Below, piece by piece: positions 1 to 64,000 of a stretch of 64,000 nucleotides of DNA. Each line of letters starts with the position of its first letter. The first letter of the stretch is position 1. Below the pieces are notes generated by a model. The model did not search any database. It was not told where the DNA came from and was given only the letters and a program-made list of their open reading frames with translations. Both the position numbers and the translations under genes were made by a program. The stretch is from Eledone cirrhosa (Eukaryota), in the NCBI GenBank assembly GCA_964016885.1, contig OZ024740.1, positions 319,362,001-319,426,000 of the forward strand, read 5' to 3'.

Positions 1-3000
1 CAGGATTGTCACGTCTATTTCCACAACTTACATTCTATCTGATATTCTAACGACTCTACCAATTCGAAGTCTTTCTACTACAATACTAACAACAAATAAT
101 TTAGGATTGTCTCGTCTATTTCCACAACTTACATTCTATCTGACGTTCTAACGATTCTACCCATTCGCTGTATTTCTACTAAAATACTAACTTCAAATAA
201 TCCAGGATTGTCTCGTCTATTTCCACAGCTTACATTCTATCTGACGTTCTAACGATTCTACCCATTCGCTGTATTTGAACTAAAATACTAACTTCAAATA
301 ATCCAGGATTGTCTCGTCTATTTCCACAACACACATTCTAACTGACATTCTAACGACTCTACCAATTCGAAGTCTTTCTACTACAATACTCACAACAAAT
401 CATCCAGGATTGTCTCCTCTATTTCCACAACATACATTCTATCTGACATTCAATCGACTATATCAATTCGAAGTCTTTCTACTACAATACTAACAACAAA
501 TAATCCAGGATTGTCTCGTCTATTTCCACAAGTTACATTCTATCTGACATTCTAACGACTCTACCAATTCGAAGTCTTTCTACTACAATACTAACTTTAA
601 ATAATCCAGGATTGTCTCCTCTATTTCAACAACTTACGTTCTATCTGACATTCTAACGACTCTACCAATTCGAGGTCTTTCTACTACAATACTCACAACA
701 AATAATCCAGGATTGTCTCGTCTATTTCCACACCTTACATTCTATCTGACATTCTAACGACTCTACCAATTCGCTGTATTTCTACTACAATACTAACTTC
801 AAATAATCCAGGATTGTCTCATCTATTTCCACAACTTACATTCTATCTGATATTCGAACGACTCTACCAATTCGAAGTATTTCTACTACAATACTAACAA
901 CAAATAATGCAGGATTGTCTCGTCTATTTCCACGACTTACATTCTATCTGACATTCTAACGACTCTACCAATTCGAAGTCTTTGTACTACAATACTCACA
1001 ACAAATAATCAAGGATTGTATCGTCTATTTCCACAACTTACATTCTATCTGACATTCTAACGACTCTACCAATTTGAAGTCTTTCTACTACGATACTCAC
1101 AACAAATAGTCCAGAATTGTCTCGTCTATTTCCACAACTTACACTCTATCTGACATTCAAACGACTCTATCAATTCGAAGTCTTTCTCCTACAATACTAA
1201 CTTCAAATAATCCAGGATTGTCTCGTCTATTTCCACAACTTACATTCTATCTGACATTCTAACGACTCTACCAATTCGAGGTCTTTCTACTACAATACTC
1301 ACAACAAATAATCCAGGATTGTCTCGTCTATTTCCACACCTTACATTCTATCTGACATTCTAACGACTCTACCAATTCGAAGTCTTTCTACTACAATACT
1401 AACTTTCATTAATCCAGGATTGCCTCCTCTATTTCCACAACTTACATTCTATCTGACATGCTAACGACTCTACCAATTCGCTGTATTTCTACTACAATAC
1501 TCACAATAAATAATCCAGCATAGTCTTGTCTATTTCCACAACACACATTCTAACTGACATTCTAACGACTCTACCAATTCGAAGTCTTTCTACTACAATA
1601 CTCACAACAAATCATCCAGGATTGTCTCCTCTATTTCCACAACTTACCTTCTATCTGACGTTCAATCGACTCTATAAATTCGAAGTCTTTCTACTACAAT
1701 ACGAACAACAAATAATCCAGGATTGTCTCGTCTATTTCCACAACTTACATTCTATCTGACATTCTAACGACTCTACCAATTCGAAGTCTTTCTACTACAA
1801 TACTAACAACAAATAATCTAGGATTGTCTCGTCTATTTCCACAACTTACATTCTATCTGACATTCAATCGTCTCTATCAATTCGAAGTCTTTCTACTACA
1901 ATACTAACAACAAATAATCCAGGATTGTCTCGTCTATTTCAACAACTTACATTCTATCTGACATTCTAACGACTCTACCAATTCGCTGTATTTCTACTAC
2001 AATACTCACAACAAATAATCCAGCATAGTCTTGTCTATTTCCACAACACACATTCTAACTGACATTCTAACGACTCTATCAATTCGAAGTCTTTCTACTA
2101 CAATACTAACTTCAAATAATCCAGGATTGTCTCGTCTATTTCCACAACTTACATTCTATTTGACATTCTAACGACTCTACCAATTCGAAGTCTTTCTACT
2201 ACAATACTAACAACAAATAATCTAGGATTGTCTCGTCTATTTCCACAACTTACATACTATCTGACATTCTAACGACTCTACCAATTCGAAGTCTTTCTAC
2301 TACAATACTAACTTTAAATAATCCAGGATTGTCTCTTCTATTTCAACAACTTAATTCTATCTGACATTCTAACAACTCTACCAATTCGAGGTCTTTCTAC
2401 TACAATACTCACAACAAATAATCCAGGATTGTCTCGTCTATTTCCACACCTTACATTCTATCTGACATTCTAACGACTCTACCAATTCGAAGTCTTTCTA
2501 CTACAATACTCACAACAAATAATCCAGGATTGTCTCGTCTATTTCCACAACTTACATACTATCTGACACTCTAACGACTCTACCAATTCGAAGTCTTTCT
2601 ACTACAATACTAACTTTAAATAATCCAGGATTGTCTCGTCTATTTCCACACCTTACATTCTATCTGACATTCTAACGACTCTACCAATTCGAAGTCTTTC
2701 TACTACAATACTCACAACAAATAATCCAGGATTGTCTCGTCTATTTCCACAATTTACATTCTATCTGACAGTCTAACGACTCTACCAATTCGAAGTCTTT
2801 CTACTACAATACTAACTTTCATTAATCCAGGATCGTCTCCTCTATTTCCACAACTTACATTCTATCTGACATGCTAACGACTCTACCAATTCGCTGTATT
2901 TCTACTACAATACTCACAATAAATAATCCAGCATAGTCTTGTCTATTTCCACAACACACATTCTAACTGACATTCTAACGACTCTACCAATTCGAAGTCT

Positions 3001-6000
3001 TTCTACTACAATACTCACAACAAATCATCCAGGATTGACTCCTCTATTTCCACAACATACATTCTATCTGACATTCAATCGACTCTATAAATTCGAAGTC
3101 TTTCTACTACAATACTAACAACAAATAATCCAGGATTGTATCGTCTATTTCCACAACTTACATTCTATCTGACATTCTAACGACTCTACCAATTCGAAGT
3201 CTTTCTACTACAATACTCACAACAAATAATCCAGAATTGTCTCGTCTATTTCCACAAATTACATTCTATCTGACATTCAAACGACTCTACCAATTCGAAG
3301 TCTTTCTACTACAATACTAACTTCAAATAATCCAGGATTGTCTCGTCTATTTCCACAACTTACATTCTATCGGACATTCTAACGACTCTACCAATTCGAA
3401 GTCTTTCTACTACAATACTAACAACAAATAATCTAGGATTGTCTCGTCTATTTCCACAACTTACATTTTATCTGATATTCTAACGACTCTACCTGTAAGC
3501 TGTATTTCTACTACAATACTAACTTCAAATAATCCAGGATTGTCACGTCTATTTCCACAACTTACATTCTATCTGACGTTCAATCGACTCTATAAATTCG
3601 AAGTCTTTCTACTACAATACTAACAACAAATAATCCAGGATTGTCTCGTCTATTTCCACAACTTACATTCTATCTGACATTCTAACGACTCTACCAATTC
3701 GAAGTCTTTCTACTACAATACTAACAACAAATAATCTCGGATTGTCTCGTCTATTTCCACAACTTACATTCTATCTGACATTCAATCGTCTCTATCAATT
3801 CGAAGTCTTTCTACTACAATACTAACAACAAATAATCCAGGATTGTCTCGTCTATTTCCACAATTTACATTCTATCTGACATTCTAACGACTCTACCAAT
3901 TCGAAGTCTTTCTACTACAATACTCACAACAAATAATCCAGGATTGTCTCGTCTATTTCCACACCTTACATTCTATCTGACATTCTAACGACTCTACCAA
4001 TTCGAAGTCTTTCTACTACAATACTCACAACAAATAATCCAGGATTGTCTCGTCTATTTCCAAAATTTACATTCTATCTGACATTCTAACGACTCTACCA
4101 ATTCGAAGTCTTTCTACTACAATTCTAACTTTCATTAATCCAGGATTGTCTCCTCTATTTCCACAAGTTACATTCTATCTGACATGCTAACGACTCTACT
4201 AATTCGCTGTATTTCTACTACAATACTCACAACAGATAATCCAGCATAGTCTTGTCTATTTCCACAACTTACATACTATCTGACATTCTAACGACTCTAC
4301 CAATTCGAAGTCTTTCTACTACAATACTAACTTTAAACAATCCAGGATTGTCTCCTCTATTTCAACAACTTACGTTCTATCTGACATTCTAACGACTCTA
4401 CCAATTCGAAGTATTTCTACTACAATACTAACAACAAATAATGCAGGATTGTCTCGTCTATTTCCACGACTTACATTCTATCTGACATTCTAACGACTCT
4501 ACCAATTCGAAGTCTTTCTACTACAATACTCACAACAAATAATCAAGGATTGTCTCGTCTATTTCCACAACGTACATTCTATCTGACATTCTAACGACTC
4601 TACCTATTCGAAGTCTTTCTACTACGATACTCACAACAAATAGTCCAGAATTGTCTCGTCTATTTCCACAACTTACACTCTATCTGACATTCAAACGACT
4701 CTATCAATTCGAAGTCTTTCTCCTACAATACTAACTTCAAATAATCCAGGATTGTCTCGTCTATTTCCACAACTTACATTCTATCTGACATTCTAAAGAC
4801 TCTACCAATTCGTAGTCTTTCTACTACAATACTAACAACAAATAATCTAGGATTGTCTCGTCTATTTCCAGAACTTACATTCTATCTGACGTTCAATCGA
4901 CTCTATAAATTCGAAGTCTTTCTACTACAATACTAACAACAAATAATCCAGGATTGTCTCGTCTATTTCCACAACTTACATTCTATCTGACATTCTAACG
5001 ACTCGACCAATTCGAAGTCTTTCTACTACAATACTCACAACAAATAATCCAGGATTGTCTCGTCTATTTCCACAATTTACATTCTATCTGACATTCTAAC
5101 GACTCTACCAATTCGAAGTCTTTCTACTACAATACTAACTTTCATTAATCCAGGATTGTCTCCTCTATTTCCACAACTTACATTCTATCTGACATGCTAA
5201 CGACTCTACTAGTTCGCTGTATTTCTACTACAATACTCACAACAAATAATCCAGCATAGTCTTGTCTATTTCCACAACTTACATACTATCTGACATTCTA
5301 ACGACTCTACCAATTCGAAGTCTTTCTACTACAATACTAACTTCAAATAATCCAGGATTGTCTCATCTATTTCCACAACTTACATTCTATCTGATATTCG
5401 AACGACTCTACCAATTCGAAGTATTTCTACTACAATACTAACAACAAATAATGCAGGATTGTCTCGTCTATTTCCACGACTTACATTCTATCTGACATTC
5501 TAACGACTCTACCAATTCGAAGTCTTTGTACTACAATACTCACAACAAATAATCAAGGATTGTATCCTCTATTTCCACAACTTACATTCTATCTGACATT
5601 CTAACGACTCTACCAATTTGAAGTCTTTCTACTACGATACTCACAACAAATAGTCCAGAATTGTCTCGTCTATTTCCACAACTTACACTCTATCTGACAT
5701 TCAAACGACTCTATCAATTCGAAGTCTTTCTCCTACAATACTAACTTCAAATAATCCAGGATTGTCTCGTCTATTTCCACAACTTACATTCTATCTGACA
5801 TTCTAACGACTCTACCAATTCGAAGTCTTTCTACTACAATACTAACTTTAAATAATCCAGGATTGTCTCCTCTATTTCAACAACTTACGTTCTATCTGAC
5901 ATTCTAACGACTCTACCAATTCGAAGTATTTCTACTACAATACTAACAACAAATAATGCAGGATTGTCTCGTCTATTTCCACGACTTACATTCTATCTGA

Positions 6001-9000
6001 CATTCTAACGACTCTACCAATTCGAAGTCTTTCTACTACAATACTCACAACAAATAATCAAGGATTGTCTCGTCTATTTCCACAACGTACATTCTATCTG
6101 ACATTCTAACGACTCTACCCATTCGAAGTTTTTCTACTACAATACTCACAACAAATAATCCAGGATTGTATCGTCTATTTCCACAACTTACATTCTATCT
6201 GACATTCTAACGACTCTACCAATTTGAAGTCTTTCTACTACGATACTCACAACAAATAGTCCAGAATTGTCTCGTCTATTTCCACAACTTACACTCTATC
6301 TGACATTCAAACGACTCTATCAATTCGAAGTCTTTCTCCTACAATACTAACTTCAAATAATCCAGGATTGTCTCGTCTTTTTCCACAACTTACATTCTAT
6401 CTGACATTCTAAAGACTCTACCAATTCGAAGTCTTTCTACTACAATACTAACAACAAATAATCTAGGATTGTCTCGTCTATTTCCAGAACTTACATTCTA
6501 TCTGACATTCAAACGAATCTACCAATTCGAAGTCTTTCTACTACAATACTCACAACAAATAATCAAGGATTGTATCGTCTATTTCCACAACTTACATTCT
6601 ATCTGACATTCTAACGACTCTACCAATTCGAAGTCTTTCTACTACAATACTCACAACAAATAATCCAGAATTGTCTCGTCTATTTCCACAACTTACATTC
6701 TATCTGACATTCAAACGACTCTACCAATTCGAAATCTTTCTACTACAATACTAACTTTAAATAATCCAGGATTGTCTCCTCTATTTCAACAACTTACATT
6801 ATATCTGACATTCTAACGACTCTACCAATTCGAAGTCTTTCTACTACAATACTAACAACAAATCATCCAGGATTGTCTCCTCTATTTCCACAACTTACAT
6901 TCTATCTGACGTTCAATCGACTCTATAAATTCGAAGTCTTTCTACTACAATACTAACAACAAATAATCCAGGATTGTCTCGTCTATTTCCACAACTTACA
7001 TTCTATCTGACATTCTAACGACTCTACCAATTCGAAGTCTTTCTACTACAATACTAACAACAAATAATCTAGGATTGTCTCGTCTATTTCCACAACTTAC
7101 ATTCTATCTGACATTCTAACGACTCGACCAATTCGAAGTCTTTCTACTACAATACTCACAACAAATAATCCAGGATTGTCTCGTCTATTTCCACAATTTA
7201 CATTCTATCTGACATTCTAACGACTCTACCAATTCGAAGTCTTTCTACTACAATACTAACTTTCATTAATCCAGGATTGTCTCCTCTATTTCCACAACTT
7301 ACATTCTATCTGACATGCTAACGACTCTACTAGTTCGCTGTATTTCTACTACAATACTCACAACAAATAATCCAGCATAGTCTTGTCTATTTCCACAACT
7401 TACATACTATCTGACATTCTAACGACTCTACCAATTCGAAGTCTTTCTACTACAATACTAACTTCAAATAATCCAGGATTGTCTCATCTATTTCCACAAC
7501 TTACATTATATCTGATATTCGAACGACTCTACCAATTCGAAGTATTTCTACTACAATACTAACAACAAATAATGCAGGATTGTCTCGTCTATTTCCACGA
7601 CTTACATTCTATCTGACATTCTAACGACTCTACCAATTCGAAGTCTTTGTACTACAATACTCACAACAAATAATCAAGGATTGTATCGTCTATTTCCACA
7701 ACTTACATTCTATCTGACATTCTAACGACTCTACCAATTTGAAGTCTTTCTACTACGATACTCACAACAAATAGTCCAGAATTGTCTCGTCTATTTCCAC
7801 AACTTACACTCTATCTGACATTCAAACGACTCTATCAATTCGAAGTCTTTCTCCTACAATACTAACTTCAAATAATCCAGGATTGTCTCGTCTATTTCCA
7901 CAACTTACATTCTATCTGACATTCTAACGACTCCACCAATTCGAGGTCTTTCTACTACAATACTCACAACAAATAATCCAGGATTGTCTCGTCTATTTCC
8001 ACACCTTACATTCTATCTGACATTCTAACGACTCTACCAATTCGAAGTCTTTCTACTACAATACTAACAACAAATAATCTCGGATTGTCTCGTCTATTTC
8101 CACAACTTACATTCTATCTGACATTCAATCGTCTCTATCAATTCGAAGTCTTTCTACTACAATACTAACAACAAATAATCCAGGATTGTCTCGTCTATTT
8201 CCACAATTTACATTCTATCTGACATTCTAACGACTCTACCAATTCGAAGTCTTTCTACTACAATACTCACAACAAATAATCCAGGATTGTCTCGTCTATT
8301 TCCACACCTTACATTCTATCTGACATTCTAACGACTCTACCAATTCGAAGTCTTTCTACTACAATACTCACAACAAATAATCCAGGATTGTCTCGTCTAT
8401 TTCCACAATTTACATTCTATCTGACATTCTAACGACTCTACCAATTCGAAGTCTTTCTACTACAATTCTAACTTTCATTAATCCAGGATTGTCTCCTCTA
8501 TTTCCACAAGTTACATTCTATCTGACATGCTAACGACTCTACTAATTCGCTGTATTTCTACTACAATACTCACAACAGATAATCCAGCATAGTCTTGTCT
8601 ATTTCCACAACTTACATACTATCTGACATTCTAACGACTCTACCAATTCGAAGTCTTTCTACTACAATACTAACTTTAAACAATCCAGGATTGTCTCCTC
8701 TATTTCAACAACTTACGTTCTATCTGACATTCTAACGACTCTACCAATTCGAAGTATTTCTACTACAATACTAACAACAAATAATGCAGGATTGTCTCGT
8801 CTATTTCCACGACTTACATTCTATCTGACATTCTAACGACTCTACCAATTCGAAGTCTTTCTACTACAATACTCACAACAAATAATCAAGGATTGTCTCG
8901 TCTATTTCCACAACGTACATTCTATCTGACATTCTAACGACTCTACCTATTCGAAGTCTTTCTACTACGATACTCACAACAAATAGTCCAGAATTGTCTC

Positions 9001-12000
9001 GTCTATTTCCACAACTTACACTCTATCTGACATTCAAACGACTCTATCAATTCGAAGTCTTTCTCCTACAATACTAACTTCAAATAATCCAGGATTGTCT
9101 CGTCTATTTCCACAACTTACATTCTATCTGACATTCTAAAGACTCTACCAATTCGAAGTCTTTCTACTACAATACTAACAACAAATAATCTAGGATTGTC
9201 TCGTCTATTTCCAGAACTTACATTCTATCTGACATTCAAACGAATCTACCAATTCGAAGTCTTTCTACCACAATACTCACAACAAATAGTCAAGGATTGT
9301 ATCGTCTATTTCCACAACTTACATTCTATCTGACATTCTAACGACTCTACCAATTCGACGTCTTTCTACTACAATACTCACAACAAATAATCCAGAATTG
9401 TCTCGACTATTTCCACAACTTACATTCTATCTGACATTCAAACGACTCTACCAATTCGAAATCTTTCTACTACAATACTAACTTTAAATAATCCAGGATT
9501 GTCTCCTCTATTTCAACAACTTACATTATATCTGACATTCTAACGACTCTACCAATTCGAAGTCTTTCTACTACAATACTAACAACAAATCATCCAGGAT
9601 TGTCTCCTCTATTTCCACAACTTACATTCTATCTGACGTTCAATCGACTCTATAAATTCGAAGTCTTTCTACTACAATACTAACAACAAATAATCCAGGA
9701 TTGTCTCGTCTATTTCCACAACTTACATTCTATCTGACATTCTAACGACTCGACCAATTCGAAGTCTTTCTACTACAATACTCACAACAAATAATCCAGG
9801 ATTGTCTCGTCTATTTCCACAATTTACATTCTATCTGACATTCTAACGACTCTACCAATTCGAAGTCTTTCTACTACAATACTAACTTTCATTAATCCAG
9901 GATTGTCTCCTCTATTTCCACAACTTACATTCTATCTGACATGCTAACGACTCTACTAGTTCGCTGTATTTCTACTACAATACTCACAACAAATAATCCA
10001 GCATAGTCTTGTCTATTTCCACAACTTACATACTATCTGACATTCTAACGACTCTACCAATTCGAAGTCTTTCTACTACAATACTAACTTCAAATAATCC
10101 AGGATTGTCTCATCTATTTCCACAACTTACATTCTATCTGATATTCGAACGACTCTACCAATTCGAAGTATTTCTACTACAATACTAACAACAAATAATG
10201 CAGGATTGTCTCGTCTATTTCCACGACTTACATTCTATCTGACATTCTAACGACTCTACCAATTCGAAGTCTTTGTACTACAATACTCACAACAAATAAT
10301 CAAGGATTGTATCCTCTATTTCCACAACTTACATTCTATCTGACATTCTAACGACTCTACCAATTTGAAGTCTTTCTACTACGATACTCACAACAAATAG
10401 TCCAGAATTGTCTCGTCTATTTCCACAACTTACACTCTATCTGACATTCAAACGACTCTATCAATTCGAAGTCTTTCTCCTACAATACTAACTTCAAATA
10501 ATCCAGGATTGTCTCGTCTATTTCCACAACTTACATTCTATCTGACATTCTAACGACTCTACCAATTCGAAGTCTTTCTACTACAATACTAACTTTAAAT
10601 AATCCAGGATTGTCTCCTCTATTTCAACAACTTACGTTCTATCTGACATTCTAACGACTCTACCAATTCGAAGTATTTCTACTACAATACTAACAACAAA
10701 TAATGCAGGATTGTCTCGTCTATTTCCACGACTTACATTCTATCTGACATTCTAACGACTCTACCAATTCGAAGTCTTTCTACTACAATACTCACAACAA
10801 ATAATCAAGGATTGTCTCGTCTATTTCCACAACGTACATTCTATCTGACATTCTAACGACTCTACCCATTCGAAGTTTTTCTACTACAATACTCACAACA
10901 AATAATCCAGGATTGTATCGTCTATTTCCACAACTTACATTCTATCTGACATTCTAACGACTCTACCAATTTGAAGTCTTTCTACTACGATACTCACAAC
11001 AAATAGTCCAGAATTGTCTCGTCTATTTCCACAACTTACACTCTATCTGACATTCAAACGACTCTATCAATTCGAAGTCTTTCTCCTACAATACTAACTT
11101 CAAATAATCCAGGATTGTCTCGTCTTTTTCCACAACTTACATTCTATCTGACATTCTAAAGACTCTACCAATTCGAAGTCTTTCTACTACAATACTAACA
11201 ACAAATAATCTAGGATTGTCTCGTCTATTTCCAGAACTTACATTCTATCTGACATTCAAACGAATCTACCAATTCGAAGTCTTTCTACTACAATACTCAC
11301 AACAAATAATCAAGGATTGTATCGTCTATTTCCACAACTTACATTCTATCTGACATTCTAACGACTCTACCAATTCGAAGTCTTTCTACTACAATACTCA
11401 CAACAAATAATCCAGAATTGTCTCGTCTATTTCCACAACTTACATTCTATCTGACATTCAAACGACTCTACCAATTCGAAATCTTTCTACTACAATACTA
11501 ACTTTAAATAATCCAGGATTGTCTCCTCTATTTCAACAACTTACATTATATCTGACATTCTAACGACTCTACCAATTCGAAGTCTTTCTACTACAATACT
11601 AACAACAAATCATCCAGGATTGTCTCCTCTATTTCCACAACTTACATTCTATCTGACGTTCAATCGACTCTATAAATTCGAAGTCTTTCTACTACAATAC
11701 TAACAACAAATAATCCAGGATTGTCTCGTCTATTTCCACAACTTACATTCTATCTGACATTCTAACGACTCTACCAATTCGAAGTCTTTCTACTACAATA
11801 CTAACAACAAATAATCTAGGATTGTCTCGTCTATTTCCACAACTTACATTCTATCTGACATTCTAACGACTCGACCAATTCGAAGTCTTTCTACTACAAT
11901 ACTCACAACAAATAATCCAGGATTGTCTCGTCTATTTCCACAATTTACATTCTATCTGACATTCTAACGACTCTACCAATTCGAAGTCTTTCTACTACAA

Positions 12001-15000
12001 TACTAACTTTCATTAATCCAGGATTGTCTCCTCTATTTCCACAACTTACATTCTATCTGACATGCTAACGACTCTACTAGTTCGCTGTATTTCTACTACA
12101 ATACTCACAACAAATAATCCAGCATAGTCTTGTCTATTTCCACAACTTACATACTATCTGACATTCTAACGACTCTACCAATTCGAAGTCTTTCTACTAC
12201 AATACTAACTTCAAATAATCCAGGATTGTCTCATCTATTTCCACAACTTACATTATATCTGATATTCGAACGACTCTACCAATTCGAAGTATTTCTACTA
12301 CAATACTAACAACAAATAATGCAGGATTGTCTCGTCTATTTCCACGACTTACATTCTATCTGACATTCTAACGACTCTACCAATTCGAAGTCTTTGTACT
12401 ACAATACTCACAACAAATAATCAAGGATTGTATCGTCTATTTCCACAACTTACATTCTATCTGACATTCTAACGACTCTACCAATTTGAAGTCTTTCTAC
12501 TACGATACTCACAACAAATAGTCCAGAATTGTCTCGTCTATTTCCACAACTTACACTCTATCTGACATTCAAACGACTCTATCAATTCGAAGTCTTTCTC
12601 CTACAATACTAACTTCAAATAATCCAGGATTGTCTCGTCTATTTCCACAACTTACATTCTATCTGACATTCTAACGACTCTACCAATTCGAGGTCTTTCT
12701 ACTACAATACTCACAACAAATAATCCAGGATTGTCTCGTCTATTTCCACACCTTACATTCTATCTGACATTCTAACGACTCTACCAATTCGAAGTCTTTC
12801 TACTACAATACTAACTTTCATTAATCCAGGATTGTCTCCTCTATTTCCACAACTTACATTCTATCTGACATGCTAACGACTCTACCAATTCGCTGTATTT
12901 CTACTACAATACTCACAATAAATAATCCAGCATAGTCTTGTCTATTTCCACAACACACATTCTAACTGACATTCTAACGACTCTACCAATTCGAAGTCTT
13001 TCTACTACAATACTCACAACAAATCATCCAGGATTGTCTCCTCTATTTCCACAACTTACATTCTATCTGACGATCAATCGACTCTATAAATTCGAAGTCT
13101 TTCTACTACAATACGAACAACAAATAATCCAGGATTGTCTCGTCTATTTCCACAACTTACATTCTATCTGACATTCTAACGACTCTACCAATTCGAAGTC
13201 TTTCTACTACAATACTAACAACAAATAATCTAGGATTGTCTCGTCTATTTCCACAACTTACATTCTATCTGACATTCAATCGTCTCTATCAATTCGAAGT
13301 CTTTCTACTACAATACTAACAACAAATAATCCAGGATTGTCTCGTCTATTTCCACAACTTACATTCTATCTGACATTCTAACGACTCTACCAATTCGCTG
13401 TATTTCTACTACAATACTCACAACAAATAATCCAGCATAGTCTTGTCTATTTCCACAACACACATTCTAACTGACATTCTAACGACTCTATCAATTCGAA
13501 GTCTTTCTACTACAATACTAACTTCAAATAATCCAGGATTGTCTCATCTATTTCCACAACTTACATTCTATTTGACATTCTAACGACTCTACCAATTCGA
13601 AGTCTTTCTACTACAATACTAACAACAAATAATCTAGGATTGTCTCGTCTATTTCCACAACTTACATACTATCTGACATTCTAACGACTCTACCAATTCG
13701 AAGTCTTTCTACTACAATACTAACTTTAAATAATCCAGGATTGTCTCTTCTATTTCAACAACTTAATTCTATCTGACATTCTAACAACTCTACCAATTCG
13801 AGGTCTTTCTACTACAATACTCACAACAAATAATCCAGGATTGTCTCGTCTATTTCCACACCTTACATTCTATCTGACATTCTAACGACTCTACCAATTC
13901 GAAGTCTTTCTACTACAATACTCACAACAAATAATCCAGGATTGTCTCGTCTATTTCCACAACTTACATACTATCTGACACTCTAACGACTCTACCAATT
14001 CGAAGTCTTTCTACTACAATACTAACTTTAAATAATCCAGGATTGTCTCGTCTATTTCCACACCTTACATTCTATCTGACATTCTAACGACTCTACCAAT
14101 TCGAAGTCTTTCTACTACAATACTCACAACAAATAATCCAGGATTGTCTCGTCTATTTCCACAATTTACATTCTATCTGACAGTCTAACGACTCTACCAA
14201 TTCGAAGTCTTTCTACTACAATACTAACTTTCATTAATCCAGGATCGTCTCCTCTATTTCCACAACTTACATACTATCTGACATGCTAACGACTCTACCA
14301 ATTCGCTGTATTTCTACTACAATACTCACAATAAATAATCCAGCATAGTCTTGTCTATTTCCACAACACACATTCTAACTGACATTCTAACGACTCTACC
14401 AATTCGAAGTCTTTCTACTACAATACTCACAACAAATCATCCAGGATTGACTCCTCTATTTCCACAACATACATTCTATCTGACATTCAATCGACTCTAT
14501 AAATTCGAAGTCTTTCTACTACAATACTAACAACAAATAATCCAGGATTGTATCGTCTATTTCCACAACTTACATTCTATCTGACATTCTAACGACTCTA
14601 CCAATTCGAAGTCTTTCTACTACAATACTCACAACAAATAATCCAGAATTGTCTCGTCTATTTCCACAACTTACATTCTATCTGACATTCAAACGACTCT
14701 ACCAATTCGAAGTCTTTCTACTACAATACTAACTTCAAATAATCCAGGATTGTCTCGTCTATTTCCACAACTTACATTCTATCGGACATTCTAACGACTC
14801 TACCAATTCGAAGTCTTTCTACTACAATACTAACAACAAATAATCTAGGATTGTCTCGTCTATTTCCACAACTTACATTTTATCTGATATTCTAACGACT
14901 CTACCCGTAAGCTGTATTTCTACTACAATACTAACTTCAAATAATCCAGGATTGTCACGTCTATTTCCACAACTTACATTCTATCTGACGTTCAATCGAC

Positions 15001-18000
15001 TCTATAAATTCGAAGTCTTTCTACTACAATACTAACAACAAATAATCCAGGATTGTCTCGTCTATTTCCACAACTTACATTCTATCTGACATTCTAACGA
15101 CTCTACCAATTCGAAGTCTTTCTACTACAATACTAACAACAAATAATCTCGGATTGTCTCGTCTATTTCCACAACTTACATTCTATCTGACATTCAATCG
15201 TCTCTATCAATTCGAAGTCTTTCTACTACAATACTAACAACAAATAATCCAGGATTGTCTCGTCTATTTCCACAATTTACATTCTATCTGACATTCTAAC
15301 GACTCTACCAATTCGAAGTCTTTCTACTACAATACTCACAACAAATAATCCAGGATTGTCTCGTCTATTTCCACACCTTACATTCTATCTGACATTCTAA
15401 CGACTCTACCAATTCGAAGTCTTTCTACTACAATACTCACAACAAATAATCCAGGATTGTCTCGTCTATTTCCACAATTTACATTCTATCTGACATTCTA
15501 ACGACTCTACCAATTCGAAGTCTTTCTACTACAATTCTAACTTTCATTAATCCAGGATTGTCTCCTCTATTTCCACAACTTACATTCTATCTGACATGCT
15601 AACGACTCTACTAATTCGCTGTATTTCTACTACAATACTCACAACAAATAATCCAGCATAGTCTTGTCTATTTCCACAACTTACATACTATCTGACATTC
15701 TAACGACTCTACCAATTCGAAGTCTTTCTACTACAATACTAACTTTAAATAATCCAGGATTGTCTCCTCTATTTCAACAACTTACGTTCTATCTGACATT
15801 CTAACGACTCTACCAATTCGAAGTATTTCTACTACAATACTAACAACAAATAATGCAGGATTGTCTCGTCTATTTCCACGACTTACATTCTATCTGACAT
15901 TCTAACGACTCTACCAATTCGAAGTCTTTCTACTACAATACTCACAACAAATAATCAAGGATTGTCTCGTCTATTTCCACAACGTACATTCTATCTGACA
16001 TTCTAACGACTCTACCTATTCGAAGTCTTTCTACTACGATACTCACAACAAATAGTCCAGAATTGTCTCGTCTATTTCCACAACTTACACTCTATCTGAC
16101 ATTCAAACGACTCTATCAATTCGAAGTCTTTCTCCTACAATACTAACATCAAATAATCCAGGATTGTCTCGTCTATTTCCACAACTTACATTCTATCTGA
16201 CATTCTAAAGACTCTACCAATTCGAAGTCTTTCTACTACAATACTAACAACAAATAATCTAGGATTGTCTCGTCTATTTCCAGAACTTACATTCTATCTG
16301 ACATTCAAACGAATCTACCAATTCGAAGTCTTTCTACTACAATACTCACAACAAATAATCAAGGATTGTATCGTCTATTTCCACAACTTACATTCTATCT
16401 GACATTCTAACGACTCTACCAATTCGAAGTCTTTCTACTACAATACTCACAACGAATAATCCAGAATTGTCTCGTCTATTTCCACAACTTACATTCTATC
16501 TGACATTCAAACGACTCTACCAATTCGAAATCTTTCTACTACAATACTAACTTTAAATAATCCAGGATTGTCTCCTCTATTTCAACAACTTACATTATAT
16601 CTGACATTCTAACGACTCTACCAATTCGAAGTCTTTCTACTACAATACTAACAACAAATCATCCAGGATTGTCTCCTCTATTTCCACAACTTACATTCTA
16701 TCTGACGTTCAATCGACTCTATAAATTCGAAGTCTTTCTACTACAATACTAACAACAAATAATCCAGGATTGTCTCGTCTATTTCCACAACTTACATTCT
16801 ATCTGACATTCTAACGACTCTACCAATTCGAAGTCTTTCTACTACAATACTAACAACAAATAATCTAGGATTGTCTCGTCTATTTCCACAACTTACATTC
16901 TATCTGACATTCTAACGACTCGACCAATTCGAAGTCTTTCTACTACAATACTCACAACAAATAATCCAGGATTGTCTCGTCTATTTCCACAATTTACATT
17001 CTATCTGACATTCTAACGACTCTACCAATTCGAAGTCTTTCTACTACAATACTAACTTTCATTAATCCAGGATTGTCTCCTCTATTTCCACAACTTACAT
17101 TCTATCTGACATGCTAACGACTCTACTAGTTCGCTGTATTTCTACTACAATACTCACAACAAATAATCCAGCATAGTCTTGTCTATTTCCACAACTTACA
17201 TACTATCTGACATTCTAACGACTCTATCAATTCGAAGTCTTTCTACTACAATACTAACTTCAAATAATCCAGGATTGTCTCATCTATTTCCACAACTTAC
17301 ATTCTATCTGATATTCGAACGACTCTACCAATTCGAAGTATTTCTACTACAATACTAACAACAAATAATGCAGGATTGTCTCGTCTATTTCCACGACTTA
17401 CATTCTATCTGACATTCTAACGACTCTACCAATTCGAAGTCTTTGTACTACAATACTCACAACAAATAATCAAGGATTGTATCGTCTATTTCCACAACTT
17501 ACATTCTATCTGACATTCTAACGACTCTACCAATTTGAAGTCTTTCTACTACGATACTCACAACAAATAGTCCAGAATTGTCTCGTCTATTTCCACAACT
17601 TACACTCTATCTGACATTCAAACGACTCTATCAATTCGAAGTCTTTCTCCTACAATACTAACTTCAAATAATCCGGGATTGTCTCGTCTATTTCCACAAC
17701 TTACATTCTATCTGACATTCTAACGACTCTACCAATTCGAAGTCTTTCTACTACAATACTAACTTTAAATAATCCAGGATTGTCTCCTCTATTTCAACAA
17801 CTTACGTTCTATCTGACATTCTAACGACTCTACCAATTCGAAGTATTTCTACTACAATACTAACAACAAATAATGCAGGATTGTCTCGTCTATTTCCACG
17901 ACTTACATTCTATCTGACATTCTAACGACTCTACCAATTCGAAGTCTTTCTACTACAATACTCACAACAAATAATCAAGGATTGTCTCGTCTATTTCCAC

Positions 18001-21000
18001 AACGTACATTCTATCTGACATTCTAACGACTCTACCTATTCGAAGTTTTTCTACTACAATACTCACAACAAATAATCCAGGATTGTATCGTCTATTTCCA
18101 CAACTTACATTCTATCTGACATTCTAACGACTCTACCAATTTGAAGTCTTTCTACTACGATACTCACAACAAATAGTCCAGAATTGTCTCGTCTATTTCC
18201 ACAACTTACACTCTATCTGACATTCAAACGACTCTATCAATTCGAAGTCTTTCTCCTACAATACTAACTTCAAATAATCCAGGATTGTCTCGTCTATTTC
18301 CACAACTTACATTCTATCTGACATTCTAAAGACTCTACCAATTCGAAGTCTTTCTACTACAATACTAACAACAAATAATCTAGGATTGTCTCGTCTATTT
18401 CCAGAACTTACATTCTATCTGACATTCAAACGAATCTACCAATTCGAAGTCTTTCTACTACAATACTCACAACAAATAATCAAGGATTGTATCGTCTATT
18501 TCCACAACTTACATTCTATCTGACATTCTAACGACTCTACCAATTCGAAGTCTTTCTACTACAATACTCACAACAAATAATCCAGAATTGTCTCGTCTAT
18601 TTCCACAACTTACATTCTATCTGACATTCAAACGACTCTACCAATTCGAAATCTTTCTACTACAATACTAACTTTAAATAATCCAGGATTGTCTCCTCTA
18701 TTTCAACAACTTACATTATATCTGACATTCTAACGACTCTACCAATTCGAAGTCTTTCTACTACAATACTAACAACAAATCATCCACGATTGTCTCCTCT
18801 ATTTCCACAACTTACATTCTATCTGACGTTCAATCGACTCTATAAATTCGAAGTCTTTCTACTACAATACTAACAACAAATAATCCAGGATTGTCTCGTC
18901 TATTTCCACAACTTACATTCTATCTGACATTCTAACGACTCGACCAATTCGAAGTCTTTCTACTACAATACTCACAACAAATAATCCAGGATTGTCTCGT
19001 CTATTTCCACAATTTACATTCTATCTGACATTCTAACGACTCTACCAATTCGAAGTCTTTCTACTACAATACTAACTTTCATTAATCCAGGATTGTCTCC
19101 TCTATTTCGACAACTTACATTCTATCTGACATGCTAACGACTCTACTAGTTCGCTGTATTTCTACTACAATACTCACAACAAATAATCCAGCATAGTCTT
19201 GTCTATTTCCACAACTTACATACTATCTGACATTCTAACGACTCTACCAATTCGAAGTCTTTCTACTACAATACTAACTTCAAATAATCCAGGATTGTCT
19301 CATCTATTTCCACAACTTACATTATATCTGATATTCGAACGACTCTACCAATTCGAAGTATTTCTACTACAATACTAACAACAAATAATGCAGGATTGTC
19401 TCGTCTATTTCCACGACTTACATTCTATCTGACATTCTAACGACTCTACCAATTCGAAGTCTTTGTACTACAATACTCACAACAAATAATCAAGGATTGT
19501 ATCGTCTATTTCCACAACTTACATTCTATCTGACATTCTAACGACTCTACCAATTTGAAGTCTTTCTACTACGATACTCACAACAAATAGTCCAGAATTG
19601 TCTCGTCTATTTCCACAACTTACACTCTATCTGACATTCAAACGACTCTATCAATTCGAAGTCTTTCTCCTACAATACTAACTTCAAATAATCCAGGATT
19701 GTCTCGTCTATTTCCACAACTTACATTCTATCTGACATTCTAACGACTCTACCAATTCGAGGTCTTTCTACTACAATACTCACAACAAATAATCCAGGAT
19801 TGTCTCGTCTATTTCCACACCTTACATTCTATCTGACATTCTAACGACTCTACCAATTCGAAGTCTTTCTACTACAATACTAACTTTCATTAATCCAGGA
19901 TTGTCTCCTCTATTTCCACAACTTACATTCTATCTGACATGCTAACGACTCTACCAATTCGCTGTATTTCTACTACAATACTCACAATAAATAATCCAGC
20001 ATAGTCTTGTCTATTTCCACAACACACATTCTAACTGACATTCTAACGACTCTACCAATTCGAAGTCTTTCTACTACAATACTCACAACAAATCATCCAG
20101 GATTGTCTCCTCTATTTCCACAACTTACATTCTATCTGACGTTCAATCGACTCTATAAATTCGAAGTCTTTCTACTACAATACGAACAACAAATAATCCA
20201 GGATTGTCTCGTCTATTTCCACAACTTACATTCTATCTGACATTCTAACGACTCTACCAATTCGAAGTCTTTCTACTACAATACTAACAACAAATAATCT
20301 AGGATTGTCTCGTCTATTTCCACAACTTACATTCTATCTGACATTCAATCGTCTCTATCAATTCGAAGTCTTTCTACTACAATACTAACAACAAATAATC
20401 CAGGATTGTCTCGTCTATTTCCACAACTTACATTCTATCTGACATTCTAACGACTCTACCAATTCGCTGTATTTCTACTACAATACTCACAACAAATAAT
20501 CCAGCATAGTCTTGTCTATTTCCACAACACACATTCTAACTGACATTCTAACGACTCCATCAATTCGAAGTCTTTCTACTACAATACTAACTTCAAATAA
20601 TCCAGGATTGTCTCGTCTATTTCCACAACTTACATTCTATTTGACATTCTAACGACTCTACCAATTCGAAGTCTTTCTACTACAATACTAACAACAAATA
20701 ATCTAGGATTGTCTCGTCTATTTCCACAACTTACATACTATCTGACATTCTAACGACTCTACCAATTCGAAGTCTTTCTACTACAATACTAACTTTAAAT
20801 AATCCAGGATTGTCTCTTCTATTTCAACAACTTAATTCTATCTGACATTCTAACAACTCTACCAATTCGAGGTCTTTCTACTACAATACTCACAACAAAT
20901 AATCCAGGATTGTCTCGTCTATTTCCACACCTTACATTCTATCTGACATTCTAACGACTCTACCAATTCGAAGTCTTTCTACTACAATACTCACAACAAA

Positions 21001-24000
21001 TAATCCAGGATTGTCTCGTCTATTTCCACAACTTACATACTATCTGACACTCTAACGACTCTACCAATTCGAAGTCTTTCTACTACAATACTAACTTTAA
21101 ATAATCCAGGATTGTCTCGTCTATTTCCACACCTTACATTCTATCTGACATTCTAACGACTCTACCAATTCGAAGTCTTTCTACTACAATACTCCCAACA
21201 AATAATCCAGGATTGTCTCGTCTATTTCCACAATTTACATTCTATCTGACAGTCTAACGACTCTACCAATTCGAAGTCTTTCTACTACAATACTAACTTT
21301 CATTAATCCAGGATCGTCTCCTCTATTTCCACAACTTACATTCTATCTGACATGCTAACGACTCTACCAATTCGCTGTATTTCTACTACAATACTCACAA
21401 TAAATAATCCAGCATAGTCTTGTCTATTTCCACAACACACATTCTAACTGACATTCTAACGACTCTACCAATTCGAAGTCTTTCTACTACAATACTCACA
21501 ACAAATCATCCAGGATTGACTCCTCTATTTCCACAACATACATTCTATCTGACATTCAATCGACTCTATAAATTCGAAGTCTTTCTACTACAATACTAAC
21601 AACAAATAATCCAGGATTGTATCGTCTATTTCCACAACTTACATTCTATCTGACATTCTAACGACTCTACCAATTCGAAGTCTTTCTACTACAATACTCA
21701 CAACAAATAATCCAGAATTGTCTCGTCTATTTCCACAACTTACATACTATCTGACATTCAAACGACTCTACCAATTCGAAGTCTTTCTACTACAATACTC
21801 ACAACAAATAATCCAGAATTGTCTCGTCTATTTCCACAACTTACATTCTATCTGACATTCTAACGACTCTACCAATTCGAAGTCTTTCTACTACAATACT
21901 CACAACAAATAATCCAGAATTGTCTCGTCTATTTCCACAACTTACATTCTATCTGACATTCAAACGACTCTACCAATTCGAAGTCTTTCTACTACAATAC
22001 TAACTTCAAATAATCCAGGATTGTCTCGTCTATTTCCACAACTTACATTCTATCGGACATTCTAACGACTCTACCAATTCGAAGTCTTTCTACTACAATA
22101 CTAACTTCAAATAATCCAGGATTGTCTCGTCTATTTCCACAACTTACATTCTATCGGACATTCTAACGACTCTACCAATTCGAAGTCTTTCTACTACAAT
22201 ACTAACTTCAAATAATCCAGGATTGTCTCGTCTATTTCCACAACTTACATTCTATCGGACATTCTAACGACTCTACCAATTCGAAGTCTTTCTACTACAA
22301 TACTAACTTCAAATAATCCAGGATTGTCTCGTCTATTTCCACAACTTACATTCTATCGGACATTCTAACGACTCTACCAATTCGAAGTCTTTCTACTACA
22401 ATACTAACTTCAAATAATCCAGGATTGTCTCGTCTATTTCCACAACTTACATTCTATCGGACATTCTAACGACTCTACCAATTCGAAGTCTTTCTACTAC
22501 AATACTAACTTCAAATAATCCAGGATTGTCTCGTCTATTTCCACAACTTACATTCTATCTGACATTCAAACGACTCTACCAATTCGAAGTCTTTCTACTA
22601 CAATACTAACTTCAAATAATCCAGGATTGTCTCGTCTATTTCCACAACTTACATTCTATCGGACATTCTAACGACTCTACCAATTCGAAGTCTTTCTACT
22701 ACAATACTAACAACAAATAATCTAGGATTGTCTCGTCTATTTCCACAACTTACATTTTATCTGATATTCTAACGACTCTACCCGTAAGCTGTATTTCTAC
22801 TACAATACTAACTTCAAATAATCCAGGATTGTCACGTCTATTTCCACAACTTACATTCTATCTGACGTTCAATCGACTCTATAAATTCGAAGTCTTTCTA
22901 CTACAATACTAACAACAAATAATCCAGGATTGTCTCGTCTATTTCCACAATTTACATTCTATCTGACATTCTAACGACTCTACCAATTCGAAGTCTTTCT
23001 ACTACAATACTCACAACAAATAATCCAGGATTGTCTCGTCTATTTCCACACCTTACATTCTATCTGACATTCTAACGACTCTACCAATTCGAAGTCTTTC
23101 TACTACAATACTCACAACAAATAATCCAGGATTGTCTCGTCTATTTCCACAATTTACATTCTATCTGACATTCTAACGACTCTACCAATTCGAAGTCTTT
23201 CTACTACAATTCTAACTTTCATTAATCCAGGATTGTCTCCTCTATTTCCACAACTTACATTCTATCTGACATGCTAACGACTCTACTAATTCGCTGTATT
23301 TCTACTACAATACTCACAACAAATAATCCAGCATAGTCTTGTCTATTTCCACAACTTACATACTATCTGACATTCTAACGACTCTACCAATTCGAAGTCT
23401 TTCTACTACAATACTAACTTTAAATAATCCAGGATTGTCTCCTCTATTTCAACAACTTACGTTCTATCTGACATTCTAACGACTCTACCAATTCGAAGTA
23501 TTTCTACTACAATACTAACAACAAATAATGCAGGATTGTCTCGTCTATTTCCACGACTTACATTCTATCTGACATTCTAACGACTCTACCAATTCGAAGT
23601 CTTTCTACTACAATACTCACAACAAATAATCAAGGATTGTCTCGTCTATTTCCACAACGTACATTCTATCTGACATTCTAACGACTCTACCTATTCGAAG
23701 TTTTTCTACTACAATACTCACAACAAATAATCCAGGATTGTATCGTCTATTTCCACAACTTACATTCTATCTGACATTCTAACGACTCTACCAATTTGAA
23801 GTCTTTCTACTACGATACTCACAACAAATAGTCCAGAATTGTCTCGTCTATTTCCACAACTTACACTCTATCTGACATTCAAACGACTCTATCAATTCGA
23901 AGTCTTTCTACTACAATACTAACAACAAATAATCTAGGATTGTCTCGTCTATTTCCAGAACTTACATTCTATCTGACATTCAAACGAATCTACCAATTCG

Positions 24001-27000
24001 AAGTCTTTCTACTATAATACTAACAACAAATAATCCAGGATTGTCTCGTCTATTTCCACAACTTACATTCTATCTGACATTCTAACGACTCTACCAATTC
24101 GAAGTCTTTCTACTACAATACTAACAACAAATAATCTCGGATTGTCTCGTCTATTTCCACAACTTACATTCTATCTGACATTCAATCGTCTCTATCAATT
24201 CGAAGTCTTTCTACTACAATACTAACAACAAATAATCCAGGATTGTCTCGTCTATTTCCACAATTTACATTCTATCTGACATTCTAACGACTCTACCAAT
24301 TCGAAGTCTTTCTACTACAATACTCACAACAAATAATCCAGGATTGTCTCGTCTATTTCCACACCTTACATTCTATCTGACATTCTAACGACTCTACCAA
24401 TTCGAAGTCTTTCTACTACAATACTCACAACAAATAATCCAGGATTGTCTCGTCTATTTCCACAATTTACATTCTATCTGACATTCTAACGACTCTACCA
24501 ATTCGAAGTCTTTCTACTACAATTCTAACTTTCATTAATCCAGGATTGTCTCCTCTATTTCCACAACTTACATTCTATCTGACATGCTAACGACTCTACT
24601 AATTCGCTGTATTTCTACTACAATACTCACAACAAATAATCCAGCATAGTCTTGTCTATTTCCACAACTTACATACTATCTGACATTCTAACGACTCTAC
24701 CAATTCGAAGTCTTTCTACTACAATACTAACTTTAAATAATCCAGGATTGTCTCCTCTATTTCAACAACTTACGTTCTATCTGACATTCTAACGACTCTA
24801 CCAATTCGAAGTATTTCTACTACAATACTAACAACAAATAATGCAGGATTGTCTCGTCTATTTCCACGACTTACATTCTATCTGACATTCTAACGACTCT
24901 ACCAATTCGAAGTCTTTCTACTACAATACTCACAACAAATAATCAAGGATTGTCTCGTCTATTTCCACAACGTACATTCTATCTGACATTCTAACGACTC
25001 TACCTATTCGAAGTTTTTCTACTACAATACTCACAACAAATAATCCAGGATTGTATCGTCTATTTCCACAACTTACATTCTATCTGACATTCTAACGACT
25101 CTACCAATTTGAAGTCTTTCTACTACGATACTCACAACAAATAGTCCAGAATTGTCTCGTCTATTTCCACAACTTACACTCTATCTGACATTCAAACGAC
25201 TCTATCAATTCGAAGTCTTTCTCCTACAATACTAACTTCAAATAATCCAGGATTGTCTCGTCTATTTCCACAACTTACATTCTATCTGACATTCTAAAGA
25301 CTCTACCAATTCGAAGTCTTTCTACTACAATACTAACAACAAATAATCTAGGATTGTCTCGTCTATTTCCAGAACTTACATTCTATCTGACATTCAAACG
25401 AATCTACCAATTCGAAGTCTTTCTACTACAATACTCACAACAAATAATCAAGGATTGTATCGTCTATTTCCACAACTTACATTCTATCTGACATTCTAAC
25501 GACTCTACCAATTCGAAGTCTTTCTACTACAATACTCACAACAAATAATCCAGGATTGTCTCCTCTATTTCAACAACTTACATTATATCTGACATTCTAA
25601 CGACTCTACCAATTCGAAGTCTTTCTACTACAATACTAACAACAAATCATCCAGGATTGTCTCCTCTATTTCCACAACTTACATTCTATCTGACGTTCAA
25701 TCGACTCTATAAATTCGAAGTCTTTCTACTACAATACTAACAACAAATAATCCAGGATTGTCTCGTCTATTTCCACAACTTACATTCTATCTGACATTCT
25801 AACGACTCTACCAATTCGAAGTCTTTCTACTACAATACTAACAACATATAATCTAGGATTGTCTCGTCTATTTCCACAACTTACATTCTATCTGACATTC
25901 TAACGACTCGACCAATTCGAAGTCTTTCTACTACAATACTCACAACAAATAATCCAGGATTGTCTCGTCAATTTCCACAATTTACATTCTATCTGACATT
26001 CTAACGACTCTACCAATTCGAAGTCTTTCTACTACAATACTAACAACAAATAATCTAGGATTGTCTCGTCTATTTCCACAACTTACATACTATCTGACAT
26101 TCTAACGACTGTACCAATTCGAAGTCTTTCTACTACAATACTAACTTTAAATAATCCAGGATTGTCTCTTCTATTTCAACAACTTAATTCTATCTGACAT
26201 TCTAACAACTCTACCAATTCGAGGTCTTTCTACTACAATACTCACAACAAATAATCCAGGATTGTCTCGTCTATTTCCACACCTTACATTCTATCTGACA
26301 TTCTAACGACTCTACCAATTCGAAGTCTTTCTACTACAATACTCACAACAAATAATCCAGGATTGTCTCGTCTATTTCCACAACTTACATACTATCTGAC
26401 ACTCTAACGACTCTACCAATTCGAAGTCTTTCTACTACAATACTAACTTTAAATAATCCAGGATTGTCTCGTCTATTTCCACACCTTACATTCTATCTGA
26501 CATTCTAACGACTCTACCAATTCGAAGTCTTTCTACTACAATACTCACAACAAATAATCCAGGATTGTCTCGTCTATTTCCACAATTTACATTCTATCTG
26601 ACAGTCTAACGACTCTACCAATTCGAAGTCTTTCTACTACAATACTAACTTTCATTAATCCAGGATCGTCTCCTCTATTTCCACAACTTACATTCTATCT
26701 GACATGCTAACGACTCTACCAATTCGCTGTATTTCTACTACAATACTCACAATAAATAATCCAGCATAGTCTTGTCTATTTCCACAACACACATTCTAAC
26801 TGACATTCTAACGACTCTACCAATTCGAAGTCTTTCTACTACAATACTCACAACAAATCATCCAGGATTGACTCCTCTATTTCCACAACATACATTCTAT
26901 CTGACATTCAATCGACTCTATAAATTCGAAGTCTTTCTACTACAATACTAACAACAAATAATCCAGGATTGTATCGTCTATTTCCACAACTTACATTCTA

Positions 27001-30000
27001 TCTGACATTCTAACGACTCTACCAATTCGAAGTCTTTCTACTACAATACTCACAACAAATAATCCAGAATTGTCTCGTCTATTTCCACAACTTACATTCT
27101 ATCTGACATTCTAACGACTCTACCAATTCGAAGTCTTTCTACTACAATACTCACAACAAATAATCCAGAATTGTCTCGTCTATTTCCACAACTTACATTC
27201 TATCTGACATTCAAACGACTCTACCAATTCGAAGTCTTTCTACTACAATACTAACTTCAAATAATCCAGGATTGTCTCGTCTATTTCCACAACTTACATT
27301 CTATCGGACATTCTAACGACTCTACCAATTCGAAGTCTTTCTACTACAATACTAACTTCAAATAATCCAGGATTGTCTCGTCTATTTCCACAACTTACAT
27401 TCTATCGGACATTCTAACGACTCTACCAATTCGAAGTCTTTCTACTACAATACTAACTTCAAATAATCCAGGATTGTCTCGTCTATTTCCACAACTTACA
27501 TTCTATCGGACATTCTAACGACTCTACCAATTCGAAGTCTTTCTACTACAATACTAACTTCAAATAATCCAGGATTGTCTCGTCTATTTCCACAACTTAC
27601 ATTCTATCGGACATTCTAACGACTCTACCAATTCGAAGTCTTTCTACTACAATACTAACTTCAAATAATCCAGGATTGTCTCGTCTATTTCCACAACTTA
27701 CATTCTATCGGACATTCTAACGACTCTACCAATTCGAAGTCTTTCTACTACAATACTAACTTCAAATAATCCAGGATTGTCTCGTCTATTTCCACAACTT
27801 ACATTCTATCTGACATTCAAACGACTCTACCAATTCGAAGTCTTTCTACTACAATACTAACTTCAAATAATCCAGGATTGTCTCGTCTATTTCCACAACT
27901 TACATTCTATCGGACATTCTAACGACTCTACCAATTCGAAGTCTTTCTACTACAATACTAACAACAAATAATCTAGGATTGTCTCGTCTATTTCCACAAC
28001 TTACATTTTATCTGATATTCTAACGACTCTACCCGTAAGCTGTATTTCTACTACAATACTAACTTCAAATAATCCAGGATTGTCACGTCTATTTCCACAA
28101 CTTACATTCTATCTGACGTTCAATCGACTCTATAAATTCGAAGTCTTTCTACTACAATACTAACAACAAATAATCCAGGATTGTCTCGTCTGTTTCCACA
28201 ATTTACATTCTATCTGACATTCTAACGACTCTACCAATTCGAAGTCTTTCTACTACAATACTCACAACAAATAATCCAGGATTGTCTCGTCTATTTCCAC
28301 ACCTTACATTCTATCTGACATTCTAACGACTCTACCAATTCGAAGTCTTTCTACTACAATACTCACAACAAATAATCCAGGATTGTCTCGTCTATTTCCA
28401 CAATTTACATTCTATCTGACATTCTAACGACTCTACCAATTCGAAGTCTTTCTACTACAATTCTAACTTTCATTAATCCAGGATTGTCTCCTCTATTTCC
28501 ACAACTTACATTCTATCTGACATGCTAACGACTCTACTAATTCGCTGTATTTCTACTACAATACTCACAACAAATAATCCAGCATAGTCTTGTCTATTTC
28601 CACAACTTACATACTATCTGACATTCTAACGACTCTACCAATTCGAAGTCTTTCTACTACAATACTAACTTTAAATAATCCAGGATTGTCTCCTCTATTT
28701 CAACAACTTACGTTCTATCTGACATTCTAACGACTCTACCAATTCGAAGTATTTCTACTACAATACTAACAACAAATAATGCAGGATTGTCTCGTCTATT
28801 TCCACGACTTACATTCTATCTGACATTCTAACGACTCTACCAATTCGAAGTCTTTCTACTACAATACTCACAACAAATAATCAAGGATTGTCTCGTCTAT
28901 TTCCACAACGTACATTCTATCTGACATTCTAACGACTCTACCTATTCGAAGTTTTTCTACTACAATACTCACAACAAATAATCCAGGATTGTATCGTCTA
29001 TTTCCACAACTTACATTCTATCTGACATTCTAACGACTCTACCAATTTGAAGTCTTTCTACTACGATACTCACAACAAATAGTCCAGAATTGTCTCGTCT
29101 ATTTCCACAACTTACACTCTATCTGACATTCAAACGACTCTATCAATTCGAAGTCTTTCTCCTACAATACTAACTTCAAATAATCCAGGATTGTCTCGTC
29201 TATTTCCACAACTTACATTCTATCTGACATTCTAAAGACTCTACCAATTCGAAGTCTTTCTACTACAATACTAACAACAAATAATCTAGGATTGTCTCGT
29301 CTATTTCCAGAACTTACATTCTATCTGACATTCAAACGAATCTACCAATTCGAAGTCTTTCTACTATAATACTAACAACAAATAATCCAGGATTGTCTCG
29401 TCTATTTCCACAACTTACATTCTATCTGACATTCTAACGACTCTACCAATTCGAAGTTTTTCTACTACAATACTAACAACAAATAATCTCGGATTGTCTC
29501 GTCTATTTCCACAACTTACATTCTATCTGACATTCAATCGTCTCTATCAATTCGAAGTCTTTCTACTACAATACTAACAACAAATAATCCAGGATTGTCT
29601 CGTCTATTTCCACAATTTACATTCTATCTGACATTCTAACGACTCTACCAATTCGAAGTCTTTCTACTACAATACTCACAACAAATAATCCAGGATTGTC
29701 TCGTCTATTTCCACACCTTACATTCTATCTGACATTCTAACGACTCTACCAATTCGAAGTCTTTCTACTACAATACTCACAACAAATAATCCAGGATTGT
29801 CTCGTCTATTTCCACAATTTACATTCTATCTGACATTCTAACGACTCTACCAATTCGAAGTCTTTCTACTACAATTCTAACTTTCATTAATCCAGGATTG
29901 TCTCCTCTATTTCCACAACTTACATTCTATCTGACATGCTAACGACTCTACTAATTCGCTGTATTTCTACTACAATACTCACAACAAATAATCCAGCATA

Positions 30001-33000
30001 GTCTTGTCTATTTCCACAACTTACATACTATCTGACATTCTAACGACTCTACCAATTCGAAGTCTTTCTACTACAATACTAACTTTAAATAATCCAGGAT
30101 TGTCTCCTCTATTTCAACAACTTACGTTCTATCTGACATTCTAACGACTCTACCAATTCGAAGTATTTCTACTACAATACTAACAACAAATAATGCAGGA
30201 TTGTCTCGTCTATTTCCACGACTTACATTCTATCTGACATTCTAACGACTCTACCAATTCGAAGTCTTTCTACTACAATACTCACAACAAATAATCAAGG
30301 ATTGTCTCGTCTATTTCCACAACGTACATTCTATCTGACATTCTAACGACTCTACCTATTCGAAGTTTTTCTACTACAATACTCACAACAAATAATCCAG
30401 GATTGTATCGTCTATTTCCACAACTTACATTCTATCTGACATTCTAACGACTCTACCAATTTGAAGTCTTTCTACTACGATACTCACAACAAATAGTCCA
30501 GAATTGTCTCGTCTATTTCCACAACTTACACTCTATCTGACATTCAAACGACTCTATCAATTCGAAGTCTTTCTCCTACAATACTAACTTCAAATAATCC
30601 AGGATTGTCTCGTCTATTTCCACAACTTACATTCTATCTGACATTCTAAAGACTCTACCAATTCGAAGTCTTTCTACTACAATACTAACAACAAATAATC
30701 TAGGATTGTCTCGTCTATTTCCAGAACTTACATTCTATCTGACATTCAAACGAATCTACCAATTCGAAGTCTTTCTACTACAATACTCACAACAAATAAT
30801 CAAGGATTGTATCGTCTATTTCCACAACTTACATTCTATCTGACATTCTAACGACTCTACCAATTCGAAGTCTTTCTACTACAATACTAACAACAAATAA
30901 TCTAGGATTGTCTCGTCTATTTCCACAACTTACATTCTATCTGACATTCTAACGACTCGATCAATTCGAAGTCTTTCTACTACAATACTCACAACAAATA
31001 ATCCAGGATTGTCTCGTCTATTTCCACAATTTACATTCTATCTGACATTCTAACGACTCTACCAATTCGAAGTCTTTCTACTACAATACTAACTTTCATT
31101 AATCCAGGATTGTCTCCTCTATTTCCACAACTTACATTCTATCTGACATGCTAACGACTCTACTAGTTCGCTGTATTTCTACTACAATCCTCACAACAAA
31201 TAATCCAGCATAGTCTTGTCTATTTCCACAACTTACATACTATCTGACATTCTAACGACTCTACCAATTCGAAGTCTTTCTACTACAATACTAACTTCAA
31301 ATAATCCAGGATTGTCTCGTCTATTTCCACAACTTACATTCTATTTGACATTCTAACGACTCTACCAATTCGAAGTCTTTCTACTACAATACTAACAACA
31401 AATAATCTAGGATTGTCTCGTCTATTTCCACAACTTACATACTATCTGACATTCTAACGACTCTACCAATTCGAAGTCTTTCTACTACAATACTAACTTT
31501 AAATAATCCAGGATTGTCTCTTCTATTTCAACAACTTAATTCTATCTGACATTCTAACAACTCTACCAATTCGAGGTCTTTCTACTACAATACTCACAAC
31601 AAATAATCCAGGATTGTCTCGTCTATTTCCACACCTTACATTCTATCTGACATTTTAACGACTCTACCAATTCGAAGTCTTTCTACTACAATACTCACAA
31701 CAAATAATCCAGGATTGTCTCGTCTATTTCCACAACTTACATACTATCTGACACTCTAACGACTCTACCAATTCGAAGTCTTTCTACTACAATACTAACT
31801 TTAAATAATCCAGGATTGTCTCGTCTATTTCCACACCTTACATTCTATCTGACATTCTAACGACTCTACCAATTCGAAGTCTTTCTACTACAATACTCAC
31901 AACAAATAATCCAGGATTGTCTCGTCTATTTCCACAATTTACATTCTATCTGACAGTCTAACGACTCTACCAATTCGAAGTCTTTCTACTACAATACTAA
32001 CTTTCATTAATCCAGGATCGTCTCCTCTATTTCCACAACTTACATTCTATCTGACATGCTAACGACTCTACCAATTCGCTGTATTTCTACTACAATACTC
32101 ACAATAAATAATCCAGCATAGTCTTGTCTATTTCCACAACACACATTCTAACTGACATTCTAACGACTCTACCAATTCGAAGTCTTTCTACTACAATACT
32201 CACAACAAATCATCCAGGATTGACTCCTCTATTTCCACAACATACATTCTATCTGACATTCAATCGACTCTATAAATTCGAAGTCTTTCTACTACAATAC
32301 TAACAACAAATAATCCAGGATTGTATCGTCTATTTCCACAACTTACATTCTATCTGACATTCTAACGACTCTACCAATTCGAAGTCTTTCTACTACAATA
32401 CTCACAACAAATAATCCAGAATTGTCTCGTCTATTTCCACAACTTACATTCTATCTGACATTCAAACGACTCTACCAATTCGAAGTCTTTCTACTACAAT
32501 ACTAACTTCAAATAATCCAGGATTGTCTCGTCTATTTCCACAACTTACATTCTATCTGACATTCAAACGACTCTACCAATTCGAAGTCTTTCTACTACAA
32601 TACTAACTTCAAATAATCCAGGATTGTCTCGTCTATTTCCACAACTTACATTCTATCTGACATTCTAACGACTCTACCAATTCGATGTCTTTCTACTACA
32701 ATACTCAACAAATAATCCAGGATTGTCTCGTCTATCTCCAAACCTTACATTCTATCTGACATTCTAACGACTCTACCAGTTCGCTGTATTTCTACTACAA
32801 TACTAACTTCAAATAATCCAGGATTGTCACGTCTATTTCCACAACTTACATTCTATCTGACGTTCAATCGACTCTATAAATTCGAAGTCTTTCTACTACA
32901 ATACTAACAACAAATAATCCAGGATTGTCTCGTCTATTTCCACAACTTACATTCTATCTGACATTCTAACGACTCTACCAATTCGAAGTCTTTCTACTAC

Positions 33001-36000
33001 AATACTAACAACAAATAATCTCGGATTGTCTCGTCTATTTCCACAACTTACATTCTATCTGACATTCAATCGTCTCTATCAATTCGAAGTCTTTCTACTA
33101 CAATACTAACAACAAATAATCCAGGATTGTCTCGTCTATTTCCACAATTTACATTCTATCTGACATTCTAACGACTCTACCAATTCGAAGTCTTTCTACT
33201 ACAATACTCACAACAAATAATCCAGGATTGTCTCGTCTATTTCCACACCTTACATTCTATCTGACATTCTAACGACTCTACCAATTCGAAGTCTTTCTAC
33301 TACAATACTCACAACAAATAATCCAGGATTGTCTCGTCTATTTCCACAATTTACATTCTATCTGACATTCTAACGACTCTACCAATTCGAAGTCTTTCTA
33401 CTACAATTCTAACTTTCATTAATCCAGGATTGTCTCCTCTATTTCCACAACTTACATTCTATCTGACATGCTAACGACTCTACTAATTCGCTGTATTTCT
33501 ACTACAATACTCACAACAAATAATCCAGCATAGTCTTGTCTATTTCCACAACTTACATACTATCTGACATTCTAACGACTCTACCAATTCGAAGTCTTTC
33601 TACTACAATACTAACTTTAAATAATCCAGGATTGTCTCCTCTATTTCAACAACTTACGTTCTATCTGACATTCTAACGACTCTACCAATTCGAAGTATTT
33701 CTACTACAATACTAACAACAAATAATGCAGGATTGTCTCGTCTATTTCCACGACTTACATTCTATCTGACATTCTAACGACTCTACCAATTCGAAGTCTT
33801 TCTACTACAATACTCACAACAAATAATCAAGAATTGTCTCGTCTATTTCCACAACGTACATTCTATCTGACATTCTAACGACTCTACCTATTCGAAGTTT
33901 TTCTACTACAATACTCACAACAAATAATCCAGGATTGTATCGTCTATTTCCACAACTTACATTCTATCTGACATTCTAACGACTCTACCAATTTGAAGTC
34001 TTTCTACTACGATACTCACAACAAATAGTCCAGAATTGTCTCGTCTATTTCCACAACTTACATTCTATCTGACATTCTAACGACTCTTCCAATTCGAAGT
34101 CTTTCTACTACAATACTCACAACAAATAATCCAGAATTGTCTCGTCTATTTCCACAACTTACATTCTATCTGACATTCAAACGACTCTACAAATTCGAAA
34201 TCTTTCTACTACAATACTAACTTTAAATAATCCAGGATTGTCTCCTCTATTTCAACAACTTACATTATATCTGACATTCTAACGACTCTACCAATTCGAA
34301 GTCTTTCTACTACAATACTAACAACAAATCATCCAGGATTGTCTCCTCTATTTCCACAACTTACATTCTATCTGACGTTCAATCGACTCTATAAATTCGA
34401 AGTCTTTCTACTACAATACTAACAACAAATAATCCAGGATTGTCTCGTCTATTTCCACAACTTACATTCTATCTGACATTCTAACGACTCTACCAATTCG
34501 AAGTCTTTCTACTACAATACTAACAACAAATAATCTAGAATTGTCTCGTCTATTTCCACAACTTACATTCTATCTGACATTCTAACGACTCGACCAATTC
34601 GAAGTCTTTCTACTACAATACTCACAACAAATAATCCAGGATTGTCTCGTCTATTTCCACAATTTACATTCTATCTGACATTCTAACGACTCTACCAATT
34701 CGAAGTCTTTCTACTACAATACTAACTTTCATTAATCCAGGATTGTCTCCTCTATTTCCACAACTTACATTCTATCTGACATGCTAACGACTCTACTAGT
34801 TCGCTGTATTTCTACTACAATACTCACAACAAATAATCCAGCATAGTCTTGTCTATTTCCACAACTTACATACTATCTGACATTCTAACGACTCTACCAA
34901 TTCGAAGTCTTTCTACTACAATACTAACTTTAAATAATCCAGGATTGTCTCCTCTATTTCAACAACTTACGTTCTATCTGACATTCTAACGACTCTACTA
35001 ATTCGAGGTCTTTCTACTACAATACTCACAACAAATAATCCAGGATTGTCTCGTCTATTTCCACACCTTACATTCTATCTGACATTCTAACGACTCTACC
35101 AATTCGCTCTATTTCTACTACAATACTAACTTCAAATAATCCAGGATTGTCTCATCTATTTCCACAACTTATATTCTATCTGATATTCGAACGACTCTAC
35201 CAATTCGAAGTATTTCTACTACAATACTAACAACAAATAATGCAGGATTGTCTCGTCTATTTCCACGACTTACATTCTATCTGACATTCTAACGACTCTA
35301 CCAATTCGAAGTCTTTGTACTACAATACTCACAACAAATAATCAAGGATTGTCTCGTCTATTTCCACAACGTACATTCTATCTGACATTCTAACGACTCT
35401 ACCTTTCGAAGTTTTTCTACTACAATACTCACAACAAATAATCAAGGATTGTATCGTCTATTTCCACAACTTACATTCTATCTGACATTCTAACGACTCT
35501 ACCCATAAGCTGTATTTCTACTACAATACTAACTTCAAATAATCCAGGATTGTCACGTCTATTTCAACAACTTACATTCTATCTGATATTCTAACGACTC
35601 TACCAATTCGAAGTCTTTCTACTACAATACTAACAACAAATAATTTAGGATTGTCTCGTCTATTTCCACAACTTACATTCTATCTGACGTTCTAACGATT
35701 CTACCCATTCGCTGTATTTCTACTAAAATACTAACTTCAAATAATCCAGGATTGTCTCGTCTATTTCCACAACTTACATTCTATCTGACATTCTAACGAC
35801 TCAACCAATTCGAAGTCTTTCTACTACAATACTAACAACAAATAATTTAGGATTGTCTCGTCTATTTCCACAACTTACATTCTATCTGACGTTCTAACGA
35901 TTCTACCCATTCGCTGTATTTCTAATAAAATACTAACAACAAATAATCCAGGATTGTCTCGTCTATTTCCACAAGTTACATTCTATCTGACATTCTAACG

Positions 36001-39000
36001 ACTCTACCAATTCGAAGTCTTTCTACTACAATACTCACAACAAATAATCCAGGATTGTCTCGTCTATTTCCACACCTTACATTCTATCTGACATTCTAAC
36101 GACTCTACCAATTCGAAGTCTTTCTACTACAATACTCACAACAAATAATCCAGAATTGTCTCGTCTATTTCCACAATTTACATTCTATCTGACATTCTAA
36201 CGACTCTACCAATTCGAAGTCTTTCTACTACAATACTCACAACAAATCATCCAGGATTGTCTCCTCTATTTCCACAACATACATTCTATCTGACATTCAA
36301 TCGACTCTATCAATTCGAAGTCTTTCTACTACAATACTAACAACAAATAATCCAGGATTGTCTCGTCTATTTCCACAAGTTACATTCTATCTGACATTCT
36401 AACGATTCTACCCATTCGCTGTATTTCTACTAAAATACTAACAACAAATAATCCAGGATTGTCTCGTCTATTTCCACAAGTTACATTCTATCTGACATTC
36501 TAACGACTCTACCAATTCGAAGTCTTTCTACTACAATACTCACAACAAATAATCCAGGATTGTCTCGTCTATTTCCACAACTTACATACTATCTGACACT
36601 CTAACGACTCTACCAATTCGAAGTCTTTCTACTACAATACTAACTTTAAATAATCCAGGATTGTCTCCTCTATTTCAACAACTTACATTCTATCTGACAT
36701 TCTAACGACTCTACCAATTCGAGGTCTTTCTACTACAATACTCACAACAAATAATCCAGGATTGTCTCGTCTATTTCCACACCTTACATTCTATCTGACA
36801 TTCTAACGACTCTACCAATTCGAAGTCTTTCTACTACAATACTCACAACAAATAATCCAGGATTGTCTCGTCTATTTCCACAACTTACATTCTATCTGAC
36901 ATTCTAACGACTCTACCAATTCGAAGTCTTTCTACTACAATACTCACAACAAATCATCCAGGATTGTCTCCTCTATTTCCACAACATACATTCTATCTGA
37001 CATTCAATCGACTCTATCAATTCGAAGTCTTTCTACTACAATACTAACAACAAATAATCCAGGATTGTCTCGTCTATTTCCACAAGTTACATTCTATCTG
37101 ACATTCTAACGACTCTACCAATTCGCTGTATTTCTACTACAATACTCACAACAAATAATCCAGGATTGTCTCGTCTATTTCCACAACTTACATACTATCT
37201 GACATTCTAACGACTCTACCAATTCGAAGTCTTTCTACTACAATACTAACTTTAAATAATCCAAGATTGTCTCCTCTATTTCAACAACTTACGTTCTATC
37301 TGACATTCTAACGACTCTACCAATTCGAGGTCTTTCTACTACAATACTCACAACAAATAATCCAGGATTGTCTCGTCTATTTCCACACCTTACATTCTAT
37401 CTGACATTCTAACGACTCTACCAATTCGCTGTATTTCTACTACAATACTCACAACAAATAATCCAGGATTGTCTCGTCTATTTCCACAACTTACATACTA
37501 TCTGACATTCTAACGACTCTACCAATTCGAAGTCTTTCTACTACAATACTAACTTTAAATAATCCAAGATTGTCTCCTCTATTTCAACAACTTACGTTCT
37601 ATCTGACATTCTAACGACTCTACCAATTCGAGGTCTTTCTACTACAATACTCACAACAAATAATCCAGGATTGTCTCGTCTATTTCCACAACTTACATTC
37701 TATCTGACATTCTAACGACTCAACCAATTCGAAGTCTTTCTACTACAATACTAACAACAAATAATTTAGGATTGTCTCGTCTATTTCCACAACTTACATT
37801 CTATCTGACGTTCTAACGATTCTACCCATTCGCTGTATTTCTAATAAAATACTAACAACAAATAATCCAGGATTGTCTCGTCTATTTCCACAAGTTACAT
37901 TCTATCTGACATTCTAACGACTCTACCAATTCGAAGTCTTTCTACTACAATACTCACAACAAATAATCCAGGATTGTCTCGTCTATTTCCACACCTTACA
38001 TTCTATCTGACATTCTAACGACTCTACCAATTCGAAGTCTTTCTACTACAATACTCACAACAAATAATCCAGAATTGTCTCGTCTATTTCCACAATTTAC
38101 ATTCTATCTGACATTCTAACGACTCTACCAATTCGAAGTCTTTCTACTACAATACTCACAACAAATCATCCAGGATTGTCTCCTCTATTTCCACAACATA
38201 CATTCTATCTGACATTCAATCGACTCTATCAATTCGAAGTCTTTCTACTACAATACTAACAACAAATAATCCAGGATTGTCTCGTCTATTTCCACAAGTT
38301 ACATTCTATCTGACATTCTAACGATTCTACCCATTCGCTGTATTTCTACTAAAATACTAACAACAAATAATCCAGGATTGTCTCGTCTATTTCCACAAGT
38401 TACATTCTATCTGACATTCTAACGACTCTACCAATTCGAAGTCTTTCTACTACAATACTCACAACAAATAATCCAGGATTGTCTCGTCTATTTCCACAAC
38501 TTACATACTATCTGACACTCTAACGACTCTACCAATTCGAAGTCTTTCTACTACAATACTAACTTTAAATAATCCAGGATTGTCTCCTCTATTTCAACAA
38601 CTTACATTCTATCTGACATTCTAACGACTCTACCAATTCGAGGTCTTTCTACTACAATACTCACAACAAATAATCCAGGATTGTCTCGTCTATTTCCACA
38701 CCTTACATTCTATCTGACATTCTAACGACTCTACCAATTCGAAGTCTTTCTACTACAATACTCACAACAAATAATCCAGGATTGTCTCGTCTATTTCCAC
38801 AACTTACATTCTATCTGACATTCTAACGACTCTACCAATTCGAAGTCTTTCTACTACAATACTCACAACAAATCATCCAGGATTGTCTCCTCTATTTCCA
38901 CAACATACATTCTATCTGACATTCAATCGACTCTATCAATTCGAAGTCTTTCTACTACAATACTAACAACAAATAATCCAGGATTGTCTCGTCTATTTCC

Positions 39001-42000
39001 ACAAGTTACATTCTATCTGACATTCTAACGACTCTACCAATTCGCTGTATTTCTACTACAATACTCACAACAAATAATCCAGGATTGTCTCGTCTATTTC
39101 CACAACTTACATACTATCTGACATTCTAACGACTCTACCAATTCGAAGTCTTTCTACTACAATACTAACTTTAAATAATCCAAGATTGTCTCCTCTATTT
39201 CAACAACTTACGTTCTATCTGACATTCTAACGACTCTACCAATTCGAGGTCTTTCTACTACAATACTCACAACAAATAATCCAGGATTGTCTCGTCTATT
39301 TCCACACCTTACATTCTATCTGACATTCTAACGACTCTAACAATTCGAAGTCTTTGTACTACAATACTCACAACAAATAATCAAGGATTGTATCGTCTAT
39401 TTCCACAACTTACATTCTATCTGACATTCTAACGACTCTACCAATTTGAAGTCTTTCTACTACAATACTCACAACAAATAATCCAGAATTGTCTCGTCTA
39501 TTTCTACAACTGACACTCTATCTGACATTCAAACGACTCTATCAATTCGAAGTCTTTCTCCTACAATACTAACTTCAAATAATCCAGGATTGTCTCGTCT
39601 ATTTCCACAACTTACCTTCTATCTGACATTCTAACGACTCTACCAATTCGAAGTCTTTCTACTACAATACTAACAACAAATAATCTAGGATTGTCTCGTC
39701 TATTTCCACAACTTACATTCTATCTGACATTCTAACGAGTCTACCAATTCGAAGTCTTTCTACTACAATACTCACAACAAATAATCTAGGATTGTATCGT
39801 CTATTTCCACAACTTACATTCTATCTGACATTCTAACGACTCTACCAATTCGCTGTCTTTCTAATACAATACTAACTTCAAATAATCCAGGATTGTCTCG
39901 TCTATTTCCACACCTTACATTCTATCTGACATTCTAACGACTCTACCAATTCGAAGTCTTTCTACTACAATACTCACAACAAATAATCCAGGATTGTCTC
40001 GTCTATTTCCACAATTTACATTCTATCTGACATTCTAACGACTCTACCAATTCGAAGTCTTTCTACTACAATACTAACATTCATTAATCCAGGATTGTCT
40101 CCTCTATTTCCACAACTTACATTCTATCTGACATGCTAACGACTCTACCAATTCGCTGTATTTCTACTACAATACTCACAATAAATAATCCAGCATAGTC
40201 TTGTCTATTTCCACAACACACATTCTAACTGACATTCTAACGACTCTACCAATTCGAAGTCTTTCTACTACAATACTCACAACAAATCATCCAGGATTGT
40301 CTCCTCTATTTCCACAACATACATTCTATCTGACATTCAATCGACTCTATAAATTCGAAGTCTTTCTACTACAATACTAACAACAAATAATCCAGGATTG
40401 TCTCGTCTATTTCCACAAGTTACATTCTATCTGACATTCTAACGACTCTACCAATTCGAAGTCTTTCTACTACAATACTAACTTTAAATAATCCAGGATT
40501 GTCTCCTCTATTTCAACAACTTACATTCTATCTGACATTCTAACGACTCTACCAATTCGAGGTCTTTCTACTACAATACTCACAACAAATAATCCAGGAT
40601 TGTCTCGTCTATTTCCACACCTTACTTTCTATCTGACATTCTAACGACTCTACCAATTCGCTGTATTTCTACTACAATACTAACTGCAAGTAATCCAGGA
40701 TTGTCTCATCTATTTCCACAACTTACATTCCATCTGATATTCGAACGACTCTATCAATTCGAAGTCTTTCTCCTACAATACTAACTTCAAATAATCCAGG
40801 ATTGTCTCGTCTATTTCCACACCTTACATTCTATCTGACATTCTAACGACTCTACCAATTCGAAGTCTTTCTACTACAATACTCACAACAAATAATCCAG
40901 GATTGTCTCGTCTATTTCCACAACTTACATTCTATCTGACATTCTAACGACTCTACCAATTCGAAGTCTTTCTACTACAATACTCACAACAAATCATCCA
41001 GGATTGTCTCCTCTATTTCCACAACATACATTCTATCTGACATTCAATCGACTCTATCAATTCGAAGTCTTTCTACTACAATACTAACAACAAATAATCC
41101 AGGATTGTCTCGTCTATTTCCACAAGTTACATTCTATCTGACATTCTAACGACTCTACCAATTCGCTGTATTTCTACTACAATACTCACAACAAATAATC
41201 CAGGATTGTCTCGTCTATTTCCACAACTTACATACTATCTGACATTCTAACGACTCTACCAATTCGAAGTCTTTCTACTACAATACTAACTTTAAATAAT
41301 CCAAGATTGTCTCCTCTATTTCAACAACTTACGTTCTATCTGACATTCTAACGACTCTACCAATTCGAGGTCTTTCTACTACAATACTCACAACAAATAA
41401 TCCAGGATTGTCTCGTCTATTTCCACACCTTACATTCTATCTGATATTCGAACGACTCTACCAATTCGAAGTATTTCTACTACAATACTAACAACAAATA
41501 ATGCAGGATTGTCTCGTCTATTTCCACGACTTACATTCTATCTGACATTCTAACGACTCTAACAATTCGAAGTCTTTGTACTACAATACTCACAACAAAT
41601 AATCAAGGATTGTATCGTCTATTTCCACAACTTACATTCTATCTGACATTCTAACGACTCTACCAATTTGAAGTCTTTCTACTACAATACTCACAACAAA
41701 TAATCCAGAATTGTCTCGTCTATTTCTACAACTGACACTCTATCTGACATTCAAACGACTCTATCAATTCGAAGTCTTTCTCCTACAATACTAACTTCAA
41801 ATAATCCAGGATTGTCTCGTCTATTTCCACAACTTACCTTCTATCTGACATTCTAACGACTCTACCAATTCGAAGTCTTTCTACTACAATACTAACAACA
41901 AATAATCTAGGATTGTCTCGTCTATTTCCACAACTTACATTCTATCTGACATTCTAACGAGTCTACCAATTCGAAGTCTTTCTACTACAATACTCACAAC

Positions 42001-44634
42001 AAATAATCTAGGATTGTATCGTCTATTTCCACAACTTACATTCTATCTGACATTCTAACGACTCTACCAATTCGCTGTCTTTCTAATACAATACTAACTT
42101 CAAATAATCCAGGATTGTCTCGTCTATTTCCACACCTTACATTCTATCTGACATTCTAACGACTCTACCAATTCGAAGTCTTTCTACTACAATACTCACA
42201 ACAAATAATCCAGGATTGTCTCGTCTATTTCCACAATTTACATTCTATCTGACATTCTAACGACTCTACCAATTCGAAGTCTTTCTACTACAATACTAAC
42301 ATTCATTAATCCAGGATTGTCTCCTCTATTTCCACAACTTACATTCTATCTGACATGCTAACGACTCTACCAATTCGCTGTATTTCTACTACAATACTCA
42401 CAATAAATAATCCAGCATAGTCTTGTCTATTTCCACAACACACATTCTAACTGACATTCTAACGACTCTACCAATTCGAAGTCTTTCTACTACAATACTC
42501 ACAACAAATCATCCAGGATTGTCTCCTCTATTTCCACAACATACATTCTATCTGACATTCAATCGACTCTATAAATTCGAAGTCTTTCTACTACAATACT
42601 AACAACAAATAATCCAGGATTGTCTCGTCTATTTCCACAAGTTACATTCTATCTGACATTCTAACGACTCTACCAATTCGAAGTCTTTCTACTACAATAC
42701 TAACTTTAAATAATCCAGGATTGTCTCCTCTATTTCAACAACTTACATTCTATCTGACATTCTAACGACTCTACCAATTCGAGGTCTTTCTACTACAATA
42801 CTCACAACAAATAATCCAGGATTGTCTCGTCTATTTCCACACCTTACTTTCTATCTGACATTCTAACGACTCTACCAATTCGCTGTATTTCTACTACAAT
42901 ACTAACTGCAAGTAATCCAGGATTGTCTCATCTATTTCCACAACTTACATTCCATCTGATATTCGAACGACTCTATCAATTCGAAGTCTTTCTCCTACAA
43001 TACTAACTTCAAATAATCCAGGATTGTCTCGTCTATTTCCACACCTTACATTCTATCTGACATTCTAACGACTCTACCAATTCGAAGTCTTTCTACTACA
43101 ATACTCACAACAAATAATCCAGGATTGTCTCGTCTATTTCCACAATTTACATTCTATCTGACATTCTAACGACTCTACCAATTCGAAGTCTTTCTACTAC
43201 AATACTAACAACAAATAATCTAGGATTGTATCGTCTATTTCCACAACTTACATTCTATCTGACATTCTAACGACTCTACCAATTCGCTGTCTTTCTAATA
43301 CAATACTAACTTCAAATAATCCAGGATTGTCTCGTCTATTTCCACGACTTACATTCTATCTGACATTCTAACGACTCTAACAATTCGAAGTCTTTGTACT
43401 ACAATACTCACAACAAATAATCAAGGATTGTATCGTCTATTTCCACAACTTACATTCTATCTGACATTCTAACGACTCTACCAATTTGAAGTCTTTCTAC
43501 TACAATACTCACAACAAATAATCCAGAATTGTCTCGTCTATTTCTACAACTGACACTCTATCTGACATTCAAACGACTCTATCAATTCGCTGTCTTTCTA
43601 ATACAATACTCACAACAAATAATCTAGGATTGTATCGTCTATTTCCACAACTTACATTCTATCTGACATTCTAACGACTCTACCAATTCGCTGTCTTTCT
43701 AATACAATACTAACTTCAAATAATCCAGGATTGTCTTGTCTATTCCCACAACTTACATTCTATCTGACATTCTAACGACTCTATCAATTCGAAGTCTTTC
43801 TACTACAATACTCACAACAAATAATCCAGGATTGTCTCGTCTATTTCCACAACTTACATTCTATTTGACATTCTAACGAGTCTACCAATTCGAAGTCTTT
43901 CTACTACAATACTAACAACAAATAATCTAGGATTGTCTCGTCTATTTCCACAACTTACATTCTATCTGACATTCTAACGACTCTACCAATTCGCTGTCTT
44001 TCTAATACAATACTAACTTCAAATAATCCAGGATTGTCTCGTCTATTTCCACAACTTACATTCTATCTGACATTCTAACGACTCTACCAATTCGAGGTCA
44101 TTCTACTACAATACTCACAACAAATAATCCAGGATTGTCTCGTCTATTTCCACAACTTACATTCTATCTAAAAGTCTAACGACTCTACCAATTCGAAGTC
44201 TTTCTACTACAATACTAACTTTGATTAATCCAGGATTGTCTCCTCTATTTCCACAACTTACATTCTATCTGACATTCTAACGACTCTACCAATTTGAAGT
44301 CTTTCTACTACAATACTCACAACAAATAATCAAGGATTGTCTCGTCTATTTCCACACCTTACATTCTATCTGATATTCTAACGACTCTACCCATTCGCTG
44401 TATTTCTACTACAATACTCACAACAAATAATCCTGGATTGTTTCGTCTATTTCCACAACTTACATTCTATCTGACATTCTAACGACTCTACCAATTCGCT
44501 GTCTTTTTACTACAATACTAGCAACAAATAATCCAGGATTGTCTCGTCTCTGACATTCTAACGACTCTACCAATTCGAAGTCATTCTACTACAATACTCA
44601 CAACAAATAATCCAGGATTGTCTCGTCTATTTCC
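1..44634. repeat. Tandem satellite DNA array, 101-bp monomer, ~440 copies (continues past the left edge; candidate centromeric/pericentromeric satellite)
   Basis: Consensus CAGGATTGTCTCGTCTATTTCCACAACTTACATTCTATCTGACATTCTAACGACTCTACCAATTCGAAGTCTTTCTACTACAATACT(A/C)ACAACAAATAATC recurs with period 101 (AGGATT at 2, 103, 305...). The last partial monomer ends ...TCTATTTCC at 44634. No foreign insertion seen. About 35% GC, with 8 G vs 27 C per monomer on the + strand. Confidence 0.99.
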
Positions 44635-44974
44635 GTATTACAATTATTATTATTGATTACCTTTTGGTTGACAAGTGTAGTTTTTTCTTTAAATCATTTA
44701 CACTACTAATTTTTGTAAATTATTACAGGCCGAGACATATGCAGTAGGAAACGTTTTCTCTCTTTTTTGGGGGGGGAAATGACTGACTTTGAAATGAATC
44801 CTTTGAAAGAAAGGTTTGTTGCTGTTGAAAATAAAAACAACTTATTTGGTTCATTGTTAGTTTTGCGAGTGTGATATAAATACAAAGTACTTTGATTTAA
44901 TTAACATGTGTGATCAAATATTCAAATTAGTGTGAGTCCTATGAAAACAGTGCCATTGATTCAATATATTGCTC

Positions 44975-45081
44975 TCTATTTTTGGCACAAGGCCATCAAA
45001 TTTAGGGGAAGGGCAAAGCTGATTAAATTACACCCAGTACTTCACTGATATTTTATTTTATTGACCTCGGAAGGATGAAAG
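44975..45081 (-). mobile_element. 3' fragment of tRNA-derived SINE (same family as 45898-46090), diverged
   Basis: Reverse complement reads CTTTCATCCTTCCGAGGTCAATAAAATAAAATATCAGT...GTACTGGG...TGGCCTTGTGCCAAAA, matching the 3' half of the SINE at 45898-46090. Confidence 0.8.
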
Positions 45082-45307
45082 AAATTCCTTCAATGTATTA
45101 ACGAAACTGAAGGCTTTGAAGGGAAAATTGCTATATTTATGAGCAGACACTACACAAAATGAACTGTGATCATTTAGCTGTTACGTGTGAAAATATTATT
45201 TTTGATAGATGAAAATTTTAGTCTATTGCTAGAAGATTCAAATGGTGTCAAAATTTAATTTCTTGCAAAGCCAGCTGTAAAATCGCTCGGTATGCAAAAT
45301 ATGTGAA

Positions 45308-45424
45308 GGGTTGTGGCTTAGTGGTTAGAGAGTTGGATTCGCAATCGTGAGGTTGCAAGTTCAATTCTCGGACCGGGTGATGCGTTGTGTCCTTGAGCAA
45401 GACACTTTATTTCACGCTGCTCTT
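45308..45424 (+). mobile_element. tRNA-derived CORE-type SINE, 3'-truncated
   Basis: A-box TGGCTTAGTGG (45314-45324) and B-box GTTCAATTC (45359-45367), followed by TGTGTCCTTGAGCAAGACACTTT (45386-45408), which resembles the MIR/CORE-SINE core TGTGACCTTGGGCAAGTCACTT. Confidence 0.75.
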
Positions 45425-45897
45425 TCTGCCAGGAGTTGCGACCGGTATATAGTATCAGCAATGGAAAGACCAATGGAAACATTGTTTCTTTGATCTGATT
45501 TTACGAAGTCCACCCCACTCGGCAAGCGAATGAGGTTTGGGATCTTGTCGATCGATCAAAGCATATCAGGCTAATTAGCCGATGTATATTTTAGATAATA
45601 CTATATATTCTCAAGAGTTCTTGTGAGTGGCAGGAGAGAGAGATACTCAATATTGACAAAGGGCAATAACCCAGAAAGAATATTATTGTCGATTGTTTCT
45701 CTCTGTCACCGCTAGAACAAAAGGATGGTGATAGCCATCTAAAAACATAGCGTATTGAGGCTGTTTGCTTGCAAACGAATCGAATATTATTATTATTCGA
45801 TATAAAACTTACAAATGCATTTACGTATCCGCTGTGTTAGAGCGAAAAACTAAACTCTCATTTTGTTTCAAATGTTATCATTATTTGGATTGGTAAG

Positions 45898-46090
45898 GAT
45901 GGTGGATTGGCAGTATCGGTAGAGGGTCGGACGCCATGCTTTCTAGCATAGAGTTACGGCCCTTGCCATTCTGAGTTCAAATCCCGCCGAGGTTAACTTT
46001 GCCTTTCATCCTTAAGGGGTCGATAACATAAAGTACCAGTAATGCACTGGATAATTGCTGGCCTTGTGCCAAAAGTAGAAACAATTATTA
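45898..46090 (+). mobile_element. Full-length tRNA-derived SINE (~190 bp, Octopus-type)
   Basis: A-box-like TGGCAGTATCGG (45908-45919), B-box GTTCAAATC (45975-45983), body CTTTGCCTTTCATCCTT..GGGGTCGATAA..AAGTACCAGT and an ATTATTA tail. About 93% identical (12 differences in 186 nt, by eye) to the inverted copy at 55711-55896. Confidence 0.9.
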
Positions 46091-46166
46091 CGGGGTCAAT
46101 AAAATAAAGCACCAGTAATGAACTGGGGTAATTGCTGGCCTTGTACCAAAAGTAGAAACATTATTA
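46091..46166 (+). repeat. Second copy of the SINE 3' end in direct tandem
   Basis: GGGGTCAATAAAATAAAGCACCAGTAATGAACTGGGGTAATTGCTGGCCTTGTACCAAAAGTAGAAACATTATTA repeats 46016-46090 with several substitutions. Confidence 0.85.
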
Positions 46167-46529
46167 TGAAAATGTTTGGAATGACTATAATATATTTTAG
46201 TAAAACACACAATAGAGTTATTTGTACATATCCTGGTCTGTTATAGTTAAATAAATGTGATACTGACAATAGTGTGAAAGCTTTAAAATGTGAATTAACG
46301 ATGTCATATAAATTATAGCAACTTGTTGCTATTGGTAAAGACATTGTTAGTCTCATGATGGGAATTATCAAAATATTGAAGCAGAATTTCCTTCAATTAT
46401 TTTAATTATATGTTGTGTCCTTCAGTTAAACAGTGTTTCCTGCTTCTGTTGACTGTTTACCAAGAGGTTTGGGATTTCTTGTATCAGAAACACACAAATA
46501 GATTTCTCTCTCATGATTTAGACAGATGA

Positions 46530-46629
46530 CTTATACAAAGTTGCTTTCGATAGGACCTGCTTGAAGGAGTACTTGAGGACTCTTCTTCCACGACTCTCCT
46601 AGGAATAAGTGGGTGAAGGAGAAGAAGAA
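46530..46629 (+). mobile_element. Old RTE-clade LINE 3' end with short GAA tail
   Basis: GTTGCTTTCGATAGGACCTGCTTGAAGGAGTACTTGAGGACTC...AGGAATAAGTGGGTGAAGGAGAAGAAGAA aligns with the 3' ends at 47470-47560 and 54908-55000. Confidence 0.75.
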
Positions 46630-46856
46630 CTTATAAAACCACATACTCGATAGTTAATGATGGAGAAAACCTACTAAAGATTCCTACAACTGCAGAACTT
46701 GGTGGTTAATTATTGAACCAGCTGTGGGAAGAATAAGAACCCACTCACTTGAATTATAAACCTGTTTTCAAACTAAGAATTCTAAAAAATGCTTTTCTAC
46801 TGAAATACTTTATAAAATGTATTCGGATGAAAATAACTTGGTATATTTGTTATTTA

Positions 46857-47153
46857 CGATTGTTGGTTGAAAAGTTCATAGGCTGACCAGATGCTCTCAT
46901 GGAATGATCAAATGAGGTTTATTTTTCAACATAGTCCCTGGAAGGAAACACTGTAGTTATTAATAAGAAGAGTTGAAATTAATACATGCAAGATTTCACA
47001 GCTCTAGAAACAATCCTTTATAGTCAGCCTATAGCCCCTGGAAAGAAATAATGCAGTTATTAATAAGAAGAGTTGAAATTAATACATTCATGATTTCACA
47101 GCTCTAACATCACTCCTTCTTAGTCAGCCTATGAACTTTTCAGCCCGGCCTTG
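46857..47153. mobile_element. Mariner-type MITE with an internal 100-bp tandem duplication
   Basis: ~31-bp TIRs whose inner 20 bp (TGAAAAGTTCATAGGCTGAC / GTCAGCCTATGAACTTTTCA) are a perfect inverted repeat. TA flanks both ends (46855-56, 47154-55). 46931-47030 is repeated at 47031-47130. Homologous to 60427-60624. Confidence 0.88.
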
Positions 47154-47278
47154 TATCTCATTCTTGACCAACTACGTGTAAATGTATGACTTGAGTTGAC
47201 GACTTGTTAAAGCAAGGTTATTAGATGAATTAACATTACTGAGAAAACCATATGGGAATACATTAAAATCATCAACGC

Positions 47279-47630
47279 CCGAATTGAGAGATCACAGCTT
47301 CGATACTATGGTATGTGGTTAGAATGTCTCAGGAAAGAATCACTGGACACATTTTACGAACCAAACCAACCTGCAAGTGACCGAGAGGTAGACTCCAAGC
47401 ATGAGGGTTGGACAACATCCGTGAGCTTGGCTGGTCTCGCTTAGGGATCCAGCCGGATCAGTTGGAGATGGTTGCTTCTGACAGGACCTGCTGGAAGGAG
47501 TGCCTTAGCGCTCTGCCCACCACGACACTCTCAGGAATATGTGGGTGAAGAAGAAGAAGAAGAAGAAGAAGAAGAAGAAGAAGAAGAAGAAGAAGAAGAA
47601 GAAGAAGAAGAAGAAGAAGAAGAAGAAGAA
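47279..47630 (+). mobile_element. RTE-clade (Rex3/Expander-like) LINE 3' fragment with (GAA)28 tail
   Basis: Degenerate translation RIERSQLRYY...KPTCK*PRGR...LDNIRELGWSRLGIQPDQLEMVASDRTCWKECL resembles the RTE ORF C-terminus (GRRPRGRPRTRW...AWERLGIPPEELEEV). Ends in (GAA)28. Confidence 0.8.
47547..47630. repeat. (GAA)28 microsatellite
   Basis: Pure GAA run of 84 bp. Confidence 0.97.
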
Positions 47631-47637
47631 TGATTTC

Positions 47638-47643
47638 TTTATT
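47638..47643 (-). promoter_or_regulatory. Polyadenylation signal AATAAA at the LINE 3' end
   Basis: TTTATT on the + strand, ~250 nt after the ORF2 stop and 4 nt before the element end. Confidence 0.6.
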
Positions 47644-47892
47644 AACCACAAGGGTTTACATAAAGTAGACATTAAGGACAGTGCAGGACAATGCAGGACG
47701 GTACAAATGGGCATTTCTGCGTGTAAAAAACAAAAACAGAGGATGTAACAAAAATAACAATGAAAATAACAATGAAAAATTCCCCAATAGGGGGGAGACT
47801 TCGGAGGGACATTTGTGGAGAAAGCCCAGTAAAAAGCCACAATGACCCTGACCACCAAGGCAAGTGCCCTCTCCCAGTTTTCCACCTTTAAT

Positions 47893-50800
47893 TTACAGAT
47901 ATATACTCAGAGTAGGCCCATTCACTCGGGCCATTCTTGCTTCTCTCACCCATCTTTCAACAAAATGCTGGGAAGAGAGCACTTCCCTCTCTACTCTGAT
48001 TTTCCTTTTCAAATGAAATTTGAAAAAGTCAATCAGAGCATCACCGAAGAGGTAAGTGCTCGTCTTCAGCCCTTTCAAACGTGTCCACCATACTATCTCT
48101 TTCGCCATGGCCACCAGACAGATAAAAACTGCCTGCCCTTCCTGGCTAAAGGAGGGGGGCGGGGCAATCCTCACGATGGACTCAGATGATAGCCGGATCC
48201 GTCCTAAACGCGACAGCAGGTGTTCGACATAAACCCACAAGTCAGCAATTTTCGGACACTGGACGAGTGCGTGCAGGACGGTTTCGTCGCCCTGCGCGCA
48301 TCTCGGACATGCCCGGTTGACGGCACCTCCATGCCTGTAGAGTTTATCCCGAACTGGCAAGGCTCCTCGGTAGCACTGCCAGGCCAGAGATTTCTGGAAG
48401 TTGTCCATAGGCCCCGGCCCGAAAGTTCTTCCGAAGAGATTGGCTAGTTGATTTTCGTCGACGCCTAGAGTTTCCCCAAGTACGTCGTCGCTCTTACCCT
48501 CCACTAATCCTCTATAGAACGCCGAGGTGGAGTTTCCACCGATCACATTGCCCGATTGGTCGAGGGCTGTGAGCGCCTGAAGACATTTCAGTCTCCAGGC
48601 GCTCCCTCTCGGTCTTCGCTTGACCCAGGACTGCAGCTCCGTCAAGGAAACGAGCTGGGGAAATACGCGCCTAGCAAACGGCGACCACACCTGATCACCG
48701 TCGAGGAAGAGGTGGAGATGTCGTAGCCTGAGCGCGTGTCTGCGCATCATCAGCCACGGCATGCCCAGCCCTCCACGTAGCGGGTGTTGACAACAGATGG
48801 ACCGCCTGACCATCGGAGCACGTCCCTTCCACAAAAAGCGAAAGAGCAAACGCTCCAGCGCAGTCAGGCTAGGCTTAGGACAAGGCACGACGGTCAGGCG
48901 GTAGCAGATGACAGACGCGATGTACGCGTTAGCCACCTCCGCTCGACCTTTCAGGGATAGCTTCCTCTCCGCCCATTTCTGTGTGAGAGAAGCCACCCTG
49001 CTCGTCACCTCGTCCCAGTTTTTGTCCGTCTGGAGGTCCGGACCGAACCAGACCCCTAGCAATTTAACCGGTCCGTCCAGCGTCCGACGACGCTGTTGGA
49101 CGGCATGAACCTTCCTCTCCAGGTGCCGAGCTGCAGGCCCACTGACTTTTCCTGGTTGATCATTGCTCCTGTCACCGCTTCGTATTCTCTTAGTGTAGTG
49201 CCGATCGCCTCGATGTGTTTGGCGTTCGACACCACTACGGTGACATCGTCCGCATATGCTGACACGGATCTTCCGCATCCTAGTTCGCGCAGGACTCCCC
49301 TCAACGTCTCCAGTTTGTGCAGTAATGGCTCGAGAGTCAATACGTACAAGAGGGACGAGAGGGGACATCCTTGGCGGACCGAGCGCATGATGTTGAACGG
49401 TTCCGACAGGTGACCGTTCACTCTCACCACAGAGCAGATGTCACTGTGCATGGCAGCGATCCAGCCTCTGAAGACGGGCCCAAAGCCAGCCGCCCTCAGG
49501 ACTGCCGCTAGGTAACGATGGTCGACCCTATCGAAAGCTTTCAACCTCTTTGCTAGCACCTTGGCCAAAATCTTGAACTCTGTGTTTAGCAGAGTTATGG
49601 GCCGGAAATTGTCTATGTTATCCCCCTCGTTCGGATCCTTTCTCAGCAGTGCCACCGCTCCTCGGCTCACAGAACTGGGAATTCTCCCGTTCTGTTGCCA
49701 GTTGCAGTAGAAGTCCGCCATGAGGCCTCCGAACAAGTCTGGCATCTGTACGTAAAGTTCATAGGGAAGACCATCCAAACCAGGCGATTTACCCCTTGTG
49801 CAGCCAGTCATTGCCTCCCTTACTTCAGCGGCTGTTATCGGCTTTTCGCAACACTTCGCCTCAGTGGCCGAGAGCCGCGGCAGTCCGTCGAGGTAGACAC
49901 TAAAGTCCATTCCTCTACCCGGCCCACCGCTGCCCCCGAACAGCTGAGCGAAGTGTCGCTGAAAAGCTTCACACATTTGCCCGGGATCGAGTAGCATGCG
50001 CCCGTCGTGGTCCACCAAAGACCGGATCGTGGCTTTGTTGCCACGACGCGCCTCCGCCACTCGGGCCCATTGAACGGCTTTCGTCCCCTCGTGTCTGAGA
50101 GCACGCACCCTTGCTCTGACAACGCAGCCTTCGTGCTTTGCATTGAAGAATTGGTCAAGGGCCAATTTCGCCGCAAGCACGTCGGTCGCAATGCCTTTGC
50201 TAAGCGCCTCGTCTAATTTTCTAACTAGTTCTCCCTCTGCTCTATTTTTCTCTATTGCTAAAGCCTTACTAAACCTAATCGATTCTATTCTAATCGCTCT
50301 TTTCAGAGCAAACCACCACTTGTTGTTGACGATGGCCTCCGTCAACGCCCGCTTAACTAGTTCGCTAATCCGGTCTCTGTAGGCCTTGCGCGCTGGTAAG
50401 GACGCGTTTAGCTTCCAGTAGCCGGGTCCTCGTCTATGAAGCCTATCTAAGTCAACCACACAGATCACGAATTTGTGGTCCGTGTAGCTGACTATCTTGA
50501 ATTGTGGACAGCCTATGCTAGACCTATCTATTTCCCTACAAAATACTCTATCTAGATATGATCTGGATGACCCTATGCGGTTTGTCCAAGTCCACATTGG
50601 CACATTCGGGAAATCCAATCGGTACCTGTCAGACAGTTCAAAACGCCTGAGCAGGTTGGTGAGGCTCTTGCACCCTCCACCCCTATCCGCTAATCCCACA
50701 CAGTCCCAGCGTGCATCTAAGATCCCGTTCCAGTCGCACACTAACACTAAAGAGCGGGACGTTCCAAGAAAGGTCTCCAGACGCCGGAAGAAATCAGGCC

Positions 50801-51155
50801 GCCCTGCTCCTGTCGGGGCATAGACGGCCACTAGCCTGAAAGCTTGCCCGTCTCCGCTGGTCACGTCCAGCACCACCAACTTACCCTCTGGGTCCAGGAA
50901 GATGGCCCGTATGGCGAGATCCAAACCTCTCCGAAAAAGCACAGCAACTCCTCCACCCGATCCAGGACGGCTGGGAGATGCGTACACATCGTAGCCGCCG
51001 AAGATCGGTGCGAAGGCCCGTGCTTCGGAGATTCTGGTCTCGCTGATGGCCACTACATCTATGTTTAGTGACCTGAGGTCGTTGAGCAGGTGACCCTGCT
51101 TCCATGACGACCCCAAGCCACGCGCATTTATGCTGCCTATTCTGAGTGAGGTCAT
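47893..51155 (-). pseudogene. LINE ORF2: APE endonuclease + reverse transcriptase + C-terminal Cys/His zinc finger; frameshifted, with an internal deletion
   Basis: EN motifs SINARGL, VAISETR, VYAP, xDWN, SYLDRVF and TDHK. RT motifs GKSPGLDGLPYE, NFRPITLLNTEFKIL, KAFDRVDH, VRQGCPLS and YADD (49245-49256). C-terminal CPRC...ETVLHALVQC. ORF 49056-51155 joins ORF 47893-49368 across a frameshift at ~49075. Confidence 0.93.
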
Positions 51156-51190
51156 GTTTAAAATAGAGTGGAAAAGATGGGAAAGACCAC

Positions 51191-53295
51191 TTACCGTACT
51201 TTTGGTAGAGGAGGGATGGTTTTTACATCCCTTTTCACTTGATCGTCTGGTGAAGGGACCGTTGAATCGTCCCTTCGGCTGGTCGTCGGCTCTTCTAAGA
51301 GAATGTCTGAATATACTCTTCGATTGATGGTTCCTCCTAGGTCCCTGAAATCACCAACTGCGTTGGGGAATTTCGTTTTAATGTTTGTGTATTGTTTCTG
51401 TGCTATTTTTAGCAGTCTTATGTTAGTTGGCGTTTTGATTGGTGCTGGTATTATGTAGTCCTGTTGTGAAATGTCTGTGTGTTCAATTATGTAAGTCATT
51501 AGTTTCCTGTTGTGTGTATTTATTGCCGTGCATTTGTTTTTCTGGGGGTGGGGTGTGGTTCTGCTATTTTCTTGTCGTTGTTGCTGGGTGTATGTGTTTT
51601 GTTGTTGTGTTTGCGATGTTGGTGCTTGTGGTGGTGGTGTTGAAGGTGTTGTTGGCGGTGGGGTTGTCGCCGGTGGTGATGGTGGTGCTAGTGTGGGTGG
51701 TGATGGTGTTGGTGGTGTTGCTGCTGTGGGTCTCTTTCCAGTAGACTTTACCCTTTTCTCCTTTCTTTCCTCCCTTTTCAAAGGCGACGATGCGCTGCTT
51801 CTGCGTTTGTGCCTTCTTACGACCTTTTGCCATCCCTCTCCCACCTCACACTCCATGTCTGATTCTGTGAGGTCGGGGAGGGGTACCAGCTCCACTCTTT
51901 CACTTGTTGTTGTTGGTGATGTTTGCACTGGAGTCTCTGTTGCAGCTGCATTTGGTATTGCTGTTGTTGTTAATATTTCCACTGCTGCTGCTGTTTTTGA
52001 TTTCCGTGGAGTGGGTATGGGTGCCACGGACCTATCGTTCCTGGTTGCCGCTTGTCCTGTTGCTGGTAGCCGTGGAGCCGGATTCGGAAGGAGGGGGGTT
52101 TCCTCCTTTCTCAGGGTCTTCTCGTTGCAGAAGGCCCTGAGGTGAGTCTTCGATCCACAGCGAAAGCATTTCGGGTGTTTGCCCTCAACACTTATGGGCA
52201 GTTGAGTGCCGTTATCGAAGTCTATCACATCCGGGATAGCTTTGATGCACTCCTGGTTGGTTTGGATTAGCATCTCAATGGAGGTGCCTACCCAATCTTC
52301 TCTTACTTTTTTCTGTACTTGCAGTACAGTTGTTTTGTCCTCGATTCCGACGAGGACAGACGCGGCCAGCCAAGAAGGGGCCATTCCGGGGGGGGGGGGG
52401 GCGTGGGTCAGTTTGACCCTCACAATTTTTTGCCCGCAGTAGGAGGGCACCAACACCATTTCCTCGCTCCTTAGGGTCACTACTGATTGGGCCTTTGCCT
52501 CCTGGGTGTGGCAAAAAGTACGTCTACGGTGGCATATTTTTTGCCTCGGGTGATGTGCGTTTTCCGCTGCCACACAGACCCCAAGGCTTTTTGTATTTGG
52601 GCCTCTGTGGCTCTTTCCACCCTACGGGATTTTGTACTTACTGTACGGTACGTGACCGTACAGTGCTCTTGGGTTTCGAAAAAAATTTCCGCTGCCTTGC
52701 AGATTGCTCAGTGTTCATTCTTTGTCACCATCTTCTTCGCTTCCTCTAATTCCTCATTTGTTATGAGGATTGTTTCCAAGTTTTTCGCAATACCTGCAAA
52801 TGAGATTGGTTTTTCTCTGCTGCTGCTGTTGTTGTTGTCGTCAGAGCTGCTGGTACTTTTGTTGTTGCTGCAGGTACTACGACTACTGCCTCCGCCGCTG
52901 TTGCTGTGGTTGTTGTTGGTGTTGCTGCTGCCAATGCTGTTGTTGTTTATGCTGCTGGTGATGCTGTTGCAGCTGCTACTGTTGTTTTCATTGTCACTGT
53001 TGCTGTTGTTATTACCGCTGCTACTGCTATTATTCCTGACGTCAGACGAATGAACTGGGTTTTCGTATTTCCCGCACACCTGTTTCGTCGCTATCGTCGT
53101 CGTCGTGGAGAAACCTTGCACGCTTTGCACGAGACTTTTCTTTTCTTTCGTCACTTGCGAAAGAGAAGGGAGAGAGAGAGACACATTTAAAGAAGGGAGG
53201 GAGAGAGACAATCTTCTCTCTGCTGTAGTGATGATTGAGGAAGAAGAAGACGGAATGAGTGGGTGTGACGTATGAAATTTCTTTTTCGTAGCCAT
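51191..53295 (-). pseudogene. LINE ORF1 (gag-like; low-complexity N-terminus, RRM-like region, CCHC zinc knuckle, Pro/Thr-rich tail), disrupted
   Basis: ORF 52708-53295 stops at an in-frame TGA (52708-10). Reading continues AICKAAEIFF...RGKKYATVDVLFATP, then shifts frame at ~52503 into ORF 51191-52573. The knuckle CFRCGSKTHLRAFC (CX2CX4HX4C) is at 52127-52168. Confidence 0.85.
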
Positions 53296-53509
53296 GTTGT
53301 TTTTTGTTTAAAATGAATATTGGGTACAAAACCCCAATAACTGGTTATTTAACCCCGAAGGACCAAATAACGGACAGAAAGACCCCTCTCATGAGGAGGA
53401 GGGTGTCTTTATCAACAATTTGGTTCAAGTTTTAAACAATTTACAATTGTTTTAACGGTTAAAAATTACTATACCTTACAGAGCCGAGCCTCCGTCAACC
53501 ATGGCATTC

Positions 53510-53551
<42 letters not shown>
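53510..53551. repeat. (AAT)14 microsatellite abutting the LINE 5' end
   Basis: Pure AAT run of 42 bp. Confidence 0.95.
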
Positions 53552-53929
53552 TTGATATATTGTAATATTGAAAATATTTCGATCCTAAACCTTTAATCAG
53601 GTTATTGGTTTGAAGAATTAGAACGGAGAGATGTGCGCAAGAAAGCAAAGTTAATAATTCCTTTTATGCTTATTCAAACAGCTGAAAAAATATGAGAAAA
53701 AGTTTTGAAATTCTATGAAATATTGCAGCCCATTTTCCCAATTGATGGAATATTTGGATGCATAAAATAATCCATATCTGGTACCAAAATCCATTTGTTG
53801 GATTGCCAGTCAATAAAATATTTAATCTCAATGTGTTTATGTCATTATAGACAGAAATACCTATTATTATTGAGTGTCAGCATTATTAACCCTTTCGTCT
53901 GAAGATTGCCACCTTACTTCTGCCCTAAT

Positions 53930-54110
53930 ATGTCGTTCGCCTCGTGGTCCCAGTCCACATGATGGAAAAGATATTGCTCCAGAGGACGGCGAGGGCAACG
54001 TGGTGAAACAGCCACTCCACCTCGCGGGGCTCATACCCGCGGACAGCCAACTCCGCTCCGATGGCAGTGAGCAAGGATATGGTCCGAGAAGGGAGGGGCG
54101 AGAACGGGAT
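53930..54110 (-). mobile_element. Probable 3'-terminal fragment of a CRE/RLE-type non-LTR retrotransposon
   Basis: A GC-rich island in AT-rich DNA. The minus-strand peptide SRTISLLTAIGAELAVRGYEPREVEWLFHHVALAVLWSNIFSIM resembles the CRE-clade C-terminal pattern (..IG.R+A..G..RE..WL.QR+S+A+.RGNA.SI), judged from memory. Confidence 0.45.
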
Positions 54111-54548
54111 CAATAAAACTAATGTAGACATTTTTTGGAGAGAAGTTTATAAGTGTAAAGATGTTTTGAATAGACTGTGGCACTAAATACCATCATAATG
54201 TTAAGAATATCTGCCTGGGGAGGTATAGAAGCTTGTGTAAATTATATTCATATAAAAGGTAATGAAAATATTGAGTAATATATTTTCTGAAAAAGCAATG
54301 TGAGGAAATTAGTTCTAGTTAATATATTTAATGCATTTGGAGTTAATTCTACATATGTTAAATTCAAAATGGGGGAAATATTTGTAAACTTAGAATCTTA
54401 GGGGCGCCGCATTGACGGCGTTTCTTGAATATTTAAAAACCCGACGGAGCCCATCTCCTCTCCAGATCTGAATACAGCAGATTTCTTTCAAAGAAAAGGA
54501 TAGAGAATAAGAGAATGAAAGTGAAAAAGAAATATAGAGGAAGGAGCG

Positions 54549-54700
54549 CCCCTAGTACTAGACTGGTACTTTTTGATCGATCTCGTATGGATGAAAGGCA
54601 CATTTGACCTCGGCGAGTCCTGAACTTAGAGAGTAGAGAGTCGGACCAAATACTATAAAGCATTCTATTCGATGTTCGAACAACATTGCTACACCCACCT
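54549..54700 (-). mobile_element. Older diverged tRNA-derived SINE
   Basis: ACTGGTACTTTTTGATCGA..GGATGAAAGGCA..GACCTCGGCGA..TGAACTTAGA matches the minus-strand SINE at 55711-55896. Confidence 0.8.
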
Positions 54701-54744
54701 CCCTTATACGCAGGAATACATTATTTAATATGTCTTTTCTTTAT

Positions 54745-55115
54745 TTAGGACAGTAAGGGGTAGAACCGAAATTCTCCGAATTGTGAGATCACAGCTCCAA
54801 TACAAAGGGCATGTGGTCCCAGGAGTAGACTCCGATCATGATGGCTGGATAACATCCATGAACCTGTCTGGTCTCGCTTGGGGATCCAGCCGGATCAGTT
54901 GGAGACGGTTGCTTCTGACAGGACCCGTTGGAAGGAGTGTTTGAGGACTCAGCTGACCACGGCACTCTCAGGAATAAGTGGGCGAAGAAGAAGAAGAAGA
55001 AGAAGAAGAAGAAGAAGAAGAAGAAGAAGAAGAAGAAGAAGAAGAAGAAGAAGAAGAAGAAGAAGAAGAAGAAGAAGAAGAAGAAGAAGAAGAAGAAGAA
55101 GAAGAAGAAGAAGAA
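54745..55115 (+). mobile_element. RTE-clade LINE 3' fragment (internal ~70-bp deletion) with (GAA)44 tail
   Basis: Homologous to 47279-47630 (GAATTG.GAGATCACAGCT...GGTCTCGCTT.GGGATCCAGCCGGATCAGTTGGAGA.GGTTGCTTCTGACAGGACC). GAA run at 54984-55115. Confidence 0.82.
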
Positions 55116-55710
55116 TGACTGTAATTCGAGGGAAATTTGACTGCTATTTCTAGCAGTCAAACTCTACTGAGCTTAGTAGAATGGAGGCGTATCATACGAT
55201 TCATGATTACATTGCAATTGTTATGTACGCAGAACTCCACTATATACCTCATAACCCACGCCTCAATATGTGCATGTTGAAGAAGATAAGCATTTGGTGC
55301 TTAGTAATGATATATACAAGAGAAGTGACAGCATAAATATCTGTTACATACTCTGTGGTAGATAATAATAACTTAGAATATCTCCTGGTCGTGGTCATTA
55401 TTACTCAATGTTCTATTGTGTGTGTGAGAGAAGGTGTGAGAGAGAGAGATTAAGAGGGTGAGAGAGAGGGTGAGAGAGAGGGTGAGAGAGAGAGGGTGAA
55501 AGAGAGAGATTGAGAGGGTGAGAGTGAGAGAGGGTGAGAGAGAGTCTGTGGATGGGAAAGAGAAAGAAAAGACAAAGAGAGACAAAGAGAGAGAAGGTTT
55601 GGGTGAAAGGGGCGAAAGAGAGGTGTATGTGAGAGATAGTGAAAGAGAGAAAGAGAGTTAGAGAAAGTAAGAAAGTTTGTATGAAGGGGGAAGTGTTTGA
55701 AAGAGATAAT

Positions 55711-55896
55711 TGTTTCTACTATTGGCACAAGGCCAGAAATTACCCAGTACATTACTGGTACTTTATTTTATCGACCCCGTAAGGATGAAAGGCAAAGTTA
55801 ACCTCGGCGGGATTTGAACTCAGAATAGCAAGGGCCGTAACTCTATGCATCAAAGCATGGCGTCCGACCCTCTACCGATACTGCCAATCCACCGCC
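55711..55896 (-). mobile_element. Full-length tRNA-derived SINE
   Basis: Reverse complement is GGCGGTGGATTGGCAGTATCGGTAGAGGG...GAGTTCAAATCCC...GGCCTTGTGCCAATAGTAGAAACA; ~93% identical to 45898-46083. Confidence 0.92.
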
Positions 55897-55901
55897 AAAA
55901 A
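55897..55901 (-). terminator. RNA polymerase III oligo-T terminator (T5) of the tRNA trailer
   Basis: AAAAA on the + strand, 30 nt downstream of the tRNA 3' end and directly abutting the SINE 5' end. Confidence 0.6.
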
Positions 55902-55930
55902 TTTTTTAAAGATTTGTGCCAACCTCCGGA

Positions 55931-56003
55931 TGCCGAAACCCGGGATTGAACCAGGGACCTTTAGATCTTCAGTCTAACGCTCTCCCAACTGAGCTATTTC
56001 GGC
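55931..56003 (-). tRNA. tRNA-Phe-GAA: tRNA-Phe (anticodon GAA), 73 nt, intact, no encoded CCA
   Basis: Reverse complement GCCGAAATAGCTCAGTTGGGAGAGCGTTAGACTGAAGATCTAAAGGTCCCTGGTTCAATCCCGGGTTTCGGCA is the canonical metazoan tRNA-Phe, with acceptor stem GCCGAAA/TTTCGGC and anticodon loop CTGAAGA. Confidence 0.97.
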
Positions 56004-56136
56004 TGGTGTTTGAAAGAGATAATGAGATATAGAGTGAAAGGGAGTGAGAGATGAAGTAATAGAGTGAGAGAGTGAGAGAGAGAGAGAAAGAGTGGGTGAG
56101 GGAGGGAGAGAGGGAGAGAGAGAGGGAGAGAGAGAG

Positions 56137-56197
<61 letters not shown>

Positions 56198-56318
56198 CAG
56201 GCTTAGAAATCAAAGAGCAGGTTACAAGAGCAATGACCTAAACAAGAAAATAACAAAATGAGGGAAAAACCTGTTAGTTAATTTAAAAAAAGAAGAAAAA
56301 AAAACAACGTTTGAAAAT

Positions 56319-57410
56319 AGCTCAGCACAAACGTAACATATTCCATCATAGGTTAACAAAGAGTAAACACAGCTCAGCACAAGCTTGACAGATTTCATCA
56401 TAGGTTAGGAAAGATAAACCAGGCTCACCACAAATGTAACAGATTTCATCATAGGTTAGGGAAGATAAACCAGGCTCACCACAAATGTAACAGGTTTCAT
56501 CATAGGTTAGGGACGATAAACCAGGTTCACCACAAATGTAACAGATTTCATCATAGGTTAGGGAAGATAAACCAGGCTCACCACAAATGTAACAGATTTC
56601 ATCATAGTTTAGGGAAGATAAACCAGGCTCACCACAAATGTAACAGATTTCATCATAGTTTAGGGAAGATAAACCAGGCTCACCGCAAATGTATCAGATT
56701 TCATCATAGGTTAGGAAAGATAAACCAGGCTAACCGCAAATGTAACAGATTTCATCATAGGTTAGGGACGATAAACCAGGCTCACCACAAATGTAACAGA
56801 TTTCATCATAGGTTAGGGAAGATAACCAGGATCACCACAAATGTAACAGATTTCATCATAGGTTAGGAAAGATAAACCAGGCTCACCACAAATGTAACAG
56901 ATTTCCTCATTGGTTAGGAAAGATAAACTATGCTCAGCTCAAATTTAACAGATTTAATCATAGGTTAGGAAAGAGTACACACAGCTCAGCTCAAATGTAA
57001 CATATTTCATCATAGGTTAGGAAAGAGTAAACACAGCTCAGCTCAAACGTAACATATTTCATCCTAAGTTAGGGAAGACTAAACACAGCTGAGCTCAAAT
57101 GTAACATATTTCATCATAGGTTAGGGAAGATAACCAGGCTCACCACAAATGCAACAGATTTCATCATAGGTTAACAAACAGTAAACGCAGCTCAGCACAA
57201 ACTTGACAGATTTCATCATAGGTTAGGGAGGATAAACCAGACTCACCACAAATGTAACAGATTTCATCATAGGTTAGGAAAGATAAACTATGCTCAGCTC
57301 AAATGCAACAGATTTAATCATAGGTTAGGAAAGAGTAAACACAACTCAGCACAAACATAACAGATTTCATCATAGGTTAAGAAAGAGTAAACACAGCTTA
57401 TCTCAAACGT
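56319..57410. repeat. Minisatellite, ~51-bp unit, ~21 copies
   Basis: Unit AAACCAGGCTCACCACAAATGTAACAGATTTCATCATAGGTTAGGGAAGAT, with a subtype GAGTAAACACAGCTCAGC(T/A)CAAA. The TCATCATAG-like core was counted 21 times. Confidence 0.95.
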
Positions 57411-57529
57411 ATGTAATTGAAGGAAATAAAAAAAAACATATGAAATAAAGGGTTAACGGCAACTAGCAATTTTGCAATTGAACTACCGGAATGCTGAAAA
57501 GATCGTGGCTTAAAGGTTTCGTGAAAGGG

Positions 57530-57672
57530 TAGAGTTGTTACCTTTGCAGGGGAGGTAGAACTGCTGTAATAAGTGTGTAAATCTGAGAGGGGAATATTTT
57601 GAATAAAATCATAATGAACTACCCCGCCTGTATTTTATTTTACCCAAAGCTAGGAACTTTTCAGCAACCCAG
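57530..57672 (+). mobile_element. Mariner transposase 3' end plus right TIR (relic)
   Basis: 57571-57606 translates KCVNLRGEYFE*, the typical mariner C-terminus (KC...G.Y.E*). It is followed by GGAACTTTTCAGCAACCCAG+TA, similar to the MITE right TIR. Confidence 0.7.
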
Positions 57673-59083
57673 TATATAAATATTGAAATAGTAGGCGAAC
57701 AAGAACTTACAACCTTGAAAGATTATATAGATAGTTACTGACTGGAAACTATTAAATTGTAAGGACTTACAAATAAACGAGATAGATTAATTAACAAATA
57801 ATAAAACAATATTAGAAACATAACAACCAAAGCTAGAAAAATAAAGAAAAAAATGTTTTTGTTTATCCAAACAGGAAGTGGTCTCTACTGTGAAATAAAT
57901 GATATCAAGTAGTTAAGTGGTTCAAGATCAAACATAGATAAGTTAGTAAATTCTAGGCTGACATATGGTGAATGAGACTGCATATAGACTTGCACCATTA
58001 CCATAAATGGATAGATTATTTGAAATGTTGAGAAAGAAAGCAAATATTAGAAGGAACATATTAGAGTAAATATTTCAAATAAATGCAAATGCAAATACTG
58101 GGCTACACCAGATGTAGTGTTCATATTTGCTGGAAACCAATAATTCATTGAATACAGGAGGAATATGTTCATAATTTGTATGCAGAGCCAAACTGGAAAG
58201 CAATGGATCACTAATCAACCTGAGTATCTATGTCAGGATTTTCATAGGAATGGTGGTTAGGCACATGGAATATCATGCCGAGCGGGGATGTGGTGGTATG
58301 AATCCTAATAGATACTTGATAATAGAGAACAATTATTAAAGATAAACACATCACTAGTGAAATCATAATTCACCATTGAAACCGACTGTAGCTTTCAATG
58401 ACTATTAGCAATCCTATGATTTGTATCACAACATGAGTTAATAAGGTTGCTGATGTTTGTATGATTTGAGAAGATAAATTATTGATAAATGGTGAACGGA
58501 ATTAGAAGAGTTTGTTGGTGATAAGCAGCAAGGAAGCTTTTAAATCATAATTTCATAAGGGATTCCGGTAGGAAATAATAATTTTCCAGTAAATTTTGAT
58601 TCATAGACGTCCAGATCTCTAAGCTATTGATACTAAAGGGACGAATGGTTTAGAAAGGATATTATGTTGCAAGAAGCGTTAACTGAAAAATAGCCATTGA
58701 TGATCTGAATACATGTATATGTAGATATATGTAGATAGCCAGTCAAAGATGGGAGAAACGCTGTTATACCGGAAACGATTATGATAAACGATAGCCGTAA
58801 AAGGAATTTTGACAATTCAAGAATGATTAATAGAAGGAAACGTAGTGTGGCATGAAACCAAATGAGCAAGTAGAATCATATTGAAGAATAAACATCAGTG
58901 TGAGAAACCAGAGCTATCAGGAGGTAAGATTTGATTTTAGAAAGTATTGTAAAAATAAAAAGAAGACTTAAATTATTGATATGACCTGACCGTAAGATAA
59001 AATCCATTCAAGAAATACAACATAGGAAACTGAGGAATATTAACAGTGAAATGATGAAATATACAGAAGGAAGAGAGAATATA

Positions 59084-59832
59084 CCATATATACTGAAATA
59101 TAAGCCGATCCATATATAAGCCAATTATCAAGGTTTGCTCCCTTCCGGACTTTCTTTGAGGTCTCACGATACGCAATCTTTGTGCGTCCACCACATTCTT
59201 CCAAGGACAGGTCGCAAGCCCATCGTCAGTTTCTATAACATGAAATGCAAACTGCAATAAATTTTTCGAACATGCCCCTCTACCTAAAGCCTGAACGCGT
59301 CCCTTGTTATGGTTCTTTTTTATTCCTTTCACCATATTGAAATTGCAGTTTCTTTGGTATTATTCGCACCACTCACCAATCTGGTACTTTATCAAACCCA
59401 CGAAGACTAGGCTTTTTTAGAGGCAGCCTTTATTCGCCTCGTCATAGCTACATCTCTGGGTTGTGAGAGTTTCTTGTGAGCTCCAGATGTAACCCATTGC
59501 TCCATCTTCCCTAGTAGTTTACCGCCGTTGGTCTGGAGTTGCTTATTCGTCCAGAAGTTGTCCTCTTATATCCCAATTAACCATCATATCTGATGACCGT
59601 ATCGCTACCCGTCACCTGCGACCCGTTCTCTAGCAGAACAGCTCTGCTTAGAACCGTATATAAGCCGACCCATTTCCATGCCTGAGAAATAGGCGAAAAT
59701 CCAAACTCCATTTATAAACCGAGGCAGCTAATCAACACATTGTTTAGATGGTATATATATATAAACCAACCTCCAATTTTACTATCGATATTTTGGTTAC
59801 ATATTCCTCAACTTATATTCGAGTATATACGG
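59084..59832. mobile_element. Non-autonomous Tc1/mariner-superfamily (Tc2/pogo-like) DNA transposon
   Basis: TA|CCATATATACTGAAATATAAGCCGA at the left end versus the right-end reverse complement TA|CCGTATATACTCGAATATAAGTTGA. Internal repeats of TATAA(G/A)CC(G/A)A at ~59099, 59115, 59659, 59713 and 59760. Confidence 0.75.
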
Positions 59833-60426
59833 TAATTTTCTACTCAAACAGTTGTAACACATTACCACCATTCCAACCCAACACACATTACTCTGGAATT
59901 TACTACTTGGCACATGTTTGCACAGAAAACTACCTTCCATACCTTGAGTCGAAATGGCAACTGCACGAAACGTATATAGCTATAACGTGTAACCCTCCTT
60001 CTCAAAGTTCGCCTCTATAGCTTATATTACAAAGTAGATGCTATGAAACCACCCAAGTGCATTTATGGCAACCATTTTAATGATTTAGGTAGATGATTGT
60101 GTACTAAATGACAAGAAAAAATTTACTTTGAAATGAAATTTAAGACTATACTTTGTTGATGATGTCTTATAAGAACGAAACCTGACCGTAGCCGTCACCT
60201 TGTCTACTATCAATGATCAGACCCCACCCCACCCACATCCCCACCCAGCAAGTATGAAGATTAAAATTTTCAGGAAAATTAAATCTTAAGTTCTTGGAAG
60301 AATTTTTGATACTCTTTGACAAGCATTAACAATTATCAATGGAATTGTTTTATTTCTGTCCACAACTAAGAGGCAAATTTCCCCCAGAATCCTTTTTTCG
60401 TACATCATTCAATACATCTTCATATG

Positions 60427-60624
60427 CAAGGGTCGGCTAAAAGATACATAAGCTGACCAAGATACTCTCATGGAATGACCAAAATGAGGTTTATTTTTCA
60501 ACATAGTCCCTGGAAAGAAACACTGCAGTTATTAATAAGAAGAGTTGAAATTAATGCATCCAAGATTTCACAGCTCTACCTTCACCCTTTCATAATTCGC
60601 CTATAAACTTTTTAGCCGACCCTC
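60427..60624. mobile_element. Mariner-type MITE (single-unit form of 46857-47153)
   Basis: 14-bp perfect inverted ends AGGGTCGGCTAAAA / TTTTAGCCGACCCT. The body CTCTCATGGAATGA..AATGAGGTTTATTTTTCAACATAGTCCCTGGAA..AATAAGAAGAGTTGAAATTAAT is shared with the other copy. Confidence 0.85.
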
Positions 60625-60756
60625 TAAGCTTGGGTATGTAAACAGAGACCGTCCCCTCTAATCACAAAACAACTTCCTGGTGCAGGCATAACGAAACAAT
60701 ATAAATCTTTATTCAAATTCAATGTTATAAACCAGCCTGGCGTTTCCTCTTTATTT

Positions 60757-60836
<80 letters not shown>

Positions 60837-60870
60837 ATCTATAAATATGTATATATATATGTATATATAT

Positions 60871-61057
60871 ATATTTATTAAAATAACAGATTAAAGTTTA
60901 AGCAAAGTATCGTCTTCCTGTCTTCCTCCGGTTGCAACGTTTTTTGAAATATCCAGTTCTGCGTTTACAGATTGACTTTGGTAGTTTCAGAAGATCCCGT
61001 TAAGGGTGAAAGCAGCGATTCTTTGCTTAAACTTTAATCTGTTATTTTAATAAATAT
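60871..61057. repeat. 42-bp inverted repeat (1 mismatch) around a 103-bp spacer; possibly a Penelope-like element end
   Basis: 60871-60912 ATATTTATTAAAATAACAGATTAAAGTTTAAGCAAAGTATCG versus the reverse complement of 61016-61057 (...GCAAAGAATCG). Confidence 0.9.
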
Positions 61058-61172
61058 TTGCTCTACGGTTCTTATATATTTGATATATATTTATCCTTAT
61101 CGAGCCCTCTTTGGATTTTAGTCTTCAAATTTATTATTATTACTATATGTATATATATATAGGTATACATAT

Positions 61173-61232
<60 letters not shown>

Positions 61233-61311
61233 GGGCCGAAACATTTGCTTCAGGTGGGTTTCTTCTCAAAAGACCTCCTATTGTCCAGCTCTCCTAAGAG
61301 TGTATTACCAC

Positions 61312-61345
<34 letters not shown>

Positions 61346-61364
61346 ATAAGTATATATATATGTC

Positions 61365-61450
<86 letters not shown>

Positions 61451-61809
61451 CATTGCTATATATATATATATATATATATATGCATATAATTTTTTCAAAA
61501 TTGTATAGATTGTAAAGTATTTTAATTTCAACAGTATAAATGTGGTGTAACGGTTAAAATCTAAACTACCGACTACGTTTCAGTCACGAACGGGGCGTTA
61601 GTACATTGTATTAGGTTTCCATATATCCGGCATATTTCCAAGGCCAACAATAGGCTGTGACAATTTGAAACATATGATTGTTCTTATTTTCTCTTTCCTC
61701 TATTTCTTTATATAATTATTACTTATATACGTACATATGTACTTAGGTACAGACACATCAGCACACCTACATAGACAAATATACATACATACATATATAT
61801 ATATAAGTG

Positions 61810-61869
<60 letters not shown>

Positions 61870-61887
61870 AATATATATATATATACA

Positions 61888-61987
<100 letters not shown>

Positions 61988-62071
61988 TATATATAAATAT
62001 ATTTATACATATACATATTTATATATATATATATATATTATTATTATGTAATAAACAACATAAGGCAATTA

Positions 62072-62131
62072 TTCCATTTACCAGTGGTTTCTTAAAAGCA
62101 AAAGGTTTTGCTTTCAATCCTCAGAATGAAA
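62072..62131 (-). ncRNA. Minimal type-I hammerhead ribozyme motif (Penelope-like/retrozyme type)
   Basis: Minus strand reads UUUCAUU-CUGAGGA-UUGAAAGCAAAA-CC-UUUUGCUUUUAA-GAA-ACCACUGGU-A-AAUGGAA. Stem I is 7 bp, the core is CUGANGA/GAAA, stem II is 11-12 bp, stem III is short and near-palindromic, and the cleavage triplet is GUA. Confidence 0.75.
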
Positions 62132-62354
62132 AATCCTGGTTTGTTTATTGAATATGGATTCTAAAAACAAAAATGCAATCTATATGAAAGTGAGGCTGGA
62201 AAAGGGAGAAGGAAAGGAAAAATAAAATAAAATAAAACTACACATGCAAACACACACAAAAAAAACATAAAAGCATACTTACACGCACACACATATATAC
62301 ACATATAATTTGCACGCACACATATATACACATACACACACATACATATATATG

Positions 62355-62388
<34 letters not shown>

Positions 62389-62464
62389 TATATATATATA
62401 AAAAGAGCGTACACCTACACACACATACACATATATACACACATATACACATACATATATTCAT

Positions 62465-62515
<51 letters not shown>

Positions 62516-62549
62516 CATATATATACACATGTACATATCCATACATATA

Positions 62550-62583
<34 letters not shown>

Positions 62584-63042
62584 CATACATATACACATAT
62601 ACAGACATATACATACACACACACACACACACACGCACACATGTGTGTGTACAAGCCTACACATACACACACACATATATATACACACACATATACATAC
62701 ATTCACACAAACATACAACGTACATACATACACATACATGAATGCACTCCACTACATATTAACACACGCAAATAAATATAAGAAAAAAATATATATAAAT
62801 AATATTAACAAATATTTGACAGCGATACATGCCCCAGCTAACAGGACAGACACGCGTGGTAAGTAATACACACATAAGCACATATACATACGTTCGAAAT
62901 AGTAAACACATACACACACTCTCACACATAAATATACATATACAAATACATAAACACGTACATACACATACATACGCAAACACGTACACGTATACAATAT
63001 AAACACACACATGTATATGTAATTATATACACACACACACAC

Positions 63043-63083
<41 letters not shown>

Positions 63084-63338
63084 CAAAAATATAAAAATAT
63101 AAACGCAAACACACATATACATACATAGCTAAACAATTATACACATGCAAATACGTATATATCAAAAGAACGCACAACCAAATACAAACACACACACATA
63201 TATATACACACACACACACCCCCACACACAAACCCACACATACATAAAAATAAATAAAAACACACGCAACATATACATACATACACATACATATACATAT
63301 ATACATACATACATATACATATACACATATACACACAC

Positions 63339-63384
<46 letters not shown>

Positions 63385-63526
63385 ACTTACACATACACAC
63401 ATGCATACACATACACACACACATATACATGTGTGTATGTGTAAAGCTCAGTATTAGATAAGACAAATGAACCTTACATAAACGTATATATAGTAGTAAA
63501 GTAATAAAGCCATACAAGGCAATTAA

Positions 63527-63583
63527 TCCATTCACCAGAGGTTTCTTAAAAGCAAAAAAAGTTTCCTTCAATCTTCAGAATGA
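63527..63583 (-). ncRNA. Second, degenerate hammerhead copy
   Basis: Minus strand reads CAUU-CUGAAGA-UUGAAGG...CUUUUAA-GAA-ACCUCUGGU-G-AAUG. The core is intact but the cleavage triplet is GUG. It lies in a ~100-bp repeat of 62048-62141. Confidence 0.55.
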
Positions 63584-63671
63584 AAAAAAGCCCTGGTTTA
63601 TCCACATATACATACATATACACACACAAATATACAAATATATACACACATACAGACACGCACACACACAT

Positions 63672-63744
<73 letters not shown>

Positions 63745-64000
63745 CATATATACATACACATATATACACATACATACATACATATGCATACATACATACA
63801 CATATATATACATACACAAACATATACGTACACATATACATATATACACACACAAATACATACACATACACATAGGTATGTGAAGGGCAAAACAAAAAGA
63901 ATATATGGGGGAGGGCTAAGAGGAGGTAAAAATATAAGGGGAGGTAGGGGGAGAAAAATTATTTTTAAAAATACAAGAGTACAGAAGGTAGAAGCAGCAA

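Follow-up and report, generated by a model that had tools for sequence, protein, structure and literature searches.

A pre-tRNA-Phe and a SINE inserted as one unit, and the recurrence of such fusions in a 3.0-Gb assembly

How does a complete tRNA-Phe gene, still carrying both ends of its primary transcript, come to lie directly in front of a SINE, with one target-site duplication around the two? The question is raised by a locus in the stretch of DNA analysed here (the window; 64,000 nucleotides, G000:C1:319362001-319426000), which is part of a 3.0-Gb assembly that we searched for related loci. A sequence-only reading of the window had interpreted the locus as a single retrotransposition of a pre-tRNA joined through its oligo-U end to SINE RNA, or as read-through from a tRNA-SINE source locus, and had considered that it might be the birth of a composite SINE.

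Anatomy of the insertion

The features of the insertion, read mostly on the minus strand, and of a comparison copy elsewhere in the window are as follows.

55693..55710, no strand: target-site duplication, copy at the SINE tail, 18 bp, 18/18 identical to the other copy
55711..55896, minus: full-length tRNA-type SINE, 186 nt ("SINE-A", a label coined here), delimited by comparison with other copies
55897..55930, minus: pre-tRNA 3' trailer, 34 nt, with a T5 (55897-55901) at the SINE junction
55931..56003, minus: tRNA-Phe(GAA), 73 nt, without an encoded CCA (ARAGORN and Rfam), 0 mismatches relative to the parent gene
56004..56005, minus: 5' leader of the primary transcript, 2 nt, the same 2 nt as in 6/7 full-length dispersed copies
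56006..56023, no strand: target-site duplication, copy at the tRNA 5' end, 18 bp
56028..56031, minus: chance TATA-like word from the target site, at -28 (-27 at the parent gene); weak, in AT-rich DNA
45898..46083, plus: plain SINE-A copy without a tRNA, for comparison; 94.5% identity over 183 nt to the window SINE

The identical 18-mers that were said to flank a 295-bp insert were confirmed, and the 295 bp between them add up, on the minus strand, to leader, tRNA, trailer and SINE (2 + 73 + 34 + 186). The small RNA copy lies 5' of the retroelement in the same orientation, and the single 18-bp duplication encloses both, with none around either alone; its copy at the SINE tail opens, on the minus strand, with the ATTAT tail motif of the SINE. 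These two sites are the only matches to the 18-mer in the whole window when up to three mismatches are tolerated, and the 18-mer is therefore not a unit of the GA-rich tract, an objection that the sequence-only reading had raised against itself.

The description of the tRNA as flawless, without CCA and with a 34-nt trailer ending in TTTTT was borne out by ARAGORN and by Rfam, which scored it at 69.8 bits with the full RF00005 model covered. ARAGORN called this single tRNA (55931-56003, minus) in the whole window, in agreement with the claim that the SINE copy at 45898 lacks one. Two boundaries were refined. The claim of a retained leader stands, and its length, given as 2 nt, is now 2 or 3 nt, since base -3 of the parent gene is identical to the final base of the duplication (the match extends back over 76 nt). 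The T5 of the trailer lies directly against SINE position 1, with a spacer of 0, as had been described, and this placement at the start of the SINE is accurate to about 2 nt, the 5' end of SINE-A being fixed only to that extent (17 of 48 incidental copies have an extra AG in front). Word containment in public sequencing runs was 0.59-0.79 in three runs of one sample, possibly the assembled sample, and at most 0.14 in the rest.

The SINE-A element

SINE-A is short and abundant and has a head with A and B boxes (by eye), a simple-repeat tail and target-site duplications, which are the features of a tRNA-derived SINE; Rfam gave no tRNA score for the head. We take the A-box-like motif to be at about positions 11-22 and the B-box-like motif at 76-87, by eye and against a remembered consensus. 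The element is presumably cephalopod-SINE-like and the genome, as far as we can judge, that of an invertebrate.

A pattern for the SINE-A head, which also required its T-rich start, gave 476 matches in the genome, of which 30 were inspected. Clean duplications of 11-20 bp were found at 11 of the 30 loci, and ten of the 11 begin with ATTA; the priming microhomology that had been suggested for ATTAT fits this preference. In several plain copies, the duplication abuts the same head position as in the window. Among 61 full copies, the closest differs from the window SINE by 4 changes and has three subfamily changes in common with it. Flanking DNA retrieved for another purpose, about 39 kb in all, contained four SINE-A heads. 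The SINE-A tail was not matched by the 3' end of the one reverse transcriptase (RT) family sampled (30 RT loci of 150 scored). Separately, the plain copy at 45898 is followed by a partial repeat of the SINE-A 3' half (46088-46160), and the minus-oriented locus L080 contains, from about position 1540, a tandem array of the first ~36 nt of SINE-A.

Parent gene and copy number of the fusion

A check for a parent gene with the same trailer and no SINE had been proposed, and such a gene was found. The parent tRNA-Phe gene, at G000:C23:737496-737568 in a cluster of four genes (C23:737462-764242), matches the window copy in all 73 nt and in its trailer, except for runs of A7 and T8 as opposed to A6 and T5 in the window. 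Identity between the window and the parent stops upstream after 3 nt and downstream at the T-run; no SINE abuts the parent gene, and its flanks were not carried into the window insertion. A SINE remnant does lie 133 nt downstream of the parent, but with only 83% identity over 137 nt to the window SINE; therefore, it was not the donor of that SINE.

The search for the parent comprised a trailer pattern with nine matches and a DNA search in which 40 of 404 candidates were scored. The window fusion is one of the nine trailer matches and the sole one joined to SINE-A, and no second copy of it was found in the genome pattern searches, which give lower bounds for fusions. A pattern of tRNA plus SINE gave seven matches, with both parts present at the window only; this pattern is blind to 5'-truncated copies and to spacers (as at L082, below). 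Similarly, among 11 exact matches to T5 plus the SINE-A head, a tRNA lies upstream only at the window, and none was present upstream of SINE-A in the other 29 of the 30 inspected loci. A T-run ahead of the SINE-A head is usually mere target DNA.

Recurrence of fusions with tRNA-Phe

Dispersed tRNA-Phe copies were taken to be those without the upstream flank of a resident gene, on the basis of visual inspection and match length. There are 14, of which ten are joined to a repeat via the T-run.

Joined to SINE-A: window, L082
Joined to other SINE-like repeats: L002, L036, L103
Joined to a ~60-nt repeat: L006, L009, L102
Joined to the 3'-most ~55 nt of an RT-coding LINE: L100, L101
Without a repeat join: L007, L029, L037, L099

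An enclosing duplication of at least 9 bp was present in 3/10 of the fusions (18, 16 and 9 bp). The 16-bp duplication is that of L082, a tRNA-Phe joined to SINE-A; because L082 has a trailer of the C6-cluster type and a different SINE subfamily, it is independent of the window fusion. The LINE to whose 3' end the tRNA is joined in L100 and L101 belongs to a young family (L181-L210) with many near-equal RT matches and recurring 945-aa open frames, which we take to be CR1-like.

The resident tRNA-Phe genes include about 19 in 17 kb at G000:C6:85450583-85467753, one of which (L094) is internally deleted, and a tandem array at C4:117.37-117.62 Mb that shows T-arm changes. SINE copies are common near tRNA-Phe genes.

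Recurrence with other tRNAs and with U6

The assembly contains at least 19 tool-supported tRNA fusions of six isotypes, the window included, and three uncertain ones. Five of these fusions have an enclosing duplication of 9-18 bp, and the partner at the oligo-T end is SINE-A, another repeat or a LINE 3' end. This recurrence across isotypes, and also with U6, goes beyond the earlier single-locus view. All fusions are in the sense orientation, an argument against twin priming, although only sense fusions could be returned by the pattern searches.

A pattern search for other tRNAs ahead of the SINE-A head returned seven matches, four of them non-tRNA. The loci of interest from this and related searches are as follows.

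L107: full tRNA-Thr(TGT) joined to SINE-A, 12-bp duplication
L105: 5'-truncated tRNA (presumably Arg; Rfam 31.3 bits) joined to SINE-A, 12-bp duplication
L108: tRNA-like by eye only, before a SINE-A head; not called by the tools
L155: tRNA-Thr joined to a truncated SINE-A; its trailer is identical to that of L154, a gene without a SINE

The exact parent of L107 was not among the five loci inspected of 20 fetched. At L155:1311-1801, the unit of tRNA-Thr and truncated SINE-A is present three times with a 209-bp period, and target DNA overlaps the tRNA start.

The pattern for a tRNA joined to the ~60-nt repeat gave eight matches, and its reversed control gave none. Five are tRNAs by ARAGORN (His twice, Arg, Asp and Glu), one is a truncated tRNA by Rfam, and two are uncalled 3' halves, which we take to be Asn. 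No convincing duplication was seen at any of the eight, where the targets are mostly AT repeats. In all, the ~60-nt repeat is joined to oligo-T ends at nearly one point in 14 fusions (L006, L009, L102, L143, L144, L150 and L173-L180). The repeat, which starts with bases similar to those of the SINE-A head, could be a very small transcript or a defined product of cleavage. Fold z-scores of the SINE-A head and of this short repeat were weak (-2.4 and -2.1) and suggest no mechanism. An identical 11-nt leader is found in two independent tRNA-His fusions (L173:1439-1449 and the matching part of L180) and likely marks the start site.

U6 had 48 matches, of which 32 are in an array on C19 and 16 are dispersed. 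Twelve of the dispersed copies are joined to a repeat at the T-run (four to SINE-A, three to the ~60-nt repeat and five to others), and the remaining four are gene-like (two) or ambiguous (two). The array consists of at least 32 copies spaced about 1.8 kb apart (G000:C19:31780605-31840331). At L124 and L151, U6 is followed by a common repeat, and the flanks of L124 are inverted and AT-rich.

Mechanism of fusion

We favour, with a probability of roughly 65%, the interpretation that the window fusion arose by an end-to-end template jump of a LINE reverse transcriptase. The co-insertion within one duplication, the parent without a SINE, the junction at the terminator T-run, the sense orientation and the recurrence are observations; from them we infer target-primed reverse transcription, a jump as opposed to a prior ligation, and a meeting in the nucleus with an unprocessed transcript. 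The SINE-free parent and the recurring independent fusions agree with the single retrotransposition of a pre-tRNA and SINE RNA that the sequence-only reading had put forward. In such an event, the LINE enzyme would nick the ATTAT site and prime on the SINE tail, and the reverse transcriptase would copy the SINE RNA up to its 5' end and jump to the free uridine 3' end of the pre-tRNA-Phe. Copying would then proceed from the oligo-U end of the pre-tRNA to its leader, after which the site would be closed.

SINE-A is joined at its head in 8/10 fusions, with a spacer of 0-10 nt, and internally in 2/10, at positions ~77 and ~89; this share of head joins is partly biased, as L105, L107 and L108 came from a head-requiring pattern. 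The eight joins at an intact head would, indirectly, favour a jump over ligation. The R2 reverse transcriptase is described as jumping solely upon reaching the 5' end of its template (10.1101/2021.04.30.442027). Several results run counter to a jump. U6 and the pre-tRNAs share partners and join points, which makes a single ligation route economical; moreover, a duplication of at least 9 bp is seen in just three of the ten Phe fusions, and no cognate LINE was found among 30 RT loci (150 scored).

The alternative that survives best, although we consider it rather unlikely, is that the pre-tRNA was first ligated to SINE RNA in an RtcB-type reaction, as for human U6/L1, and that the joined RNA was then retrotransposed. 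Ligation would yield the same anatomy, and a jump and a ligation before reverse transcription are indistinguishable from the DNA. The U6 fusions with the same partners in this genome would suit ligation, the two internal SINE-A joins fit a broken RNA with a 5'-OH, and the near-fixed join point of the ~60-nt repeat in its 14 fusions could mark a cleavage end. Nascent pre-tRNA and SINE RNA are expected to bear a 3'-OH and a 5'-triphosphate, and neither a cyclic phosphate nor a 5'-OH is expected on primary polymerase III transcripts. RtcB ligation of human U6/L1 RNA, which occurs independently of retrotransposition, is reported to need a cyclic phosphate and a 5'-OH and to drop sharply with a 3'-OH or a 5'-triphosphate (PMC6789731). 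Ligation at the window would thus demand that the pre-tRNA ended in a cyclic phosphate and that the SINE RNA began with a 5'-OH, and the intact SINE head in 8/10 SINE-A joins also speaks against it. The choice between jump and ligation as the origin of small-RNA/retroelement chimeras is settled for human U6 only. Because pre-tRNAs should lack the cyclic phosphate, fusions of pre-tRNAs and of U6 with the same partners separate the two routes and make the question testable.

Very unlikely, by comparison, is read-through of a tRNA-Phe gene with a SINE right behind its terminator, giving one RNA and possibly the founder of a composite SINE. The SINE remnant behind the parent, the frequency of SINEs near tRNA-Phe genes and the dispersed tRNA-Phe copy L007, which does extend beyond its terminator, could be cited for such a source locus, and an unassembled or polymorphic source allele is conceivable. 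However, the remnant is 133 nt away and 83% identical over 137 nt, whereas the window SINE has no more than 4 differences from an unrelated copy; there is no second copy of the window fusion; and the at least 19 tRNA fusions and 12 U6 fusions, with varied partners, would each need a source locus of their own. The read-through origin that had been entertained earlier is accordingly not supported.

We give slightly less credence still to two separate events, in which a tRNA copy, made by retroposition or by DNA duplication, and an independent SINE insertion came to lie side by side. Dense SINE-A (4 heads in ~39 kb) makes chance neighbours, but a single duplication surrounds both parts, flank identity to the parent extends only 3 nt upstream and ceases downstream at the T-run, and the same nesting is seen again at L082, L105 and L107. 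An assembly artefact, which the low-complexity DNA at the locus might suggest, is the least probable explanation, given that the duplication is typical of the family, that the trailer can be traced to a single gene and that many analogous loci lie on different contigs.

Fate of the window tRNA copy

The window copy has an intact cloverleaf, A and B boxes and a terminator (ARAGORN and Rfam), and the insertion is probably young, as its perfect duplication indicates. The six other full-length dispersed Phe copies have 0, 2, 3, 4, 4 and 5 substitutions and both Thr fusions have 2 each, compared to 3 substitutions across 21 resident Phe genes. These counts suggest that decay is the usual fate of most dispersed copies, and the window copy would most likely be a young, one-off retro-pseudogene; we put the chance that it is a working tRNA gene at about one in four.

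The internal T5 is predicted to stop polymerase III ahead of the SINE in most rounds of transcription, and the fusion would therefore rarely be re-copied as a unit. The fusion was considered as a member of a composite SINE family and rejected, as there is one copy only and the T5 polymerase III stop (55897-55901) lies between the modules. Likewise, the birth of a mobile composite SINE, as once suspected here, is not borne out by the trailer matches, where the fusion is one of nine and the only one with SINE-A; the internal T5 and the single copy argue against a new composite SINE.

A broader proposal, which we hold to be doubtful, is that LINE reverse transcriptases of this lineage may routinely jump end to end from SINE RNA onto whole nascent pre-tRNAs, independently of RtcB, and thereby capture them, and that some of the products, the window copy included, may be live tRNA genes. 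If true, this would be a retrotransposon route that founds tRNA genes at new sites. It would also provide a caught intermediate of SINE head swapping and a genome-wide record of tRNA start and stop sites.

Relation to known chimeras

The window fusion behaves as a U6-type chimera, and it is neither a U6 chimera nor a composite SINE family. The known U6 chimeras include U6-L1, the platypus U6-L2 and U6-Mon-1, and the lizard U6-RTEX and U6-AnolisSINE2 (PMC4476161). As described there, they resemble the window fusion in having a sense polymerase III RNA joined by its oligo-U end to a retroelement, within one duplication and as single copies, often 5'-truncated; SINE partners are among them, and the survey covers vertebrates only (PMC4476161). 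Unlike these, the 5' RNA in the window is an unprocessed pre-tRNA-Phe with leader, trailer, terminator and an internal promoter. The direct joining of a T-run to retroelement sequence is shared with the RtcB U6/L1 products as reported (PMC6789731), whereas the fusions described here have a nascent pre-tRNA as the upstream RNA and, in most SINE joins, an intact SINE head.

Human tRNA/LINE-1 chimeras (n = 21) also combine a tRNA and a retroelement in one insertion with a duplication; they are mostly antisense tRNA halves ascribed to twin priming, and their partners are L1, as opposed to a SINE in the window (PMC13174262). Of the 21 rows in Supplement 3 of that paper, 2 have a sense tRNA extending to its 3' end. 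One of its rows, tRNA-Glu 1-72 of 75, sense and 11 nt before L1MC1, may have the same anatomy, though it is not described there as a precursor (PMC13174262); this row lowers the novelty of the window anatomy.

The insertions studied here also differ from retropseudogenes of tRNA precursors, in which there is no fused retroelement and priming is on the tRNA itself. Schmitz 2004 reportedly described such pre-tRNA and tailless tRNA retropseudogenes, with precursor tRNA as the template, implying an encounter in the nucleus. Pre-tRNA retropseudogenes are mentioned in PMC4476161 and PMC2912911.

Composite SINEs with a new RNA head include tRNA on a 7SL SINE, 5S on a tRNA SINE, SINEU and Bov-tA (PMC4494074, PMC5786205). 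As in the window, an RNA-gene head lies 5' of an existing element, and template switching is the proposed origin; however, as presented in these papers, composite SINEs are families amplified from a master copy, whereas the window fusion is single-copy and has an internal T5. Template switching has also been invoked for module exchange in mollusk SINEs (PMC4758252). The fusions reported here are the long-proposed intermediate by which SINEs would gain tRNA heads, here seen many times without amplification, which is probably absent since the terminator comes along. Our literature search, largely of open-access papers, returned no account of recurrent sense pre-tRNA/SINE fusions. In practice, fused copies that look perfect make tRNA gene counts too high, and the preserved leaders and trailers of the fusions reveal start and stop sites.

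Other repeats in the window

A LINE-like element at 47893-52621 on the minus strand, which we take to be L1/Tx1-like, encodes an endonuclease plus RT (763 aa) followed by a frameshifted zf-RVT part, and has a 476-aa upstream frame without a Pfam match. Tandem repeats are also present on either side of the insertion: a (GAA)44 tract at 54984-55115 and a 51-bp repeat with 20.9 copies and 88% matches at 56320-57392.

Follow-up and report, generated by a model that had tools for sequence, protein, structure and literature searches.

A type I hammerhead ribozyme motif in a multi-copy repeat family beside TA repeats in Eledone cirrhosa

The window analysed here, a stretch of 64,000 nucleotides of Eledone cirrhosa DNA, opens with a 101-bp satellite (1-44628, about 441 copies, 91% match) that has a strong C-over-G strand skew and contained 0 hammerheads by the descriptor used below, and it ends in a microsatellite field. 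An L1/Tx1-type LINE on the minus strand (47896-52621) contained an ORF1 region and an ORF2 with EEP endonuclease, RT and zf-RVT, and was split by a frameshift near 49060-49440. Among three matches at E<=1e-150, the closest named relative of ORF2 was from the octopod Argonauta hians (53%), and a homolog search among the longer proteins gave one amphioxus match. A tRNA gene with the GAA anticodon (Phe, 69.8 bits) at 55931-56003 of the minus strand adjoins a SINE-like repeat; the SINE-like family was found at 45901-46166, 55706-55893, 54551-54630 and 45025-45081, one copy having a tandemly duplicated 76-bp end. Further repeats were a 51-bp minisatellite of about 21 copies with two open frames, the minus-strand frame giving a Cys-rich repeat (56320-57392), a dispersed repeat containing an internal tandem unit of 100 bp (46870-47145 and 60439-60617, 86-92% identical), and LINE-like 3' ends terminating in (GAA)n tracts (47388-47630, 54825-55067 and 46540-46629).

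Within the microsatellite field, two segments in the same orientation (62048-62142 and 63501-63599, hereafter copy 1 and copy 2) aligned with 81.8% identity over 99 columns (E 1e-21). The duplication agrees with the original prediction, with the correction that the element of copy 1 is longer and covers at least 62044-62200. Simple runs made up 778 of the 1,359 bases (57%) in 62142-63500, and no similarity elsewhere was found for the spacer. The features of the locus are presented in Table 1.

A type I descriptor (CUGANGA, stem II of at least 2 bp, GAAA, stem III of at least 2 bp, UH, and stem I of at least 4 bp) was applied to both strands of the 64-kb window and gave a single match, at 62124..62079 of the minus strand, with 7, 12 and 4 nominal pairs. 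When G was permitted at H17, one further match was obtained (minus 63578..63533), and none of 200 dinucleotide shuffles of 44651-64000 contained even a loose match. The complete type I hammerhead that had been proposed for copy 1 is borne out by the descriptor match and the shuffles. On the minus strand, copy 1 has a stem I of 7 bp, CUGAGGA at 62124-62118, a stem II of 11-12 bp closed by U-A, GAAA at 62091-62088, a near-palindromic stem III (ACCA-C-UGGU) and GUA. The CUGANGA/GAAA/UH core is satisfied by copy 1, while copy 2 has G at H17 and violates the UH rule. As described earlier, copy 2 nevertheless keeps core and pairing around its GUG: CUGAAGA and GAAA are present and 3 of the 21 pairs are broken, so that 39 of the 42 cells of the drawn structure are paired over both copies, with zero two-sided changes in this two-copy count. 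For stem III, the near-palindrome stands but the fold drawn for it does not, since a 1-nt loop cannot close and the monomer would have 3 bp and a 3-nt loop.

The Rfam hammerhead models, a search proposed with the original prediction, gave no match to either copy at gathering score or at E<=10. Over the whole window, tRNA-Phe alone reached gathering, and the 115 matches at E<=10 were mostly microsatellite-driven, with 0 hammerheads among them. Folding z-scores were weak (-1.8 to +0.2), and both weak signals probably arise because the motif is AU-rich with a tiny stem III. A covariance model of the two copies found no third copy in 44600-64000; its next match (61230-61360, E 0.1) was driven by TA runs and was rejected. 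Matches from a pattern scan (3 viral, 2 metagenome and 1 prokaryote-genome) were attributed to chance, as 0 of the 6 had the hammerhead layout.

Table 1. Features of the hammerhead-bearing locus, in window coordinates.
Feature	Position	Strand	Basis or remark
(AT)n tract, likely target, adjoining copy 1 at its 3' end	61945..62038	.	Sequence, repeat scan
Copy 1, multi-copy repeat; likely 3' end/pseudo-LTR of a Penelope-like element	62044..62200	-	Contigs and reads
3' segment past the predicted cut, 35 nt	62044..62078	-	Continues into (TA)n or the shared extension
Type I hammerhead, copy 1	62072..62131	-	Descriptor, drawn structure, family conservation
H17, predicted cut 3' of this base	62079	-	Descriptor; no family variant listed at 4% or above
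ACCAG, complementary to CUGGU of stem III	62136..62140	-	94-nt fold; both copies; predicted competing pairing
Splice-acceptor-like site, 23/23 pyrimidines then CAG	62196..62222	-	Candidate pseudo-LTR intron end
Spacer, AC/AT-type microsatellites	62201..63500	.	No recognisable coding or element sequence
Copy 2, cut short upstream, decayed	63501..63599	-	Alignment, substitution comparison
Hammerhead motif, copy 2	63526..63585	-	CUGAAGA (63578), weakened stem II, GAAA, GUG (63533)

The two hammerhead-shaped sequences are a real motif and are members of a multi-copy repeat family. Part of 62040-62250 was present in seven public DNA runs from organisms A-D, and four of the runs (X1, X4, X6 and X9) were aligned to this interval at 80% likeness. 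Copy 1 was matched by 1,246 contigs of X1, 14 of X4 (organism B) and 3 of X6 (organism C), and by 2,784 raw RAD reads of X9. A single variant occurs at 115 read-start places, which together with the contig and read numbers shows that there are many copies; the summed contig depth (up to about 1e6) was not taken as a copy number. Coverage extended from 62044 to about 62200, giving copy 1 a length of at least 157 bp, with records cut at 62203-62250 by repeat skipping. Starts and ends of X9 reads at 62067 and 62153 were considered as RNA ends and rejected, because they lie at AATT sites and are read as RAD cut sites of the presumed enzyme; one of these sites is in the window and the other is created by a common variant at 62154. 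The loose ends of the alignments revealed a sister subfamily (182 X9 reads and 8 X1 contigs) with another loop II, CUGACGA and the same stem I arm. At 62091 and 62102, the loose ends (19 and 8 X1 contigs, respectively) have the GAAA/stem III/stem I 3' half in common and differ in stem II, which suggests that there are several hammerhead subfamilies and that these, having one palindrome in common, could dimerise with one another.

The variant table of the family contained 36 rows at 31 positions, and 10 rows at 9 positions were inside the motif; the table is unphased and leaves differences near read ends unlisted. The N7 change from G to U, which gives the canonical CUGAUGA, was present in 19% of the X1 depth and in 28% of the reads of X9. 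Two bases of the 4-nt loop II were variable, so that N7 and loop II together varied at 3 of 5 positions. Stems I and II had six variant rows, four of which keep the pair outright: U-G to U-A (41%), A-U to G-U (12%) and U-G to C-G (9%, the last two in X9) in stem I, and G-U to G-C (24-29%) in stem II. A variant at 62127 equals a 1-nt insertion at 62126 in depth and contig count (X1 and X4), and read together the two would restore stem I in a shifted register, while the variant at 62107 breaks the pair beside loop II. There were zero variants listed in GAAA, stem III or GUA, and the sole core row concerned G5 (62122), with 3 read starts, at least 8 other differences and absence from X1. When variants with at least five read starts were counted, 0 of 19 positions in the core and stem III varied against 19 of 97 in the flank (p=0.024); in the unfiltered comparison the counts were 1 of 19 and 22 of 97 (p=0.068), the one core position being that of the G5 lineage. 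Judged by these variants, the family is shown to conserve the type I hammerhead core and stem III, with variation falling on N7, loop II and mostly pair-keeping changes in the stems. The original prediction had named loss of CUGANGA, GAAA or UH from the family consensus, together with a lack of self-cleavage by monomer and dimer, as evidence against itself, and the family keeps CUGANGA/GAAA/GUA. It had also proposed to look for covariation among the copies: 4 of the 6 stem changes keep the pair, and these are unphased and all transitions. Two-sided compensation is accordingly not established by these stem changes, and the 4/6 proportion gives p=0.013 at equal rates and 0.05-0.14 with a transition bias of 2-4.

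In the isolated 60-mer of copy 1, stems I and II formed, stem III had a predicted probability of about 12%, and the full active fold of the monomer one of about 1%. In the 94-nt fold, the upstream ACCAG takes CUGGU instead, a predicted pairing that would block the monomer, and copy 1 stem I was not predicted when the 1,557-nt span was folded. For two copy-1 strands, the unconstrained cofold was close to the double hammerhead (-31.4 against -31.2 kcal/mol for the drawn form). Metazoan PLE hammerheads have been reported to lack activity on their own and to be weakly active when dimeric (PMC4209133; review PMC6765202, available part). From the poorly formed monomer, the foldable homodimer and this literature, we infer that cleavage would be dimeric, in tandem transcripts of the source element.

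Type I hammerheads with a small palindromic helix III are described in metazoan PLE pseudo-LTRs by Cervera & de la Pena 2014 (PMC4209133), and reportedly by Lunse et al. 2017. From 2014 onward, hammerheads of Penelope-like elements (PLEs) have been portrayed as massively present and widespread among animal genomes. They have U-rich/AU-rich flanks, a long helix II, a palindromic helix III and, following A9, one additional H (PMC4209133), and the accessible part of the supplement gives their consensus as U-rich, CUGANGAH, G...C, GAAAN, palindrome, NUH and AU-rich. The present family is like the PLE pseudo-LTR hammerheads (PMC4209133; review PMC6765202, as far as available) in its type I topology, CUGANGA-H, GAAA and U-rich/AU-rich flanks, in its long helix II, in a short and palindromic helix III that by prediction requires a dimer, in its mostly dispersed single copies with families and subfamilies, and in the intron-end-like site upstream. 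The Drosophila Penelope intron stops immediately before the hammerhead, where helix I has its 5' end (PMC4209133). The acceptor-like site at the present locus lies 72 nt upstream of the core and ranked 1 of 971 YAG sites in 44700-64000 (runner-up score 22), a rank to be read with the post hoc choice of the site.

The family differs from the PLE hammerheads in having no G10.1-C11.1 pair, which is called "highly conserved" in them (PMC4209133): U-A closes helix II, and the first G-C/G-U comes two steps later. The U-A pair had been flagged in the original prediction, and no family variants were listed at 62117 or 62092; the sister subfamily would have C opposite A at the helix II base if its 3' side is unchanged. 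Among 44 rows counted in the accessible part of the PMC4209133 supplement alignment, the first base of helix II was G in 40, A in 3 and U in 1, which belongs to a Schistosoma family. A retrozyme of the axolotl that has U.U at the helix II base was 22% cleaved in an hour (PMC7229834, accessible text). The U-A closing pair is therefore rare, with precedent in the Schistosoma row and the cleaving axolotl U.U. The accessible text of PMC9901934 holds nothing on the 10.1-11.1 pair. Helix II has 11-12 bp here and at most 8 bp in the same 44 rows of the accessible supplement. The palindrome is of odd length, giving a central C.C mismatch in the dimer, and no ORF is linked to the hammerhead here, unlike in PLEs. 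The portion of the PMC4209133 supplement file that was searched contained no cephalopod row, and no description of a cephalopod hammerhead family was found in the literature searched (which was without Repbase, Dfam and Lunse et al. 2017). For Octopus vulgaris, 31 recently active PLE families have been reported, with ribozymes unmentioned in the available part of that source (PMC13282606).

Two classes of junction were found among family copies at the low-coordinate end of copy 1, which is the 3' end on the ribozyme strand, 35 nt past the predicted cut. The end joined (TA)n in 34 X1 contigs, and it joined a shared unique extension in 18 X1 contigs and 1 X4 contig; 30 letters of the extension are visible. 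On the ribozyme strand, the extension could form by eye a 7-bp hairpin with an A/C-rich loop. In the available parts of PMC11167929 and PMC8557442, PLE copies carry an optional tail of 30-40 bp and have AT-rich targets. The Poseidon element PAc of Anolis (Frangieh et al. 2024, PMC11167929, available part) is alike in having a hammerhead near its 3' end, in its AT-rich target and in its two kinds of 3' terminus, one extended and the other not, and its RT initiates in an AC-rich stem-loop, which the extension hairpin resembles. It differs in that its ORF starts inside the hammerhead, whereas the ATGs past the cut here close within 2-5 codons, and in that its RT starts about 85-92 nt past the cut, whereas the short end here lies about 35-39 nt past it.

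A combined action of the two copies had also been predicted, in which a transcript spanning both would form a dimeric ribozyme, and this part was not supported. Co-transcription of copies 1 and 2 to give a double hammerhead, possibly joined by splicing out the spacer, would draw on their common orientation 1.45 kb apart, on a swapped dimer in which the copy 2 core would face the intact GUA of copy 1, and on the strong acceptor-like site at 62196. The heterodimer fold (-22.5 kcal/mol), however, is 5.9 kcal/mol above the cofold minimum (-28.4 kcal/mol), its shared helix has two adjacent mismatches, cross-copy pair probabilities in the folded 1,557-nt span are at most 0.002, and a strict pattern found no donor-like site between the copies. 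The copies differ by about 18%, and copy 2 has 14 substitutions. Three of these, towards loop II, also occur as variants in the family and 11 are unlisted; the unlisted ones include the non-family GUG, a stem III change and a G-to-mismatch change in stem II, the predicted energy of stem II being -2.0 kcal/mol in copy 2 against -8.9 kcal/mol in copy 1. On these grounds joint action of the pair is very improbable, and copy 1 is likely a near-intact passenger and copy 2 likely dead. The left flank of copy 2 recurs in one X1 contig. A continuation of copy 2 past the microsatellite, at 63875-63960, was rejected, since its score was equalled by 80 of 494 control tiles and by 913 of 1,000 shuffles.

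As to origin, both segments probably derive from the 3' end (pseudo-LTR) of a Penelope-like retroelement, or of a non-coding derivative of one, as separate and truncated remnants that inserted beside TA repeats. The U-rich/AU-rich flanks, long helix II, end classes, AT-rich target and acceptor-like site fit Penelope pseudo-LTRs. The pseudo-LTR arrangement itself is represented by two same-strand copies, but these are 82% identical and their spacer is microsatellite. The original prediction of Penelope-like or retrozyme remnants inserting in (TA)n was upheld as to the (TA)n junctions and with the Penelope-like source as the likeliest. EN+ Penelope-like elements have a single ORF for a telomerase-like RT and a GIY-YIG endonuclease, and the linkage to such a reading frame that was proposed as a check was not seen beside these copies: none of 70 ORFs matched in 53300-64000 (70 of 81 candidates, the other 11 being in the SINE-like, tRNA and minisatellite stretch 55685-57357). 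The L1/Tx1-type LINE was rejected as a partner, having an EEP endonuclease rather than GIY-YIG and lying 9 kb away. A chance fold of an AT-rich repeat, to which the missing Rfam match and weak z-scores would lend colour, is extremely improbable beside the 0/200 shuffles and a variation that avoids catalytic positions and takes N7 to the canonical U, or to C in the sister subfamily. A different kind of short repeat, such as a SINE-like one or the 3' piece of a LINE, with a hammerhead unrelated to PLEs, is improbable: no PLE ORF is linked, copy 1 is known only from 62200 down and the closing pair is atypical, but no Rfam tRNA head lies near the copies, and the 3' ends join (TA)n or the shared extension, not poly(A) or a short-repeat tail. 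The family might instead be a non-LTR retrozyme of 170-450 nt head-to-tail units with circular RNA, the copies being dispersed monomer fragments. It is like metazoan non-LTR retrozymes in being non-coding, low in GC, type I and high in copy number (PMC7229834; bioRxiv 10.64898/2026.07.22.740005, accessible parts of both), some retrozymes need dimers, monomers of such families are common and dispersed (same preprint, accessible part), the shared extension could be the next unit, and one axolotl class with a non-G-C helix II base, the U.U mismatch mentioned above, still cleaves (PMC7229834, accessible part). Retrozymes are, however, defined in the available text of these sources by 150-450 bp tandem units and circular RNAs. 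The locus has no tandem unit and the window no motif-bearing tandem array; the 211 bases aligned show no head-to-tail joint, a span in which longer units would not show; and PLE pseudo-LTRs are the better match for the length of helix II and for the acceptor-like site. A retrozyme identity is held to be unlikely, and it partly merges with the Penelope-like explanation, retrozymes having been argued to derive from PLE pseudo-LTRs (bioRxiv 10.64898/2026.07.22.740005, available part).

Under the preferred Penelope-like origin, a tandem transcript of the source element would carry two like hammerheads, whose near-palindromic ACCACUGGU segments would pair mutually through 8 bp around a C.C mismatch. 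The double hammerhead would cut after GUA, probably slowly or with protein help; the anole PLE hammerhead requires protein (PMC11167929, available part). Having nicked AT-rich DNA, a PLE RT/GIY-YIG protein would begin reverse transcription at either of two points downstream of the ribozyme, and the resulting copies would end about 35-39 nt past the cut or bear the extra tail. Where synthesis terminated early, short pieces of the 3' end such as copies 1 and 2 would remain.

The hammerhead class in Penelope-like elements is already known, and the family described here adds a member. A wider reading, tentative and rather doubtful as a whole, is that of a high-copy, TA-targeting, PLE-mobilised non-coding family in several octopods, with an active dimeric hammerhead of distinct build (no G10.1-C11.1, an AU-rich helix II of 11-12 bp, an odd palindrome and a monomer-blocking upstream ACCAG) and a core kept by selection. 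If true, self-cleavage would matter for PLE-type mobilisation in vivo, though dispensable in vitro for the anole element. The available part of PMC8557442 calls the function of PLE hammerheads unclear, and in that of PMC11167929 cleavage was unnecessary for insertion in vitro. The family lends itself to two modest tests, one of natural hammerhead function when the G10.1-C11.1 pair is missing and the other of selection on PLE hammerheads.

At 61235-61317, an insert of 83 bp of unique sequence was observed between two (TA)n stretches. It begins GGCC-GAAA-C, as would the 3' half of a further minimal hammerhead, but upstream of it there is no CUGANGA, and it possibly represents a second TA-targeting family.
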